The notes under the pieces are model-generated. The model did no database searches, was not told the origin of the DNA, and saw only the letters and a list, made by a program, of their open reading frames with translations. Source: a virus. From it: a stretch of 64,000 bases of DNA. This document shows, piece by piece, positions 1 through 64,000 of the stretch (within the stretch, counting starts at the first letter, position 1; each line of letters begins with the position of its first letter). The stretch covers positions 1-64,000 of IMG/VR virus record IMGVR_UViG_3300026130_000003, one strand, 5' to 3'. Both the position numbers and the translations under genes were made by a program.

Positions 1-123
1 TATTAAACCTTGCGTCTTGGATACGTTGGCATTACAACATACTCGTACATCACCGTTGTTTCGTACATTCAATCCCATCCACGGTAACGGGCACCATGGG
101 TTTGTTTTTGGCTTATCACTCAT
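1..123 (-). CDS. N-terminus of a twitch/SPASM radical SAM protein (runs off window edge)
   Basis: Not in ORF track. ATG at 123 overlaps the upstream stop (ATGA); reads MSDKPKTNPWCPLPWMGLNVRNNGDVRVCCNAN, a CxxPW...G...CC twitch-type start similar to 12668..14056. Confidence 0.75.
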   Translation of the reverse strand, partial: MSDKPKTNPWCPLPWMGLNVRNNGDVRVCCNANVSKTQGLI

Positions 124-1184
124 TTCAAATCTTCACTCTTTATATTTTTGCCGTGACCACTACTAAATTCAAATTTGTCACCGCATGTTCTACCACAAGT
201 GTATATTCGTTTAAACTTGTCATCACGATTATTCCAAGAACGTTCTAAATAATCGGTATAATATTCATGATTTAATACATCCCAACCATGCTGTCTCATA
301 TCATTAAAATCTTCACCATATAGAGAAAATAAATGTTCGAAACTAGCAGTTTGTGGGGTCTTCGTATTAAAGTATTTAGGGGCTCCCATCCAACAACATG
401 GCCATAACCTCATACACATATCAACAAACACAGTTTTATCACGTTTATATTTACACGTTATAGGTGCGTTTTCGACATATTCATCAAAACTTGAAAATTT
501 CTTCCGTATATCAATCTTATCACGTGTGTTTTGATTTTCTTTTTCTTCTACTACCGTACCTTTACGTGTCTCTAATGATTTCTGATCCTGTTCGGCAAAT
601 CTAGCAGTGTATTTGGCGGAAAACTTGACAAAACCCATTTTCTTTGCTAAACTCTCTGCTTGTTCAATCTGTGTATAGTTATGCTTAAATTCAATGTAAG
701 CCCACTCTGCAATACCACCTGCGTCAATAAATGCTTGTGCGTTTTCCATTATCTTTTCAAAATTAGAACCCACACGGTATATGTGGTTAGTATCACGGAG
801 ACCATCAACAGAGAATATAACATTTAATCTATCACCGCCTAGTTTAGCAAGGTTAGACCACCATTCGGGTGTTCTAGCACTACCATTAGTTGCTATACGT
901 ATTTTCTTGACTCCCGGGTGATTGATACTGTATTCAAATGTTTCATCAAATGTAGGGCTTACTAGAACATCACCGTAGTTGCCACAATGAAATAATACGA
1001 CTCGGTTATCTTTTCCGAATGGTTCTAACAATATCCTATAATCATCCAATGTCAAATCTGTAATAGGCATACTAGGGTTTACAGTTTTACCGTCAACTAT
1101 TCTGGCACATTGCGGACATGCTAGGTTACAACGAGATGTGTGGTCAATTTGTATCTTTGTTATTTCATCAAAGTTTAAGTACAT
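120..1184 (-). CDS. Radical SAM protein with C-terminal SPASM/twitch cysteines
   Basis: CNLACPQC (CxxxCxxC), TNG, FSVDG, PCCW and CxxxCG; paralogue of 2107..3201. Confidence 0.9.
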   Translation of the reverse strand: MYLNFDEITKIQIDHTSRCNLACPQCARIVDGKTVNPSMPITDLTLDDYRILLEPFGKDNRVVLFHCGNYGDVLVSPTFDETFEYSINHPGVKKIRIATNGSARTPEWWSNLAKLGGDRLNVIFSVDGLRDTNHIYRVGSNFEKIMENAQAFIDAGGIAEWAYIEFKHNYTQIEQAESLAKKMGFVKFSAKYTARFAEQDQKSLETRKGTVVEEKENQNTRDKIDIRKKFSSFDEYVENAPITCKYKRDKTVFVDMCMRLWPCCWMGAPKYFNTKTPQTASFEHLFSLYGEDFNDMRQHGWDVLNHEYYTDYLERSWNNRDDKFKRIYTCGRTCGDKFEFSSGHGKNIKSEDLK

Positions 1185-2110
1185 TAACGATAGCCTATTT
1201 TCATAAATCGTGTGTAGTCAGGTAATACTAATTCGCCTTCATATAAGGTAGTGGTCATAGGCATAGATTCACTAAAATCATTCAATGTTTTATGACAGTT
1301 TACATGTTCGGGTATTTCAAAGAAGTTATTACCTTGAAGTATAACTAGTTTACCTTCTGGTATTTTCGCATACCATTCGGAAAAGTTTTCTATGTGTTCG
1401 CAACTTGTATTTATAATACTATCGGGCGAGTCTGTAACTTGAAATATTTCACCTTTACTGTTAGTTAAATTGTAAACATGTGTATCAAAATTTATATCGT
1501 GTATATCTGCTGTAACTGCTCTAAACTTCCAATCATCAATAACCCAATGTTTATTAAACAATTCAGCAATAGTGAAACACGAATCATCTATGTCAAAACT
1601 TCTTATTTTTTCAATGTTAATATCACTCTCAAATAATAATGTTGCCAATGTACCATACCACCCAGCACATAAGAATACTGTACCGATATCATCTGTTACG
1701 TTTGATAGTTCGTCTACTAACCACAGTTTACTTTGTAATTGTCCGCGAGCAAAACAATCATCATTTATTTCTATATTATCATTGTATAAACGTTTAAATG
1801 CAGCAATGAATTGTGTTTTGCCCACTGATTCTTCAAGTAATGGCCATAACTTCCATATGTTATCTTCAAGTATAAGTTTTTTCAAGTCGCTGTCTGCTTT
1901 ACCAGCAACTCTAAAGATACTATGTAGATTTTGTTCCATGACTGCTTTACGTAGTTCTTCCATATCACACGATACAGTTGGTTCATCTTTCATCAAACGA
2001 AAAATACTACTCAAGTCATTGTCAGTGTATGACCTACGTAAATCAGCCATAACCTCATTATTGGGGTAAAGTGTTTCGAATCTATCTAGCAGTGTACCTA
2101 TATCCATCAT
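1184..2110 (-). CDS. Class I SAM-dependent methyltransferase-like protein
   Basis: LCAGWYG glycine loop, SFDID acidic motif II, INTSCEH. Confidence 0.65.
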   Translation of the reverse strand: MMDIGTLLDRFETLYPNNEVMADLRRSYTDNDLSSIFRLMKDEPTVSCDMEELRKAVMEQNLHSIFRVAGKADSDLKKLILEDNIWKLWPLLEESVGKTQFIAAFKRLYNDNIEINDDCFARGQLQSKLWLVDELSNVTDDIGTVFLCAGWYGTLATLLFESDINIEKIRSFDIDDSCFTIAELFNKHWVIDDWKFRAVTADIHDINFDTHVYNLTNSKGEIFQVTDSPDSIINTSCEHIENFSEWYAKIPEGKLVILQGNNFFEIPEHVNCHKTLNDFSESMPMTTTLYEGELVLPDYTRFMKIGYR

Positions 2111-3201
2111 TTAAACTGTTCTCCAAATGGGTCAAATTTGTCTCCGCACTTCATAGCACATACTCCCAACTTACCGTTGTCTATACCTTTAATACTCCAA
2201 CTGTTCTCTATATCTTTAAGTAATGTACCGTTATCCATTACATCACGTAAATCATTGTTGATTACATCTATCCCTTCTTTGCCACCAGCACGGTCAACAA
2301 AATCCCATATCTGTTCTACACGAAAGTCTGGGTGCCACCATTTATACATACGTCCTGCTGTCCAACAACATGGCATTAGCAACCCTTCTGCGGTAATAAA
2401 GATGTTACCTTCCGCTTTTACTTTACAGTTAATACCACATTGATTGTAGTATTCTTTCATACTACCGTATGTTTTTTCTATCTCTTTTGTTTTGAGTAGT
2501 GCTAAGTTTTGATTGTCCTGTTGTTTAGGTTGCGCTATTACTGCGGTCTTTTCTTTTTTTCTGTTCTGTGCTTGGTGTGAATCTTTCAGTTTGTCTCCTG
2601 TCGATACTATAAAACGTCCCGACTTTTTCTTTTGGAATCGTTCAAATCCCATCGTTTGCGCAAGTTCTTCCGCTTCATCTACTTGGTGTTCATTATGTTG
2701 GAATATGATGTAATCCCATCGTGCTCGACCACCAGCGGATATAAATGCTTTCATGTTACGATAGACATTATCCCATTTTACGCCTTGACGATAGATATGG
2801 TTAGTATCACTAAGACCGTCCACACTAAAGATGACAGTGCCCATTCTACCAAACACTTGCGCCAATTCTTTCCACCAAGCCTCATCTTTTGCTCCCGCAT
2901 TTGTATTCATACTTAACCACATATCTGGGTTATGTTCTCTAAAGTATTTGAATACTTCTAGTGTATCTTTTGCGACAATGGGATCGCCTAAGTTACCGCA
3001 CATATACATTGTTTTAAGTTGTTTGATAAACTCAGGTTTGAATATACGCTTACAATCTTCTAATGATAGTTCTTTTTCGTTGCCTCGAAAATGCTGGTTT
3101 ACTGCGCCGCCGTTTTCGTTGCGGTCACACATGGGACAACTCGCATTACAGCGTTGTGTAATTTCTAGGTGAACCGTCGTAATGTCGTTGTATGTGTACA
3201 C
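2107..3201 (-). CDS. Radical SAM protein with C-terminal SPASM/twitch cysteines
   Basis: CNASCPMC, CGNLGDP, FSVDGL, PCCW, CAMKCG. Confidence 0.9.
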   Translation of the reverse strand: MYTYNDITTVHLEITQRCNASCPMCDRNENGGAVNQHFRGNEKELSLEDCKRIFKPEFIKQLKTMYMCGNLGDPIVAKDTLEVFKYFREHNPDMWLSMNTNAGAKDEAWWKELAQVFGRMGTVIFSVDGLSDTNHIYRQGVKWDNVYRNMKAFISAGGRARWDYIIFQHNEHQVDEAEELAQTMGFERFQKKKSGRFIVSTGDKLKDSHQAQNRKKEKTAVIAQPKQQDNQNLALLKTKEIEKTYGSMKEYYNQCGINCKVKAEGNIFITAEGLLMPCCWTAGRMYKWWHPDFRVEQIWDFVDRAGGKEGIDVINNDLRDVMDNGTLLKDIENSWSIKGIDNGKLGVCAMKCGDKFDPFGEQFK

Positions 3202-4130
3202 TTTTTATATCCTATTTTAATGTAAAATGCTCGTTTACCAATTTCTAGTTTATGTAATGCAATAACACGTTCCATTGGCAATGCGTTGTCAAATTCTTCT
3301 ATATCTTCAAACGACTGTTCTACTTTACTTTTGGGCGTTTCTTTTTCGCCCACAAGAATTAATAGTTGGTCAGCGCCATCGGTGATTAAATCATACCATT
3401 CTTGAACTCTACCTATCTTACTTAGCGCCATATTAATAATGACTCCAGGTCGTTCATTAAATGCTGGACTTTCAGTATTGTCAGATAATACACACTTAAA
3501 ATCATGCGACTCATAATTTATATGGAACGCATCTTCAGTTGTCGCTTTAAACTGCCAATCTTTTCTTGCCTCACGAGTAAACATAAAATCGAATACAAAT
3601 TGACCTACAGGATCTAAATCTATATTGCGTACTTTGTTTTCTTTTATAATGTCATAATCATCTAATACGCTCGCAAGTAATCCTATACCGTCACCTATTA
3701 AATATGTTGTACCATCATACTTAGACCTCACATACTGCTTTATAATCCTCACAAACATTTTATATATCATGGCATTTTCTTGTTTTAAGAATTCTGTCAA
3801 GTCTATGTTTGAATATTTAGATATGATAGACTTTACTCTGCCTGTTGTTTTATTACCATAAGGCAAATCAACACATGATAAGAAATCCATAGCACCACGA
3901 TAGTTACGAATTTGTTGGTTTGCATTACGTTCACTAATAGATTCTTGTATTGCTATATGGTCATAACGTAAATTGTTGGGTGTTGCGCCTTCCCAATCTC
4001 TTTTTGGGATGTCAACACTTTCAGTAATTTCTAATCCGCTATCAGTTGTAGTTACCGAATCTGTACGAGGCGTGTCTATTCCTACTGTTTTATATAGTTC
4101 ATCTATTGGGATGACTTTGCGTTTACTCAT
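3165..4130 (-). CDS. Divergent methyltransferase-fold paralogue of 1184..2110
   Basis: LIGDGIG / NIDLD / WQFKATTED / IINMA align with LCAGWYG / SFDID / WKFRAVTAD / IINTS; both end in KIGY. Confidence 0.55.
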   Translation of the reverse strand: MSKRKVIPIDELYKTVGIDTPRTDSVTTTDSGLEITESVDIPKRDWEGATPNNLRYDHIAIQESISERNANQQIRNYRGAMDFLSCVDLPYGNKTTGRVKSIISKYSNIDLTEFLKQENAMIYKMFVRIIKQYVRSKYDGTTYLIGDGIGLLASVLDDYDIIKENKVRNIDLDPVGQFVFDFMFTREARKDWQFKATTEDAFHINYESHDFKCVLSDNTESPAFNERPGVIINMALSKIGRVQEWYDLITDGADQLLILVGEKETPKSKVEQSFEDIEEFDNALPMERVIALHKLEIGKRAFYIKIGYKKCTHTTTLRRFT

Positions 4131-5356
4131 TTAGTTGCCTCAGTATATTGTTGTCGTATCCAATCATAATCGTTTATAAGTTGCAATATATCAGGATTTG
4201 ATTTGCCAAACTCTGCTCCTAATGTTGCGGCTTGATGAATTTGTTTAGCAAATGGTGATTCATTATTATCATTCAGCCACGCATTCAATCGTTCTTCATT
4301 ATCATTATCGTTACTATTCTTAATTATACTTGATGCAAGTTTAGCGCATTCACGGAATGCAGACTTCCAAGCAGTGAATTCATCATAATCAATAAGTGTA
4401 ACATTTGATACAGTATCTACTACTATAAGTTTATCTGCTACAGTTGTAGTAACATCCACTCCGTTTTCATCTGCATCATCAAACGCTTTTCTTGGGAATA
4501 GTTTCACCCCGCCATAACCGTACTCAAGTCCGTTAACTGAATTACGACTATGCCATACATGTACAGTATCACGGTTCCACAATGATGGACAATAGTCAAA
4601 CTTAAACGTTGGATCTATAATCGCATCAGCATCTACGACCCAAAACATTTCTGTTTCGGCAATACGGGATGCGGTCATATGTGCTTGATAGATTCCTTTA
4701 ACACCTGATACTCGTTTTGCTCTAGGGAAACGTGATATCAGTTTAGCATAATTTTCATCAGCAAACGGTTCGTTGTAATCCATAAACACTATGTCATATG
4801 GTTTTCGTTCACATGCCGAATATTCATTAAAGAATATGTTGTCAGGCGAGTAATCTTTGTTAGACAATACAACACCACCGTACCCCATATTAGTACCATC
4901 AGTAGACATATCTTGCCAATAGTTAGTTACGTTAAGTATACTACTTTGCCATGTAGAGGTACAATAGTTACGGGTATCAATCGAAGTTTTTTCTACATCA
5001 GGAGAGATTACAAAGAAGCGATACTCTTTAGCAAATGGCAATGCTTCTTCTACAGTATAAGCCTTAATAAGTTGATATGGATTCCAATCGCCCATGACTT
5101 CTTGGAAACTTAGTTCACGGTCAGTATCATACTCTTTAGGCACAAGTCTTACACCTGCAACATGCTTGTGCCCATCTACTGTCAGAACACTAAAGTTGTG
5201 TATAAGTGTTTCGTCATCTGGCCAGTAATCTTCCATCAAGTCTAAGAATGGTGATACTTGATGGTCTACTAACCAAAACATTTCAGTCTCGCATTGTTCT
5301 GCCCAGTGCTCTATGTTTAAAATATCGTGCGTATAAAATACTTCGTAATCGTTCAT
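4127..5356 (-). CDS. Glycosyltransferase-like protein (GT-A fold) with degenerate N-terminal repeats
   Basis: YNEP...FP.AKRV.GVKG...AH...FWVVDAD (DxD), NGLEYGYGGVKLFP; paralogue of 14053..15024. Confidence 0.7.
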   Translation of the reverse strand: MNDYEVFYTHDILNIEHWAEQCETEMFWLVDHQVSPFLDLMEDYWPDDETLIHNFSVLTVDGHKHVAGVRLVPKEYDTDRELSFQEVMGDWNPYQLIKAYTVEEALPFAKEYRFFVISPDVEKTSIDTRNYCTSTWQSSILNVTNYWQDMSTDGTNMGYGGVVLSNKDYSPDNIFFNEYSACERKPYDIVFMDYNEPFADENYAKLISRFPRAKRVSGVKGIYQAHMTASRIAETEMFWVVDADAIIDPTFKFDYCPSLWNRDTVHVWHSRNSVNGLEYGYGGVKLFPRKAFDDADENGVDVTTTVADKLIVVDTVSNVTLIDYDEFTAWKSAFRECAKLASSIIKNSNDNDNEERLNAWLNDNNESPFAKQIHQAATLGAEFGKSNPDILQLINDYDWIRQQYTEATK

Positions 5357-5410
5357 TGGATTGTACTTCCTCCAGAGATAGAGTTGTTATCTTAAATTAT
5401 AGCACAAATA

Positions 5411-6988
5411 TTATAGGGAAGTAAAGACTTTTATACCGTAATGTTTTTCAAATTCGGCTGCATCATTTTCATCGTTTACAATTGGTTGCCCCTTGATATT
5501 GAGTGAAGTATTCACTAGCATCGGGCATCCAGTTTCTTCATAAAAGCGTTTAAGCAATTGATACAATCCTGGATGTTGTTCTGCATTCACTGTTTGAACA
5601 CGACTAGTACCATCAGCATGTATAATTGCAGGGAACTGTTCCGGATCTCTACACTTGGCTACAAATTGCATGTAAGGCGATGTTCTTATGTTTGTTGGCA
5701 TTTCAAAATATTTGTGAACATGTTCTTCCATAATCATAGGAGCGAAAGGTCTGAACTTTTGACGTTGCTTGATTTCGTTCATTCTGTCTTTGATATGATT
5801 GCCACGTGGGTCTGCGGTTAAAGTACGATTGCCTAATGCTCTCGGACCGAACTCTGCTTTGCCACTAGCAATACCAACTATGTCACCGTTTAGCAATGCT
5901 TCCAATACAGGTTCCACTGGATATTCGCCTTCAATGTCGTAACCAAGATATGGAGTATCCCAATTGATTCGCTCATTCATAAAGCGTTGACTTGCACCGA
6001 TACAACTTCCAGCATCTCCTGGATTTGGCATAATCCAAACATTCTCATATGATCCTGTAATTTCACTATTAGCAGAACAATTGAGTGCGCAACCGCCCAT
6101 GATTACTAAGTTATCACTGTCTACTAAAAACTTAGCGTAAGCAATAACTTCTTTAAGTAGTAGAGTGTAAACTTTTTGTGTTGCGGCTGCTAAATCGAAA
6201 TGATCCTGTTCCGATTTTAAATTGGGCAGATACCAGTTACATCCTTTGTGTAGATTCAAACCTATTTTTATAAGTTCATCGAATCCCACTTCATCACAAA
6301 AAGCAATAGGATGATTTGTTTTTGACAGTTGAGGATGAACAACGATATTAAATGTATCCATCATATGTCGCCACAATGGTTTACCTTGAACAGTCCTGTC
6401 TGGATCACCGTATGCTGCCATACCCATGAGTATGTATTCATCTTCGAGAGGTTTAAGACCTAAACGTTGAGTCATAGCAGTGTAGAATAAACCTAAACTG
6501 TTAGGATACTTTTGTGCATATACTTTTTTTAGGTTTTGTTGTTTACCTTCCCAAATAGTAAGTGTTTCAAACTCACCCATAGTATCTATAACCACAACCG
6601 CAGCATTATCAAATGGCGAAGTAAAATAACCGCTGGCAGCATGAGTATAGTGGTGAGTTTGATACACAATTGGGATACCATGAAGTTCCGGAAATTGTTT
6701 TAAGTATCGGCTAGGCAATTCGTCTAAATCGAATGCCAACGTGCGTTGACCTGCTAAAAATTGTCTAACTTTTTTTAGTATAGGTTTTTCGTACCAGGCA
6801 ATAACATCTGGTTTACCGTACTTCAGGGCATCACGGATGATTTCACTGTTAAGTAAAGGATCGTTTTTCTTTTTACTGTACCGTTCGCTGTGTGCAGCAA
6901 ATAGTATTTCACCCTTATCCACAACAGAGATAGCCGCATCGTGATTTAAGGCACCTGATATTCCCAAAACTTTCATGGTAAAACTCAC
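5411..6988 (-). CDS. Carbamoyltransferase, NodU/CmcH/TobZ family
   Basis: HDAA, ERYS, HHYTHA, GGCALNC, PGDAG, EFGPRALGNR, FRPFAP, HADGTSRVQTV, NTSLN. Start may be the ATG at 6976. Confidence 0.95.
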   Translation of the reverse strand: MSFTMKVLGISGALNHDAAISVVDKGEILFAAHSERYSKKKNDPLLNSEIIRDALKYGKPDVIAWYEKPILKKVRQFLAGQRTLAFDLDELPSRYLKQFPELHGIPIVYQTHHYTHAASGYFTSPFDNAAVVVIDTMGEFETLTIWEGKQQNLKKVYAQKYPNSLGLFYTAMTQRLGLKPLEDEYILMGMAAYGDPDRTVQGKPLWRHMMDTFNIVVHPQLSKTNHPIAFCDEVGFDELIKIGLNLHKGCNWYLPNLKSEQDHFDLAAATQKVYTLLLKEVIAYAKFLVDSDNLVIMGGCALNCSANSEITGSYENVWIMPNPGDAGSCIGASQRFMNERINWDTPYLGYDIEGEYPVEPVLEALLNGDIVGIASGKAEFGPRALGNRTLTADPRGNHIKDRMNEIKQRQKFRPFAPMIMEEHVHKYFEMPTNIRTSPYMQFVAKCRDPEQFPAIIHADGTSRVQTVNAEQHPGLYQLLKRFYEETGCPMLVNTSLNIKGQPIVNDENDAAEFEKHYGIKVFTSL

Positions 6989-7188
6989 TTATAAATAAAC
7001 GGATCTTGTTCTTTCATTTTCTTCACACGTGCCTTATACTCTTTTCGTAATCTACGATTTTCTATCATATCAGACACTTGCTTCTTAATTTTTTGCCAAA
7101 CTGATGGCTTTTTATTGTTATCTTCATTCGAGTTAGGTGTAGGTTTCTTACTTGATTTATGCCATTCTAATGGCTGTTCTTCACTCAT
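6985..7188 (-). CDS. Small basic hypothetical protein
   Basis: Strong RBS (GGAGGT), overlaps carbamoyltransferase start, ends DPFIYK. Confidence 0.65.
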   Translation of the reverse strand: MSEEQPLEWHKSSKKPTPNSNEDNNKKPSVWQKIKKQVSDMIENRRLRKEYKARVKKMKEQDPFIYK

Positions 7189-7204
7189 AATTCACCTCCG
7201 TGTA

Positions 7205-7921
7205 TTATCGTTGAATTAAATCAAACAATATGTCCGCCCAATCTGAATGTGCTTCTTCATTAGGGAACATATTCAATGGATCTTCTTTATCCCCGTTGTA
7301 CTTATCATTCTCATAGATGTATCGGAACATAGTTGTGTTAGTAACTAGTTTTTTCCTATCAATCATGGAATACAAGTGTGTTAGTTTTGCTTGAATACAT
7401 AAATCACCTAAATCAGTGTCATCTAGTAGGTCATTAGTAAAGTTCTTTGCACTAAACATTATATATTTGATATCGTGTTTCTCGAAGAACGTTTGTAGTA
7501 AAATAACCTGGTTCATGAATACATGGAAGTCGTATACTGGTGCGTACAAGTCTGTCATGTAAATTTTGTTTAGTATATCTAGGCGTTCGTTTGACTCGTC
7601 ACTGAATTCAGGATTTGGAATATATTCGCCTCGAGGTATACCGTGAACCAAATGTGCGGTTTCTGCATGGAAAAATTCTCTTCGTGCAAGGTCTGTAAAA
7701 CCTATAACAACCATTTCAGGTTTTTCTCCGCGATTAATAAATTCGCATAATGTAGAAATAGTTGAGCGCACAATGTATTGGTTACTTACATTGTAGTCTG
7801 CTTCAATAAAGATTTTGTTATCTTCTACATTTATTTTCTTTCCTAGAATGTAAGGCCATGATTTGGTTTTATCTTCTAGCGTGTGCCCTTCGGTGTAACC
7901 ACATCCGTTAACATATATCAT
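7205..7921 (-). CDS. SGNH/GDSL-hydrolase-fold protein, catalytic motifs altered
   Basis: VNGCGYTEG (cf. GxSxT), SN..I.R, C-terminal FPNEEAH (cf. HPxxxxH); related to 51672..52541. Confidence 0.55.
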   Translation of the reverse strand: MIYVNGCGYTEGHTLEDKTKSWPYILGKKINVEDNKIFIEADYNVSNQYIVRSTISTLCEFINRGEKPEMVVIGFTDLARREFFHAETAHLVHGIPRGEYIPNPEFSDESNERLDILNKIYMTDLYAPVYDFHVFMNQVILLQTFFEKHDIKYIMFSAKNFTNDLLDDTDLGDLCIQAKLTHLYSMIDRKKLVTNTTMFRYIYENDKYNGDKEDPLNMFPNEEAHSDWADILFDLIQR

Positions 7922-7954
7922 TAATGATCTCCTTTAAGTATTAACTGTGTAGTT

Positions 7955-7962
7955 TATTTATC
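7955..7962 (-). promoter_or_regulatory. T4-type late promoter GATAAATA driving the 7921->1 operon
   Basis: Variant of TATAAATA repeated upstream of most structural operons in this window. Confidence 0.65.
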
Positions 7963-7966
7963 AATT

Positions 7967-7992
7967 AAAAACCCGCCATAGTAGCGGGTTTG
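7967..7992 (-). terminator. Rho-independent terminator after FG-GAP gene 1
   Basis: Minus strand AAACCCGC-TACTATG-GCGGGTTTTT. Confidence 0.85.
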
Positions 7993-8010
7993 TTTAAGAG
8001 TAGTGGTTAC

Positions 8011-9306
8011 TTAACTCAATTCGAATATGTATGCTTTACCTGATCCCGAACCGCTCGCATCATCTTCGTACTGCGCACCTACAATTGCGTAGTTACCACT
8101 AATCGACACTGACCTACCGAACTGATCATTAAGACCTGCAATCGGAATGTATGCGTTTGGATTGTCTAATGTAGCAACTAAGTTACCCGTAGTCACATCA
8201 AAGATATATGCTTTGCCCGAATTAGCACCGGTTGCGTCATCTTCTGCGTATGCTCCGACAATAGCATAGTTACCACTAATCGCCACTGCGTAACCGAATT
8301 CATCACTAGCACTTGTACCGAATGCAGTTGGATTATCTAGTGTATGTAGTAAGTTGCCAGTTGTAACATCAAAGATATATGCCTTGCCTGAACCCGAACC
8401 GCCAGCATCGTCTTCTGCATATGCGCCTACAATTGCATAGTTACCAGAAATACTTACTGATCCGCCGAATCCATCAGCAAAACTTGTACTGAATGCATTT
8501 GGATTGTCTAATTGGTGTACTAAATTACCAGTTGTTACATCAAATATGTATGCTTTGCCTGAACTAATGCCGCTTGAATCATCCTCTAAACTGGCACCAA
8601 CGATAGCATAGTTGCCAGATATAGATACTGCTTCACCAAAAGTATCATTTAAACTTGTACTGAATACATTTGGATTATCTAGTGTGTGTACTAAATTACC
8701 AGTTGTAACATCAAAGATGTAGGCTTTACCCGAAGCAGCACCGCCTGCGTCATCTTCTAAACGCGCTCCAACAATGGCGTAATTACCACTAATTGCCACT
8801 GATTCTCCGAAATTATCACCAGCACTTGTACTGAATGCAGTTGGATTATCTAGTGTATGTACTAAGTTACCAGTAGTTACATCGTAGATGTATGCTTTGC
8901 CCGAGTCAACACCGCCAGCATCATCTTCATAATATGCTCCAACAATGGCGTAGTTACCATCCACTGCCAATGTATAACTGAACTGATCATTAGCACTTGT
9001 GCCATATGCGTTTGGATTGTCTAGTGTATGCAGTAGATTACCAGTTGCCACATCAAAGACGTATGCTTTACCTGATTGGGCACCACCAGCATCGTCTTCG
9101 TAAGGTGCGCCGACAACGGCGTAATTACCAGAAATACTTACTGACCAACCGAACACATCACCAGCACTTGTACTGAATCCAATCGGATCGTCTAGTGTTT
9201 TACTTAATGTTGCTGTTGTGTATACCGGAGCAGGTGGTGTTGGTAGTTCACCTGCCATGTATGCGACTTGTCTTGTCACATGTACGTTATTAAATTTAAT
9301 GGCCAT
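8011..9306 (-). CDS. FG-GAP repeat 7-bladed beta-propeller (putative virion adhesin), copy 1
   Basis: Seven 57-aa (171-nt) repeats [17 protein letters not shown]....[20 protein letters not shown]. Confidence 0.9.
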   Translation of the reverse strand: MAIKFNNVHVTRQVAYMAGELPTPPAPVYTTATLSKTLDDPIGFSTSAGDVFGWSVSISGNYAVVGAPYEDDAGGAQSGKAYVFDVATGNLLHTLDNPNAYGTSANDQFSYTLAVDGNYAIVGAYYEDDAGGVDSGKAYIYDVTTGNLVHTLDNPTAFSTSAGDNFGESVAISGNYAIVGARLEDDAGGAASGKAYIFDVTTGNLVHTLDNPNVFSTSLNDTFGEAVSISGNYAIVGASLEDDSSGISSGKAYIFDVTTGNLVHQLDNPNAFSTSFADGFGGSVSISGNYAIVGAYAEDDAGGSGSGKAYIFDVTTGNLLHTLDNPTAFGTSASDEFGYAVAISGNYAIVGAYAEDDATGANSGKAYIFDVTTGNLVATLDNPNAYIPIAGLNDQFGRSVSISGNYAIVGAQYEDDASGSGSGKAYIFELS

Positions 9307-9339
9307 ATAAACCTCCCTTGTTTGTAATATGTCTACTTT

Positions 9340-9347
9340 TATTTATC
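9340..9347 (-). promoter_or_regulatory. Late promoter GATAAATA for FG-GAP gene 1
   Basis: Motif ~34 nt upstream of the ATG, followed by a GGGAGG RBS. Confidence 0.65.
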
Positions 9348-9356
9348 AAAAAAAGG

Positions 9357-9384
9357 TTGACAACTATACTAAATATGTTATACT
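9357..9384 (+). promoter_or_regulatory. Sigma70-type (early) promoter
   Basis: TTGACA-16 nt-TATACT with extended -10 TG and an A-tract upstream. Confidence 0.75.
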
Positions 9385-9413
9385 TGTTCAGTATTGAGTT
9401 AAGGAGATAGAAC

Positions 9414-10172
9414 ATGAATGAATCTAAATTCAAAGAAGTAACTACTCGGGAATATCGTGGTACTGAACTCGTCCTGGGTATGTCAGAATCATTCGCTCCT
9501 GCATCATCTTATGACTTGTCTACTCTAGTTGCGGCTTCACTGGTAGCAAAAGATATCAACGGTACATATGTTAAGCGTGGCAATGAATATCGTAATACAG
9601 ACCCAGACAAACCATACGAAAGTTATGTAATAGTTCGTTGGTCAAACCGCGATACTATTCTCATACTTATGGCAAATTACCCTGAACTAGTAGAAGAACG
9701 GTTAGAAGAAGCCAAAGAATTCATTTCTACACTGGAAACTAATCTTGCATTCAAAGCATTGTCTGACCACCTGACAAGTTTTGAAATATCTATTACAGAA
9801 GCAATAGCAAATAGTGAGGTTAGTCGCCGTAATATTGGTTGTTTGGCTTATGCTCCGTACTATGTAGAAAATGAAATTCGCAACAGTGATGTTAATCTAC
9901 GTGCAACAGATAGTAAGCATTTGGGTGTTCCCGGTGACAAACTTACACTCATACTAGAAAATATCCGTGTTGTAGAATCTCGTGGTTATCCAGGCTATAA
10001 TGTATCTGCTATCACAAACACTAACGACTTGGTTTCATTCTTTACATCTAAAAATGATTTTTGCAACATTGAAGGTTCATACCGTATAACTGCTAAAATC
10101 AAATCATGCGGAGTGGATTGGAAAACAAAATCTATCCCAGAAACACGTTTAAACTATGTTAAGATTGTTTAA
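9414..10172 (+). CDS. Hypothetical protein with possible C-terminal OB-fold
   Basis: AAGGAGA RBS and own promoter; C-terminal S.H.G..GDK...T.LNYVK pattern suggests an OB-fold. Confidence 0.65.
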   Translation: MNESKFKEVTTREYRGTELVLGMSESFAPASSYDLSTLVAASLVAKDINGTYVKRGNEYRNTDPDKPYESYVIVRWSNRDTILILMANYPELVEERLEEAKEFISTLETNLAFKALSDHLTSFEISITEAIANSEVSRRNIGCLAYAPYYVENEIRNSDVNLRATDSKHLGVPGDKLTLILENIRVVESRGYPGYNVSAITNTNDLVSFFTSKNDFCNIEGSYRITAKIKSCGVDWKTKSIPETRLNYVKIV

Positions 10173-11424
10173 ACTGGGTTAGTATAGGTATCAAATCACA
10201 CGCAGGTGCAAAGGGGTCTTTATCCTGTTTATGCATCTGCTCAAAGTTATAAGTCAAATCTCCCAACATTTCTATTAGTGTTTCTGACCACCATTCATCT
10301 GACATAGAATGAAGACGGTCTAACTCTGCTAAAAACTTTATCATTCTGGTCTTATGGTCTGGTTCTTTATCGTAGTCGTGGTTAATCCAACGGTCAAATG
10401 TTCTAAAACCTTTCCTACGTAATACTTCTATATTGTTTACATCACCGAATTGTATGAAAGGTTGCATCATAAGAAACGGTTTGTAAGATTTTTCCGTTAT
10501 AAAAGAAGAGTTGTATGGTACTTCCGGCACTGTCTCTGTTACTATATGTAGTGTGCTATTCATAGCGTGTGGTAAGAAAACTGTAGGAGCATGATTGAAA
10601 TCAAGGTCTATATCTTGTTCTCCTATGACCGGTGTAACAAATCCTTCATGGTTTATATAATAATCTACATCGTCTGACAAATAATCAAAATACGGTTCGT
10701 TTTTAGAGTATGAATTCCCTTCACCTCGAGGTGCATGGTCTCCCAAACTGTGAATACAACTGTCTATATAACCCTTACTTCTCATATGTGCCAGTATCAA
10801 TATACGGTGCGGTCTTGCTCTACGGTTGTAACATACACTTCTAAATCGTGGTTTTAGTTTTCGTTCTATCTGCTCTATTCGTGCTTTATAGAAATGTTCT
10901 TTATTGTATCTTATGTTTTCATCTGTGAACAAAACATATCGTAGTGTATCACCGGATAATAAATTAACTCCTCGAGATTGTACATTATCAATCATTTCTT
11001 GAGGCATAAACTCTTGCTCAAGGTATGCACCGGTTACCAATGTTATTTGAGAAGGTGATTTAACATTAAGAGATTTTATTAAAATATCAAAATCTATGTG
11101 GTCATAAGTAAATGATTCAGTTGTCCAATTGATAATCCAATGTACTAATCCTTCTCCCGAATCCTCATATAATCTAGCATCTAATTCAATATCAGGAGCG
11201 TTGTCCACAGGTTTACAAAAGGAATATTTGAATACTCCATCATCTTTAAAGTCGGTTTCTACATCCATAAACACAACATACTTGTTTCCATAAACAATAT
11301 ATTGTTGAGGTTTTATTTCAAAGTAATTTAAACTATTGTACGCATTCTGAAAATATTCATACTGCGTACTGTCATAGTCTATGTTGTATATGTTTCCACG
11401 ATTAAACAATACAGCAGGTAACAT
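10159..11424 (-). CDS. Putative glycosyltransferase (GT-B-like, 'ET...TEK..KP' family)
   Basis: YNRRARPHR, IVTET...FITEKSYKPF...GFRTF...YD; paralogue of 50458.. and 52538... Confidence 0.55.
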   Translation of the reverse strand: MLPAVLFNRGNIYNIDYDSTQYEYFQNAYNSLNYFEIKPQQYIVYGNKYVVFMDVETDFKDDGVFKYSFCKPVDNAPDIELDARLYEDSGEGLVHWIINWTTESFTYDHIDFDILIKSLNVKSPSQITLVTGAYLEQEFMPQEMIDNVQSRGVNLLSGDTLRYVLFTDENIRYNKEHFYKARIEQIERKLKPRFRSVCYNRRARPHRILILAHMRSKGYIDSCIHSLGDHAPRGEGNSYSKNEPYFDYLSDDVDYYINHEGFVTPVIGEQDIDLDFNHAPTVFLPHAMNSTLHIVTETVPEVPYNSSFITEKSYKPFLMMQPFIQFGDVNNIEVLRRKGFRTFDRWINHDYDKEPDHKTRMIKFLAELDRLHSMSDEWWSETLIEMLGDLTYNFEQMHKQDKDPFAPACDLIPILTQFKQS

Positions 11425-12656
11425 TATCGTCCTCGTGTGTTACCGTAATGAATTACCTTACTGGCATTCGAACTAAACTTACGCCAAGGGTCAATTACAA
11501 CACTTCCAGCAGGAATAACACAATACAACTTATCGTTGCCGTCACCTTCTTCTGTCATGTACTTGTACGTTGTACTCGCACTATGCGCCATTAGAAATAC
11601 AGCAGGGCCACTAGGCTCTTCAGTATCACCCGTTTCAGGGTCAATGTAATGTACACTGTGTCCCATCTGTTCTACATAATGTCCAATCAACATAGAGTAA
11701 CTACCTGCTAGATATGGCACACCAGGCTTGTATGCTTTACCATGAATCCATATTGGCAGATTATTTTCTTCAGCATGTTTGACTAATTCTTTTGCTAGAT
11801 TCTCTGCCTGAATTTCACGAGCATTCATTATAGAATCAAACAAATCATAACCCAAATCTAATTCTTGTGCCATGTAGCGCAACGCAATGTTATCTCGTGG
11901 GTGACAAGCACCACCATCGCCCATACCAGCAGTCATATATTGTGGTCCCATGATACGCATTGTAGAATTGGCAAGTGCGTCAGTAACTACATCAACATTG
12001 ATATTACCTTGCTTCTCTGCTACATCTTGAATCATGTTTACCAGACCAATCTTAGCACTGATGAATGTGTTATAGAACACTTTAATACATTCGCATTCAT
12101 CCCATGTACCTACAATGTAACGAGGGTCATTTTCCATCACGGTCTTGTAAAAATCAATGAGTTGTTTCGCATCACCTGTTTCACTGCCGTCTTGTGTGCC
12201 AATCATTACCATTTCTGGATTAACCATATCCCATGCCACTGACCCCATAGCAATTAGATACGGATTGTATACAAATCGTGTGTTAGTTACTAAGTCAACA
12301 AACTCTCGGCGTGTTGTGCCAGGTAGTACAGTAGAAATAAGAACCAATAACTGGTCTGGCGTCATGTATTTGTTTGCTTCAGTAATACATTCTTTTACAA
12401 TGTCATATCCAAAATCTTTTGGTTCCAAGTGTGCTGTAGGGGCGTTACCATCGTATGCTGGGTCATGTGGCGTTGGCACAGCAACAAATACAATGTCTTT
12501 GTTTTGTACTAGTTGTTCAATTGTGTCAACTTGTTTAACAAATTCGCTAGGACATTCCATTACATCATAGCCTTCTACATTGTGTCCTTTTTGTGCGATT
12601 GCTTCAGCACATGGTAGTCCCAACTTACCTGTACCTATAAATCCAATGTTACTCAT
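11424..12656 (-). CDS. ugd: UDP-glucose/GDP-mannose 6-dehydrogenase
   Basis: GTGKLG Rossmann motif, VAVPTP, STVLPGT, KVFYNTF, GGACHPRD catalytic Cys, AYKP. Confidence 0.9.
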   Translation of the reverse strand: MSNIGFIGTGKLGLPCAEAIAQKGHNVEGYDVMECPSEFVKQVDTIEQLVQNKDIVFVAVPTPHDPAYDGNAPTAHLEPKDFGYDIVKECITEANKYMTPDQLLVLISTVLPGTTRREFVDLVTNTRFVYNPYLIAMGSVAWDMVNPEMVMIGTQDGSETGDAKQLIDFYKTVMENDPRYIVGTWDECECIKVFYNTFISAKIGLVNMIQDVAEKQGNINVDVVTDALANSTMRIMGPQYMTAGMGDGGACHPRDNIALRYMAQELDLGYDLFDSIMNAREIQAENLAKELVKHAEENNLPIWIHGKAYKPGVPYLAGSYSMLIGHYVEQMGHSVHYIDPETGDTEEPSGPAVFLMAHSASTTYKYMTEEGDGNDKLYCVIPAGSVVIDPWRKFSSNASKVIHYGNTRGR

Positions 12657-12667
12657 TCAGTATATCC

Positions 12668-14056
12668 TCAAGATTCAGTTAATTCTTTACATAGTAAGTA
12701 AAACGATTCCATTTCAGGGAATGTTTTTACTAGATTAGTATCTCTACGTTTGTCATGTTCAGTGAACCAACGATAGAAGTTTTTTCGTGCTTCTAATTCT
12801 TTCGCATGTTCATAACGAGTACTTTCCATATAGTCAACCACTCGTTTAAATTTTTCGTACTCTAACGGACTAAATTTCATTCTATCATTCTCATCCATAT
12901 TATTATGTATGAATTCTAAATGACTATGCATATACGGCATAAACTGTTCTTTAGGTAGAATATTCATATCGTATAATAGAGGTTCTTTTAAGTGCGGTGT
13001 ATCAAAACGAACTCTTTGCCATTGCGTCTCGTTGTCATCTGAATTATATTTAGTCCTCCACTCTAGTATCTTTTCTAACAATGTTTGAAAACTTGTCACT
13101 GAAAAGATATTAAATGTAATCATAAATGTAATTGGAAGTCCAGTATTACTCAAATAGTAATCTAAGTTCTGTTCCCATAGTTCTATGTCAAGACCATCAC
13201 GGGTATACTCTGCTCGCTTAGTCCATGTATCAATACTCGAATACAGTTTAAAACTTTTAATTTTACCTTCTGCTTTTAGTCGTTTAACCGTGTCTGCTAG
13301 TTTGACTACCAGTGCATTCTTCACACCAAGATTACTGTTAAGTTCAATTTGGATATGTGGTTTAGGATCTTTGTCAAGTTGCTCAAATAGTTCCCATGTA
13401 CTGCGGTGTAGCAGTGGTTCGCCGCCTGTGATACGTAGTATGTTAAGTGTCTTACTTACTTCAGGCCACCATTCCCACCACGCGTCAACGTATGGATTAG
13501 ATTCTTCTTTATGAAAGAGTGTAAACCAATCTATGTCTGCTCTATGTTCTGTACTCATAGAGTACGGACCATGCTTTTTAATTTCATTCCAGTATCGACT
13601 ACTTGCTTTAGGATGACAATAGCCGCAACGAAAGTTACACTCATTGCTGAATGATATTTCAATATATTCTGGATTGATGTTCAAATCAAAGTCAGCATTT
13701 TTGATTTCTTCCAATCGTTCAGGCGTGTATATACTTGCTGTCTTAATTTTACGGTCAGAAATATAATCTTTACCCATTGCTTCTATACGCCAGCAGTATG
13801 AGCAACCAGAAGGTTGTTTACCTTCTAGCATATCTTTTCGTTCTTGCTTTTTCTGTCGTGTATTATGAAGTGCGCTTGGATTCCCTACCAACTCACCTGT
13901 TGGGATACGATGTGGTGGCGGATGATAACAACTATGTGTTTCACCTGTTTGTAAGTACAATGTTGTATGATGCCACTTTGCCAAACAAAATGTCGGGCTA
14001 ATGGCTTCATCTGTAATGTCCATTACATTTTTTATACGTTCTAGTTCTTGACTCAT
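12668..14056 (-). CDS. Radical SAM protein with N-terminal twitch domain
   Basis: FCLAKW...SCYH...CSYCW, CNFRCGYC, GGEP. Confidence 0.9.
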   Translation of the reverse strand: MSQELERIKNVMDITDEAISPTFCLAKWHHTTLYLQTGETHSCYHPPPHRIPTGELVGNPSALHNTRQKKQERKDMLEGKQPSGCSYCWRIEAMGKDYISDRKIKTASIYTPERLEEIKNADFDLNINPEYIEISFSNECNFRCGYCHPKASSRYWNEIKKHGPYSMSTEHRADIDWFTLFHKEESNPYVDAWWEWWPEVSKTLNILRITGGEPLLHRSTWELFEQLDKDPKPHIQIELNSNLGVKNALVVKLADTVKRLKAEGKIKSFKLYSSIDTWTKRAEYTRDGLDIELWEQNLDYYLSNTGLPITFMITFNIFSVTSFQTLLEKILEWRTKYNSDDNETQWQRVRFDTPHLKEPLLYDMNILPKEQFMPYMHSHLEFIHNNMDENDRMKFSPLEYEKFKRVVDYMESTRYEHAKELEARKNFYRWFTEHDKRRDTNLVKTFPEMESFYLLCKELTES

Positions 14057-15024
14057 TTAGAACCTATCTGTCGTTCTTTTGCTGTTAGACCTGGGTTGCG
14101 CGGTGCATTAGTATATACTCGCTTGAAGAATCGTGAAACTTCCGGTGTGGGTTCACACAACTCTAGATCCATTCGTTGATCCAATAACTGTCCTAGTTTT
14201 ACTGCTTCATTGTATAAGTTATCGTAATCCCATTTAACACCACTGCGTGAACAAAGTTCGTCACCTTCACCAATATTAGCCAACACGGTGTTTGTGAAGT
14301 AGTCACTAAACCATTCAAAGTCAGAAATGAATTCTGTTTTGAATTCACTGTTAAAGTTTACATCGTAACAACCCAATCGTGCCCCATAAATTGCCCACAA
14401 ACCGTTCTCTACATCAGCGCCTACATTACACCAAGTAATAAGTCGTTCATAGTTCTTAGGCCATATCTTAGTTTTAAACTCACTTAGATGTACTCTGTAC
14501 CCACGATCCAGAGACATTTTTACACCTTCTCGGTATCCTGCACGGAATGCTTGGAATGGTGAACCAGAGTTAAAGATAACTGAGTACGTGTTGTTCATTT
14601 GAATGTATTCGAGATCCCAACAAAAGTCAATCTTCATTGACTCAGTTTCTGCCTCTTCGTGTGTTTTCATATTCAAAACAAGTTCACGAGGCCAGCATTT
14701 AATACCGCCATTACCATAGACAAGTCCATTAACTGAGTTTTTAGCAGACCATGAGATAACAGATTTTGCCATATCAGTGTCTTCCGGAATTGATACTTCC
14801 AATGTAAAGAATGCAGGGTCCACGATGTTATCGCCGTCTATAGTAATAAAACGGTCAGTGGTTGACTGTCTTGCACATTCTTTATGTGCGTTATCGAAAC
14901 CTTTGACTCCATCTACTCGTTTAGCAAATGGGAATTTGTTCTTTAAATCTGCCCAATGTTCTTCTTTATTTGGTTCATCATATGAAATATAGAAGATATC
15001 CAAATCGCCTGTTCTAACTATCAT
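14053..15024 (-). CDS. Glycosyltransferase-like protein (GT-A fold)
   Basis: ISYDEP...AKRVDGVKG...AH...TIDGD (DxD), NGLVYGNGGIKCWP. Confidence 0.7.
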   Translation of the reverse strand: MIVRTGDLDIFYISYDEPNKEEHWADLKNKFPFAKRVDGVKGFDNAHKECARQSTTDRFITIDGDNIVDPAFFTLEVSIPEDTDMAKSVISWSAKNSVNGLVYGNGGIKCWPRELVLNMKTHEEAETESMKIDFCWDLEYIQMNNTYSVIFNSGSPFQAFRAGYREGVKMSLDRGYRVHLSEFKTKIWPKNYERLITWCNVGADVENGLWAIYGARLGCYDVNFNSEFKTEFISDFEWFSDYFTNTVLANIGEGDELCSRSGVKWDYDNLYNEAVKLGQLLDQRMDLELCEPTPEVSRFFKRVYTNAPRNPGLTAKERQIGSK

Positions 15025-15618
15025 TTACTTTGTCTCCACTGAATATGTATCAAAAAATCTTCGTGTTCTTATACTAACGTTGTTTATATCATGGTTGAAT
15101 GGCGCTTTACATTCTACACCACGAACCAAATCATCTAACTCTATTTGAATAGTTTCAATTAGAAATTCGGGTCTATTCTTAACTGTAATGTAAAACGAGT
15201 GATGTGTTTCGTTAAGTATTACTATTTTTTTATGTGTTGGGTTATGTTTATACGCATCTATAATTTCTTCGGATGCAACTATTTTCATCTCACCATCATG
15301 AATAGTCAACGAAACGTCCGCATCACCAGAATCTTTAATTTCAAATATTTGGTTTAGTCTTACAATATTAGGTAATGTTGCTTTTCTTTTTACAATATCG
15401 TATCCGCCACTATCACGCTTCACCACCTTATATTTAGTCACACCTTCTTGACCGTTTAGAAATGGTGCTACTGATTTTAACGAGAACCATGCGCACCTTT
15501 CGTTGTCCGGCACATCTTCTTTAGGTGCGGCAAGTATTTGTTTAATGTTACCTACTTCCGTAAAATAAACAATTCGTTTTTGTCCGCCTGTATAGTTCTC
15601 TGGAACACTACTAATCAT
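15025..15618 (-). CDS. Hypothetical protein
   Basis: Tightly packed in operon; no motif recognised. Confidence 0.65.
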   Translation of the reverse strand: MISSVPENYTGGQKRIVYFTEVGNIKQILAAPKEDVPDNERCAWFSLKSVAPFLNGQEGVTKYKVVKRDSGGYDIVKRKATLPNIVRLNQIFEIKDSGDADVSLTIHDGEMKIVASEEIIDAYKHNPTHKKIVILNETHHSFYITVKNRPEFLIETIQIELDDLVRGVECKAPFNHDINNVSIRTRRFFDTYSVETK

Positions 15619-16447
15619 TCAATGTTTTCTCTAATATACTTAACTTTTCATCTGTTAACCACATCTTATTTACATAATGGAATGGCATCGTCTGTCTGTA
15701 GTTACCTACATACAAACTCAAATCGTCTCCTAGTGTACAACCCAATGATTCTTCCCAGTTATCTTCAACACCTCTTACATTTTGCACTTTACTTTTCATA
15801 TGTACAAATGTAGGTGTCGGTCTAGGGTCAGTTACTTCACCCTCAATCCCTAACACCTTGATTAAAAAAGCATATGCTAAGTCTGCACTTAAACTGTCCT
15901 GTCCAGGACCAACTAAGAAAGATTCGTAATAGCGATTCCAGTCTTGAAATATATGTTTCAACATTCTAAAAAAGTGAAACGCATAATCTCCTTTTTTGAA
16001 GTACATCATATTAGTATATACGTTAGGCAACTTTTTGTCTACAAATTTTATTCTGTAGTTATTTGCATTTACAACTTCGCCTCTAAATGTTAATGTGTGA
16101 TTTGGTAACCACATATCCTTTTCTTGAAGTGTATCCCACCAAAAATCTATGGGTTCTACGAATAACATATCAACGTCAAGTACCATAGTTTCATCGAACG
16201 GCGACAAGTCGTAGTACATCCACTTGTTGTCGATTTTCCATCGTGTGTCAACTTCCGGAACCATAACTATATGGTCAAATACTTTTTTATGGTCATCAGT
16301 GATAAGTTTTGCTGTTGTTTCGTCTGTACACAAGCAAAAATCTTTTACTTCTAATTGAGTTGCTTTAATACTTAAAGCCAAAGCGTATGCCATTCTTAGG
16401 TAATCGTCTCTGCTATTTTGTGCTATTGCGATATATCCTTTAGACAT
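15611..16447 (-). CDS. GT8-like glycosyltransferase
   Basis: SPFDETMVLDVD (DxD), YFKK, HMK; tandem paralogue of the next gene. Confidence 0.7.
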   Translation of the reverse strand: MSKGYIAIAQNSRDDYLRMAYALALSIKATQLEVKDFCLCTDETTAKLITDDHKKVFDHIVMVPEVDTRWKIDNKWMYYDLSPFDETMVLDVDMLFVEPIDFWWDTLQEKDMWLPNHTLTFRGEVVNANNYRIKFVDKKLPNVYTNMMYFKKGDYAFHFFRMLKHIFQDWNRYYESFLVGPGQDSLSADLAYAFLIKVLGIEGEVTDPRPTPTFVHMKSKVQNVRGVEDNWEESLGCTLGDDLSLYVGNYRQTMPFHYVNKMWLTDEKLSILEKTLND

Positions 16448-17351
16448 TGCGATTCTCCAACAATTCTAATAGTGCATCGGCATGTCGTAACAACGATTTT
16501 TTATTCATTATATGTATGTCTGCGCCTAACAATCTAGTCATATAAGTGTCATATTGCGGCTGTTCTTTGATTCGCCGTTTTTTTCTTTCTGATGTTCGTC
16601 TTTTAGCACAAAGAATAATAACTTCCTCGGTGCTTTTAAATTTGTATATTTCGTCTATATCAAAACTATTGACCAAATATTTATTCGGTAGGGTAGGTAC
16701 TTTATCCGTTAGACCGCCATTGATTATATGTAATGCCATAGCAAATACATAATCATTTCTATATAGATGGTCTTTCGCTTTGAACAATGTACAATAATAT
16801 TTGTAGTTCTTACGAATGTGTTTAATCATAGTGAACACAGATTGTGCGTACACAGACTTCCTAAAGTAAACAACCGTCGCCCACGCCATAGGTATCGTGT
16901 TACCATCCAAGTATGCTCTACGAGTGTTATGGGTGTGCCCTAGGTCACAGTAGTCGTAATGTATCATAAAGTCATTAACACTTCCCCATACTTGATCCAA
17001 TACGTTACTCATAATTAAGTAATCTGAATCTATCAATAGTGTTTCATCATATGGTGATAAGTCGTACACCTCTGAACGGTCTAAGTTCATAAAGTGTGCG
17101 TCAATATCTCGTTCGGGAGTGTCGTGATAACGTCTATAAGATGGTCGTGTATTATCGTTTACTTCGATAACCTTATCAAATGTTTTATCTATCGATTCTT
17201 TACTAGCGTTATATGTTGGTGTATCAGTAATCAAACATAGTTCATCGTAGAGGCACAGGTGCTCTTTAGCCATCTTTGCGCATAGTACGGCAATTTTGGC
17301 ATAGTCATAGTGTTCATTGTTTCTTGCTAGAATTACAATGCCTTTACTCAT
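16440..17351 (-). CDS. GT8-like glycosyltransferase
   Basis: SPYDETLLIDSD (DxD), WATVVYFRK, RND, HIMNK. Confidence 0.7.
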   Translation of the reverse strand: MSKGIVILARNNEHYDYAKIAVLCAKMAKEHLCLYDELCLITDTPTYNASKESIDKTFDKVIEVNDNTRPSYRRYHDTPERDIDAHFMNLDRSEVYDLSPYDETLLIDSDYLIMSNVLDQVWGSVNDFMIHYDYCDLGHTHNTRRAYLDGNTIPMAWATVVYFRKSVYAQSVFTMIKHIRKNYKYYCTLFKAKDHLYRNDYVFAMALHIINGGLTDKVPTLPNKYLVNSFDIDEIYKFKSTEEVIILCAKRRTSERKKRRIKEQPQYDTYMTRLLGADIHIMNKKSLLRHADALLELLENRNV

Positions 17352-17716
17352 TACTTGTCAAAAACCTGTTTGATGTTCCTTGATGATTCTAGTTGTTTAA
17401 GTTCTTCGTATGCTTGTGCCATAACAGTATCGTATATGGTTTTTGCTTTTTCCAACGATTCCTCAACATCTGGTATCAGTATCGGATTACGGTTGTTGTC
17501 AAGCATGATAAGCGAATCTTCGCCATGTTGTAGAGCAAAGCACAGGAAGTTTAAGAATTCAGTTGTAACTGAAAAGGTTCCGCCATTGACGCTGTACACC
17601 AATCTATTGTCTATTTTAAGTTTGATATTCTCTTTTGCTAAATTGTATGAATACATTGCATTGGCAAAATCGAATGCTGAATCTAGTGTTTCTTGTTTTG
17701 TTTCGATATCATTCAC
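17351..17716 (-). CDS. Hypothetical protein
   Basis: GTG start with AAGGAGA RBS; first gene of the GT operon. Confidence 0.65.
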   Translation of the reverse strand: MNDIETKQETLDSAFDFANAMYSYNLAKENIKLKIDNRLVYSVNGGTFSVTTEFLNFLCFALQHGEDSLIMLDNNRNPILIPDVEESLEKAKTIYDTVMAQAYEELKQLESSRNIKQVFDK

Positions 17717-17722
17717 AAATAA

Positions 17723-17768
17723 GGTCTCCTTTTAGTATATTTTAACACAAAAAGGAGACCAATGTCAA
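17723..17768 (-). promoter_or_regulatory. Sigma70-type promoter overlapping an 11-bp inverted repeat that covers the RBS
   Basis: TTGACA (17768-63)...TAAAAT; repeat arms GGTCTCCTTTT and AAAAGGAGACC. Confidence 0.6.
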
Positions 17769-17769
17769 A

Positions 17770-18573
17770 TTAAATATTAATGTTTGGATTCTGTGAGTCT
17801 ATGATATCTTTAATGTCTTGTAGCATCCAACGAGTAGATGTTAGTTGTGGAAGTAGCAAATCGTCTACTATTTTTAACAACGCAACATCCATTTGAACAT
17901 TACCAGATAAACTCGCAGTAGAACTCTCAGGATCCAAATCTTGTTTGAGTTGTACTGCTTGGTCAATTGCTGCCTCTAGACCTATGAATGTTTCAGTCAC
18001 GGTAGAACCCGGGTTCAACGGATCAGGCACTTGTCTAGTTGTTCCGCCTAATGCTTCACCTATATATGTACTAATACCATCAAAAATAGTATGTGCGGCA
18101 AGTTGTGTAGTATTTAGTTCTGTTTGAAGATTGTTTGCTTGCGTTTCCAATGCCGCAATGGATTGCTCATTTGATGTTATACGATTATCAAATGTGTTTA
18201 CATTTGCAACGGCATTTGCCAAATCAGCCAATGCAATTTCATGTGCTATCAACACTGACTCTGCGTTGGCAACTCTTTGGTCAACTTCTTCTATTCGTGC
18301 AGCAATGTTCGCAACATTATCCGGGCTCACTAGAAGCATTTCTGCTTGTAGTGTTGTAACATCACTTTGAAGTGTGTCAATATCGCTTTCTGCGGCAATC
18401 AACCTGTTGTCGATATCTTCAACGTATACGTTTGTAACAGTTGCCAATGCTCTAAAGTTGTTATCCATTTCTTCATGTAGAAGTTCACGAGGACCGACAG
18501 CGGTCACATTAACTGTTGGATCACTAGGAGCAAGTTTAACCGTTATGTCTTTTCTTGGGTAATTTGTACTCAT
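17770..18573 (-). CDS. Coiled-coil fibre/whisker-like virion protein
   Basis: N-terminal L...EMDNNF fibre-anchor-like motif followed by long heptad repeats. Confidence 0.6.
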   Translation of the reverse strand: MSTNYPRKDITVKLAPSDPTVNVTAVGPRELLHEEMDNNFRALATVTNVYVEDIDNRLIAAESDIDTLQSDVTTLQAEMLLVSPDNVANIAARIEEVDQRVANAESVLIAHEIALADLANAVANVNTFDNRITSNEQSIAALETQANNLQTELNTTQLAAHTIFDGISTYIGEALGGTTRQVPDPLNPGSTVTETFIGLEAAIDQAVQLKQDLDPESSTASLSGNVQMDVALLKIVDDLLLPQLTSTRWMLQDIKDIIDSQNPNINI

Positions 18574-18578
18574 AAATT

Positions 18579-21248
18579 TTATTCCTTAATATATTTACCG
18601 TTAGCGGCTTCGTCAACATACTCTTCTGTTTTCCAGATGTATGGACCATAGTATCTTTCTGGTGGGTATTCAGTAATGTCTACATACATAGGCGCGTTAC
18701 CACCAAATGGCGTGCCTGTACAAGGAGCAGTGCTCTCTCGTGAAATATCTCTACGATGACCAAACAAAGCAGTGAATTGTCCTGCTACATAGTCAGAAAC
18801 TTCTTCAGATGTTAAACTATTTACATAGCCGCCTTGAGCGTTAGGATCAGTTTGTGTATTGTCGTTCGGGAACAATGCTGCCAAATCGTCAAACTCTTCA
18901 CCGAAATGCCACCCACTGTCTACTTCGGCAGCGTCATATCCATCCAAAGCATAGAATGTACCTTCGTATGGGATAAACTCTTCTGCTTCATAACGGTCTA
19001 CTAGCATTAGTTTAATGTCAACTGAAGCGTAAACATCATTGCGCATTGCCATAACAATGAATTCATTATTTTCATATCCTGGGAATGCTGTCGTACTGTA
19101 ACGATATACGGTCTGATAGAAATTCTTCAATCCACTGTATCCGACACCAGGAGAACCAACAAAGTTAATACTGCGTGTTTCAAAGTAGTCCATTGTTAAA
19201 CTTTCTACTTGTTGTAACATCCAAGACCATAACTGACTTTGTGTGTTTGGTTCAGGTTTTGATACCCATTCTGGATCATTAGGATTTAAGTTTTCATCAT
19301 AATCAAACAAATCAAACATCACATCTATACGTAATTGGCTACCGGCATTAAAGAAACCACTTCTCATTCGTTTACCTGAAATTTGATGTAGTGTAACATT
19401 AACATTTGTTACTTCCAAAGTTGTTTCATCCTTGACTACCTCAAGTTGTAAACCGAATGTAATTGAGAATTGATTCGATGTTATATCCGATTGTAATTCA
19501 GCAAGAGTAGGTGAGGTAGAAGCATACACATCCCCATCTATATTATAAAGATAGATTGGATAAGCGTTTTCTAAATCGTCAGCCTTATCAGGACCGCTGT
19601 ACAATCCCGAGAATACTGCTCCTTCAGAATTAGGAGTGCCAATAATTTCTAACCAATATTCAGGTTCATCAGACTCAACTATATCAGCAGGATGCGTTGG
19701 CATTATATTCAATCTGTCCTTGAAGTCAATCGTATTCATTGGGTCAGTGTTAGAAAAGAAGTTATTAGAACCTATATCAATAGAGTCTTCTACAACCTCA
19801 ACTGTGCCATTATTCATCGTATGCGATTGTCTAGCATGTAATATAACTTGGTCTCGTGATAAGGATTGTGCATCGTATCCGAATCTTGCTGATACTTCAA
19901 ATGTTTCTAGTCCAGTCCAGTATCTTGGATCGGGATCATTAATTGTGCCTACTGCCGTTACACCGCCAACTGATATTGTGTATGTTTCTGGACCAGAGTC
20001 TTTCAAACTGTCAAACGGATTAGTTGTTTCAAATCCGATTCTCTCTCTTACACCTTGTACTATAATTTCAAAGTTGAGTACTCCTTCAGGTATAAGTAAA
20101 GTTCCCGCCGTTGCGTCCCATTCTACTTTATTCGTAAAGTGTATGTCATCAGGAGAATAATCAATGTACGGTTCAGCGGGATCAATCCCAGAAGGTGATA
20201 TAGAGAATGGTATAGTTCTTGCACCATCCGTCTGATAGTAATATGTTTGCGAATCTAGTCTTACTACATGTGTTATAGGTTCACCTTCTAATCTTTCTAC
20301 ACTTGTTACTGAGGCTACTTGTGTAAACTCTACAGGAGCAACATAAGGACCGCCGTTACCAGTAACACCATCAATCGTAAATGTATACGCACTAGCAGGT
20401 TGATAGTTAACAAACGTAACTGTAAACACTGAAATTCCAGGCGGTACATTAATCACACCTGAACCATAAGTTACTCCATCAGAACACTCTACTGTACCAG
20501 TAAATCCTGAAGGCAATGTCATTGGATACTGCCTAGTGTTGAATGCGTGTTTAGTCATTTCAACGGTGTGCGCCATATTGATAGACTGTAAATTACGCCA
20601 GTCAGTATATTCCCAACCATCATTGTATGTTGTTTCGAATACTTGAGCACCAGTCGAGTCGTAAACAGGATTACCATCGTCACCTAAAACTGGATCACCG
20701 ACTGTCCACATAACCTCATGTGGCGGAGGACTAGGAATGGGTTCTTCATATTGTTTTACTGACACCCCGTTAGATATTGATGAAACTTCGATGGGTGTAA
20801 TAGAGTCCAAGTATATTTGCCAAACTCGAACACCTTCGCCCCAAATATTATCTTTCCACGGCGTAAGTACGCTAGGGTCAACTACCAAACGATTTTCAGC
20901 AAGTTTGTTTATATACTCAACAATTACTTTTACGAAATTGATTACGTCAGCAGGGTCAGGGAATCTAGGATCATTAGTGTCAATAGGCATTTCACTAGGC
21001 AAGCCTTGGTGAACACGAACTTGTTCCATTACACACAGTAGTCTATCCCAAGCGTCACGGTCAACAATTGAACCTGGTTCTAGTAACGGAATCAGCAAAT
21101 GCCTTTGCGCATAACCGTAACTGTCGTCAGGTATTGTACCGTCCATGTTCCAACCGCCTGGACCGACAATATTATTCAAATCTGTCGCCCAGTCGTTGTA
21201 CATGTGCCAGGTAATCTTGTTACCTATAAGTTTATATGATTGTGGCAT
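18579..21248 (-). CDS. Virion structural/fibre protein with Calx-beta-like Ig domains
   Basis: Follows baseplate genes; EG...H.V.L...DY...IP.GV..F...ETYTISVGGVTAVGTIND resembles Calx-beta-like adhesin repeats. Confidence 0.55.
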   Translation of the reverse strand: MPQSYKLIGNKITWHMYNDWATDLNNIVGPGGWNMDGTIPDDSYGYAQRHLLIPLLEPGSIVDRDAWDRLLCVMEQVRVHQGLPSEMPIDTNDPRFPDPADVINFVKVIVEYINKLAENRLVVDPSVLTPWKDNIWGEGVRVWQIYLDSITPIEVSSISNGVSVKQYEEPIPSPPPHEVMWTVGDPVLGDDGNPVYDSTGAQVFETTYNDGWEYTDWRNLQSINMAHTVEMTKHAFNTRQYPMTLPSGFTGTVECSDGVTYGSGVINVPPGISVFTVTFVNYQPASAYTFTIDGVTGNGGPYVAPVEFTQVASVTSVERLEGEPITHVVRLDSQTYYYQTDGARTIPFSISPSGIDPAEPYIDYSPDDIHFTNKVEWDATAGTLLIPEGVLNFEIIVQGVRERIGFETTNPFDSLKDSGPETYTISVGGVTAVGTINDPDPRYWTGLETFEVSARFGYDAQSLSRDQVILHARQSHTMNNGTVEVVEDSIDIGSNNFFSNTDPMNTIDFKDRLNIMPTHPADIVESDEPEYWLEIIGTPNSEGAVFSGLYSGPDKADDLENAYPIYLYNIDGDVYASTSPTLAELQSDITSNQFSITFGLQLEVVKDETTLEVTNVNVTLHQISGKRMRSGFFNAGSQLRIDVMFDLFDYDENLNPNDPEWVSKPEPNTQSQLWSWMLQQVESLTMDYFETRSINFVGSPGVGYSGLKNFYQTVYRYSTTAFPGYENNEFIVMAMRNDVYASVDIKLMLVDRYEAEEFIPYEGTFYALDGYDAAEVDSGWHFGEEFDDLAALFPNDNTQTDPNAQGGYVNSLTSEEVSDYVAGQFTALFGHRRDISRESTAPCTGTPFGGNAPMYVDITEYPPERYYGPYIWKTEEYVDEAANGKYIKE

Positions 21249-21262
21249 CCCGCTTTGTTACC

Positions 21263-21931
21263 TTAGTTTATTTGTATTGTTAGTGTGTACTCCACCTTGA
21301 TGTTTCTGTTTGCTGGTAATAGAATAGGGTGGAATGTTACATGAGTTACCATAAGAGACTTGTCTAAATCTATTTCGCCATTAGTGGTGACACCTGAAAT
21401 TAGAGCAATTTCATCAAATGTGTAAGTTTCAACTTCTGGTCCTGTAGACGAGTCTGTTTCAGGTGTTACAACACCGGTATATTCTTCTATTCTATCATGG
21501 TCCATATCAACTGTAAAGACTAATTTAGATGTATTAGCAGGAATAATTTCTTGAGCGCCAGTATTTGTATCAATGATTTGACCAGGATAAAATACTTCAT
21601 TCTCTGTTTGTTGATAGTAAACAGGAGAATACAATGCTGAGTTGGATGCACTAATTGGTAGACCATCATATACACCTGACACACGAGGTGAACGATAACT
21701 TATTGTAGTAGTGGACGTTGAACCGCCATTACCAAAACCCATCCATGTAATTGCAGGGGTCGCGCCACCCGGGTTTATGTTCGTGGGTTGGTCAGCAAGT
21801 GCTGATGCAATAATGTATGCCATATTACCTGGATGTATGGCATTCTTTTTCTTCAGCAGTACTTTGCCTGTATCTTTATCGGTGATTTTTACTTGACCGA
21901 TAATCTGTGTTTTCATTTTGTCTTGTAACAT
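21263..21931 (-). CDS. Baseplate/fibre-attachment structural protein
   Basis: GFGNGG...FDEIAL...THVTFHPI...VEYTL pattern; preceded by a late promoter. Confidence 0.55.
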   Translation of the reverse strand: MLQDKMKTQIIGQVKITDKDTGKVLLKKKNAIHPGNMAYIIASALADQPTNINPGGATPAITWMGFGNGGSTSTTTISYRSPRVSGVYDGLPISASNSALYSPVYYQQTENEVFYPGQIIDTNTGAQEIIPANTSKLVFTVDMDHDRIEEYTGVVTPETDSSTGPEVETYTFDEIALISGVTTNGEIDLDKSLMVTHVTFHPILLPANRNIKVEYTLTIQIN

Positions 21932-21975
21932 TGTATTTTTTCCACCATTAAATGTTGTTAAATATCTCTATCTTC

Positions 21976-21983
21976 TATTTATC
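21976..21983 (-). promoter_or_regulatory. Late promoter GATAAATA
   Basis: Immediately after the giant wedge gene stop. Confidence 0.6.
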
Positions 21984-21985
21984 TT

Positions 21986-24900
21986 TTAAATCGTATAGTA
22001 TCTTATAACTAAATTACGATATTCTGTTTCCATTAGACCTGAATACGAACTACCATCTCCGTTAGAGAAATTGATCCTATCTGATGGCACAAGTGATACC
22101 TCATCGATCCACAAATCCACAATGTTTCCGGTGTCTGCATTCTTAAGAATAAGTTCCATGTGAGTACTGTCGATTCTCCTTGCCACAAGTTTCATCCACT
22201 GACCGATGACAACTTTTGATCCTACAAACTTCCCATTAATTCTCGGACGTTGTTGTGAATCAACTAATCGCTCTCTCATTGGGTTTAAACCTAAAAATCC
22301 ATTTAAACTCAACGATCCCGCATCGCCGATACCATCGTTTGTAACACGGAATTCTACTTCGGCGTATGTAATATATCTATCTTCATTAAAAAGTAATGTA
22401 AGTGCCGAAGGAGAACCATTATCATTTATTGACAGAACCGTTCCATCTGTCGAATATTGCGAAGTATTATATGATGCATAATCGTCAAGAGTAACCCACC
22501 AATCTTCTTGTTGTGTAATTACTTGATTTGCTTCGGCATTTTGTATTCGCAAACTACCATATGCACCGCCAGTTGTACTGTAATTACTTTCTGCGTATGC
22601 ATTTGATATTCTCAATTTGGTTGGTGTCGAACTAAATTGCTGTATGAAATCATACTGATACGCATTATTACCGTCCGGAACTGTTCTGAAATATAACGCA
22701 TCATTTTCTATAAACCAATATCCGTTAACATTCGGGTATGTTCCTGTGTCTCCACTGTGAACAAGATTGGCTAGATCAGGGCCGTGATATATTCTACTCT
22801 TGAATGTTGCACTAAACATTTGTCGGGCTGCGCCCACTACATTATCGTTTGAATCTAAAAACTCATAATCAATTCTGTGTTCATCGCCCGTCCAATTAGC
22901 ATTTCTTCCGCCTATTAGATAAATCCAATCAGGATCTATATCAATTGTTGTAGTTCCTGTTTGATCCACTCGTGCTGGGAGTGGTGGTGCTTTATCGTAC
23001 AACCAGACATGATTAATATTACGGTCTAGTATAGGTTTGAAATCTATGTCATAATTCGGGTGATTAGTATCTGTCGGGTCAGCAACGTCACTTGAAGGAG
23101 AAACTGCCCAAACATAAGCAAGATAACCTTGAAGATCATCCATACTTGATGATGATGACCCTGATGACGGTACATTACTAGTTAAAGTAATACCAGTTAA
23201 TCCGCTCTTTGATTGTGGGAAATTATAATCGTCACGGAATACATAAACGGTATCACCACTAGCAATTTCACGATACAAGTTTGTAAACTCCGCTCGCTTA
23301 TTAATGGTCAATACATTTCCGTCTAATGTCTTGTACGACATAAATTCAGTATGTGTGCCATTGTTAATAGCGATAATAACACGGTCTTGCTCAGACGCAT
23401 TACGGAATATAGAACCGTCCGCTACTGTTAATTTATCACCAGTGAAATCAGTAACCGTAGTAACACCATTAACTATCATGCGAAATGCACGTCCCCAATT
23501 ATCATATACTTGGAATTCTAATATATCACCAGAACCACTGTCTGAAATTGTATTGAAAACTGATTCTTTGATATGTGTTGGCATCATGCCTTCAGGGAGA
23601 CCATCGGCTTCACTTGTATACTCATCTATTACACGTAGCAAAGAACCGCCTTCATGTTCATTATCAGTATCAAAATCTGCGTTACCATCTACTCGGTATT
23701 CTTCATATCGACTTTCACGTAGAACAAGTTGTACATGCTCTCCTATCTCAGGTAAGAATGATTTACCGTTGTATGAACCGTCAAATGGCATGTCTTCTTC
23801 ACGTACACCTTCAGTGTTAAAGATAATATCATCCCCTACTATTTTGTAGTATTCTGGGCGAAGTTTGTACATGTGTCGGATGCTAACACCGTCATTCTGA
23901 TACTGCGATTCAATTGTGTTAATTTGTGTTACTTCGTAACTTCTAGTAACTGTAATTTCATCATCTATCGCTGGAGCAGTAACGAATGTAATGGTATGGG
24001 CGTTGTAGTCCACTGTGTAATCTCTATCCAACACAAGCGTAGTTTCTTGTCCGGATTTTATCTTAACTTGTGTCACAACATTAGAATTTGCAGCAATCGA
24101 AATAGTAGCACTTCCATCACTCACAAAAGTTTCTTCAACACGATGAACTTCATAATCACGGTGTTCTTCTTCAACATATATATCAATCTCATGCCCAACA
24201 AGTGATGACTTTTCAAAGTATGACATGAAATTTTCTATCACGTACGGATTTGAAGCAGTGTATTCTTCTTCTATTACAAAATCAGCAACTTCGTACCAAC
24301 CATAATACATGTCGATATCCATATGATGACTGTCATCAATTGATGCTGTGATATCATCTTGTAGTGTGTACTTACTTTCTATATCGCGAATCTTAACATG
24401 GTAAGGTTTTGTCTCGTTGAAGTAATCAATCATATCTTGATAACTATCACGCTGGTATACCGCATGTTGAGCAAGTGGACGGTAGTTGAATATCAAGTCT
24501 ATGTAACTTGTTTTAACTATATCAGTCGCCTCTTGTTCTTCAGTCATACGGTAGTTAATCATTTCAATTGCCATTTCTTTTAACATATCATGTGTAGCGT
24601 AGTACTCCATCATAGTAAAGAATTCTAGTAATTGAATGCCAGTAAAGTTTTCGTAGTAACTTTGTGGATTGCCACTTGGAGCACGGTCAAAGTCAATGCC
24701 CATAGCAGAATCAGTACGATGAACAATTTGTAGGTTACCGTTAAATTCAACAAAGTATTCATCAATCCCATCTTCTTGAACTTTAAATGAAATTACACCT
24801 TGATTGTACAAGTCAATCATATCAAAGGATCTCAAACGAGATAGGTATTGATACTTAGGAGGTTCGATAAATTCTTCGGTTATTGCCCAAGGTTTCAGAT

Positions 24901-27900
24901 AGAATATAGAGTCTTCCACTGTGATATAATTTTCACGAGTAGGTGCGAATCTGTCAATGAATGTGAACTTGAACATATCATCGAACAAACTAGCAAAGTT
25001 TCTTCTTGCTATAAATGGATCGTAGAAGAAATTATTTTCTAGAGGTTTTACTTTGTATATTCGAACTACATCACCAGCAACATAATCACTTGAGTAATTC
25101 AACGTAACCATATCGCCATCTATAACAAAATTGTTAGGCTCTACTATGGCATTGTTCACTGTAATTACAAGTGTGTCGTAATCTGCGCTAGTAATGAAGT
25201 CATATGTAAATTCTATACCGTCAAACCCGTTGTCAATATCACCTTGTGACATTTCAACTGCTACGGAGTCAACGATTTCAATATTTGCTAAATTGTTTTT
25301 AACAATATCAATTATAACATCAGTTTCAGCATTATCAAGCAATTCTGAAATTAGTCGCCATTCAGTATGCAGACCGCCTTTCACATCAACTAGGTCGTAA
25401 TGTAAATCATATTTTACACTACTGTCACCAGTAAAATCATTTTTATGGTTAGTCAATACAATGGTATTACCGTCAATTGGGAAGAACTTGTATGATGTAT
25501 CGTTGTTCACCAACATACGGCGGATATCGTCTACCCTAATATTTCCAGTGTCTTCTTCGAATGCTTCCCAGAAGTAGTACTTGGTAATAGTCTTACCTTT
25601 AACAATATCAAAGTATGTATACTCATTGTAATCCGTCACGTAATCAGGTAGAATGGTAGCGGAAGACCAACGTTTTATTACAATTTGTGAACCTGGAACT
25701 AGACGGCCCCAATTTCTTCTGGCAAAACTTTGGTCTATGTTGCCCAGACGATCACCATAGTCGTTGTAACGATAGTATCTAACTAAGTTAGTGTCCCACC
25801 AAATTTCCCCTACATGTTCTTCATACCATGTATCTTTGTTTGATGTTTCATATTCATATTTTGCAGGGTCTTCCCAAGTAATAAACTTAATATGTTTACC
25901 AATTTCACCTTGGAATTTGCCATTCAATGGATCATATATATGATATCTCTGAATATTACCTGTCCCATCAGTTGTGACTACTCGTTTAACAAGGTCAGTG
26001 TCAACTCTTTCTGATTGTAGTGCAACTGTTGTTACGTTACCTTCTTCTGTGCGGAACAATACTGCCCAACGGTTAGTCGTGTAGTTATCTGCCCAAATGT
26101 AACTTGAACTATTCAAACCTAAATTAGTGTAGAATTCGTTGAAGTTGACACCGTTGTATCCAGGAGTGAAACGAACTGATTTCCAGCGCATAATCTTAAA
26201 GTTAGGGTCTGATTTAGCACTTGTATAATCACGTACTAGACCGATAGAATCTAGTATTTGTTGTGATGTACCGTCAAATGTGATAGCAATATCATCTGAT
26301 GTGAATATCATTCTTCCATCAGACGATACGGATACTGACACACCGACACCCGCAGCATTAATTAAGTCACGCATTACATACGCATCAACGATGCCTCCAC
26401 CGACAGGCGGAGTATAGATGCCTGGTGATATACCAAGGTCAGTCAATGCTGAACCCGATACGTTTGTTACGTCAACTTGTGCATTAGGCGATACAATGTT
26501 TATTACACCAGTCGATGTATTAAAATATGCTTCAGCAATAGCAGTATTGTTTGAGAATACAGCATTAATGTTTTCAACGATTTGTTCATAACCATATTTT
26601 TCAATATCCCCAGTGAAACCTAAACTTTCTAATGTACCTGTGTTAACATTAGATAATTGTATCTTAGGACCTTCTTTATAAATTTCGATGTAGTTACCAG
26701 AAACTACCGAAGCGGTAACTCCAGTTATACTAGCACTATTAATTTGGTTAACCACACTACTGCGAGTAGGTTCTTGAATCGTATTATATGTTCCTGCTGT
26801 AATACCTAGTATAGTAAGAGCGTTACCTGAAATCGTCATTGTAGGATTACCAGATTCTATAACTAATCTGTTACTTGAATCAGTGTAAGACGTTACGTTG
26901 GTAACACTTGAAGTAATGTCACTGGCAATATCTTCAAATTTAGTTCTGCGATACAGACTAGAACTTGTAAATCCAAATCCTGTAGATCCCACAATACTGC
27001 CTAACATTTCAAGATACGCACCGTCAGATTCTACAACCAAATAACCACCACCATTGATAGATGCTGATACTGCAAATCCAGCAGCATTTATACCATCAGC
27101 AATATCTTGTGGTGTAATTACGTTAGCCGGAGCATAGTCAGCAATATCGTAAGTTATTACGTTTCCGTTAATTGTAATTTGCTGAGTAGTTGTAAAGTCT
27201 GCTGGTATGTTAGTAGCCGTAGCAATTACCGGGCCTACTGTGACAGTGGTACCATCTATAGTGATTGTTCTATTGTTAGGAACGTTTGTTGTTTCAGTCG
27301 CAGTTGAAGTTAATCGTATAGAAGATATGCTTGCCGGCTGAATAGTAATAGTCACACCGTCAATTTGGAATGATTCCCCTACTGATGGAGCAAATGCGCC
27401 AACACTTGTAACAGTTAAACCGTCAAAAGTAATATTAGTAGTTGAATTCAGTAGTGAACCGCTTTCGTTGCGAACAGCAATACTTATTTGGTCATTCTTC
27501 TTGACAAATGGTATTGTTCTACTTCCTTCTATTAAAATTTGTACTTGAGCATTTGACTCGGTATATGTCACTGGTGTACCATTGATATACAAATTATCGC
27601 CTTCAGCAAATATAGGGAAAGATACAGAACCTATCGCTTCAACTCCGGTACCTTCAGTTGATGGTGACAATATAGAGTTAGAAGTCGTAGAATCAATTTC
27701 CACAGTAAGAGGCTCATAGTTAGTCTCGAATACTAGGTATTTGTAGCCCGAAGAAACTACACCGTCTTCTACAAGGTAGTAATAACTATTGATTTCTGGT
27801 TCAATGCCATTATCTACAATTCGCAAATATACCGGTTCAGATGTATTAACCTTATTTGTTAAAATTACATACAACTGTCCATCTTGTGTTTCCCCCACGA

Positions 27901-30900
27901 AACCTATTTCTGCTATTTCACTTAGACGAACTACGTCCCAATCACGCACTTGGTCAAATTGAACCCATGCTAAATCACCTTCATCTATATCATCAGAACT
28001 TAAGTCTTCTAGTTGCTGCTGGGTGAATACTTTGTAGTCCACATAACGGTCATCAACATAGCCTGAAGTCTTAACAGAGGCAGTTGATCGTTTGCCTGTC
28101 TGAACCATAGGATATTCTGTATTGTCAAACGTCACCACTAAAGGCTCAGATACCATATTTTTAGGATCAACCGATACTGATACAACTTGTCTAGCATCGT
28201 TTACTCCGTACTCGGCTTCTTTGATAGCCCATACATCACCATGTTCAACTTCGTCAATGTTAGAATTTTTGTTTACTAACAAATTAACACTTTGATTCGT
28301 GCCTTTGTGGGCAATAAATCCTTTGTAGAATTCCATTTGTGACTCAGGTTCTACGCCATGATTCAACAAGTATGTTGACGGAACATAACCCATATGGCTT
28401 GCTTTAAGGTTATTGATAATCTCTAAGTTTTGGTCTAGAATAGTATCACGGTATTTTTCTGTATCAGCAACCAGTGTTTCAAAGTTAGGAATTAGTTTCT
28501 GTTCCGAAATGATGTAACCGTCTGCTGTCATTGTACCATCCCAGCCTACTGTTCTGTTACAGTCAATAAGAACACGTAAATTCCTGTTATGCATTAACGG
28601 ATCGTAAATCACATCGCCGTAACTATCTTCGCGGTCTATTACCATAGCATGTTCAATTTCTATAATATCCATTGCCATACCGTAGATAGGTGTATTAGAT
28701 GCCCAAGATAGTTCACCATCAGTCGTTAAGAATTGAATTTGATTAAGTGAAATTCTGCTACCATTTTGATCAACTACACGATAGAAACCTTGACGGTAAT
28801 CACGGGTAGCACTTGCCACACCGAACGGAGTAGTAAACGAACCAGTTGACAACATAGGAGTTAAAGAAATAAATTCGCCCATGTCATGTTGTTGTTCACT
28901 CCAATCTAAGAACTTTTTCAACAAGTATTCGAAATCGATTAGATTACCATCAGCATCACGGTCAGTAAAGTCCCAACCTATCAGTTTGCTATATTCTTGG
29001 TAACCAATTAATAGATGTGCAACTTGTTGCAATGTTAAAATATCACCGTAGTTGTAAGTTGTCACTGAATCAGTACGTAAGTTATTGTAACCAGTAACGG
29101 TAATTTTATTAATACGTGGCCATTCCCCAAGCATCTTCCAATTACCTGCGTCATCACCAAAGTCTCTACCAGAAGTGTGCGTTTCTAAACAAACATAAGG
29201 TTTGTTATTGTACTGAATTACTTCGTCTTTGCGATAGTAAGTTGTTTCACTCCATGGTTTAAGGTCGGCTTGTTCACCTTCAGTTGCATACACTTTAATA
29301 CCAGAAGCAGTATCCCAATCAAGCGCATAGAAACGAGGGTTAGCGTCATCGTACCCATATAATCTGTAACCTACAGTCGAAACTTGAGGTTGCGAAATCA
29401 TAACCCACGCTGTATAATCAAATGTTAGGGACATGTCAATTTCCGCCTGAGTCGGGCTTTCTACTCGGCGTTTGTAGTACTTACCATCACTTGGATTAAG
29501 TACAATCATTCCCTTGTTGTAATCACCAACATTTGCAATATCATATGTTGGGTATTCAGTATCAAGAGAAACTTTTTCTAGTACGACGGCGCTAAAAAAC
29601 TCAGAACGATTAGGTTCACCTGCGTGTAAGAATATATCATAATTGTCCGATGGTATTTCGCTGTATCGGCTATTGTTTAGACTTGTGTTTTCACTAAACA
29701 ATTTAAAATTGTTTACAAACCCAGCAAATCTAGTACCCAATTTAAATTCATAATTTTCTAATTCTTGCGTTCTAGCATTCACATCATAACCATTACGGGT
29801 ACTAAAGAATGATATTGCTTCTTTAACTGCATTCTCGTATGTTTCAAACGTAGAAAATGGCTGTTGTAGTATCATAGAATTGAATGCTTGGTATGGGTAT
29901 TCGCTACTACGAATCCATGCCATTTCAATCGGAGAACAATCACCAAATTTCCAATTATCAGACAGGTATATAGAATCACGAGTAACATCTATGTCCAAGT
30001 TAAGTAGTTCTTGTATACTTTTTAATTCGTTTGAACTTGTTACTGGTATTGGAAGTTGTGCAGTGTATTCAGTTGCAATGTAATCAGTAAGAGCAATCCA
30101 GAACGATTCCGATGTATAATCACTACCGAAGTTTGTATCAAAGTCGCTAGGTTTATTTGCTAATCCCAACACTGCCCACGGATTATCGAAAATCGTATCA
30201 GTACCATAGAGGAACAGATGTATTCCTCTCCAATGCCCTACGCCAATTTGTGTAAAATTAGAATAGTTCCACGTCTTCCAATCATCAGGATCGTAGTTAG
30301 CATTTACTAGTGCATCTATGTTGTTTTTGTCCATCCATTTCTTGAAGAATGGATACATAATGTAATTTCTTTCGAAAACAGAGTATTCAGGGTTCGACAA
30401 ACCAAAGTTAGTAAATGGTTGATATGTAATAGCACCATTTTCTAAACTAGAAACGTTGTTAAATATTCTACGTTCAAACTCTAATAGAACATCGTCTGTT
30501 AAATCATTGAACATCGGTACTTTAGAACCATCATGTCCTAGTATGAAATTTACAGGAGTATCGTATTCATTGTCGTAAACGATTCTAGGAATATATAGAG
30601 GTGCTAATTCTAATCGTGTCGCACTAGGAGGCATGTACGATTCTGGTTTGTTTGTGTATAGTCTAACTTCAATTGTATCAGAAGAACTAGGTACGTAATC
30701 AGGCGAAAATATAATCTCGTTACCAGTTGCGGAAACTATATAATCTATGTTCAGCATTTTTAATGCCCCGTTAACGTAAACAAACAAGTCCTTATCTTCA
30801 ACTACATCATTTGCCATAGAAGGTAATAGTTGTTCTTGTATGCCGTCAACAACTGAAATAATTCCTTTCTCGTAGTGTACAAATTCAGATCCGAACACTA

Positions 30901-32461
30901 GCATATCAACGCCTTCAAACTGTTTCAATACGGTTGAACGACTAATAGATATTTGATGTAGCACTTCTTCTAGTATTTCAGTAGCCGTCTTGTATTGATT
31001 CGCAGGATCTTCTAATAGTTTTCTAGTTAATGTAATAACCTTGTTTTTGTAATCATTGTACGCATGAGATAAAAATTCAAACGCTTCAATTGGATTATAA
31101 TCATTACGTGTAAGATAAAAATAACCTTGACGAATATCAACCTCGTGTGTTATCATTACGTTACCTTGATTATTGTAACGAATTTTGTTAGCAGGATCGC
31201 CTAGTGTGCGATAATTGTTGTTACCATTAGGTTCACCAGTTAAACCTGGAATAACGTCAATGATGTTAACAAAATGATCGAAAACTATACTGTATGGCAA
31301 ATCCACACCAACGTATGTTTGATTATCTATATTGAATTCTATAGATGGAGGCAACAGTTGGTAATGGTCTTCGTTTATGTTAGTGATAGTATCTTCGGTG
31401 TACAAATCAACATACACATATTCACGAGTTGGAAAATCTAAAACAACTGTGTCTCCATTGAGTGAATAATTACCAAACTGTTTAACACCATTGATATAAA
31501 CATCTATATCATTGATACTATTTGGTGTGAAGTGTAAAGGCAACTCTGTTTTTTCTTCAGCATTATCAAACTGTTCACGGATCTTTCTGAATTTAAATTC
31601 ACACGGTATAGTTATTTTGTAGTTTACACCATCCACTCGGATAAAATTGTTAGGAGTTAGAGGAATATTAAATGTATATTCAGACTGATAATCTCCTGCT
31701 GTCAACTTAGGTCTTAGTTGTAGTTCATCATCAAAGGCTGCGAATTCCTCATCGCCGGTATATTCAAATACCGTAGATATACCAACAACGTTGCTTTCTA
31801 AATCATAAATTTCAAATAACGGCAACTCAAATCCATTGTCAATCTTGTTAAGAGATTGAGTACTTAATTGCATTCTACCGTCAAATTCTATTATTGGTCG
31901 TTTCGCTTGTATAATTAAATCACTGTTCGACTCATTGATAAGATGATTGATATCGTTATGGTGGTACCACGAATTGTTATCAGACCACCAGTTTGAACCT
32001 GCTCTGTCCATAGTAATATATGTTTTGTATTCAGATCCTGGGATGCTAGGATCAAAACCAGGAAGTACCCAGTAATACATTACCCAGTTAGCAAATTTAT
32101 CTTTGTCAATTGGTATGTTAATAGTTTCGTGTTTTTCAGTAAACAAACGGTGATGGTCATTAATCAACGCGCCTTTGTTGTACATGGCGTTAATTAAGTC
32201 ATTGTAGAATATTCGGTCGTTTATAGAATCATTTGAGAATACAGGCTCTAGCGCATAATTTCTACGGTCATAGTTGTATGTTGGGTATGTCACATAGGCG
32301 TCATCAAACTTGTAGATGCCGCCCTCCTTGCGTCCCACAAAGCCTCGCAATTTTTCAACTTCCCCGTCGGAAAATGCTCGCTCTATAGTCGATTCAAATA
32401 TTGTTTCCAAGTTCTGATTCTTCAGATGGCTTGGTAAAAAGTCGTATATTCTTTTAGTCAT
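21986..32461 (-). CDS. Giant baseplate wedge protein (gp7-like)
   Basis: Follows gp25-gp6; N-terminal FLP...LEP...IDKDKF.N...YYW and Y..E.KPYHVK motifs; internal CBM-like and Ig-like repeats. Confidence 0.7.
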   Translation of the reverse strand: MTKRIYDFLPSHLKNQNLETIFESTIERAFSDGEVEKLRGFVGRKEGGIYKFDDAYVTYPTYNYDRRNYALEPVFSNDSINDRIFYNDLINAMYNKGALINDHHRLFTEKHETINIPIDKDKFANWVMYYWVLPGFDPSIPGSEYKTYITMDRAGSNWWSDNNSWYHHNDINHLINESNSDLIIQAKRPIIEFDGRMQLSTQSLNKIDNGFELPLFEIYDLESNVVGISTVFEYTGDEEFAAFDDELQLRPKLTAGDYQSEYTFNIPLTPNNFIRVDGVNYKITIPCEFKFRKIREQFDNAEEKTELPLHFTPNSINDIDVYINGVKQFGNYSLNGDTVVLDFPTREYVYVDLYTEDTITNINEDHYQLLPPSIEFNIDNQTYVGVDLPYSIVFDHFVNIIDVIPGLTGEPNGNNNYRTLGDPANKIRYNNQGNVMITHEVDIRQGYFYLTRNDYNPIEAFEFLSHAYNDYKNKVITLTRKLLEDPANQYKTATEILEEVLHQISISRSTVLKQFEGVDMLVFGSEFVHYEKGIISVVDGIQEQLLPSMANDVVEDKDLFVYVNGALKMLNIDYIVSATGNEIIFSPDYVPSSSDTIEVRLYTNKPESYMPPSATRLELAPLYIPRIVYDNEYDTPVNFILGHDGSKVPMFNDLTDDVLLEFERRIFNNVSSLENGAITYQPFTNFGLSNPEYSVFERNYIMYPFFKKWMDKNNIDALVNANYDPDDWKTWNYSNFTQIGVGHWRGIHLFLYGTDTIFDNPWAVLGLANKPSDFDTNFGSDYTSESFWIALTDYIATEYTAQLPIPVTSSNELKSIQELLNLDIDVTRDSIYLSDNWKFGDCSPIEMAWIRSSEYPYQAFNSMILQQPFSTFETYENAVKEAISFFSTRNGYDVNARTQELENYEFKLGTRFAGFVNNFKLFSENTSLNNSRYSEIPSDNYDIFLHAGEPNRSEFFSAVVLEKVSLDTEYPTYDIANVGDYNKGMIVLNPSDGKYYKRRVESPTQAEIDMSLTFDYTAWVMISQPQVSTVGYRLYGYDDANPRFYALDWDTASGIKVYATEGEQADLKPWSETTYYRKDEVIQYNNKPYVCLETHTSGRDFGDDAGNWKMLGEWPRINKITVTGYNNLRTDSVTTYNYGDILTLQQVAHLLIGYQEYSKLIGWDFTDRDADGNLIDFEYLLKKFLDWSEQQHDMGEFISLTPMLSTGSFTTPFGVASATRDYRQGFYRVVDQNGSRISLNQIQFLTTDGELSWASNTPIYGMAMDIIEIEHAMVIDREDSYGDVIYDPLMHNRNLRVLIDCNRTVGWDGTMTADGYIISEQKLIPNFETLVADTEKYRDTILDQNLEIINNLKASHMGYVPSTYLLNHGVEPESQMEFYKGFIAHKGTNQSVNLLVNKNSNIDEVEHGDVWAIKEAEYGVNDARQVVSVSVDPKNMVSEPLVVTFDNTEYPMVQTGKRSTASVKTSGYVDDRYVDYKVFTQQQLEDLSSDDIDEGDLAWVQFDQVRDWDVVRLSEIAEIGFVGETQDGQLYVILTNKVNTSEPVYLRIVDNGIEPEINSYYYLVEDGVVSSGYKYLVFETNYEPLTVEIDSTTSNSILSPSTEGTGVEAIGSVSFPIFAEGDNLYINGTPVTYTESNAQVQILIEGSRTIPFVKKNDQISIAVRNESGSLLNSTTNITFDGLTVTSVGAFAPSVGESFQIDGVTITIQPASISSIRLTSTATETTNVPNNRTITIDGTTVTVGPVIATATNIPADFTTTQQITINGNVITYDIADYAPANVITPQDIADGINAAGFAVSASINGGGYLVVESDGAYLEMLGSIVGSTGFGFTSSSLYRRTKFEDIASDITSSVTNVTSYTDSSNRLVIESGNPTMTISGNALTILGITAGTYNTIQEPTRSSVVNQINSASITGVTASVVSGNYIEIYKEGPKIQLSNVNTGTLESLGFTGDIEKYGYEQIVENINAVFSNNTAIAEAYFNTSTGVINIVSPNAQVDVTNVSGSALTDLGISPGIYTPPVGGGIVDAYVMRDLINAAGVGVSVSVSSDGRMIFTSDDIAITFDGTSQQILDSIGLVRDYTSAKSDPNFKIMRWKSVRFTPGYNGVNFNEFYTNLGLNSSSYIWADNYTTNRWAVLFRTEEGNVTTVALQSERVDTDLVKRVVTTDGTGNIQRYHIYDPLNGKFQGEIGKHIKFITWEDPAKYEYETSNKDTWYEEHVGEIWWDTNLVRYYRYNDYGDRLGNIDQSFARRNWGRLVPGSQIVIKRWSSATILPDYVTDYNEYTYFDIVKGKTITKYYFWEAFEEDTGNIRVDDIRRMLVNNDTSYKFFPIDGNTIVLTNHKNDFTGDSSVKYDLHYDLVDVKGGLHTEWRLISELLDNAETDVIIDIVKNNLANIEIVDSVAVEMSQGDIDNGFDGIEFTYDFITSADYDTLVITVNNAIVEPNNFVIDGDMVTLNYSSDYVAGDVVRIYKVKPLENNFFYDPFIARRNFASLFDDMFKFTFIDRFAPTRENYITVEDSIFYLKPWAITEEFIEPPKYQYLSRLRSFDMIDLYNQGVISFKVQEDGIDEYFVEFNGNLQIVHRTDSAMGIDFDRAPSGNPQSYYENFTGIQLLEFFTMMEYYATHDMLKEMAIEMINYRMTEEQEATDIVKTSYIDLIFNYRPLAQHAVYQRDSYQDMIDYFNETKPYHVKIRDIESKYTLQDDITASIDDSHHMDIDMYYGWYEVADFVIEEEYTASNPYVIENFMSYFEKSSLVGHEIDIYVEEEHRDYEVHRVEETFVSDGSATISIAANSNVVTQVKIKSGQETTLVLDRDYTVDYNAHTITFVTAPAIDDEITVTRSYEVTQINTIESQYQNDGVSIRHMYKLRPEYYKIVGDDIIFNTEGVREEDMPFDGSYNGKSFLPEIGEHVQLVLRESRYEEYRVDGNADFDTDNEHEGGSLLRVIDEYTSEADGLPEGMMPTHIKESVFNTISDSGSGDILEFQVYDNWGRAFRMIVNGVTTVTDFTGDKLTVADGSIFRNASEQDRVIIAINNGTHTEFMSYKTLDGNVLTINKRAEFTNLYREIASGDTVYVFRDDYNFPQSKSGLTGITLTSNVPSSGSSSSSMDDLQGYLAYVWAVSPSSDVADPTDTNHPNYDIDFKPILDRNINHVWLYDKAPPLPARVDQTGTTTIDIDPDWIYLIGGRNANWTGDEHRIDYEFLDSNDNVVGAARQMFSATFKSRIYHGPDLANLVHSGDTGTYPNVNGYWFIENDALYFRTVPDGNNAYQYDFIQQFSSTPTKLRISNAYAESNYSTTGGAYGSLRIQNAEANQVITQQEDWWVTLDDYASYNTSQYSTDGTVLSINDNGSPSALTLLFNEDRYITYAEVEFRVTNDGIGDAGSLSLNGFLGLNPMRERLVDSQQRPRINGKFVGSKVVIGQWMKLVARRIDSTHMELILKNADTGNIVDLWIDEVSLVPSDRINFSNGDGSSYSGLMETEYRNLVIRYYTI

Positions 32462-32477
32462 TCAATCATTCATCCAA

Positions 32478-35400
32478 TCATTTAGATAGGTTATCTACAA
32501 TATTAATATCCTTAGAAGACGTTACCGCCAAGAATATTTCATCTTTCTCACATGTAATACTTAGCACATCTCCTAGTGTACTTGTTTCAAGTTTAGGATT
32601 AATCTTAACACTTGAAATGTAATCACCCAACTCTGCATGTAGGTATGCGGCTAGTTCTGAGAAATAGAACGTATCGCCAAAGTCCCAGTTAGATAGAGCA
32701 AAGTATTCATTAATCTTAGTCGCAACTGCTGTTTTAGTTTCACTGTTAGTAAACGGTGAACCTTGACGTTTGATTACATCAAAGTATGCCTGATTTTCTG
32801 TATCGGCATACTCACCAAACAAGTACTTAAACTTGACTGGGATATAACTAATGTGGTCTGCAATTGCTGCTTTCGGTTCAATAGACTTCATAATCTTACG
32901 TAGTTCATATGCGTTAGGAGCAGATGGTCTAACACCGTTAAATTGATTAGAAATCCATTCATTAACACGGTTGACATAATCCGTAGACAATACATACATA
33001 TCAATAATGTTTGAAGTGTCAATATCAATACGTTTTTCTTTGTCAGCATAGTGATCCCAACGGAAGCCCATTAGATTATCTTCAGCATACGAAATACCTT
33101 CAACAACTCGGTACGCTGTACTGTCTATAACAATTTGTGTTTTATCTGCTGATAGTGTATAATCCTCTGCTGTAAAGTCATTTAATGCAACCCATACACC
33201 ACCGCGGTTGACGTACCAAGAAACTACTGTAGCAGTATTATCCAGTTGTCTTTCCATTTCAACATAGATTAATGAATCTGGATCGATATCGTTATCTTCA
33301 GTAGATCCGTAGTCTGCGTAACCGTATTCGTACACTCGTTCATAGTCTAACCCTGCAACATTGTAACTTTGTAGTATTACATGTTTAGGGAAGTCTACAC
33401 GTTCATCAAATGATTCTAAACGGTATTCAACTTTCAAGAAGAATTCACCATCATTTGCAGTAGCGTCAGCCAAATCTACTTGTTGATATGTAAACGTAGT
33501 TGCAGTCACATCAGTAACTAGCACATAGCCATTGAATGATGTATCTGTGACGTTTTTAACTTGTACATAATCGCCCACGTTTATACCATGTGCGTTTGCT
33601 GTAGTAGCAACAGTTAAACCGCCTGTTCGAACAAGAGAAACAAGTGCGTCATCTCTAGTTAAACGAATAGTAGAAGAATTGAATTCTACATCGGCATTAA
33701 ACGGCACACTGTCTTTATAAATTGTTGTGTCGGCAACTTGGGACCACTGAGTGAATATATTCACTTCGGATAGAATCCACCAGTTGTTGTCTCTCAAATC
33801 ATAAAATGCTTCTACGCCATTTGCTTTGTGAATCAATGGCGGTTCAGTTTCTCCGGGTTGGAGAGTATCAACAACCGCATTATTTGTAGTGCTACCATCG
33901 GTACTGCTACTAATAATAAATGTATTATCTTCATCGTATTCATACACTTTGGCAACAGAGTATCTTTTCTCTATGTCAAAACCATGCATTATGTCTAGCA
34001 TACCAGTCGGGTTACGGTCTTTAGAAATAGTTGTCAATTCTACTTTGTGATTGTCTTCATGCCCACTAGGTGTCAAGAATTTATCAGCAATGTATGTTTC
34101 AATTTCTTTGAATCGTTCTGTGTATGTTCTAACTCTATCAGATACAGAAATTGTAGCACTTAGTTTGACATGATAGTTATTTAGGTTGTCAGCAATTGTA
34201 CCGACCCATGCGGTAACTGTTTCTCCTACACCAGGATTTGTTGTCCAATATACTGCGGCATATGTATTAGTAAACAACGCCGTTCGGTCAACAAGTTCTA
34301 TATGTTCTTGGTCGTATACTTCTTTTGATAATGTCATCGTATACAAACTTTCTTCATCTAGTACACGATTCAAGTAATCATTTTCATCATATACAAACTC
34401 TATTTCGCCGTATGGTACTTGTTTAAAGAATATGTCATATTGATCATTATCTAACAAGTCAATACTAAATGTTGACATTTTAGGTATTGTAAAGACAAAT
34501 TTCTCGTTTGCAGGATCCCAAGTGGTAGAAAACTGCGTCTGTACACCTTTGTCTCCAGGTTGTGCGTCTTCTATTGTGCCAGGCAAATCAGATTCGTCAA
34601 TCCACATAAACTTGCCTTCATTGCCTGCGCTGTTAAAATATTCTAACGTAGGCTCACCTTTGAAACCTCGGTCAATCAATTGTTGAGGTGTCGCTTGAAT
34701 TGTGTAGAATGAAGGGGTGTTACATGCTGTTAAGTTTTCAACAAGGAAAGACGATGTAGCATTAGTATCAGAAATGTTTATTTCGTCTGAATCTGTTACT
34801 GGATATCCTGAAGTAGGAATATTAATTTCTAGCAAGTCCGAACTTATATCATCAAATACAATATTATCCCAACATACTTGATATTCAGGAGCCTCACCAA
34901 TCAATGTCCCGTTTCCTGTCAATTCAAGTTTTTCTAACAAGAACACAGGACCGAATGGTGTAGCGAGTTCATACTTGTAATCGACTTTTTCTACAATTTC
35001 AGGACCATTATTAAATACTTCATTCTCAAACATGTTAAAGAATGATGCGTTAGTGATACCATCAGCCAATGCAAAGTCAGCACAAATAGTTGCAAGACCT
35101 GTATTTTCGTCTAACGTGTAATTAATCGGAGCATATGCAATGTTTACCTTATACTCAGTTTTATCTGCACCCAATTCACCTGATAACACACTGCCATCGT
35201 TGTAGTTAATAGAAAGTGTATCACGAGTTGCTAGATTTGTTTCACTGTCAATTACAATGTCTTCGTTGTTGTAGTAAAATTTTACTTGATTAGCACTTTC
35301 AAATACTACTTTCTTACCAGTGAATGTAATCTCAAACTTAGAAGTATTTTCACGAGTTCCTGGTGCATATGTTACTAAGAATTGTAAGTCTTCGTTTGGA

Positions 35401-37364
35401 TTTGCATCAGAAACATTCCAAGAATAACTTTCCACATCGAAGAACACATAAAAAGATTCTGTACTTTCATCTGTTAGTTTTTCTTCAATAATGTCAATGT
35501 CTTGTTCTGAGAACTTGGTCACTGGTGCTTTAAACAAACGTGAGAAACCAATAACTTCGTTAATATCATTCTTAACCAGTATACGGTCAAGAACTATATC
35601 ACCATTAATATCAATTGCTTGTGCTTGGAACCATTCACCGCGCAGTCTTAGGTAGTCACCTGATTCTACAAGTTCATGTATGATTGGATTGATAACACGA
35701 CCGCGAAGTGGATCTAATGCATTTGGTTGCCAGTATTCAGCAAGTAGTTTGTCAAAATCGTACTCACCACGGTATGAATAAAAATAGTTATTCAACATGC
35801 TCGGGTGTTTTAATACCTGAACAAGTCTATTGGCAATGAAGTTTCTTGCATCACCTACGCCACGCTGGAACAGCATGGACAAATAAATTTCGTCTTCATC
35901 CACATACACCGAGCCATCAGTGCCTGTTACGTGAATGTTAGAATGGTGTCCGGTAACGTCGGATGCTTCAAAGTATCGTGAATTCCCGGCGAAAGTTGTA
36001 TTAACTGATTTCAGTTTAGTGACAATGTTCGTACCTAAGGTGTATGGAAGAATATTATAATCCTGTCCGTTCACCATTCTATCTTGCGCATAATATGCAC
36101 GAGGTGCTATGCGTCTAACGCTAGTGTAATTTTCCCCTTCAAAATTTTCTGCGAAATCTCGGGTACTTTCAAGAGTTAGCGTTAATCTATAGGATCTATT
36201 ATCAGCCCCCCTATATGTAATATTTATAGAGGCTTCTTTAATATCATTACTATTAACAGAAAATGCTTCATTTTCTACCTTACGGAACCACACACGGTAA
36301 CGACCATATGCAGCATTACCAAAGATACCGTCTGGGTATTGAATACGAATCTGATTGTTATCTGCTGTATGAATAGATGCCATATCACCATTACCATCAC
36401 GGAAAATGTTGTATATAGCAGTTTCACGAGTATCATTGTCTATAACTTTTACTTCATTAAGAACTTTACCGTTGTCATCTATACGTTGAATCCAAACATC
36501 ACTGTTAGAAATGTTAGGTTCAGTAATCACTTCAATGCGATTTGATAGTCTTGAAGTGTAATGGAAATCTCTATATTGTAGGTCTCCTGCTTTAGCATAC
36601 ATAAAGAAACCAGTGCGGTCACTAGATGGTCCTAGGTTATCACTGCGAGATATAAGTGTAATGTTACGCTCAGGATCAGGCATTGCTTCTACTACATCGT
36701 TATCATCAATCTTGGCACGAACTGTTTCGAATGTTCTACCTTTACCAGCAACTGTAGAATTGAACGAGTATTTTACAGATTTGGAATCGTTGTCTTCATT
36801 GAAAAAGAATAAATCAGTTTTTACTTGATTAACGAGTGCTGAACCAGCGGGTTGGTCTAGTTTTGTTTCACCGTCCAATGCAGAGTTAAGAACAGTAACA
36901 AAGTTATCGTACCATGATACATCATTAGGATCGTTCCAACGAATTACACGGTTAGCAAGTGTGTTACCTGTAGAGTCATAAACATCTTCGGTTGTACGAA
37001 CACTTTTGATTTTCATAAAACCACGAGCATTAAGTGGTCGTGTCTTATTGTAGCCTAGAGTGCGAGCCATTCTTAAGATACTTTCTCTGCGTTCTGCTGT
37101 ATCTAAGAAGTTTTCACGGGTATTCATATCCATTCGGAAAGCAAGAGCATGACCAAAGTATGCAACAAGGTCTACTATCGCAACAAATTCTGAACTTGCA
37201 ATCAAGTCGTTAAATTTGTCTGGATATGTTTCGGACACGTATGTTAATAGTGCCTCTCTTATATTATCAAAATCGTAAGCCTTAAGACTTACATTGGTGA
37301 AAGCGGTATATACTGTTGTCCAACTTTCGCCCGCAAATAATTTGTCTACTCGTTCTAGCGCCAT
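32478..37364 (-). CDS. gp6: Baseplate wedge protein gp6-like
   Basis: YDFDNIR...ENFLDTAERRESILRMARTLGY, DGIFG, AQDRMVNGQDY, WDFGDTFYFSEL. Confidence 0.85.
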   Translation of the reverse strand: MALERVDKLFAGESWTTVYTAFTNVSLKAYDFDNIREALLTYVSETYPDKFNDLIASSEFVAIVDLVAYFGHALAFRMDMNTRENFLDTAERRESILRMARTLGYNKTRPLNARGFMKIKSVRTTEDVYDSTGNTLANRVIRWNDPNDVSWYDNFVTVLNSALDGETKLDQPAGSALVNQVKTDLFFFNEDNDSKSVKYSFNSTVAGKGRTFETVRAKIDDNDVVEAMPDPERNITLISRSDNLGPSSDRTGFFMYAKAGDLQYRDFHYTSRLSNRIEVITEPNISNSDVWIQRIDDNGKVLNEVKVIDNDTRETAIYNIFRDGNGDMASIHTADNNQIRIQYPDGIFGNAAYGRYRVWFRKVENEAFSVNSNDIKEASINITYRGADNRSYRLTLTLESTRDFAENFEGENYTSVRRIAPRAYYAQDRMVNGQDYNILPYTLGTNIVTKLKSVNTTFAGNSRYFEASDVTGHHSNIHVTGTDGSVYVDEDEIYLSMLFQRGVGDARNFIANRLVQVLKHPSMLNNYFYSYRGEYDFDKLLAEYWQPNALDPLRGRVINPIIHELVESGDYLRLRGEWFQAQAIDINGDIVLDRILVKNDINEVIGFSRLFKAPVTKFSEQDIDIIEEKLTDESTESFYVFFDVESYSWNVSDANPNEDLQFLVTYAPGTRENTSKFEITFTGKKVVFESANQVKFYYNNEDIVIDSETNLATRDTLSINYNDGSVLSGELGADKTEYKVNIAYAPINYTLDENTGLATICADFALADGITNASFFNMFENEVFNNGPEIVEKVDYKYELATPFGPVFLLEKLELTGNGTLIGEAPEYQVCWDNIVFDDISSDLLEINIPTSGYPVTDSDEINISDTNATSSFLVENLTACNTPSFYTIQATPQQLIDRGFKGEPTLEYFNSAGNEGKFMWIDESDLPGTIEDAQPGDKGVQTQFSTTWDPANEKFVFTIPKMSTFSIDLLDNDQYDIFFKQVPYGEIEFVYDENDYLNRVLDEESLYTMTLSKEVYDQEHIELVDRTALFTNTYAAVYWTTNPGVGETVTAWVGTIADNLNNYHVKLSATISVSDRVRTYTERFKEIETYIADKFLTPSGHEDNHKVELTTISKDRNPTGMLDIMHGFDIEKRYSVAKVYEYDEDNTFIISSSTDGSTTNNAVVDTLQPGETEPPLIHKANGVEAFYDLRDNNWWILSEVNIFTQWSQVADTTIYKDSVPFNADVEFNSSTIRLTRDDALVSLVRTGGLTVATTANAHGINVGDYVQVKNVTDTSFNGYVLVTDVTATTFTYQQVDLADATANDGEFFLKVEYRLESFDERVDFPKHVILQSYNVAGLDYERVYEYGYADYGSTEDNDIDPDSLIYVEMERQLDNTATVVSWYVNRGGVWVALNDFTAEDYTLSADKTQIVIDSTAYRVVEGISYAEDNLMGFRWDHYADKEKRIDIDTSNIIDMYVLSTDYVNRVNEWISNQFNGVRPSAPNAYELRKIMKSIEPKAAIADHISYIPVKFKYLFGEYADTENQAYFDVIKRQGSPFTNSETKTAVATKINEYFALSNWDFGDTFYFSELAAYLHAELGDYISSVKINPKLETSTLGDVLSITCEKDEIFLAVTSSKDINIVDNLSK

Positions 37365-37368
37365 TACT

Positions 37369-37737
37369 TTATCTCTCTATATTAATTTGAAGCAATTCTA
37401 CTTCGTTTGCTGGTAAAATGTTAATTTGTATGTCTGCCGACAATGTGTGATCCGTCTCGTACACGCGTATTGAAATTGCTTCTGCTCTAGGATCATTATT
37501 AATTATCTCTCGTAAATCATCCTCAACTAAACCCCTAACATCGGTAGTTAGCGGTTCAAAAATTAAGTCGTGAATGATACTTCCATAACGAGGCATCATT
37601 ATGCGCTCACCTTTACGTGTCATAATTTCGTTAAGCAAATCTTCGACTACTAGGTCTTTACCTGTCAATCTATCGTTGATTGCCTTGATGTTCTTTGAAC
37701 TGAATCCAGTGTAGTTAATCATGTTTTTCGGTCTCAC
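37369..37737 (-). CDS. gp25: Baseplate wedge / sheath initiator gp25-like
   Basis: TRKGERIMMPRYGS.I.DLIFEP...DPR. Start may be ATG 37722. Confidence 0.9.
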   Translation of the reverse strand: MRPKNMINYTGFSSKNIKAINDRLTGKDLVVEDLLNEIMTRKGERIMMPRYGSIIHDLIFEPLTTDVRGLVEDDLREIINNDPRAEAISIRVYETDHTLSADIQINILPANEVELLQINIER

Positions 37738-37751
37738 AATTCATTTAATAG

Positions 37752-37780
37752 TATTTATCACCGTATAAACTACGAAGTTT
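37752..37780 (-). promoter_or_regulatory. Late promoter GATAAATA with upstream AAACTTCGTAGTTTATACG element
   Basis: Near-identical copy at 46232..46260. Confidence 0.7.
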
Positions 37781-37798
37781 GAGGATTTCTAGTTATGG

Positions 37799-37822
37799 AA
37801 AACCCTAGAAAATTCTAGGGTT
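37799..37822 (-). terminator. Terminator after FG-GAP gene 2
   Basis: Minus strand AACCCTAGAA-TT-TTCTAGGGTTTT. Confidence 0.7.
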
Positions 37823-37832
37823 ATTATTTTCC

Positions 37833-39113
37833 TTAACTTAATTCGAATATGTATGCTTTACCTGAATCGACACCATCTGCATCGTCTTCCGTATGTGCGC
37901 TTACAATAGCATAGTTACCAGAAATGCTTACAAAATTACCGAAATAATCGCCAGCACTTGTACTGAATGCGTTTGGATTGTCTATTGTAGCAACTAAAGT
38001 TCCAGTCGTAACATCAAATATGTATGCTTTACCCGAACCATCACCATTTGCATCGTCTTCACTAGATGCGCCTACAATAGCATAGTTACCAGAGATACTT
38101 ACTGATGTACCGAAATAATCACTAGCACTTGTACTGAATGCGTTTGGATTGTCTAGTGTATATAATAAGTTACCAGTCGTAACATCAAAGATGTATGCTT
38201 TACCCGAACCATCACCATCTGCATCGTCTTCCGTATGTGCGCTTACAATAGCATAGTTACCAGAAATACTTACTGACCAACCGAAATAATCACTAGCACT
38301 TGTACTGAATGCATTTGGATTGGCTAGTGTATATAATAAGTTACCAGTCGTAACATCAAAGATGTATGCTTTACCCGAATCCGTGCCACTAGCATCACCT
38401 TCTCGATATGCACCTACAATAGCATAGTTACCATCAATACTTACGGATTGTCCGAAATTATCATTAGTACTTGTACTGTATGGGTTTGGATCGTCTAGTG
38501 TATGCAACAAGTTACCAGTTGTCACATCAAAGATGTATGCTTTACCTGAGTTAATAACACTTGCATCATCTTCATACCATGCGCCCACAATTGCGTAGTT
38601 TCCATCAATACTTACTGATATACCGAAATTATCATGTAAACTGGTACTGTATGGATTTGGATTGTCTAGTGTGTGTAACAAGTTACCAGTTGTTACATCG
38701 AATATGTATGCTTTACCTGAATTAGTACCGCCTGCATCGTCTTCATAGTGTGCGCTTACAATAGCATAGTTACCAGAGATACTTACTGATGCACCGAAAT
38801 AATCACTAGAACTTGTACTGAATGCATTTGGATTATCTAGCGTATGTAGTAAATTACCTGTAGTCACATCAAATATGTATGCTTTACCTGAATTGAAGCC
38901 GCCGTCAGCATCTTCTTCATTGACTGCACCTATAATTGCGTAATTACCAGAAATACTTACTGATCGACCGAAATAATCACTTTGACTCGTACTGTATGCA
39001 TTTGGATTATCTAGTGTTTTTCTTAATGTTGCTGTTACGGTTGGTGGTATGATAACCGAAGTTGTACCCACCGATCTTGTTAACTGTGTATTGTTGAATC
39101 TTATTTTTGCCAT
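37833..39113 (-). CDS. FG-GAP repeat 7-bladed beta-propeller, copy 2
   Basis: Seven 57-aa repeats closely matching 8011..9306; same C-terminus GKAYIFELS. Confidence 0.9.
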
Positions 39114-39144
39114 TCACTGGTCTCCTTGTTAAAACAGTTTTATC

Positions 39145-39188
39145 TATTTATCAAAATCATTGACAACTTGTGTATAAGTTGTTATTAT
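39145..39188. promoter_or_regulatory. Back-to-back late promoter (-, 39145-52) and sigma70 promoter (+, 39160-88)
   Basis: GATAAATA on minus; TTGACA-17-TATTAT with extended -10 TG on plus. Confidence 0.7.
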
Positions 39189-39224
39189 AGAAGAACACAA
39201 ACTAACAAAAGGAATATTTCTATT

Positions 39225-39851
39225 ATGGCATTAGTACCAATGGTCATTGAACAAACACCTCAAGGTGAACGTGCAATGGATATCAAATCACGCTTACTAA
39301 AAGAGCGTGTATTGTTTCTTACAGGAGTAGTAGACGACCACATTTCAGATTTGATTTGTACTCAACTATTGTTCTTAGAGGCAGACAACCCAGAAAAAGA
39401 TATCCATCTGTATATCAACTCGCCGGGCGGTAGCGTAACTGCTGGCTTGGCAATGTATGATACTATGCAATTCATCAAGTGTGACGTAACTACTACGGTT
39501 ATGGGTCAGGCAGCATCAATGGGATCTTTCTTAGCACAAGCAGGAGCACCAGGAAAACGTTTTGTGCTTCCAGAATCTCGTACTATGATTCACCGTGTAT
39601 CATCAGGAACTCCTGGCACACGTGGTTCTGTACACGTTCAAGAACTAGAATTCGAAGATGCTCGCCGTCACTTTGAAGAGTCTAAGCGACTAAATGAGCG
39701 ACTAACCCAGTTGTATGTTAAACACAATACCGCAGGCAAACAATATGAAGAGTTGTTCAATACTATGAAGTTTGATACATTCTTGTCTGCGGAAGAAGCA
39801 GTTGCAAACGGTTTTGCTGACCGTGTTCTGGCAAGTCGTGAAGAACTTTAA
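39225..39851 (+). CDS. clpP: ATP-dependent Clp protease proteolytic subunit
   Basis: [37 protein letters not shown] (Ser), MIH (His), FDTF (Asp). Start moved from 39126 to ATG 39225. Confidence 0.95.
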
Positions 39852-40486
39852 CTATATCCAGGAACATAACTCCAAATATTAGCAATTGCCATACGGCGTT
39901 TGGCGAGGTTGTCATCAACTTTGCCATTCGCCCTTTTTATGTTTGTTTGAATTTCATCTGTAATTTCAAACCACAATCCTTCATTAACCATTTTAACAAT
40001 AGCACTATCTTCTACTGAATCTACACCCTCATAAAAGAAATGAATCAACAATGCGTCATATTGTGTTTGTGATATAGGTTGATGCACAAACTGTTCTATG
40101 ATATTACCTATATTTCGCAGTTGCTTTTCTAATATCTTTTCTGCTTCGGCACGATTTATTATCCCAGTTGTAATGTCAATGCGTTTAGAAGCAACCGTAA
40201 TGTATCCAGTCTTTAGTTCTATAGGTGATACTTTGTAACCGAATCCTATCGTATCATCATTCGTTAACTCTAGTATTGGGTTTTCTTCTTTTGTTATAAA
40301 ATCTTTACTGAATATAGAAAATGTCAAATCTTCAGGTTGATAACATTTTACTTTAACATCAGAAAGAATATAATCCGGTTTATCATCATTGTATAACAGA
40401 CCCAAATAGGTACCATAAGGTGTTACCACATTTAATGGACGTTGGATGTAATTAAGAAGCGACCCTTGTCTTTTATCGTATATCAT
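39848..40486 (-). CDS. Lysozyme (GH24)-like protein, divergent
   Basis: [22 protein letters not shown]...LAKRR; adjacent to gp5. Confidence 0.65.
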
Positions 40487-40495
40487 ATAACCTCC

Positions 40496-42775
40496 TTAAC
40501 CCATTAATGACTTCAACCACGATGGTGCGTATGCATAACGACCACCTGCGCCCCATGTTCTTGAAGCATTTGTTGGTACAGTATTACCTGGTGCAATGTC
40601 TATGTGATATGTACTACCGCCCATATAACCTGCGCCTGCACCTATACTCAAAGCACCATTTGCTTTTGCACTCTTAAAGAACTGTCTAATCATAGGTTCA
40701 TGCTGTGGATTGGTAATATATAACTTTTGTCCGTCTTTGAATAACTGTACATCTGCCGCATAACCATCGTTATGTCTGTCACTACCTGTACGTCTACCTC
40801 TTGGATGTTGCCCACCAGATGTTATAAGCACACGTATGTTAGTAGACTGTGCTGATTTTTCAAGTATAGTGAATAGTTCATCTTGTAGAGGTAGATTTCT
40901 TACAGTGATAGAACCTGAATACTCTACTAGCCCTTGTGGTACCTCGCCGGTATCACCGCCACCTCCTTCACCTGTTGGTTGCGTTCTATCAACAGTTTGT
41001 TTAGATTGCGGTTGGTTCATTGCTGTTTGTTGCGCTTGATAACTTTGCGGATCTTCCTGTATAGGACCAGAAGTGTATGTTGGCATAACAGGTCTTATAA
41101 ACGGCTCATGTGTAGGCATTATAGGCACTGTAATTTGTTTTGCTACTGTAGATTCTAAATTTTGTATGTCAGGCATATCTTTCTTTGGTATCTCAGATGC
41201 TTGTTGTGCTACAGGACCATTTAAGTGTAGTACACCTCCGCTGGTCGTAACAAACATACTTGTACCAACCCAAGTGTGTGCCGAACCTTTGGCTTCAGTG
41301 TAATTAGAACCTGATGATTTAAGATGATAATTTTTGTTATTCATTGTAGTGTCGTTAACACTTCGCATATTAATTTTGTTACCAGCATCTATATTAATAT
41401 CTTTATCAGCACGAAGGTTAATATCTTTCTCCGCTCGCATACTAATAGAGCCTTGTGCGTATGTCATCACATGTCCATCGGCTCCTATTTCGACCCACGC
41501 TGTTCCTTTAGAGTTGATCATGTAGATAAAGTCATTATCTCCATCAAGTATAACACTTGCCCCAGAACCCGTTGTAAGGCGTATTTGAGACGGATGAATG
41601 TTTCCTTCATCGTCTGTACTACCGTCATCAATTGTCAATGCATTTTGACCCGGAGACTTAATGCCGAATACACGGGCGGCTTGTGGTTCGTTATAACTTG
41701 CATCACGATTAGGAGATGCTGTAGATTGACCACGCACTGGGTCCGTATACAACCCTTGTGCTGATACGTTTATGTTTCTTGGGTGGTTAGAAAACGCAGG
41801 ACCTACTGTACTTTCACCTTGTGAGTTTGATAAAAACCATTTAGATTCTTGCTTGCGCCTTTTCTCATTGTCACCGCCAAACAATCCGCCAACTGACTTC
41901 GCAAGATTAGATGCTATCTCAGCATTCTTTAAAGTACCTGCACCTGTAATTTGTTCTATATTACCTGCTGATTGTGCGTATGATGTTAGTGCATTTATTT
42001 GCGATTCATTCCACACGTAACCTTTTTCAATACCGTATCGTATAACATAATCTCGTTTATTAAGTAACTCATCCTTCAAACGTTTTTCGGCTTCGTCTTT
42101 AGTAATGTATTCGTCATCGAATTTTGCCTTCGTGCCATAACCATTGAATATCTGGTCGGCGGTATATTGAGTTGATTCTTTGAATCCGGAAGACTCTTTA
42201 ACAAAATTTAACAATTCGTTTGACAGTGGTTTGTCACCGATGATTGCCATAGTACCCGATGTTGAATTTGCAGGCGATGCACCAGCAGCACCATCTAAGT
42301 TTTGTGCAGTTGCTAAGTCTGGTATACGAGATTTCGCAGCAGGTTGGTCAGCGTATACGCCTTCACCCTGTCCTGTACCATCTGCAAGTGCCTTACCTAC
42401 AGCACCACCGGATACAATGTCTGGTACTCCTCCTGCAACTGCGAACCAATAGCCTTCTCTTAAATCGCCATTATTAGCAAAGAAAACCATGATTGTCAAG
42501 CCTGGGTCTGGAGGGACAGCATAGAAACCGTAGTTAGATATTCCGTTAGTTCCTCCAAATGGCGAAGCATATTGGAAGTATAATGGTTTGTCAGGGTTAC
42601 CCGCAAGTTTAGGTATATATGCGGCTAGTCGTCCACGACCTTCGGGATCAGGATCGCCAGTTGTAATTGCTTTGTATATACCACTTTGTACTTTATCTAT
42701 AAGTGGGTTGTTCTTATGATGTTTGTTCTTGTTAAACACCTCACCCAATGATGGTCTTTTATCATTATACGACAT
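40496..42775 (-). CDS. gp5: Baseplate hub spike gp5/VgrG-like with inserted lysozyme-like domain and C-terminal M15 peptidase
   Basis: DPEGRGRL...PPDPG OB-fold, beta-helix repeats, PTHEPF; C-terminal SG...RH..G.AAD...HID. Confidence 0.8.
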   Translation of the reverse strand: MSYNDKRPSLGEVFNKNKHHKNNPLIDKVQSGIYKAITTGDPDPEGRGRLAAYIPKLAGNPDKPLYFQYASPFGGTNGISNYGFYAVPPDPGLTIMVFFANNGDLREGYWFAVAGGVPDIVSGGAVGKALADGTGQGEGVYADQPAAKSRIPDLATAQNLDGAAGASPANSTSGTMAIIGDKPLSNELLNFVKESSGFKESTQYTADQIFNGYGTKAKFDDEYITKDEAEKRLKDELLNKRDYVIRYGIEKGYVWNESQINALTSYAQSAGNIEQITGAGTLKNAEIASNLAKSVGGLFGGDNEKRRKQESKWFLSNSQGESTVGPAFSNHPRNINVSAQGLYTDPVRGQSTASPNRDASYNEPQAARVFGIKSPGQNALTIDDGSTDDEGNIHPSQIRLTTGSGASVILDGDNDFIYMINSKGTAWVEIGADGHVMTYAQGSISMRAEKDINLRADKDINIDAGNKINMRSVNDTTMNNKNYHLKSSGSNYTEAKGSAHTWVGTSMFVTTSGGVLHLNGPVAQQASEIPKKDMPDIQNLESTVAKQITVPIMPTHEPFIRPVMPTYTSGPIQEDPQSYQAQQTAMNQPQSKQTVDRTQPTGEGGGGDTGEVPQGLVEYSGSITVRNLPLQDELFTILEKSAQSTNIRVLITSGGQHPRGRRTGSDRHNDGYAADVQLFKDGQKLYITNPQHEPMIRQFFKSAKANGALSIGAGAGYMGGSTYHIDIAPGNTVPTNASRTWGAGGRYAYAPSWLKSLMG

Positions 42776-45324
42776 TATGGTTCTCCATCCAATTGTACAG
42801 TAACTTCACCTTTAAATTTCTTTTCATATTCTTTTGCGGCATCAAGTCGTATCATAGACAGTGTTTGTGTGAATGCTCCGCCAGAAAAACTAGATTCAAT
42901 ATCTTTAACAAAATACAAATACGTGAACAAGTTATCTATTTTCAAATTGTCATTCTCATCCGAACCATTAGGAGCATTACGTATTAACATTACAACATTA
43001 GTTCCAGCAATACCATATTGTAGATTTCTCTCTTTGTCAGCATTCACTACTTGAAGTTCCGAAACATGTTCTATTTCTCTGGTCTTAGGTTCAGTCACCG
43101 GAGAAATCCAAAAAGGATCACCTACAATAGTCATCTCAGCATTGACCATACTCAAATCTATATTATGTCCTTCATCAAACTTGTGATTTACTATGTCTTC
43201 ATCAATTTGAATATTTGAAGATACAGAAGATGCTCTACGCATATTTTCTATGTACTTATAACTAGAAGACCTGAACATTCCTGGATTAGTCAATATTATG
43301 TCAAGCAATTGTTGTTTTTCTTTAGAGGTCAATGATAATACTTTATCGTCATCTAAATTTTCAAGTAACATTATGCCATTGCCTCGACTTTGTTCTCTTA
43401 TCGTTTTAACATCTTCATATAACTTGTTACTTGCGTTTGTTGATTGAACACCAAACACTATATCAAATGTTTCGTTGTCATTTGATTTTAATTGATTTTG
43501 TTTTTCAAATTGTGCGGTTCTAATATTTTGAAGTCTTCTCCATTCACTATCTTGTTGCTCAACTCTTGAGGCAATATTAGAGTCAGATAGTGCTTCTGCA
43601 ACTAATGAATCATCTGCTGCCGCCATTCGTAACTCAGTGAATGATTTGTCGTTGTACTGCGCCATCAACGCTCTCTCAGGTCCATCACCTCCTAATCCTA
43701 GATTAGAACGGATAGCAGAAAGTATTTCGTTTTTAACTTCTCGGTTTTCGTTGTCAAAGTTTTTTTCTTGTCTTTCCAAATCTCTTTTAACTTGTTCGTA
43801 TTCATTGGTTAAACGAATATGGTCAGAACTTAACTCTTCTAGTCTGGCACGTGCTTGGTCATTGATACCTTCAAGACCGCGTATATAGTTTTCTAAATGC
43901 TGGTTTATACTGTAGTTACTTGTGAAGTTATTAGTAGTCTTGGTTAACTGTCTATTGAGTTTCACTTCCAATGCCAAGATATCAGTATTTAACCCAGTAT
44001 AGTCACTGTAATATTTCTTAACAAGTCTATTTTGCTGTAGTAGTTTGTCTATATTACTCGTTACATGTGTTGACTTTTCTGCCAAATCTGTTATATTTTG
44101 GTCAACAAATTCTTCACGTATGTCAAGAAAATACTTTATATCGTATGCTTGTGTACCAGTGACCATGTTAAATCCATTAATCTTAGGCACTGTATGTACA
44201 GTGATATGTGGCAACTTCGTAAATGTGTTACTAGTTTCAGTTAACGACTTAGCAACATTCATTGAATGAAGTACCAAATCACGTAACGCATATTTTATAC
44301 TCGTTCCAGCATGAACTGTAGCAATAAAACCGTTTTGTGTCATTTCTAATGGCAATCTGCCCTTTCGCTCCGGATCTGCTTTATTAGACGCTTCCTGATA
44401 GTTAGGTTTGCTGGAATCCATTATAGGATTGTTTTTACCATATGTGTTTTTAAAGTTTTCTGAAAACTCAAAGAAGTAAGAATTTTGATATTGAGTATCG
44501 TTAGTAAAACGCAATTCTGCTAGATATTGGTCTATTGCACTTTCTAAGTTTTTAACCGTAGTTTCTAATGTATCTCCAATTTTATATTCGATATCTTCAA
44601 TAACAATGTCGTTTTCAGGTTTATTGCCCATATCTGTAGCAATGACACCTTCCAACGTTGCTACTGTACCTTCTAATGTAGTAGATGTTTGTATGTCGTT
44701 TATGTTACTGATTACAAATGGTATCAATCTTCTATCTGGTAAGTTGTATGCTTCACCATCATGACCATATCCTGTGAATGTTATATCTATAAAGAATGTA
44801 GCATATGCGATTGAAGGATAACCCATAATTTTAATTGCTTTGAGTATGTTGTCTATTAGAAAGGCGTTACCAACACTAGTCAAAGTAAATGAAAGATGTG
44901 TGCCCACACCACCATGGTCTAGACCTTGAGTGTTACCTATACTTCTGATAGTCAAATCATCTATCATTATCTCAGTTGTCAAACCAGTTTGTGCGATAAC
45001 AATGGCATCATCTGATGGCCATGAACCAGAAAACATATCATCGATACTTACTTCACCATTTAAAAACCTTCTAGTTTCCAACTGGTCTACAATAAACATT
45101 TTCAAGTTATAGGTATACGTTTCATACTCATGTAACGGATTGGGAACCCAATCGTTAGTTCGTTCAATACTATTCAAGTTTCCTAGTGAGTTATCCTGAA
45201 TTATTTCGTTTCCCTGATTGAATTGACTTTGTTGTTCAGGAGTCGCATTAACCTCTGGACTTTGAACAAGTTCAGGATTGTTAGACGAATAGAGTTTGAC
45301 TATTTCCTCGTTAGTTAACGCCAT
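42775..45324 (-). CDS. Baseplate hub protein (gp27-like position) with coiled-coil insert
   Basis: NPLH.Y..YTY start, I.GDPFW and Y.V..IES.FSGG.FTQTL end; lies between gp53 and gp5. Confidence 0.6.
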   Translation of the reverse strand: MALTNEEIVKLYSSNNPELVQSPEVNATPEQQSQFNQGNEIIQDNSLGNLNSIERTNDWVPNPLHEYETYTYNLKMFIVDQLETRRFLNGEVSIDDMFSGSWPSDDAIVIAQTGLTTEIMIDDLTIRSIGNTQGLDHGGVGTHLSFTLTSVGNAFLIDNILKAIKIMGYPSIAYATFFIDITFTGYGHDGEAYNLPDRRLIPFVISNINDIQTSTTLEGTVATLEGVIATDMGNKPENDIVIEDIEYKIGDTLETTVKNLESAIDQYLAELRFTNDTQYQNSYFFEFSENFKNTYGKNNPIMDSSKPNYQEASNKADPERKGRLPLEMTQNGFIATVHAGTSIKYALRDLVLHSMNVAKSLTETSNTFTKLPHITVHTVPKINGFNMVTGTQAYDIKYFLDIREEFVDQNITDLAEKSTHVTSNIDKLLQQNRLVKKYYSDYTGLNTDILALEVKLNRQLTKTTNNFTSNYSINQHLENYIRGLEGINDQARARLEELSSDHIRLTNEYEQVKRDLERQEKNFDNENREVKNEILSAIRSNLGLGGDGPERALMAQYNDKSFTELRMAAADDSLVAEALSDSNIASRVEQQDSEWRRLQNIRTAQFEKQNQLKSNDNETFDIVFGVQSTNASNKLYEDVKTIREQSRGNGIMLLENLDDDKVLSLTSKEKQQLLDIILTNPGMFRSSSYKYIENMRRASSVSSNIQIDEDIVNHKFDEGHNIDLSMVNAEMTIVGDPFWISPVTEPKTREIEHVSELQVVNADKERNLQYGIAGTNVVMLIRNAPNGSDENDNLKIDNLFTYLYFVKDIESSFSGGAFTQTLSMIRLDAAKEYEKKFKGEVTVQLDGEP

Positions 45325-45614
45325 TAACTCATCCTCGATATATTATCTGCTGATGGTACTCGTATAGTTGTACCTGCGGTAAAATCAAACACTGGATCCT
45401 TGATTGTGTTTTTGTTTCGTTGTGCAAATATCCACCAGTACTTAGAAGTGCCATAACGGTCGTAACTAAACAAGTCAGGACGTTTATCATACTTTTGTTC
45501 AATGACATAAACTTCATCCAAAGGATCTTCGTATATGTATCTTGGCACTTGCAAATCTAAAATAGTTTTATCTACTGTTGGGGTTTTAAACCACGGACTA
45601 TGCTTTTCGTACAT
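45324..45614 (-). CDS. gp53: Baseplate wedge protein gp53 (LysM-like)
   Basis: RPDL.SY..YG...YWWIFA..N...DP.FDF..G..I.VP. Confidence 0.85.
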   Translation of the reverse strand: MYEKHSPWFKTPTVDKTILDLQVPRYIYEDPLDEVYVIEQKYDKRPDLFSYDRYGTSKYWWIFAQRNKNTIKDPVFDFTAGTTIRVPSADNISRMS

Positions 45615-45615
45615 T

Positions 45616-46212
45616 TTAGATATACCCCTTATTTCTTAAATTACCCATCGAATAATCACGTAATGAAAATTCACCTCGCACTTTTGCCGGAGCGTATGTA
45701 GTACTCAGAGACAATACAAATGTACTTGATACTGGCAAATATGCAACAGTTCCGTTGTTATCAAACGGTATATAGTCTACATCGTTTTCAAAGTTCCATT
45801 GGAATCCTGCGACTACAACAGGAACATTGGTATATATGTTGTTGATATGCAATCGTAGAACAGGCGGTGGGAGACCTTTACTTTCGTCCTTTTCACCAAA
45901 ATGCATTTTCATTGCCGCTCTGAAAAACTGAGACATATCCAACACTTCTTCTGCATCTAATTCTGTGCGAATAATCATAGGTGCAATCAACGAAATCTCT
46001 GCGTTGGTACCGCTTTGAAATATTTTTTGTTGATAGTTAGAATGCGTCGGATCGTAACTACTGTATCCCGCATCGCCACTTATACTAATGGTAGGCGTGT
46101 AGGGAAAAGATACTTTCCTACGGTTCAATCTGTTGGCGGGGTCGGTTATATAGACCCTTTCTTCTGCTTCTCTGGTTTGGTCGTACAGACTTTTTGGTAT
46201 TGCCATTTGCAT
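45616..46212 (-). CDS. Tail tube initiator / baseplate protein (gp48/gp54-like)
   Basis: FPYTP.I...Y...PTHSNY, G.PPPVLRL, NVPVV, VDYI. Confidence 0.6.
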   Translation of the reverse strand: MQMAIPKSLYDQTREAEERVYITDPANRLNRRKVSFPYTPTISISGDAGYSSYDPTHSNYQQKIFQSGTNAEISLIAPMIIRTELDAEEVLDMSQFFRAAMKMHFGEKDESKGLPPPVLRLHINNIYTNVPVVVAGFQWNFENDVDYIPFDNNGTVAYLPVSSTFVLSLSTTYAPAKVRGEFSLRDYSMGNLRNKGYI

Positions 46213-46231
46213 GTCTCCTATTTCATAGTTG

Positions 46232-46260
46232 TATTTATCTTCGTATAAACTACGAAGTTT
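46232..46260 (-). promoter_or_regulatory. Late promoter GATAAATA with upstream AAACTTCGTAGTTTATACG element
   Basis: Copy of 37752..37780. Confidence 0.7.
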
Positions 46261-46276
46261 TAGAAATAGGAAGTAT

Positions 46277-46386
46277 AAAAAAATCCCTTCACACCGTAAG
46301 ATGTAAAGGGATTTGACTTCAGATTTAAAAATGAGTTAACCACGCAGTGAGAGGTTAAGAGAGAGGAGACACGTTGCTAACTCATT
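46277..46386 (-). ncRNA. Candidate small RNA with CU-rich anti-SD loop and intrinsic terminator
   Basis: Own sigma70 promoter; stem ATGAGTTAGC/GTTAACTCAT around TCTCCTCTCTCTTAACCTCTC; terminator AAATCCCTTTACATC-TTAC-GGTGTGAAGGGATTTTTTT; no ORF. Confidence 0.7.
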
Positions 46387-46392
46387 AATATC

Positions 46393-46421
46393 ATTATCTC
46401 AAATAATGATAGCCCTGTCAA
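46393..46421 (-). promoter_or_regulatory. Sigma70-type promoter of the sRNA
   Basis: TTGACA-17-GATAAT. Confidence 0.7.
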
Positions 46422-46427
46422 GGGTTT

Positions 46428-46604
46428 TTACAAATTATTTTTCTTTTCTTGAATTTCTTTACGGCGTTCTTTTGCTAGTTTACCAATTTCACCCAATGCC
46501 TTGCGAGCACGAGCGGCGGCTGCTTTTACTCCTTTGGTTTCAAATGCTTCGCTTTCTTTTAGGTAAATTGCCATTTGTTCTTCAATTTGTTCGTGAATTG
46601 TCAT
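46428..46604 (-). CDS. Histone H1-like (Hc1 family) small basic protein
   Basis: KG.KAAAARARKALGEIGKLAKERRK; AAGGAGA RBS supports ATG 46604. Confidence 0.75.
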   Translation of the reverse strand: MTIHEQIEEQMAIYLKESEAFETKGVKAAAARARKALGEIGKLAKERRKEIQEKKNNL

Positions 46605-46647
46605 TTTATTCTCCTTGTTTATATGTTGGCATTCCAACATCTTTTAT

Positions 46648-48438
46648 TTATGTTTTATGTTCTAATTCTTCAGTTATATCCTGAGGATCTTCCTGATGGA
46701 ACGTAGTGAAACCATTCTCTTTGGTAACGTTCAATATGTCACTAACACGACCCATCAACTCTTCCTTATGCGATACAAGGAAGATTGACCTATTTCGTTC
46801 TCGGGTCATTTTCTTCAAAATACCCAATGCAGATTCAGCACCATTTGTATCCATACCACTATCCATCAATTCGTCAACAAATAGTACATTGATAGTTGAG
46901 TAAAGTGATTCAAACACATCACGGAATGCCCACGATAGTCCCAGAATCAAACGGTTGCGCTCGCCTCGTGACAAGTTACCAAAGTCCAAGTCTCGTCCCA
47001 ATTCTGTAATCTCTACTGTCAAGTCACTTTGGAATACAACTGAATGTGGCAGTCCAAGTTTGTCAAGATAATATTCGAGTCTGTTGTTCAAGTAACTAAG
47101 GTTTTGGTCTATAATCTTCTTACGTATGAAACTATCTTTACTTGTTAGCAATTTAATCAAAAAGTCTTGGTGATCCTTGAGAGATACAAGAGCATTCATA
47201 TGAGTGTAATCAATTTCTGCTAGTGCGTTTTCTCTAAGTTCTTTGATTTGGTCATCGTATGGATTAATCGCATCTTTCTTACTAGCAATTTGATCCTGCA
47301 ACGATTTCACTGAGTTCTGATGTTCGTATGCCTCAGTAACCGACGGATAAAATGGTTCTGGTTCGTCACCTAAAGTTTCTTCCTCAGCAATAACACCAAG
47401 ATGTTCTTCTAATTGTGCTAAGTCACTGACGGCCTGTAGTGCCGCCTCTTGTTTTTGTTCTTCTTTAGATTTTAGAATCTCTTCCTGTTTAGAATCGTGA
47501 AGTTCTTGACCGCAACTATGACACTTGTGGTCTACGAGTAGTGCTATCTCCGCTTCTAGTTTTTCTACAAGTTTTTCGTTCTTGTTCACACTAGTTTTGA
47601 TACGTTCTGCCCACTTTTTAGAATCGTTGATTTTGGACAGTTTAGCAGTATACACCGTTAAGTCTTCATGTAGTTTTAGTTCTTTGTCAATTTCTATGTG
47701 TGACAATGATTCCAATGCTTGTTCTAATTCTTCAATCTCTGATTTGTGAGTTTTAGTCCATACTTTGGCTCTTCGTTCTACACTCGCAATGTTTTCTAAT
47801 ATACGTTTGTTTGCTTGTTCTTTAGCGGTGAGGTTGTACTCTTCCTCTTTAATCAAATCTTTAGTTTGCTTGATTTGTTCTTTGAGCAAATCTGCCTTAC
47901 GAGACAATTCAGTGATACCAAGAAGTTCTTCAATGAGTTCTCGTTGATCGCCTGCCCGCATACTAAGAAACGGTTCAGTATATGTGTTGAGTGCGACTAC
48001 GTGCTTAAACATTGTATGCGAAATACCAATGATAGAATCTACTTCTACTTGTGTTTCTCGCATTTCGCCTTGTGCGTGGTCTTCACCGTTCATATCTATA
48101 CCGTCTTTTAGAAAACGGAATACATTGGGAGAACGACCGCGCTCTAGACGATATTCGTCACCGTTATATTCAAAATCAACAGTAACAAGCATGTTCTTAC
48201 CGTTAGTCTTGTTGATAAGGTTGTTTTTCTTAATATCTGACAATGCGTTACCATACAATGCATATGATAGAGCATTAATGAGTGTAGTCTTACCAGTACC
48301 GTTTCGACTACCATCACCACCTAAGTCAACGTTGTTGCCCAATACCAAGGTTAGATTCTGTCTATTAAGGTCTATAACTTGTGTAACGTTACCAACGGAT
48401 AAGAAGTTACGAATGGTTATGTTCTTAATCTTTAGCAC
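46648..48438 (-). CDS. gp46: Recombination endonuclease ATPase subunit (SbcC/Rad50-like)
   Basis: NGTGKTT Walker A, CHSCG zinc hook, LSRGE signature, FVDE Walker B, VSH. Confidence 0.95.
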   Translation of the reverse strand: MLKIKNITIRNFLSVGNVTQVIDLNRQNLTLVLGNNVDLGGDGSRNGTGKTTLINALSYALYGNALSDIKKNNLINKTNGKNMLVTVDFEYNGDEYRLERGRSPNVFRFLKDGIDMNGEDHAQGEMRETQVEVDSIIGISHTMFKHVVALNTYTEPFLSMRAGDQRELIEELLGITELSRKADLLKEQIKQTKDLIKEEEYNLTAKEQANKRILENIASVERRAKVWTKTHKSEIEELEQALESLSHIEIDKELKLHEDLTVYTAKLSKINDSKKWAERIKTSVNKNEKLVEKLEAEIALLVDHKCHSCGQELHDSKQEEILKSKEEQKQEAALQAVSDLAQLEEHLGVIAEEETLGDEPEPFYPSVTEAYEHQNSVKSLQDQIASKKDAINPYDDQIKELRENALAEIDYTHMNALVSLKDHQDFLIKLLTSKDSFIRKKIIDQNLSYLNNRLEYYLDKLGLPHSVVFQSDLTVEITELGRDLDFGNLSRGERNRLILGLSWAFRDVFESLYSTINVLFVDELMDSGMDTNGAESALGILKKMTRERNRSIFLVSHKEELMGRVSDILNVTKENGFTTFHQEDPQDITEELEHKT

Positions 48439-48450
48439 TATTGTCCTCTC

Positions 48451-49464
48451 TTATAGGCTATTGTAGATGTTAATAAGTAGATTCTTATCAAATGTACCAT
48501 ATAGTTCGGAGATTTGTGTGATAACAATTTCGTCAATTGTTTCGAAATGTATTTCTGCACCCGTGTCTTCCATATGTTCCGTATTTTTAATAGGAACAAG
48601 CGAAATGTCACGTAGGTTGTAAGTCTCCACAAATGTATCCTTGATAAAATTTGCTTCTTCATAACTAATGTCTATGTCCAATGAAACCTTAGCACTAGTC
48701 TTAGGAAGAAGATACTTACCAGGATCTTCTAGTAACGTGCTTAGGTTAATGTTACGATACTTAGGTGCATGAGGCCACGCAAAGAATTCAGGGTCTTCAC
48801 CCCATTCTATTGTCATTAGACCTCGTTCATCATCCCACGAATCACTAAAGTTGTGAGGGAATGCATTGCCTATGTATATGATGTTGTCTTTGATTTGTCG
48901 TTTGTGGAAGTGCCCAGAAAACACATAGTCTTGATGTTTGAACATTCCGCCTTTCAAGCCGCCGTGGTCTGGCATTTCCACCATCGCATTAAGTTTGAAT
49001 GTAGGAAGTTCAAAATGTCCAAACATATACTTAGATTTGATTTTAGGAATTTTCTTCCATTCATCACCTACCAGCCACGGTACAATGGCAACATCACCTT
49101 CAACTAGTGTTTCTTCCACTAGAACAATGTTCGGAAACTCTTTTGCAAATTCAACAGAATTGACTTCTCGGTTTTCACGATAATACAAATCGTGATTGCC
49201 TAGAATAAAATAACACTTTTCAAAGGCGTCATTGAGTTTACGCAACGCCTCTAAACTAAACTTTAATGTTGATATGTTAAGACTTGCTCGTTGATGGTGC
49301 CAGTCACCACAAAAGATAAAAGTTTCACAACCTTTATCCTTAGCAGTTTTAATTGACCAATCAACAAAGTCCATACAATCTTGGTTATGTTGCTTAGAGT
49401 TGTTGCGGAGACCCCAGTGTATGTCTGTGAACACTGCTGCCTTTTTGAAAAGATTATCAGTCAT
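48451..49464 (-). CDS. gp47: Recombination endonuclease nuclease subunit (SbcD/Mre11-like)
   Basis: TDIH, GDW, GNHD, GHFE, SGHFH metallophosphoesterase motifs; start taken at ATG 49464. Confidence 0.95.
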   Translation of the reverse strand: MTDNLFKKAAVFTDIHWGLRNNSKQHNQDCMDFVDWSIKTAKDKGCETFIFCGDWHHQRASLNISTLKFSLEALRKLNDAFEKCYFILGNHDLYYRENREVNSVEFAKEFPNIVLVEETLVEGDVAIVPWLVGDEWKKIPKIKSKYMFGHFELPTFKLNAMVEMPDHGGLKGGMFKHQDYVFSGHFHKRQIKDNIIYIGNAFPHNFSDSWDDERGLMTIEWGEDPEFFAWPHAPKYRNINLSTLLEDPGKYLLPKTSAKVSLDIDISYEEANFIKDTFVETYNLRDISLVPIKNTEHMEDTGAEIHFETIDEIVITQISELYGTFDKNLLINIYNSL

Positions 49465-50353
49465 CTTCCGAGTATATCTCTTTGATAGTTTCTGTTGGGA
49501 TTTCATCATCCGTTATTGTTGTGTTCTTCACTCGTTGCCAACGCTCATGCGCTTGTAACTCATGTTCTAGTTGTCGTGTCCAACTAGGTGCTTGACCTAT
49601 ACTTTCTAATAGATCGTCTCGCAAACCTTGATTCTTTTTCTCATTGTTTAGTACACGAGTAAAAGAGTTGTTCACAACAGCAGTATAGTATGCAAACGGG
49701 TTATCTGATTTATCTTCGCTAAACTGTAGACCAATTTGCGCAAGTTGAAGCAATGCTTGACCGCGCATTTCATCTACATAAGTGTAGCCACGCCAGTTAG
49801 AACGTTGGGAAAATCGTTCAACCAGTTTGATATACATATTCGCTAGTGTAGCAGTAATCTTACCGTGAGTCAAGTCAAATTCTTTGTTGCTGTTATAATG
49901 TGAAATACCTACACATACAGCCTCACCATCTTTCAAGATGTAATGCTTGAATGGCGGGAAATTCAACTTCGCTTTGTAATCTCGAGGATGTTTTGGATTA
50001 CGCTTACGTCCTGGTTCATCAGGAATGTGCTCAAACGTCATTACACGGAATACGATTTCATCATCTTCAAATGTATTGGCATCTACCACAAAGTCAACTT
50101 TTTTCTTAGACTTGTCAGTGTTTAAATCCCAATCAAGTGTTTGTAAACGTTCTGCTTTGTTTTGTTTTGCTTCATCTAAACGCTTTTTCATTTCATCTAA
50201 AACGTTTAGATCACCCTCTTCGTTGTTAATAATTAAATCAAACTGATGGTACTTTTCTCTGTCTTCGAACCAACAGTGGTTCGATTTTGATATATGGATT
50301 TGCTTGAGCATATCCTTATTGTTTAGGTAGTTAGGACCTCTTCTTTGAGACAT
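49457..50353 (-). CDS. gp55: Late-transcription sigma factor
   Basis: NYLNNKD, NWRGYTY.DEM, F...KS.NPFAY.T...N.F.R....EKK; gp55-47-46 synteny. Confidence 0.85.
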   Translation of the reverse strand: MSQRRGPNYLNNKDMLKQIHISKSNHCWFEDREKYHQFDLIINNEEGDLNVLDEMKKRLDEAKQNKAERLQTLDWDLNTDKSKKKVDFVVDANTFEDDEIVFRVMTFEHIPDEPGRKRNPKHPRDYKAKLNFPPFKHYILKDGEAVCVGISHYNSNKEFDLTHGKITATLANMYIKLVERFSQRSNWRGYTYVDEMRGQALLQLAQIGLQFSEDKSDNPFAYYTAVVNNSFTRVLNNEKKNQGLRDDLLESIGQAPSWTRQLEHELQAHERWQRVKNTTITDDEIPTETIKEIYSEDD

Positions 50354-50380
50354 AGATGTTTTTCTCCTTATAGTTCTAAC

Positions 50381-50452
50381 AGTATACTACAATGATACTA
50401 CAGGTGTCAAGTAATACGAGTCTATATTTATCATCCGTACCATGTATAAATA
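50381..50452. promoter_or_regulatory. Divergent promoter region: sigma70 (-) and late (-) for gp55; late TATAAATA (+) for the glyco-island
   Basis: TTGACA(50410)-18-TATACT; GATAAATA 50425-32 (-); TATAAATA 50445-52 (+). Confidence 0.6.
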
Positions 50453-50457
50453 ACCGT

Positions 50458-51675
50458 ATGAAAAAGTTAGATAACGTATTAAAAGAAAATCCGTATTTGA
50501 GAGAGTGCAAAGACACAATATTTACTGTTATTGTGCGTAACACATTACATGATTCATTGGACCACGATAAGATAAAAAGTAAATCGTTTATACATGGGTT
50601 GCTTTCTTATACCACTTGGTCTAAAAACACTGATTTGTTTCAGTATTTGACTCCTGATGCGTTACAAAAACTGAAAAACAAAGATTACTTTTTTGTGTTT
50701 GATGCGAGCACAGAAGGATTTGATCCGGTTAGGGAAATGCCGTTCTTTGATTTATTATACTTCAACTGCGAAAAGTACGGAGTGAGTCCTTCACAAATCA
50801 TATACACATCGGCTAACTTAGCAGATGAAACAAACATAGAAAAGTATGTAGCGAGAACCAAGAAAGAACCTATTCATGTGTTTTCATTCCCTTCATTTGA
50901 ACAAGTACTATCTATAGATGGACGAATGAACAGGCAAATTCTTGAGCACCATTTTCAAACTGCTCACCACAATTGTGCAATGGAACACAGAGATAAGATG
51001 TATTCAAGTCTTAGTCGTGTAAATCGTTACTACAGAACTATGGCACAATTTTTGTTATCTCGCAGTGACGTTAATCATTGGGGTCTTATAAGCCACGACA
51101 AGGTTCATCCTAACTTACTAAGACGTATTAAAGAAGAACCTCATTTACACGATATACCAGAAGAAGATTACGAGGCATGGTTGAACCGGTTACCCATGAT
51201 TGTTGACAACAATGATTTCAATCGTAACTGGGCGTTGGATACACCATACCGTCACATACACGACCAAACTCTGTTTCAAATTGTCAACGAAACATCCGTT
51301 TCGTATGATTCAGGATCTGTCATGTTCTTTTCGGAGAAAACATTCAGACCAGTAGCATACTTTCAACCATTCTTAATATATGGTAATCCCGGAGCAAATA
51401 GACACTTGAGAAAATTAGGTTACTATACATACGAAGATTGGTTTGAAGACATGTCGTTTGATGATGAGATAGACCCAGTAATACGTTACAGAAAACTTCT
51501 GGAAGTTGTACGCAATACTTGTCATAAATTAGATAAAATGAACACTCGTGAACGAGTGGAGTGGCGTTTTAAAAGGACTGATATACTAAAACATAACTTT
51601 GAAACTATGGTAAGGTCAGACCATACAATGGCAAAGATAAAACAATTTCTGACCGACCTGGACAACAAACTATGA
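50458..51675 (+). CDS. Putative glycosyltransferase ('ET...SEKT.RP' family)
   Basis: SLSRVNR..R, IVNET...FSEKTFRP...GY.TY...FD; start moved from 50392. Confidence 0.55.
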   Translation: MKKLDNVLKENPYLRECKDTIFTVIVRNTLHDSLDHDKIKSKSFIHGLLSYTTWSKNTDLFQYLTPDALQKLKNKDYFFVFDASTEGFDPVREMPFFDLLYFNCEKYGVSPSQIIYTSANLADETNIEKYVARTKKEPIHVFSFPSFEQVLSIDGRMNRQILEHHFQTAHHNCAMEHRDKMYSSLSRVNRYYRTMAQFLLSRSDVNHWGLISHDKVHPNLLRRIKEEPHLHDIPEEDYEAWLNRLPMIVDNNDFNRNWALDTPYRHIHDQTLFQIVNETSVSYDSGSVMFFSEKTFRPVAYFQPFLIYGNPGANRHLRKLGYYTYEDWFEDMSFDDEIDPVIRYRKLLEVVRNTCHKLDKMNTRERVEWRFKRTDILKHNFETMVRSDHTMAKIKQFLTDLDNKL

Positions 51676-52541
51676 AACTAATTGAACGACAACCCAAACG
51701 AATATTTACATTCGGATGCAGTTTCACCGCATACCATTGGGCAACATGGCCTGAAATTATAGCCTCAGACCTTGATATACCTTTATACAACTACGGACGC
51801 AGCGGTGCAGGTAATCAATATATGGCACAACAGTTTGCTTATGCGAATGCCAAACATAAGTTTACAGAAGACGATTTGATTATGGTTTCGTGGACAAATG
51901 TGTGTCGTGAAGACCGATGGGTCGATGGTACTTGGGTCACTCCAGGTAACATTTTCACCCAAAACATTTATGATGAAAATTGGGTTATGCGATTCGTTGA
52001 TCCACTAGGTATGTTGATACGGGATCTGAACACTATTTCACTTGTCAAAACCACACTCGAAGCAATAGGTTGCCAATGGCACTTTATCAGTATGGTAGAC
52101 ATAGCAAGACAAATAGACCAAGGCGACAACAACAATTTAATTAATGGCAAACATTCAGATGTGTTAGCCAGTCTGCTGGTAGATCACAGAGAAACACTTA
52201 ACAGTATCACCGCAAATTTTTACGAAGTATTGTGGAACAACGATATCAATAAGAACAAATTTGAAAAAGAATATTCTATATTCGGCAACAAGTTTAATGA
52301 TGGTCACCCGCTTCCCGAAGATCATTTGCTATTCTTACAGCGAGTGTTTGACGAACACAATTTCAAGAATGAAACTGTAGGCAAAACACGGGTCGCTCAA
52401 ACAAATTTGATACACGATATTAAACGAATAACGGCAAAAGCAAGAGGGCTTATGCCTATATACCAGTTCAATCACAATGTAAAAGTTGCGATGGAAGAAG
52501 CGGCTACTATAGTTAAGTCAGAAGAGAGCATTTTACCATGA
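51672..52541 (+). CDS. SGNH/GDSL-fold protein (putative O-acyl esterase/transferase)
   Basis: FGCSFT, G.SGAGN, WT...RED, DGHP...H. Confidence 0.65.
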   Translation: MKLIERQPKRIFTFGCSFTAYHWATWPEIIASDLDIPLYNYGRSGAGNQYMAQQFAYANAKHKFTEDDLIMVSWTNVCREDRWVDGTWVTPGNIFTQNIYDENWVMRFVDPLGMLIRDLNTISLVKTTLEAIGCQWHFISMVDIARQIDQGDNNNLINGKHSDVLASLLVDHRETLNSITANFYEVLWNNDINKNKFEKEYSIFGNKFNDGHPLPEDHLLFLQRVFDEHNFKNETVGKTRVAQTNLIHDIKRITAKARGLMPIYQFNHNVKVAMEEAATIVKSEESILP

Positions 52542-53623
52542 TAAAAGTATTTTGGTCAGACACAGTTATTCCTACCATTATAGGCAGTCAAGCACACTTA
52601 TTACCTATCGAACTGGAAAAAGACAGGTTTGAAAAAGAATACGACATTACTAAATGTGATATAATCCCAGTTGTTGGCGGTCGAGGTGTAAACACTAAAG
52701 AACAGTTTGAATTTATCAAAGAAGATTACAACAACCAACTGATTGTAGTGTTCAGTATCTACCATGTTGACGACCATTCAGATATTAAAAAAGTACACGA
52801 CCAAATAAAACAAGAATGGGAATCCTATGGTTGTAGAGTAGTAATCGTACATACTAATAAGAAAAACACCTCGTATCCATTCTATGACATATTATGGAAT
52901 CGACAAAAAGCATATTTTACCGAGTATGATAAATTCGATTTAAGAGAACGAGTGTGGACTTGGGGTGCAAGTGCTAAAATGTTTGAATTGAATCCTATCA
53001 CAAAAGTAAAAGACCCTAAACACTACCTTGCTCCAGGAAGAATATACTATCATTCAATGACGCATCCTAGGACTATAGCACGAATCAAACTTAAAGAATT
53101 TTTAGAACAAGATGCATATAAACATAAAGGTTACGTAAGCGATCCACTTAATAAAAACATTCTTTCTCCGCAAGAACCTAGTTGTTTGATGGACAACAAC
53201 AATGGTTTCGGTGCCGGACTTTGGTGGCCTGTTCACAATGACTATTACGAAGATTCGTACTTTAGTGTGTATGTAGAGACTATCACAACAAACGGCGAGA
53301 CAGAATCTATCACAGAGAAAACATGGGATCCTCTAATCAAAGGTCACTTTATTTTACCATATGCGTATCCTGGCATAGTGCAAGACTTGCGTGATATGGG
53401 GTTCAAGTTTCCCGATTGGATTGATTACGGTTACGATAACATACTGAATGATGATGAAAGGTTTGAAGAATTTCTAAAATCACTCAAAGATTTACTAGCA
53501 TTATCTCCTATGACACTACGCAGTTTGTATGATAAGGATAAGTACATTCTAGAACATAATAGAAACATGTTCTGGGTCAAACCATACGATTCGTTGTATG
53601 AAAAAATAGTTGACATTCTATAA
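52538..53623 (+). CDS. Putative glycosyltransferase ('ET...TEKT..P' family)
   Basis: YVET...ITEKTWDPLIKGHFILP...GF.FPDWIDY.YD...R...HN. Confidence 0.55.
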   Translation: MIKVFWSDTVIPTIIGSQAHLLPIELEKDRFEKEYDITKCDIIPVVGGRGVNTKEQFEFIKEDYNNQLIVVFSIYHVDDHSDIKKVHDQIKQEWESYGCRVVIVHTNKKNTSYPFYDILWNRQKAYFTEYDKFDLRERVWTWGASAKMFELNPITKVKDPKHYLAPGRIYYHSMTHPRTIARIKLKEFLEQDAYKHKGYVSDPLNKNILSPQEPSCLMDNNNGFGAGLWWPVHNDYYEDSYFSVYVETITTNGETESITEKTWDPLIKGHFILPYAYPGIVQDLRDMGFKFPDWIDYGYDNILNDDERFEEFLKSLKDLLALSPMTLRSLYDKDKYILEHNRNMFWVKPYDSLYEKIVDIL

Positions 53624-53638
53624 TAAATATACTACAAT
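53610..53638 (+). promoter_or_regulatory. Sigma70-type promoter of ligase
   Basis: TTGACA-17-TACAAT. Confidence 0.75.
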
Positions 53639-53668
53639 AGCAAGGCAATTAACACTGAGGAAAAACAA

Positions 53669-54796
53669 ATGGAAGTTATTAAAAAATACATACCGCTATA
53701 CAAACTAGACACCAAAGGCAAAACTCGTGTGTGGTATATGGAGTTAGGGCAAAACGGTGAAGAATATGGTTATCGTACCGTGGCAGGTATCAAAGACGGT
53801 AAAATGGTTACTTCTGAGTGGAGATTGTCTTCAGGTAAGAATCTAGGCCGCAGTAATGAAACTACACCCAGAGAGCAAGCAGAAAGCGAAATCAAATCCA
53901 ATTATACGTCAAAACAAGATTCCGGTTACTTTGGTGATCAAACAATGATCAAAAACTTTGACAAGTTTATGCCAATGTTAGCGAATGATTACTCTAAACT
54001 AAAAAAGGGTCTAGAGTTCCCAGTAATTTCACAACCCAAACTAGATGGTATTCGCTGTCTTTCTCGTGCTAATGGTCTTTGGACTCGTGCTGGCAAAGAA
54101 ATTACTAGTTGTCCGCATCTTGAAGAATCATTGAAAGAAGTTTTTGATGCAATGCCAGGAATTATCATTGACGGTGAACTATACAATCACGAACTAAAAG
54201 ATGACTTCAATAGTATCACTTCTATGGTTCGCAAAACTAAACTAACAGAAGCAGATATTACCAAGTCAAAAGAACTTGTACAGTACCATGTTTATGACTT
54301 GTTTGATACTAACAATCCCAACATGCCATTTACTGACCGTCAACAACTGTTGAGCGAAATCGTAAAAGATATAGAAGGTGTTGTAGTTGTAGAGACAACA
54401 AAAGTATTTTCCCAAGAAAAACTAGATGAACTATATGGTACTTACCTGACTGACGGTTTTGAAGGGCAAATGGTTCGCATTGATAGTGCATACGAAAACA
54501 AGCGTAGTAAATTCCTACTCAAACGCAAAGAGTTTATCACAGATGAATTTACTGTAGTATCAGTAGAAGAAGGTCAAGGTAATTGGAGTGGACACATCAA
54601 ACGCTTTGTTCTAAATCTACCTGATGGAACACAATTCGGCGCTGGTGTTCGTGGTAACCAAGCAACGCTTAGAGAGTTGTTTGAATCAAATAATAAGCCA
54701 ACATGGGCGACACTACGATACTTCACACCTACACCTGATGGTATTCCACGATTCCCAGTAGTAGTTGATTGGGGAGTCGGAGAACGAAACGACTAA
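53669..54796 (+). CDS. lig: ATP-dependent DNA ligase
   Basis: PMLA, QPKLDGIR (KxDG), IDGELY, YHVYD, EGQM, YENKRS..LLK.K, PRFP. Confidence 0.95.
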   Translation: MEVIKKYIPLYKLDTKGKTRVWYMELGQNGEEYGYRTVAGIKDGKMVTSEWRLSSGKNLGRSNETTPREQAESEIKSNYTSKQDSGYFGDQTMIKNFDKFMPMLANDYSKLKKGLEFPVISQPKLDGIRCLSRANGLWTRAGKEITSCPHLEESLKEVFDAMPGIIIDGELYNHELKDDFNSITSMVRKTKLTEADITKSKELVQYHVYDLFDTNNPNMPFTDRQQLLSEIVKDIEGVVVVETTKVFSQEKLDELYGTYLTDGFEGQMVRIDSAYENKRSKFLLKRKEFITDEFTVVSVEEGQGNWSGHIKRFVLNLPDGTQFGAGVRGNQATLRELFESNNKPTWATLRYFTPTPDGIPRFPVVVDWGVGERND

Positions 54797-55311
54797 ACCC
54801 CATTAATAGAAGCAGACTCCACTGAATCTCGGTGGAGTTCCCAAAACATATCTGCCCCACAGAATATCCAATCACCATGATTCTTACTGGTGTACACGAT
54901 AGAATGTGGGGTTTTCCACCCTAGACTTGCTTGATACGCAACATACTTCCCTTTACGATTGAACTTCATAAACATAATGTTTAGGTCTTTGTCTTCGGCT
55001 ACTTCCATACATTGGTCTATCCATTTTTCTAGTATGGGAATATAACCCGGCGATAGTAACGAGTGAAATTGAAAATCGGCGTAGAATTTACATTCAGAGT
55101 TAAAGTACTTCCAGTTATCAGGCGGAATCAAATCCCCTTTAAATGAACGAATTTGTCCCTCGCTTAGTATCTCAGTTCTCTTTTGATTTTTACCTCCGAT
55201 GAATGCACCGGAGTTAGGGACACGAATAAACGAACCATTATATAGTTCACTTAAGAATTTTGCTTGTTCTCGTTCATAACCAGAACCTTTGTTTTTTGAT
55301 TTGTTAGACAT
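54793..55311 (-). CDS. Holliday junction resolvase-like PD-(D/E)XK nuclease
   Basis: SKNKG..YERE, R.P.SGA, GDL, SECK; start taken at ATG 55311. Confidence 0.75.
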   Translation of the reverse strand: MSNKSKNKGSGYEREQAKFLSELYNGSFIRVPNSGAFIGGKNQKRTEILSEGQIRSFKGDLIPPDNWKYFNSECKFYADFQFHSLLSPGYIPILEKWIDQCMEVAEDKDLNIMFMKFNRKGKYVAYQASLGWKTPHSIVYTSKNHGDWIFCGADMFWELHRDSVESASINGV

Positions 55312-55439
55312 TATCACCATCCTATAGAGGTCTTTAACAAGACCTAAGCCCTCATAAAAACTCAAACTTCGTAAACTCAGTTTTCGTTTTTAATCGGTCT
55401 TTTCTCTGCCGAGGGCTATTAAGAGAATTATTGTGCTCT

Positions 55440-55447
55440 TATTTATA
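55440..55447 (-). promoter_or_regulatory. Late promoter TATAAATA ahead of a structured leader of the resolvase gene
   Basis: Exact T4 late consensus; leader has AGCCCTC/GAGGGCT and GGTCTT/AAGACC stems. Confidence 0.6.
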
Positions 55448-55449
55448 TC

Positions 55450-56020
55450 ATTACCAGGAGGAGCCACAATTGCCCCGTTGCCGGGGCAAATGGTTAACTC
55501 GGATATTACCGAGGTGTCACCTCTGTTTATGGGTTAGTCTCCAGATAGACGAGGTAGGTTGGCGATCCCCTCTTAACCCAGTACTTGCGACTTTCGTCCC
55601 AACGGCACCTTAAACATATCTAAACAGACCAATATGAATAAAGCCGGCAGTGATTTTGTATTTCCTGCCATCAGTGTGTGCGTTCTCTGGTTTTTCACAG
55701 TTCATCGGCACGGTTACTCTGGTATACATGCGGTTACATGTATTTTCCGCAAGAATAGGTAAGTATCCTTGCTCATTACAGACTATTTTGCAGATTTACG
55801 AGAAGCGTGGAAGCGCCTAACCTTCCTATTCTGACGGCAACACCATTACGATGGCAGTCTCAATCCCGGATACAATGTATCATCCAGTTCTGCTTGTAAG
55901 TATAGTTCACTACATTTTAGATAGTTTTAGTTTTAAGACGCTATAAGACCTTGGTGGTCGGATTCTGAAGTCGGTTTTTATATAATAATATTCTGGATGT
56001 TTCCGTCGTTACTGACGGGT
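55450..56020 (-). ncRNA. Candidate large structured RNA with group II domain V/VI-like module
   Basis: No credible ORF, GC-richer than flanks, many stems with minus-strand GNRA loops; boundaries approximate. Confidence 0.7.
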
Positions 56021-56021
56021 A

Positions 56022-56261
56022 CTATATAATAGGCGTACCAGCCTTCTTGCTCATTTCAAAATTGTTCTCTATTATAGAGTTCAAGTGTTTGATATGAGTT
56101 ACAGGCATTTCGTGGATTTCAGAAATAGAAACCCCTCCACGCATGTACCAAGTTAATTGTAACAGGTTATAGTGTAACTTGTCAACCTGTTTTTCGTATT
56201 TTTCAATACGCTCCTGTATATCTTCCGTGCTGGCTGTTACGAGCCAGCGATGGAAAAATTT
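56022..56261 (-). CDS. gp51-like frame, probably expressed by -1 frameshift from the upstream ORF
   Basis: Not in ORF track; reads FFHRWLVTASTEDIQERIEKYEKQVDKLHYNLLQLTWYMRGGVSISEIHEMP...GTPII*; slippery A AAT TTT at 56261-55. Confidence 0.65.
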   Translation of the reverse strand, partial: KFFHRWLVTASTEDIQERIEKYEKQVDKLHYNLLQLTWYMRGGVSISEIHEMPVTHIKHLNSIIENNFEMSKKAGTPII

Positions 56262-57088
56262 ATAGGATTTACCTCAATATTCACTTCGTCTACATTCCCG
56301 CATTCTGGGCATGTGAACTTTAACAAGTTTGAATCATCAGGCTTCTTAGATAATTGTACAGCAATTTGGTTGATCTTGTCAACTACTTTTCCGGGAATAT
56401 TGAACATAAATTCGTCAATAAATGCCTTGTCAGTCACTATTTCACCATCTTCGGTTTCTATTTTGTAGATTGCTTCTGTTAGAAGACTAACATTGTGTTG
56501 TACAATCTTATTGAAACTTTGGTAAAATCGTTTTGCAAGTTCCATGTCACCATCTGGATCTTCGTCCGATACACTGCTTTCAATTTCTAGTAAAATCTTT
56601 TTACGCTCTATATCCATAAGACTCAAACGAGTTACACTTTCAACTGTTGCAGGTGAGATATAAATTTTTATACCCTCATGTTCAACAACAGGTATCTCTT
56701 TAATATCCGGAAACCTATTCATAAGTTGATTCAAATCAACTTTGTAATCTGTCACTGCGTCACATTCTGTACATTGATGCGTGTGCTCTATGTCCTTTCC
56801 GGAACTGGCATACTGTATTGCTAGGAACAATGACTCCGCATCTATGTTACATAGTTTTCTTGGATTTGGAATCGAAGGCACACAACTTTTGATGACATTG
56901 ATGAGAGCCTCACCGTTTAACAAAGCATCTGGATTCTGTAATGATATTTCATCTAGCGCAGTCATTGGTAAAATTGGCACTTCATCCAATATGGTCTTAT
57001 CAATCTCTGGATTGAATAAACCATTGGTTGGCAATGTAACGTACATTGCAGGTTTTCTGAAATACTTACTCAGTGGGTTGTTTGACAT
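56237..57088 (-). CDS. Baseplate hub / tail assembly chaperone (gp26-like)
   Basis: NPL..YFR.P..Y..LP..G, PMTA.DE...PDALLNG, two CxxC pairs (CTEC, CPECG). Confidence 0.75.
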   Translation of the reverse strand: MSNNPLSKYFRKPAMYVTLPTNGLFNPEIDKTILDEVPILPMTALDEISLQNPDALLNGEALINVIKSCVPSIPNPRKLCNIDAESLFLAIQYASSGKDIEHTHQCTECDAVTDYKVDLNQLMNRFPDIKEIPVVEHEGIKIYISPATVESVTRLSLMDIERKKILLEIESSVSDEDPDGDMELAKRFYQSFNKIVQHNVSLLTEAIYKIETEDGEIVTDKAFIDEFMFNIPGKVVDKINQIAVQLSKKPDDSNLLKFTCPECGNVDEVNIEVNPINFSIAGS

Positions 57089-57103
57089 TGATTTTTCCTA
57101 ATT

Positions 57104-57150
57104 GATAAATACATTGTAAGCCGTAGTACGGCGTAGCGTTTCTATTTATA
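57104..57150. promoter_or_regulatory. Face-to-face late promoters for the divergent chaperone and tape-measure-like genes
   Basis: GATAAATA (+) 57104-11, TATAAATA (-) 57143-50, hairpin GCCGTAGTACGGC between them. Confidence 0.6.
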
Positions 57151-57185
57151 CATGAAACCTGTAAACAACGAGAGATACGATAAAA

Positions 57186-59321
57186 ATGTCAGAATTTGAT
57201 GGAGTAATTAAGGGGTTTGGAAAAGCGGGTCAGTTCCCTGGATGGGCGACCGACAAAGCAATGTTGTCTGTAGAGAAAGCAGTATCAAGGCAAGACAAAC
57301 ACTTTATGAACATTTCCAAACTGTTAATCCAGATTGCCAGAGGTGACAAAATAACACAAGGGCAATACAAATCCATGATGGATGAATTGCGTGGGATGCG
57401 CAGAGAGGATGAAAAGGCTCGCAAGCAAAATAAGCAGCAAAATGAGGATAATCAGAAGGATGACAGTAAATTTCAAAAAGAAAACATTTTCACACTGAAA
57501 TTCTTGGGCGATATTATGAAGAAACAACTAGACGCCCAAAAAGAAGGTATAAAAAGTGCAGAAGACCTGAACAAGCGTGTAGAAGAGTTAATCAAACAAG
57601 GTCATAGTGAAGCATCTGCAATGCGATTAGCAACAGCAGAAGACATGGGCGGTAAAATTGACTTTATTAAAGGTGTGGGCGGTAAGTTCGCCGCAGGTTT
57701 AACTGCTGTAGTAGGCACAATAGCAGCCGCAGACTCGTTTATTATGGAAAACATTAATGAGCGATTAGATTTTTCTAGTGAAATAAGACAGTCAGGTCTG
57801 ATGGTTGGTTTAGAAGATGCTGAAGGTACCCTATCTGAATTTTCTTATGCTGTGAACAAATCAGGATTCTTGATGGGCGAAGCGGCAGCATTTGCGGACA
57901 AGTACTCAGAAGCAATTGGCAGTCTGGGTATGTTAGATTCATTGAAATTAGTCAAAGACTTTGCATATGGATTGGATGGATCGTTAAATCTAATGAAAGA
58001 GTATGCTATGACATTCGGTCAAACTACTGTTATGACAGGTGAATACTTAGAAACTCTTAAGAACTTAGGCGCGTTAAACCAAATGAGTGAATCGCAACTA
58101 AGACAAGGTATGAACAATTTCATGGATGCTGTTTCAGATACATCCAAGGTACTAAAAATATCAATGGAAGAATCAGCCGCTTTGATTAAAGAGACACTTG
58201 ACGAAGATAGAACAAAGGTATCTTTGGGTATGATGGCAGCCAAAGGTGTTCCTATGGAACAAGTACAGGCTCTAAGTGATGCGATTAGTTCATCTACTAT
58301 GTTCGGCGCAGGATCAGAAATGGGTAAAATGTTACAAACTCGTTTAGTAGCAGGAGATAGAGCACAATTCTTGGCTACCGAAGAAGGTAGAGCAATGATG
58401 GACAACCCTATCACTGCTAAACTATTTGAAACGATAGACCGCCTAGCCGTATCATATGAGTCAACTGGTGATCCTGATGCATTGAAAAACGCAATGTCTG
58501 AACTTGATGTGTCTTCTATTTTGGGTAACATGTCAGAAGTTGATAGACAACTATTGATGCGCGGTGAAGGCGGGGTGTCAGGTACACTGCTATCAGAATT
58601 AATGTCTATGTCAGATAGATTTGACCAAATAGGTCAGGAAGCCCCACAAGTAACTGAAGAAGATTATCAAGCGGCATATTCACAAGATATGAGAAGTCGT
58701 AGATTAGGTCTAACATTGGAACAGTCTATATCCGCAGGCTTGACAAAGGCGAACTTGGGAGAGAACTTAAAAGATTTGAACCAAGGTATGAATAAATTAT
58801 TGACTGAACTTCAACCTAAAATGGATGCGTTGGCAGAAGCAATTGGTGGTAAGTTAGTAGGAGCGATTACTGGATTGCAGGCAACAATCACTGACTTTGC
58901 AGGTGATATGCTACGAGAATCTAATGCACAATCATTGATAGATGCCGATGACGGAAATACAAATGATGCCATAGGATACAATCCTAGTGAAAGTCGTATG
59001 TACGATTATTTTGTCAATGATGCTGCAGGCGCCGCATTATGGGATATGAAGTCAGGTTTGTTGGCACAGTCAGGACTTGGAAATAAAGAAGCATACTTCA
59101 ATGATGATTCCGCTAGAATGTTTGTAGACAGTCTTAAAATGCAAAGGGACAACATGAATTTATCTGATTCTGATTTTAAAGATGTTCTTACTCGACTACT
59201 AAAAGAAGCAAACAGTAATAAGATGGCGGTATCCGCAAATGCGCGTGATGCGACAAATGCACAGGAAACACAATTCCTTATTAATCGAATTAACGAATTG
59301 ATAAAAACACTCAACGGATAG
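57186..59321 (+). CDS. Tape-measure-like protein
   Basis: 711 aa, helical Ala/Gly/Met/Leu-rich with a hydrophobic stretch; next to the chaperone. Confidence 0.55.
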   Translation: MSEFDGVIKGFGKAGQFPGWATDKAMLSVEKAVSRQDKHFMNISKLLIQIARGDKITQGQYKSMMDELRGMRREDEKARKQNKQQNEDNQKDDSKFQKENIFTLKFLGDIMKKQLDAQKEGIKSAEDLNKRVEELIKQGHSEASAMRLATAEDMGGKIDFIKGVGGKFAAGLTAVVGTIAAADSFIMENINERLDFSSEIRQSGLMVGLEDAEGTLSEFSYAVNKSGFLMGEAAAFADKYSEAIGSLGMLDSLKLVKDFAYGLDGSLNLMKEYAMTFGQTTVMTGEYLETLKNLGALNQMSESQLRQGMNNFMDAVSDTSKVLKISMEESAALIKETLDEDRTKVSLGMMAAKGVPMEQVQALSDAISSSTMFGAGSEMGKMLQTRLVAGDRAQFLATEEGRAMMDNPITAKLFETIDRLAVSYESTGDPDALKNAMSELDVSSILGNMSEVDRQLLMRGEGGVSGTLLSELMSMSDRFDQIGQEAPQVTEEDYQAAYSQDMRSRRLGLTLEQSISAGLTKANLGENLKDLNQGMNKLLTELQPKMDALAEAIGGKLVGAITGLQATITDFAGDMLRESNAQSLIDADDGNTNDAIGYNPSESRMYDYFVNDAAGAALWDMKSGLLAQSGLGNKEAYFNDDSARMFVDSLKMQRDNMNLSDSDFKDVLTRLLKEANSNKMAVSANARDATNAQETQFLINRINELIKTLNG

Positions 59322-59336
59322 TAGTTGCGGCACAAC

Positions 59337-59344
59337 GATAAATA
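59337..59344 (+). promoter_or_regulatory. Late promoter GATAAATA for portal
   Basis: ~31 nt upstream of the ATG. Confidence 0.6.
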
Positions 59345-59375
59345 TGCTAAAATAGTTTAAAGGATAGGATTACAA

Positions 59376-61082
59376 ATGGCAACTTGGAAAAAATATTTTA
59401 AATCATACGATGGTGGTGACCGAAGTATGACTAAAACCCCTTCGCAAAGTAAGTACGAAGGCGGTGAAGCAACAAACAAACGTTATAGTTCATGGCTACC
59501 AGAAGTGTATCAAGGACAGCCTAACCGTGTTCAACGTTACGGGCAATATGATCAGATGGACTTGGATAGCGAAGTTAATGCGGCACTTGATGTAATTGCT
59601 GAATTCTCTACACTAAAGAACGAAACAACTGATATGCCGTTTGATATACATTGGAACGAAGACCCGACTGAAAGTGAGTCTGAAGTTATTCAGAAGTCAC
59701 TGCGCCAGTGGGTAAACTTGAACGAACTAAAAAAGCGTTCATTCCGTATATTCCGTAATGCAATCAAATATGGTGATCAAATTTTCATTCGTGATCCTGA
59801 AACATATCGTTTATTTTGGGTTGATCCATCGAAAGTAGAAAAGATTCTAGTAAATGAAAGTAAAGGTAAAAAGCCTGAAGTTTACTTTATTCGTGATATC
59901 GACTTGAATATCGGCGAAATGAGTGTAACTGCATCGGAAGACAAAATGAAAAATCTTCCTACAGGTTATCAAGTAGGTACTCCTAACACGAATGCAAATG
60001 CTGGCACATTCGGATCTGCTGGCGGATCAAGATTGGGGCATAGTGAAGAAGCAATGCCAGTAGATGCCAAACACATTGTACACCTATCATTAAGTGAAGG
60101 TATTGATAGTTTCTGGCCATTTGGAACTTCAATACTTGAGCCTATCTTTAAAGTGTATAAGCAAAAAGAACTATTGGAAGACGCAATACTAATTTACCGT
60201 GTTCAACGTGCTCCGGAGCGCCGCGTATTTTATATTGATGTGGGTTCAATGCCGACACACAAAGCACGAACACACTTAGAGCGTATCAAGAATGAAATTC
60301 ACCAACGTAGAATTCCATCCAAGACAGGTGGCGGACAAAACATTACTGATTCTGCATACAACCCACTATCAGTAATGGAAGATTATTTCTTTGCTCAAAC
60401 TGCGGAAGGGCGCGGGTCTCGTGTTGAAACACTACCAGGTGGTGAAAACTTAGGTCAGATTGATGATTTGCGTTACTTCAATAACAAGATGTTCCGTGGT
60501 CTTCGTGTCCCACCATCATACATGGGTGCTAGTGATAATGATCCTGACTCTAGTGTTAACGATGGACGTATTGGTTCGGCAATGATTCAAGAGTTCCGCT
60601 TTACTAAATTCTGTGAACGTCTACAGAACTTGTTGGCAGACGAACTTGATTACGAATTTAAAATGTTTTTGAAAAAACGTGGTGTTCAAGTAGAAAGTTC
60701 ACAGTTCAATTTAACATTCAACCCGCCACAGAACTTTGGTAAGTTCCGACAAGCCGAAGTAGATTCAGTAATGATTAATGTGTTCTCTAGTGTGGCAGAT
60801 TTGCCATACATGAGTAAACGCTTTGCGCTAAAACGCTTTATGGGTCTAACCGAAGATGAAATCCTAGAAAACGAAAGCATGGTCATGGAAGAGCGTGGTG
60901 ACACAAACTACGCTGACGGAGATATGGCAGGTATGGGTGACGTAGGTTCTGCTCCTCCTCCTGAAGGTGATGACATAGGCGGTGAAGACTTTGATTTCGG
61001 ACCAGAAGATGATATGGAAGATGAAGGTTCCCCAATCTCTGGTAATGAAAACGCTCCGGATGAAGACACTGAAGAATTATAA
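59376..61082 (+). CDS. gp20: Portal protein
   Basis: Y..MD.DSEV..ALD, LLEDA.LIYR..RAPERRVFYIDVG, EDYF, VETLPGGENLG.IDD..YF. Confidence 0.95.
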   Translation: MATWKKYFKSYDGGDRSMTKTPSQSKYEGGEATNKRYSSWLPEVYQGQPNRVQRYGQYDQMDLDSEVNAALDVIAEFSTLKNETTDMPFDIHWNEDPTESESEVIQKSLRQWVNLNELKKRSFRIFRNAIKYGDQIFIRDPETYRLFWVDPSKVEKILVNESKGKKPEVYFIRDIDLNIGEMSVTASEDKMKNLPTGYQVGTPNTNANAGTFGSAGGSRLGHSEEAMPVDAKHIVHLSLSEGIDSFWPFGTSILEPIFKVYKQKELLEDAILIYRVQRAPERRVFYIDVGSMPTHKARTHLERIKNEIHQRRIPSKTGGGQNITDSAYNPLSVMEDYFFAQTAEGRGSRVETLPGGENLGQIDDLRYFNNKMFRGLRVPPSYMGASDNDPDSSVNDGRIGSAMIQEFRFTKFCERLQNLLADELDYEFKMFLKKRGVQVESSQFNLTFNPPQNFGKFRQAEVDSVMINVFSSVADLPYMSKRFALKRFMGLTEDEILENESMVMEERGDTNYADGDMAGMGDVGSAPPPEGDDIGGEDFDFGPEDDMEDEGSPISGNENAPDEDTEEL

Positions 61083-61102
61083 GGATATTGATAAATAAAG
61101 TT

Positions 61103-61321
61103 ATGAGATATCAAGAACTTACAGAAAATTATTCACCGGAAGAAGATTCGATGAACACTATAGAGGTAAGCGATGTGCGAAAATCACGCCTTACCCTTAT
61201 ACATTTGTCAAAACTCAGAAACATAAGAGAATACCGCAAGTACGAAAATTCTAAAAGAGCCGATAGATTGTCAACAATTTATGGTGCTCAGTCAGAAGAA
61301 GGCGGCGACCTTGAAATGTAA
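61103..61321 (+). CDS. Small conserved head-module protein
   Basis: D.RK.RLTL..L.KLR..RE; GATAAATA ends 5 nt upstream of the ATG. Confidence 0.6.
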   Translation: MRYQELTENYSPEEDSMNTIEVSDVRKSRLTLIHLSKLRNIREYRKYENSKRADRLSTIYGAQSEEGGDLEM

Positions 61322-61365
61322 AAAGACAGCAGTTTATCTACTGTTACTTCCGTATAAATATCATA

Positions 61366-61398
61366 CGGTTACTTTTTTAGCCAAAAAGTAACCGTTTT
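61366..61398 (+). terminator. Terminator-like hairpin
   Basis: CGGTTACTTTTT-TAGCC-AAAAAGTAACCG followed by TTTT. Confidence 0.65.
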
Positions 61399-61509
61399 CC
61401 TACATTCTCACATATAATATACAGATATAAGTAAATACTATTAGAACAGAAGTATGTTCTATAACTTTGCCACATAGAAAGTGGTTTAACCGATAAGGAG
61501 ACTATAAAG

Positions 61510-62331
61510 ATGCCAAGAAGTGCGCTAGAACAAGTGTTGGAACTTCTTATTAACGAAGAACGTGAAGCCGCGGAAGAGTTGCTACATGATTTCATCGTTG
61601 AAAACGCTCGTCAGATCCACGAAGAACTTCTAAGCGAAAGTGACGAAGTTGTAGAAGAAGATTTGGAAGACCTAGACGAGTCAGAAGAAGATTACACTGA
61701 AATTGAAGACGATGCTGATGAACTAGATTCAGAAGCAATTTACGATGCTGACGAAATGGAAGATGAAGAAGCCCTAGATGATCTAGAAATGGATGATGAA
61801 GAAGGCGAATTCGATTTCGATGACGACGGTATGGAAGACGAACACGAAGAAGAACACGGTGACGTGGAATCTCGTGTAGATGACCTAGAATCTGCAATCG
61901 CTGAACTTGAAGCCGAATTTGAAAAAATTATGGCTGGTGATGAAGACGAAGAAGAAATGGACATGGATCTAGAAGACGATGAAGAAGTTGAAGAATCTTT
62001 CATGGAAGATGAAGAACTTGAAGAGTCTGATGACGAAGAACTAGTTGAGTATGTTAACAAAGCAACTGCTAAGCCAGGTGATAACGGCGACATGACTCAA
62101 TCTACAGTTAACGCTAATCCAAAACGTCCAGGTGATGAATCAAGTGCTGCTCCAGTAGGTGCCCGTGATGGTAACACTGCTGGTGGTAAAGGAGAATCAC
62201 CAAAAGAAATGAATACTGGTAACGTTAATGTTTCTGGTAAGAAAGCACCTAAAATGAAAGGTGAAAAAGGCAAGCCAGGTGATGACGGTGATAAATCCGC
62301 TCATTCTACCCTAACTGGCCTTAAAAAGTAA
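61510..62331 (+). CDS. Acidic prohead core protein
   Basis: Very D/E-rich, between portal and protease, AAGGAGA RBS. Confidence 0.7.
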   Translation: MPRSALEQVLELLINEEREAAEELLHDFIVENARQIHEELLSESDEVVEEDLEDLDESEEDYTEIEDDADELDSEAIYDADEMEDEEALDDLEMDDEEGEFDFDDDGMEDEHEEEHGDVESRVDDLESAIAELEAEFEKIMAGDEDEEEMDMDLEDDEEVEESFMEDEELEESDDEELVEYVNKATAKPGDNGDMTQSTVNANPKRPGDESSAAPVGARDGNTAGGKGESPKEMNTGNVNVSGKKAPKMKGEKGKPGDDGDKSAHSTLTGLKK

Positions 62332-62348
62332 GATAAGGGGTTAAGACT

Positions 62349-62981
62349 ATGTCCATTCTTATAGAAAGACTATCACATTCACAAGCAAACGTCAAGGCGA
62401 AAATTGTTGAAAGTGATGATGGCAAGAAGGATATGTTCATGGAAGGCATTTTCGTCCAAGGCGGCGTTAAAAATGCTAACCAGAGAGTCTACCCGGTTTC
62501 AGAAATCGCTCGTGCTGTGGAGTCCGTTCAGAAGAAAATTTCTTCTGGATTCCCTGTACTTGGCGAATGTGACCACCCACCAGAATTGACAGTAAATGTT
62601 GACCGTGTTTCACACATTATTGAAAATATGTGGATGGATGGTCCTAATGGTTATGGCAAACTAAAAATTGTTCCAACACCTATGGGTAATATCATTAGAA
62701 CATTGATTGAATCGGGTGCTACGCTAGGCGTTTCGTCTCGTGGCTCAGGTGAAGTTGATGGTAGTGGTAGCGTGAGCAATTTTGAAATCGTAACGGTAGA
62801 CATTGTAGCACAACCTAGTGCTCCAGATGCATATCCAAAGGCGATTTACGAAGGACTAATGAACATGCGTGGAGGAAATCAAATATGGAATCTTGCACAA
62901 CATGCTCAATACGACAACACGGCAGAACATTATCTGTCTAAGGAAATAGTTAAGTTCATCAACGAACTTAAACTTAAATAG
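62349..62981 (+). CDS. gp21: Prohead protease
   Basis: EGIF.Q....N.N.RVYP, GECDHP, VSH, TPMG, GVSSRG.G, DIVAQPSAP.A. Confidence 0.95.
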   Translation: MSILIERLSHSQANVKAKIVESDDGKKDMFMEGIFVQGGVKNANQRVYPVSEIARAVESVQKKISSGFPVLGECDHPPELTVNVDRVSHIIENMWMDGPNGYGKLKIVPTPMGNIIRTLIESGATLGVSSRGSGEVDGSGSVSNFEIVTVDIVAQPSAPDAYPKAIYEGLMNMRGGNQIWNLAQHAQYDNTAEHYLSKEIVKFINELKLK

Positions 62982-62992
62982 GAGACCTAACA

Positions 62993-64000
62993 ATGGCAAA
63001 AGATATCCTTGCTGGTCTTCTTGAGTCTGGTGTTTTAAGCGAAGACGCTGCGGCACCAATTAAAGAGGCTTGGGAAGCAAAACTAAATGAAGCAAGAGAG
63101 GAAATCACAGCAGAATTGCGTGAGGAGTTTGCCCAGAAGTTTGAACACGACAAAGGCGTGATTGTAGAAGCAATGGAACATACCATTGAATCTGCTATCC
63201 GTTCTGAAATCGAAGAGTTTCAAGCCGACAGACAAGCACTAATCGCAGAACGTATTGCTTATAAAAAAGCAATTACGGAACATGCTAAACTTCTCGAAAA
63301 ATTCATTACTTCTCAACTTGCATCAGAAGTTAAGGAACTTCATGCTGACCGCACCAAGATGAACGAATCTCTAGAAACAACTAAGACTTTCGTTACTAAA
63401 CAATTGGCGCGTGAACTAGCAGAGTTCCACAAAGACAAAGCAGAACTAGTTGAAACTAAGGTTCGCATGGTCGCGGAAGGCAAAGAACTTCTAAAGAAAA
63501 CCAAAGAATCATTTATCAAACGTTCGGCACAACTTGTCGAAAAAACTATCACAGATTCACTACGTTCAGAACTAACAATGCTGAAAGAAGACATTCAACA
63601 GGCTAAAGAAAATGACTTTGGTCGCCGTCTATTTGAAGCATTCGCAGGTGAGTTCATGGCTTCACAACTTAATGAAGGAACTGAAGTATCTAAAATGAAC
63701 AAGAAACTAAACGAATCTGCTGAAACTGTTGCTAAACTAGAAGCAATGATTGCTGAAAAAGAAGACGCAATTGCACAGGCACAAAAGAAAGTACGTATTA
63801 TGGAAGACCGTGCTAACCGTAACAAGGTTATGACCGAACTTCTAAAACCACTTTCTGGCGAAAAACGCCGTGTGATGGGTGATCTACTTGAATCAGTAAA
63901 AACCCAGAATCTTAAATCAGCATTTAAGAAATACTTACCTGCTGTTTTAAATGAAACTGTTTCCTCTAATGAGGGAGCGAAACAGACTTTAACCGAAGGC
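62993..64000 (+). CDS. Prohead scaffold protein gp22-like (runs off window edge)
   Basis: Not in ORF track; ATG 62993 after a GGAGA RBS; coiled-coil MAKDILAGLLES...ELREEFAQKFEHDK...FGRRLFEAFAGEF. Confidence 0.85.
   Translation, partial: MAKDILAGLLESGVLSEDAAAPIKEAWEAKLNEAREEITAELREEFAQKFEHDKGVIVEAMEHTIESAIRSEIEEFQADRQALIAERIAYKKAITEHAKLLEKFITSQLASEVKELHADRTKMNESLETTKTFVTKQLARELAEFHKDKAELVETKVRMVAEGKELLKKTKESFIKRSAQLVEKTITDSLRSELTMLKEDIQQAKENDFGRRLFEAFAGEFMASQLNEGTEVSKMNKKLNESAETVAKLEAMIAEKEDAIAQAQKKVRIMEDRANRNKVMTELLKPLSGEKRRVMGDLLESVKTQNLKSAFKKYLPAVLNETVSSNEGAKQTLTEG

Follow-up and report, generated by a model that had tools for sequence, protein, structure and literature searches.

A short unit without an open reading frame lies between two gene modules of a phage genome, in the window considered here (the whole 64,000-nucleotide stretch of DNA that was analysed), and all the genes around it are encoded on the minus strand. 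Upstream of it, in order, are found a gp55-like late sigma factor, SbcD, a 74-aa ORF, SbcC and a 58-aa Hc1-like protein, whose real start is the ATG at 46604. Downstream lies a baseplate module that consists of a virion protein, a wedge subunit, a gp5-like hub, gp25-like and gp6-like proteins and a protein of 3491 aa. The stop codon of the small Hc1-like ORF (46430-46428) is followed by a promoter (46421-46393), a predicted ORF-less RNA of ~110 nt (~46386-46277) and a strong terminator. A preliminary description of this DNA had reported a sigma70 promoter, an ORF-less unit of ~110 nt, a long stem and a strong terminator, and all of these are present, on the minus strand. The features of the locus are as follows.

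48436..48453, minus strand: start region of SbcC (gp46-like), UAAGAGAGGA and then GTG at 48438
46428..46604, minus strand: Hc1-type histone H1-like protein of 58 aa (Pfam PF07432, E = 6e-12, above the Pfam cut-off)
46421-46393, minus strand: sigma-70-type promoter with an extended -10 (TTGACA 46421-46416, 17-nt spacer, TG-n-GATAAT 46401-46393), 11 of 12 consensus positions
46330..46386, minus strand: stem-loop 1 of the predicted folds, arms 46386-46371 and 46345-46330, stem of 11 + 4 pairs
46370-46346, minus strand: pyrimidine-rich 25-nt loop, UGUCUCCUCUCUCUUAACCUCUCAC, with the blocks (G)UGUCUCCUCU and AACCUCUC taken from alignments
46315..46329, minus strand: AU-rich single-stranded linker UUUUAAAUCUGAAGU, from individual folds
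46277..46314, minus strand: intrinsic terminator, with a 15-pair stem (46314-46281) and seven U (46283-46277), the first three of them paired in the stem
46231..46258, minus strand: late-type promoter motif of the baseplate operon, ACUUCG...GATAAATAC, conserved in relatives, with GATAAATAC at 46239-46231
46204..46219, minus strand: start region of the first baseplate-module gene, with the Shine-Dalgarno (SD) AGGAG at 46219-46215, AGGAGACAU at 46219-46211 and the likely ATG at 46206-46204
46194-46316, plus strand: 40-aa frame overlapping the unit, unsupported
46406-46684, plus strand: 92-aa frame overlapping the unit, antisense to the Pfam-supported Hc1-like gene

In a consensus scan, the promoter was one of three extended -10 sites in 10 kb that match 11 of 12 positions. 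The predicted transcription start, A46386, is located seven bases past the -10 and coincides with the base that opens the hairpin. We infer that the unit is transcribed, and the type of its promoter, the one indication of timing, would suggest early expression. The minimum free energy of the RNA is -36.9 kcal/mol as against -18.2 +/- 2.9 in shuffled sequences (z = -6.4, with none of 200 as stable), and the fold computation gives the loop bases CUCCUCUCUCUUAACCUCUC (46368-46349) an unpaired probability of at least 0.97. A 4-nt insertion separates the two blocks of the loop in the window. Hfq-dependent sRNAs bind Hfq through a 3' U-tail and U/A-rich sites, and the window RNA has a linker and a U7 tail of this kind; the short second hairpin of its marine relatives is missing from it in individual folds. 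The terminator also closes the upstream gp55/SbcD/SbcC/Hc1-like transcription unit, and a GC-rich terminator, strong in all members, is found at the equivalent place in every relative.

The RNA body had been described as holding ATG AGT TAG only; its reading frames are indeed trivial, and a 5-codon GTG frame has to be added to that one. No tRNA was detected in the window by ARAGORN. The overlapping frames on the plus strand are short and unsupported and none of them is kept in the relatives, which does not agree with a cis-antisense RNA. In silico, the unit has the properties of an independent transcription unit of the trans-acting sRNA class, namely a promoter, a Rho-independent terminator and no ORF, and it exposes an accessible, conserved single-stranded seed on a covarying structure.

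The source contig is 72,016 bases long, with an estimated completeness of 20%, and represents part of the genome of a jumbo myophage that is a distant relative of T4. Related proteins of cultured phages are less than 60% identical and all belong to jumbo phages, for example SCTP-2 and PA5oct. An N4-like phage, guessed at from the 3491-aa ORF, was ruled out on the PHROG matches and the relatives, which are T4-type and jumbo. Searches of the region against 50,697 phage records in near or distant mode showed no DNA similarity, and a marine member of the family showed none to these records either. The sequence occurs in three runs, all of them DNA and labelled as freshwater metagenome, and in no RNA run.

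Conservation of the unit in relatives

Homologues of the unit with the same promoter spacing are present in at least 50 viral contigs. When the unit was compared by BLAST with the whole records of three relatives, the match comprised the loop only and was obtained in G002, a genome of 342.6 kb with terminal repeats, and in G003. Both show the layout of an Hc1-like gene, TTGACA-17-TATTAT, a hairpin, a short second hairpin and a terminator; their hairpin arms differ from those of the window, and their loop reads GUGUCUCCUCUCAACCUCUCUCA. A gapped pattern of the loop led to 48 viral loci, of which 43 were complete promoter-hairpin-terminator units and five were chance matches in coding DNA. As these 43 loci were picked by the exact loop pattern, part of the loop invariance is ascertainment; because loop identity is in this sense partly circular, the family was sampled independently through the Hc1-like protein, and also through whole records of relatives.

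A covariance model (R1) of 14 marine sequences, from which the window was left out, matched the window at 46278-46386 on the minus strand with 35.4 bits (E about 8e-5), its sole match there. The model also recovered members outside the loop pattern, namely G007, G008, G010 and G011, which were added by the whole-record sampling, and L380 and L382. Amongst 80 phage Hc1 loci sampled from 456 relatives, ten gave model matches at E<=0.1, seven of them known members and three divergent; L388 and L391, beyond these ten, were seen by eye to carry the RNA as well. The RNA occurs as a single copy in both ~342-kb genomes, G001 and G002, an extra weak match in G001 (23.5 bits, E 0.1) being probably due to chance. 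In 44 of 44 members, the window included, the promoter matches 10 or more of the 12 consensus positions, and 22-30 nt separate the end of its -10 from the loop core.

Over 28 distinct sequences, 93% of the cells of the stem are paired and compensatory changes are observed in 11 of the 12 pairs. The covariation score is 0.557 compared with 0.174 in shuffled alignments, none of 500 shuffles being as high, and slid registers of the stem are only 31-53% paired. A plain MAFFT alignment, in which the arms were not in register, had given no pairs with RNAalifold, and was replaced by model-based alignments. A loop that is not conserved had been named beforehand as grounds for abandoning the sRNA proposal; across the relatives its two blocks are almost fixed while the stem covaries. 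The variants seen include one A fewer between the blocks (G007 and G008), AUGUCUCCUCUAAACCUCUCUCA in G011, UUGUUACCCUCUCAACUCUCA in the G010 type, two extra bases in the L171 type and the four extra bases of the window. Such loop indels of 1, 2 and 4 nt, together with the lack of a conserved frame, speak against a protein-coding role. In bacterial genome contigs, the 20-mer of the marine loop had no exact match.

It is this conservation in relatives, and not the pairing described below, that places the feature beyond chance, and the unit is almost certainly a real, conserved and previously uncatalogued non-coding RNA gene. The lineage that carries it is one of uncultured freshwater and marine jumbo myophages of distant T4 type, with a gp55-like late sigma factor, SbcCD and a T4-type baseplate.

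Complementarity to translation start regions

Within the loop blocks are CUCCU and ACCUC, the overlapping halves of ACCUCCU, which is the core of the 16S rRNA 3' end as read in E. coli; the blocks are complementary to AGGAGA, GAGAGG and GAGGUU. These properties suggest a mechanism in which host RNA polymerase with sigma-70 would start at ~46386 and stop near 46277, giving an RNA of ~110 nt whose 5' end would be buried in the long stem. The stem would display the open 25-nt pyrimidine loop, and the blocks UGUCUCCUCU and AACCUCUC could pair in trans with the purine-rich SD regions (AGGAGA, GAGAGG, GAGGUU) of phage mRNAs, host mRNAs or both. Masking of the SD would block binding of the 30S subunit and lower translation. 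We favour this explanation as a whole, a single-copy sRNA gene of jumbo myophages with trans anti-SD pairing by the loop, at a probability of roughly 0.55; that the RNA acts by anti-SD pairing is, as a separate claim, about an even call. As SDs of these types also precede the phage's own genes, phage mRNAs would be expected to be hit too by an anti-SD RNA that was abundant.

In the window, AGGAGAC precedes the starts at 46212/46206, 39113, 17716, 61510 and 62993, and the earlier listing of this motif before the last four is borne out at each of them. The mean duplex energy over 61 start regions is -8.1, as compared with -7.4 +/- 0.6 for 100 shuffled loops, 13 of which are as low, and 16 of 150 shuffles give as many strong sites for these 61 genes. 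Start-region pairing alone in the 72-kb fragment is thus not beyond chance. A whole-contig RNAduplex scan was dominated by long interior loops and was uninformative. Ribosomal RNA as the partner was rejected, as the longest helices with E. coli 16S, 23S and 5S rRNA are of 7-9 nt and occur in about the number given by chance.

The two complete genomes, G001 and G002, provide more start regions. Duplexes of -16 kcal/mol or lower are predicted in 23 of 460 start regions of G001 and 20 of 435 of G002, as against 35 of 3424 and 42 of 3184 internal sense windows respectively, and strong predicted sites are hence 3-6 times denser in start regions than in coding interiors. With the real loop, G001 has 23 strong start sites, whereas 150 composition-matched shuffles give 11.8 +/- 5.5 (5 of 150 as high) and none of the 150 equals the fifth-best duplex energy. 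The excess in G002 is weak, with as many strong sites in 12 of 150 shuffles. In G001 the strong sites were more often proximal to sigma-70 promoters than the others (6 of 23 vs 29 of 437, p = 0.005), an excess that was not repeated in G002 (3 of 20 vs 47 of 415). Pairing with Shine-Dalgarno regions in general is plausible from these comparisons, each individual target being a candidate.

No specific conserved target was significant, either between the window and G002 or between G001 and G002, where the best Bonferroni p over 130 ortholog pairs was 0.34. A 13-nt perfect match in G002, AGAGGAGACACUU, abuts the ATG of a 196-aa membrane protein; the gene is missing in five of five other large records, so conservation of the RNA is not explained by it, and the site was rejected as the basis of that conservation. 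An 11-nt match before a 121-aa ORF of G002 is kept only partly in G003 and was also set aside. As a separate observation, a generic anti-SD function does not obviously need ~20 near-fixed bases, and a protein-binding site would fit them too.

Alternative explanations

About 20 nucleotides of the loop are near-fixed while the neighbouring structural protein of relatives is only 38-53% identical to that of the window, a constraint that exceeds the need of a 5-6-nt SD match. This constraint, along with the failure of the above searches to find a specific conserved mRNA target, would be in keeping with a protein-binding or decoy RNA, the loop of which binds S1, Hfq, an RNase, a host defence protein or the Hc1-like protein and titrates or recruits it. 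We consider such a role unlikely. The RNA directly follows an Hc1-like ORF of 74-88% identity in 28 of 43 loci, and in the window too it is adjacent to the Hc1-like gene; chlamydial Hc1 reportedly binds RNA as well as DNA (Pedersen 1994). Hc1-like genes are, however, far commoner than the RNA. Most of the phage loci sampled lack it (10 of 80 have a model match at E<=0.1), none of 61 bacterial Hc1 loci has a model match at E<=0.005 (two are weak), and neither of two GenBank marine virus records with an Hc1 homologue has the RNA after that gene. Moreover, 15 of the 43 RNA loci have no Hc1-like ORF upstream, and the linkage may be simple synteny. GGA repeats are characteristic of CsrB-type sponges and A-R-N repeats are a protein-binding motif; neither is present, and no protein-binding motif of a known type was recognised. 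Each RNA has one loop, whereas sponges usually repeat the site. If the partner is nevertheless a protein, the fixed loop would be a defined bait with which to find it.

A rather more doubtful form of SD pairing is an early and abundant mimic of the 16S 3' end, which would compete with ribosomes for strong SDs transcriptome-wide, perhaps with the Hc1-like protein as RNA chaperone, and would exert a general control of translation in a widespread lineage of aquatic jumbo phages instead of acting on one target. If true, the phage would re-programme initiation, either for host shut-off or for the temporal ordering of its own mRNAs.

The unit might also be the cis-acting 3' end of the gp55/SbcD/SbcC/Hc1-like operon, serving mainly as its terminator and 3' UTR, with the CU-rich loop folding back onto purine-rich start regions of this long mRNA, chiefly that of SbcC, and the inner promoter supplying extra copies; we regard this as improbable. 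There is no terminator between the Hc1-like gene and the unit, so read-through transcripts would carry the unit, and the order SbcC, Hc1-like gene, RNA is common to the window and G002, where the RNA lies downstream of SbcC, an 85-aa ORF and the Hc1-like gene. SbcC also has the best joint rank between the window and G002 (product 0.00057, p about 0.17 after 35 tests). Its start reads GCAAGAGAGAGGUAA..UUG in many of 47 distinct sequences (98 loci), with a GA-shorter form in most others, and the GCAAGAGAGAGGUAA region can pair over 9 nt with ACCUCUCUC. The version in the window, UAAGAGAGG, pairs with UCUCUCUUA, in part by way of the loop insertion that the window carries. Among conserved candidate targets the SbcC start region ranks best, although unproven. 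On the other hand, the purine run at SbcC has two other roles, as the SD and as coding sequence for the C-terminal end of the ORF upstream, and G007 and G008 retain the RNA though their SbcC start region is without GAGAGAGG. Swaps of loops and SbcC start regions among seven lineages showed no co-variation and no clear cognate preference, and SbcC was on this account rejected as a co-evolving target. All 44 members have a strong promoter at a constant distance, with a spacing that puts the start on the first base of the stem, and this points to an independent transcript.

More improbable still is the model of the preliminary description, in which an early sRNA restrains late genes, the baseplate operon first, through pairing of GUGUCUCCU with AGGAGACAU. 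The 9-nt match does exist in the window, with eight Watson-Crick pairs and one G-U, but it is not conserved, since the start region of the downstream gene in G002 reads AAGGAGUUAAACAUG and lacks the extension past the SD. Nor does it cover the start as had been claimed. The database form of the protein (P0001, 196 aa) is identical over the region shared with the window ORF, and the gene most likely starts at ATG 46206, which makes AGGAGACAU an SD plus spacer and not an SD plus start. In the G010-type variant the block GUGUCUCC is altered to UUGUUACCC. The model finds some agreement in the host sigma-70 type of the sRNA promoter, in the ATAAATA of the baseplate operon (46238-46232), which sits downstream of the sRNA terminator, and in the AC that follows AGGAG-type SDs in 5 of 10 cases in the window vs 6 of 76 in G002, an odd difference but a post hoc one.

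The neighbourhood on which this model depends is peculiar to the contig. Relatives of the 196-aa downstream protein were aligned and 160 loci were taken with up to 3 kb upstream; blastn-short and nhmmer detected the unit within that distance in none of them, and in the relatives examined the gene upstream of the baseplate gene is divergently transcribed. The relatives' baseplate gene is preceded, 20-29 nt before its start, by the motif ACUUCG..(C/A/T)GATAAATAC, and ATAAATA is found upstream in 142 of 153 loci; we take this motif to resemble the T4 late promoter TATAAATA. Given this conserved late-type motif, the operon is served by a promoter of its own and does not have the sRNA as its leader. 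The G002 copy of the RNA is ~4.9 kb away from the baseplate gene, on the opposite strand, which indicates that the adjacency in the window is a local rearrangement, and the tie to a 'gp53' operon that had been suggested is not supported. A preference for silencing late genes is likewise not apparent, as late-promoter motifs accompany 3 of 23 strong sites vs 45 of 437 others in G001 and 1 of 20 vs 46 of 415 in G002, and strong sites are not enriched among late-motif genes in G001, G002 or the window.

Finally, a transcribed leader or attenuator governing downstream read-through, or a site acting at the DNA level, is very improbable: promoter, structured RNA, terminator and genes do form an attenuator layout, the same as that of put-type antitermination RNAs, however the downstream genes vary by lineage, several of them are served by a separate late-type promoter that directly follows the terminator, every member has a strong terminator, and the covarying arms, fixed core and fixed promoter distance fit an RNA and not a DNA site.

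Significance and relation to known systems

To our knowledge, the phage small RNAs studied so far come almost all from temperate phages and prophages. The RNA described here is structured and strongly promoted. Uncultured jumbo phages of fresh and marine waters have retained it in at least 50 contigs, at one copy per genome, and its loop hardly varies, whereas the identity of the neighbouring structural protein to that of the window drops to 38-53%. If it masks ribosome-binding sites, as in the favoured trans-acting anti-SD reading, it would constitute a compact tool of translational control in lytic infection and a ready seed for reporter assays. The main text of a 2025 review of phage-derived sRNAs, in the part available, contains none of the terms 'jumbo', 'phage T4' and 'lytic phage' (PMC12197685). 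Hc1-like genes have been noted in another lineage of large aquatic phages, in a paper whose available text uses 'sRNA' twice and not the term 'small RNA' (PMC12619734). A literature search, supplementary tables aside, found no published description of this RNA family.

Amongst the Rfam 15 families, such as C4 antisense RNA, Yfr1 and RsaE where present, none matched the 64-kb window at its gathering score, and the loci of five relatives gave sub-threshold matches only. The best of these was RF02278 (Betaproteobacteria toxic small RNA), with 21.8-27.4 bits for four marine relatives as against a gathering score of 50, and the RNA is accordingly not a member of that family. It nevertheless resembles the 'toxic' sRNAs of Burkholderia (RF02278; ncS03, ncS05, ncS27, ncS62) and the NmsRs of Neisseria in being a short promoter-to-terminator RNA with a CU-rich stretch complementary to the ribosome-binding site. 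In the Burkholderia double-hairpin RNAs, according to the available text, unpaired CU-rich loops cover ribosome-binding sites, and 55-80% of the predicted interactions are located around start codons (PMC5688073). Unlike the Burkholderia and Neisseria RNAs, the RNA of the window is phage-encoded and has one long stem with a single loop of 21-25 nt, and the sequence similarity is limited to pyrimidine richness.

In Chlamydia, the small RNA IhtA represses translation of hctA, which encodes Hc1. There too a small RNA and an Hc1-type gene are found in one system; here, however, the loop matches the Hc1-like start region over the SD only (AAGGAGAA in the window, AGGAG in G002), and Hc1-like genes mostly occur without the RNA.

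DicF is a phage-borne regulatory RNA that pairs at a ribosome-binding site, and lambda PreS is said to be a phage small RNA that does the same. The c4 RNA of P1/P7 pairs around the ribosome-binding site, as stated in the available part of the review cited above (PMC12197685). The present RNA is similar to c4, DicF and PreS in being a phage-borne small RNA with a loop complementary to the ribosome-binding-site region. These three belong to temperate phages or prophages and have one defined target each, whereas the RNA of the window comes from large, apparently lytic phages of T4 type and carries a seed that is generically anti-SD.

Complementarity to the sRNA loop and a second conserved element

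Window 17716, 39113, 46206, 61510 and 62993: AGGAGAC start regions, each an AGGAG-type Shine-Dalgarno sequence followed by AC.
Between stem-loop 1 and the terminator of marine members (relatives with the same RNA family; e.g. L170, L180, L190): second conserved sequence, CAACACAGAG(A/C).
L217 4132-4722 (-), in the complete relative G002: predicted membrane protein, 196 aa, its start region complementary to the sRNA loop.

The dinucleotide AC follows the AGGAG-type Shine-Dalgarno sequence at 5 of 10 sites in the window's contig, as against 6 of 76 in G002. This excess of AGGAGAC could reflect co-adaptation to the GUCUCCU of the sRNA, or it could be due to chance, the sample being small. In G002 itself, 13 nt of the sRNA loop form a perfect complement to the start region of the membrane protein gene, which has more than 590 relatives on highly diverse viral contigs and is absent in five other large records of G002's lineage.

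The CAACACAGAG(A/C) element is part of a short hairpin, and the register in which this hairpin pairs varies among sublineages; the window's sRNA is devoid of the element. The AGAGAG of the element could pair with the CUCUCU of the loop, which might constitute a self-masking arrangement.

Start regions of SbcC and of the baseplate module

Window 48436-48470 (-): start region of SbcC (gp46-like), also in 98 of the 160 relatives' loci L001-L160.
Window 46231-46258 (-): conserved late-promoter-like motif, ACUUCG..(C/A/T)GATAAATAC, also upstream of the match in L001-L160.
Window 32478-37364 (-): gp6-like baseplate wedge protein, 1628 aa.
Window 21986-32461 (-): ORF of 3491 aa.

The SbcC start codon is GTG or TTG, and the purine run ahead of it, GCAAGAGAGAGGUAA, recurs in many of the 47 distinct sequences (98 loci). 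This run appears to double as the 3' end of a small upstream ORF, encoding its final residues and its stop codon, and the fixed choice of AGA-GAG-AGG codons suggests that it is under selection at the nucleotide level.

The late-promoter-like motif is placed 20-29 nt ahead of the first baseplate-module gene, upstream of whose homologues ATAAATA occurs in 142 of 153 loci; several other structural genes in the window are also preceded by ATAAATA (e.g. 39151, 9346, 7961). The baseplate wedge gene is directly followed by the 3491-aa ORF.

Small proteins encoded beside the sRNA

L162 1621-1812 (+), in G002: lysine-rich ORF, 63 aa, just 3' of the sRNA terminator.
Window 46428-46604 (-): Hc1-type histone H1-like protein, 58 aa, compared with sampled phage loci (L324-L403) and bacterial loci (L426-L486).

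The lysine-rich ORF is kept downstream of the RNA in many marine members and is not present on the window's contig; against the SutA RNA-polymerase-binding domain it scores 26.8 bits, short of the cut-off of 29.3. Upstream of the sRNA, the Hc1-like protein is unusually conserved, with 74-88% identity to its marine relatives as compared to 38-53% for its structural neighbour. Its relatives are encoded on at least 456 viral stretches, and in other phage lineages a cold-shock-like gene comes next after the Hc1-like gene. Chromosomal homologues are found in Nitrospinaceae, at 62-75% identity, and in Spirochaetales MAGs.

Follow-up and report, generated by a model that had tools for sequence, protein, structure and literature searches.

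Locus and flanking genes

The window analyzed here, 64,000 nt of IMG/VR record IMGVR_UViG_3300026130_000003, is part of a 72-kb viral contig with an estimated completeness of 20% (CheckV). When ORFs of at least 100 aa are counted, the widest gap in the window is 871 nt long (55366-56236). It lies between two genes:

56237-57088, minus strand: gp26-like baseplate-hub gene (PF12322), the upstream neighbour
54793-55311, minus strand: PD-(D/E)XK endonuclease gene (PF24608), the downstream neighbour

The nuclease gene probably starts at ATG 55311, rather than at TTG 55365. GC content reaches 0.44-0.475 over 55400-55899, compared with approximately 0.35-0.39 in the flanks. The preliminary description of this DNA had singled out the region as the largest gap and as richer in GC than its surroundings, and both observations are borne out, though the first ~215 nt of the gap (56022-56236) are predicted to be coding. 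Thus, the truly non-coding stretch is approximately 55312-56021, which is ORF-less and above the flanks in GC.

The arrangement recurs in other viruses. We identified gp26 relatives (49-100% identity) on 11 viral contigs, and in all gp26-bearing contigs with enough downstream sequence an ORF-free gap of ~870-920 nt is followed by a nuclease gene of 176-190 aa. Across the larger set of loci described below, gp26 lies upstream of the RNA in 132 of the 133 that have 1.5 kb of upstream sequence.

A predicted frameshift extension of gp26

Programmed -1 frameshifting in tail-assembly genes of the G/GT type involves an in-frame X_XXY_YYZ heptamer, a spacer of 5-9 nt, a downstream stem-loop and a conserved open -1 frame. 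All of these are found at the end of gp26:

56022-56261, minus strand: predicted programmed -1 frameshift module of gp26, outside the RNA

The slippery sequence A_AAU_UUU (56255-56261) is in frame and is followed, after a 6-nt spacer, by the stem GCUGGCU/AGCCAGC (7 bp; stem-loop 56229-56248), which spans the gp26 stop codon. The -1 frame extension is exactly 79 codons, a length that is constant in the relatives, and ends at TAG 56022-56024. A strict regular expression recovered the arrangement in 75 of 79 loci, and the four misses comprise three variant stems and one wrong anchor. In the alignment of relatives, the first ~215 nt past the gp26 stop vary in a codon-like pattern (column entropy by codon position 1.15/0.64/0.38). 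We therefore predict that 56022-56236 encodes a programmed-frameshift extension of gp26, and the gp26 gene model is corrected by adding this conserved -1 frameshift. In cultured relatives, a separate small ORF is annotated where the extension lies. An invariant AUG (ATG 56144), a few bases past a predicted promoter start, opens the last 40 codons of the extension, and a free 40-aa peptide may also be made from it.

A conserved structured RNA on the minus strand

Folding of the 871-nt gap gave minimum free energy z-scores of -3.58 (minus strand) and -2.51 (plus strand), which, with only 20 shuffles each, are weak on their own. Alignment of the relatives is more informative: beyond the gp26 extension, blocks of RNA sequence outdo the flanking genes in conservation and compensatory changes are visible. 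We quantified pairing in three alignments, with shuffled alignments and alignments in which the pairing was slid as controls:

A2, 3' core: 35 sequences and 36 pairs; 96.0% of cells paired; 21 pairs changed on both sides (slid: 31-44% paired, 2-7 pairs; 0 of 500 shuffles reach the real value)
A3, 5' domain: 34 sequences and 29 pairs; 96.5% of cells paired; 12 pairs changed on both sides (slid: 33-48% paired; 5 of 500 shuffles reach the pair count)
A5, everything 3' of P2: 45 sequences, 75 pairs and 14 helices; 93.5% of cells paired; 42 pairs changed on both sides (slid: 33-42% paired, 6-15 pairs; 0 of 500 shuffles)

Shuffle controls overstate significance because the sequences are related, so the slid controls provide the fairer comparison. 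Covariation among homologues had been proposed as the check on the preliminary description, and it is evident here (93.5-96.5% of cells paired versus 31-48% when slid). G-U cells greatly outnumber A-C cells (183 versus 26 in A5 and 131 versus 1 in A3); therefore, the RNA strand is the minus strand of the window. Column entropy of the core is nearly the same at the three codon positions (0.60/0.62/0.59), without the three-base periodicity of the neighbouring ORF (1.15/0.64/0.38).

These results combine the general hallmarks of a structured non-coding RNA, namely compensatory pairs, strand-specific G-U pairs and the lack of a coding signal, and support the earlier proposal of a large RNA with GNRA-capped stems on this strand. 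We are highly confident that the locus holds a real, new structured RNA gene read from the minus strand. That the region is instead a decayed ORF or an element acting only as DNA seems extremely improbable. Stop-free stretches of 43-114 codons do occur in the core, as a decayed ORF might leave behind, but the sequence comparisons contradict this explanation, given the lack of codon periodicity, the compensatory changes in 42 of 75 pairs, the excess of G-U over A-C and the indels that are not multiples of three.

Distribution and novelty of the RNA family

We located the RNA on 89 contigs of viral origin and on at least 118 from metagenomes. A search with a 19-base pattern taken from a conserved block yielded 76 viral contigs with 43 distinct cores, and a second pattern, from the 5' domain, recovered 14 further viral loci, of which a covariance model (R1) confirms 13; the fourteenth (L106) is a GC-rich chance match. 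A degenerate pattern retrieved the metagenome stretches (at least 118). In total there are 65 distinct 120-nt cores over 168 loci, although viral and metagenome loci overlap in origin and the locus counts are not independent. Exactly one R1 match occurs in each of five whole contigs searched, two of which are at least 92% complete. The carriers are a clade of uncultured aquatic jumbo myoviruses of ~340 kb related to the Rak2-like phages, and the nearest cultured phages by gp26 are Rak2-like jumbo myoviruses (~30% identity).

Searches beyond this clade did not reveal the RNA. R1 found nothing better than E ~0.8 in the gp26 loci and whole genomes of Phosso, Atu_ph07, RaK2, XaC1 and PA5oct, and the gap has no blastn match among 50,697 phage records. 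The 19-base pattern matched four times in bacterial and archaeal genomes, approximately the number expected by chance by our own estimate, and R1 confirmed none of the four. No Rfam 15 family matched the whole window at the gathering score (cmscan); region 55200-56400, searched up to E = 10, gave only four unrelated weak matches, and eight family members, searched up to E = 5, gave three unrelated matches, none on the RNA and none recurring. ARAGORN predicted no tRNA or tmRNA genes in the 64-kb window. Our literature searches turned up no description of this RNA, the RNAs closest to it in kind being ROOL, GOLLD and the ncRNAs of PA5oct, and the available text of the moraphage paper (PMC12619734) contains no mention of non-coding RNA. 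The Rfam check that had been suggested for the region thus leaves the idea of a possibly new class standing, since no catalogued family matches; as judged from sequence, the RNA family is previously uncatalogued.

Other sizeable RNA-like elements were encountered in cultured jumbo phages. The Rak2-like phages carry a different unannotated, hairpin-rich element of ~430 nt at two to five places per record (62 records, 199 places). The five copies in XaC1 each lie behind a TTGACG-type site and differ by compensatory changes (structure by eye, five copies), and one of them (L092, 5230-5650) occupies the equivalent gap upstream of a resolvase gene. R1 detects no similarity between this multi-copy element and the single-copy RNA of the window. 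The Sinorhizobium phage Phosso has a 1014-nt unannotated hairpin-rich gap (L089, 5233-6246) that extends from an RNase HI gene to a Holliday-junction resolvase gene, and for which blastn against phage records, R1 and Rfam gave no match. We considered the Phosso and XaC1 gaps as homologues of the window RNA and rejected them: a few motifs look similar by eye, but R1 gives no match. Sizeable unannotated RNA-like elements thus occur in the Rak2 lineage of jumbo myoviruses, in uncultured as well as cultured members.

Architecture of the RNA core

From 5' to 3', the core consists of three domains (5', middle and a pseudoknotted 3' core), after which come H9, H10 and a tail. The R1 match, at 55517-55647, reaches 111.7 bits. 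The parts are as follows:

55449-55893, minus strand: conserved RNA core (445 nt in the window, 402-451 nt in relatives)
55786-55893, minus strand: 5' domain, with P1, H1, P2, H2 and H3
55869-55881, minus strand: H1, in the 5' domain, covaries
55859-55868 with 55799-55805, minus strand: P2, a predicted and invariant helix of CGGGA with UCUCG
55833-55859, minus strand: H2, covaries
55809-55826, minus strand: H3, covaries
55646-55742, minus strand: middle domain, with H4, the junction CCAG, Hv and H5
55725-55742, minus strand: H4 (TACATG/CATGTA), 7 of 9 pairs with double changes
55717-55724, minus strand: junction CCAG, pairing with the P_e loop CUGG as pseudoknot PK1
55678-55711, minus strand: Hv, a variable hairpin of the middle domain
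55646-55669, minus strand: H5 (GGCAG/CTGCC), 98.7% paired
55522-55643, minus strand: pseudoknotted 3' core, with H6, GUGCC, P_a, P_b, P_c, P_d, P_e and the 3' strands of P_c and P_f
55589-55598, minus strand: P_b (GAC-GAAA-GUC), in the 3' core
55537-55550, minus strand: P_e, in the 3' core, whose loop CUGG joins PK1
55449-55513, minus strand: H9, H10 and 3' tail, the 3' end of the core
55498-55513, minus strand: H9 (CTCGG/CCGAG), outer part weak (65-72% paired)
55469-55491, minus strand: H10 (TTGCCCCG-GCAA-CGGGGCAA), with a GCAA loop, 95.3% paired

In the 5' domain, P1 is GCAG/CUGC in the window and GUGG/CCAC in relatives, so that support for its pairing comes only from the variant of the window itself. 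P2 would close a three-way junction with H2 and H3. In the 3' core, H6 encloses the 5' strand of P_f, P_a is GUUGG/CCAAC and P_c is GGGTTA/TAACCC. Three crossings, i.e., pseudoknots, result: H6 with P_f, P_a with P_c/P_d, and the junction-loop contact PK1. The last of these is paired in 45 of 45 sequences (U-A in 32 and C-G in 13) and takes the forms CUAG/CUAG, in which the strands are self-complementary, CCAG/CUGG and, in one metagenome contig (L134), the reciprocal CUGG/CCAG. The unpaired GUGCC, GCAAU, GAAUCG and CGA, together with junction nucleotides, are invariant over the 65 distinct cores, and the P_b loop in the same set is GAAA (54), GCAA (7), GUAA (3) or UAAA (1).

All the stems listed in the preliminary description are present on the minus strand. 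Most of its hairpins, including H10, GAC-GAAA-GTC, TACATG/CATGTA, CTCGG/CCGAG and GGCAG/CTGCC, are elements of this fold, and the suggested long-range pair GGGTTA/TAACCC corresponds to P_c. The hairpin CCGTCA-GTAA-CGACGG (56003-56018) exists in the window, but relatives do not conserve it. Likewise, the pair AGAATAGG/CCTATTCT can be found, but its 3' arm sits in an insertion restricted to the window lineage. The suggested TACCAG/CTGGTA pair does not bring together conserved partners; CCAG pairs instead with the CUGG loop of P_e.

H10 is flanked by a direct repeat of 7-9 nt. A word from the H9 region recurs in the 3' tail (55449-55457). It reads GGUAAU in the window and, among others, GGGACAGA, GAACAAGU and GGCAAGU in relatives, and from lineage to lineage the two copies vary in concert. 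A repeat of at least 7 nt common to the H9 region and the tail is present in 38 of 45 sequences, versus 51 of 900 shuffled tails. No complementary partner for the repeat was found inside the RNA unit. An antisense target for it in the phage genomes was likewise rejected: wherever G001, G002 and G000 hold its complement in a homologous context, this is the opposite strand of the RNA locus. Kissing between the loops of H4 and of a hairpin downstream of the core (hairpin B, below) was considered and dropped; the loops are complementary in most lineages, but by reading of the sequences their covariation is inconsistent. An extra insertion follows P1 in the window lineage but not in other lineages, and its CCUAUUCU can pair with AGAAUAGG of the H2/H3 junction (55752-55759 and 55825-55832, minus strand).

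The RNA gene unit

The core is accompanied by a leader, predicted promoters and two hairpins at the 3' side:

56156-56185, minus strand: sigma70-like promoter TTGACA-18-TACAAT (11 of 12 consensus matches, TG before the -10), inside the gp26-extension ORF
55894-56021, minus strand: 5' leader, with three CUAAAA motifs at 55913-55932 and the window-only hairpin at 56003-56018
55356-55391, minus strand: 3' hairpin A, with the conserved apex UGAG-U..-ACGAA
55328-55345, minus strand: 3' hairpin B, AGGUCUU-GUUA-AAGACCU, shortly before the start codon of the nuclease gene

Leaders of the relatives contain two to six CUAAU(A/G) motifs in 41 of 42 cases, and none of the 42 cores has the motif; the window leader has CUAAAA in its place. 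The motifs are located at ~11-nt multiples: of 105 spacings between adjacent motifs, 70 deviate from a multiple of 10.5 by no more than 1.6 nt. Clusters of at least four CTAAT(A/G) motifs were looked for in two 342-kb genomes, and the leader of this RNA is the only one. We rejected CTAATA as a general promoter motif, as an ORF start follows 10-22% of its sites versus 32-61% for TATAAATA, and found no enrichment of CTAATA in the window.

Between the stop of the gp26 extension and the RNA, a near-consensus TTGACA-17-TAGTAT site is present in 26 of 42 relatives, although promoter-like matches are no rarer in shuffled AT-rich sequence and all promoters discussed here are consensus matches only. 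The hexamers at 56156-56185 persist in relatives despite differing codons. At the other end, the sequence between the core and hairpin A is almost entirely A and T. Hairpin A has at least five pairs around its apex in 63 of 65 distinct relatives; by pair count in a MAFFT alignment it is 64-73% paired, with a +1 slide about equal. Hairpin B is 98.1% paired in 65 sequences, mostly invariant and unique in the window, with compensatory variants in L128, L031 and L134.

The metagenome contig L134 carries a complete RNA unit (7367-8200) between the gene for an 1800-aa protein and small ORFs, far from gp26 and without an adjoining nuclease gene. Six copies of the CUAAUA motif follow a terminator and a promoter; then come the core, which scores 126.5 bits, both 3' hairpins (A and B) and the next promoter. 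This neighbourhood, together with the exchange of nuclease neighbours described below, indicates that the RNA is an autonomous module. It looks like an autonomous gene with predicted sigma70-like promoters, a repeat leader and two 3' hairpins. Late co-transcription with the tail chaperone gene (gp26), as had been assumed, is not favored by these data: the window and 26 of 42 relatives have a promoter-like site of their own for the RNA, and the L134 unit is distant from gp26.

The downstream nuclease slot

Homing genes of the SegE type are typically found inserted next to conserved loci that are well expressed. Downstream sequence is available at 136 loci, and the next gene is a SegE-like GIY-YIG nuclease (PF19835; for example, L016 8571-9008) in 89, a PD-(D/E)XK nuclease in 46 and neither in one. 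The two types never occur together in one slot (0 of 136), and in L031 two other genes intervene after the RNA. Since either type of nuclease follows it, the RNA is not tied to one nuclease, and the suggestion that it acts with the adjacent nuclease is not supported. We infer that the nuclease genes are interchangeable neighbours, as for free-standing homing genes beside a conserved locus.

Possible functions

Large, intricately folded RNAs of bacteria and phages are rare, and those that have been solved are ribozymes, guide RNAs and unexpected RNA-only assemblies. We anticipate that host-type sigma70 promoters would allow early transcription of the RNA, independent of gp26. The folded core could then play an architectural role in trans, whether it binds a protein partner or assembles from RNA alone. 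The single-stranded leader repeats would provide a multivalent binding platform, and the PK1 junction-loop contact would hold the fold together or bridge copies. This trans-acting architectural reading is favored because the pseudoknotted core is compact with invariant junctions, the promoters are of host type, the leader carries single-stranded repeats, and ROOL offers a precedent. We advance the mechanism itself tentatively, as a model held with less than even confidence, and would give roughly even chances to the explanation as a whole, i.e., an autonomous new RNA gene with a trans-acting architectural role. It is possible, though doubtful, that the RNA represents a new self-assembling or catalytic class of jumbo phages, in which PK1 would bridge copies as in ROOL and the identical, lineage-specific 7-9-nt repeats flanking H10 would be paired recognition sites for a partner that co-evolves within each phage lineage.

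The main rival to the architectural reading, albeit an unlikely one, is a pre-primer RNA linked to a replication origin. ColE1 RNA II and the R-loop origins oriF and oriG of T4 are precedents for such RNAs. Primer RNAs of the ColE1 type are processed by RNase H, and replication begins at their 3' end. Here, transcription from a host-type promoter would pass through an array resembling iterons and reach an AT-rich tract that unwinds; there the long folded transcript would stay hybridized to the DNA and prime replication, with the fold controlling formation of the hybrid. The sole CTAAT(A/G) cluster in the two 342-kb genomes and the A/T tract before hairpin A would be suited to this role, and the spacing of the motifs near 10.5-bp multiples fits a DNA-level origin at least as well, but an 11-nt tandem unit yields 11-nt multiples without any DNA-binding protein. 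Cumulative GC skew has a minimum ~6 kb from the RNA locus, local in G001 (~180 kb) and global in G002 (~291 kb), and the local minimum of the window (~57000, at the gp26/tape-measure divergence) is ~1 kb away. However, gene orientation switches at the same place, and such a switch generates skew by itself; G001 and G002 are syntenic and so count as one observation. Genes for replication and recombination are found in the neighbourhood (ligase, nuclease, gp46-like) and an RNase HI gene abuts the analogous unannotated gap in Phosso. In the window, we identified neither an initiator protein nor an RNase H gene adjoining the locus. The fold, with its three pseudoknots, GNRA loops and invariant junction nucleotides, is also far more elaborate than known primer RNAs require.

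A compact and multiply pseudoknotted core with junction nucleotides invariant over 65 distinct cores would suit a new ribozyme, in which GUGCC, GCAAU, GAAUCG and CGA could make up a catalytic site that processes the RNA itself or carries out some other reaction. In its strand order, P_a-P_b-P_c-P_a'-P_e-P_c', the core is reminiscent of the P3-P7-P8 pseudoknot of group I introns. On the other hand, no Rfam ribozyme model matches, the string CUGAUGA is present in some lineages only, and there is neither exon context nor an inferable cleavage site, so that we consider a ribozyme quite unlikely. A cis-acting leader that sets the translation or stability of the downstream nuclease mRNA, for which the structured region upstream of T4 gene 49 is a precedent, appears very unlikely. 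A nuclease gene follows on the same strand in 135 of 136 loci, hairpin B directly precedes its start codon and no canonical terminator separates it from the RNA, but the same RNA is followed by two unrelated nucleases, by two intervening genes in L031, and in L134 by no adjoining nuclease gene although the core and both hairpins are kept. Moreover, ~700 nt with three pseudoknots would be out of proportion for a gene of 146-180 aa. With more than 100 natural variants, a well-supported fold with three pseudoknots, a defined gene unit and no Rfam match, the RNA is ready for structure determination and for self-cleavage, oligomerization and pull-down assays.

Comparison with known RNAs

Several known RNAs share single traits with the RNA described here. 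HEARO/omega RNA is likewise a large structured RNA directly upstream of a nuclease gene, that of IscB. The RNA of the window differs in having no Rfam match and no visible guide-like end, and its neighbours are small PD-(D/E)XK or GIY-YIG nucleases that are interchangeable or absent (PF24608 or PF19835 SegE, not IscB/TnpB-type); we therefore rejected this assignment. ColE1 RNA II is a folded transcript of ~550 nt that runs from a sigma70 promoter into an AT-rich region, as proposed for the window RNA, but it is not known to have a pseudoknotted core, and an antisense partner and an origin are established for it. The packaging RNA of phi29 multimerizes via covarying loop-loop pairing and is encoded near structural genes, but at ~120-174 nt it is not known to have a pseudoknotted core and serves the packaging motor, and we saw no packaging link for the window RNA.

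Other known classes were considered and rejected. A group I intron would interrupt a gene with exons that join into one ORF; no such family matches here in Rfam, the upstream ORF ends at a conserved stop after 79 extension codons, and the unit is free-standing in L134. For tmRNA, which has tRNA-like ends and a reading frame for a tag, there is neither an ARAGORN prediction nor an Rfam match. Hammerhead and other small self-cleaving ribozymes also lack Rfam matches, and CUGAUGA is not shared by all lineages.

In PA5oct, a Pseudomonas jumbo phage related to Rak2, RNA-seq revealed four ORF-less transcripts of 236-619 nt (ncRNA001-004), two of which make up 2-5% of phage reads; the available text reports neither structure nor conservation for them (PMC7318152). 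R1 finds nothing in PA5oct, and its ncRNA004 lies at another locus than the RNA of the window.

The preliminary description had assigned the RNA to the kind represented by GOLLD and ROOL. Membership in these families is not supported: no covariance model matched at any threshold tried, the helix layout differs, and GOLLD and ROOL are often found near tRNA islands, according to the available literature text, whereas the 64-kb window has no tRNA or tmRNA genes. The window RNA is also distinguished by being single-copy beside gp26, by its repeat-bearing leader and by its confinement to one jumbo-phage clade. GOLLD and ROOL are also characterized by homo-oligomeric cages built of RNA alone. The likeness is of a more general nature: as far as the available text describes them, ROOL and GOLLD are similarly phage-encoded, several hundred nucleotides long, folded with multiple pseudoknots and without a known protein partner (PMC12286853). 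In ROOL, a loop-loop contact first seen by covariation proved to bridge separate copies (Kretsch et al. 2025, PMC12286853, available text). By analogy, PK1 could also bridge copies of the RNA described here.
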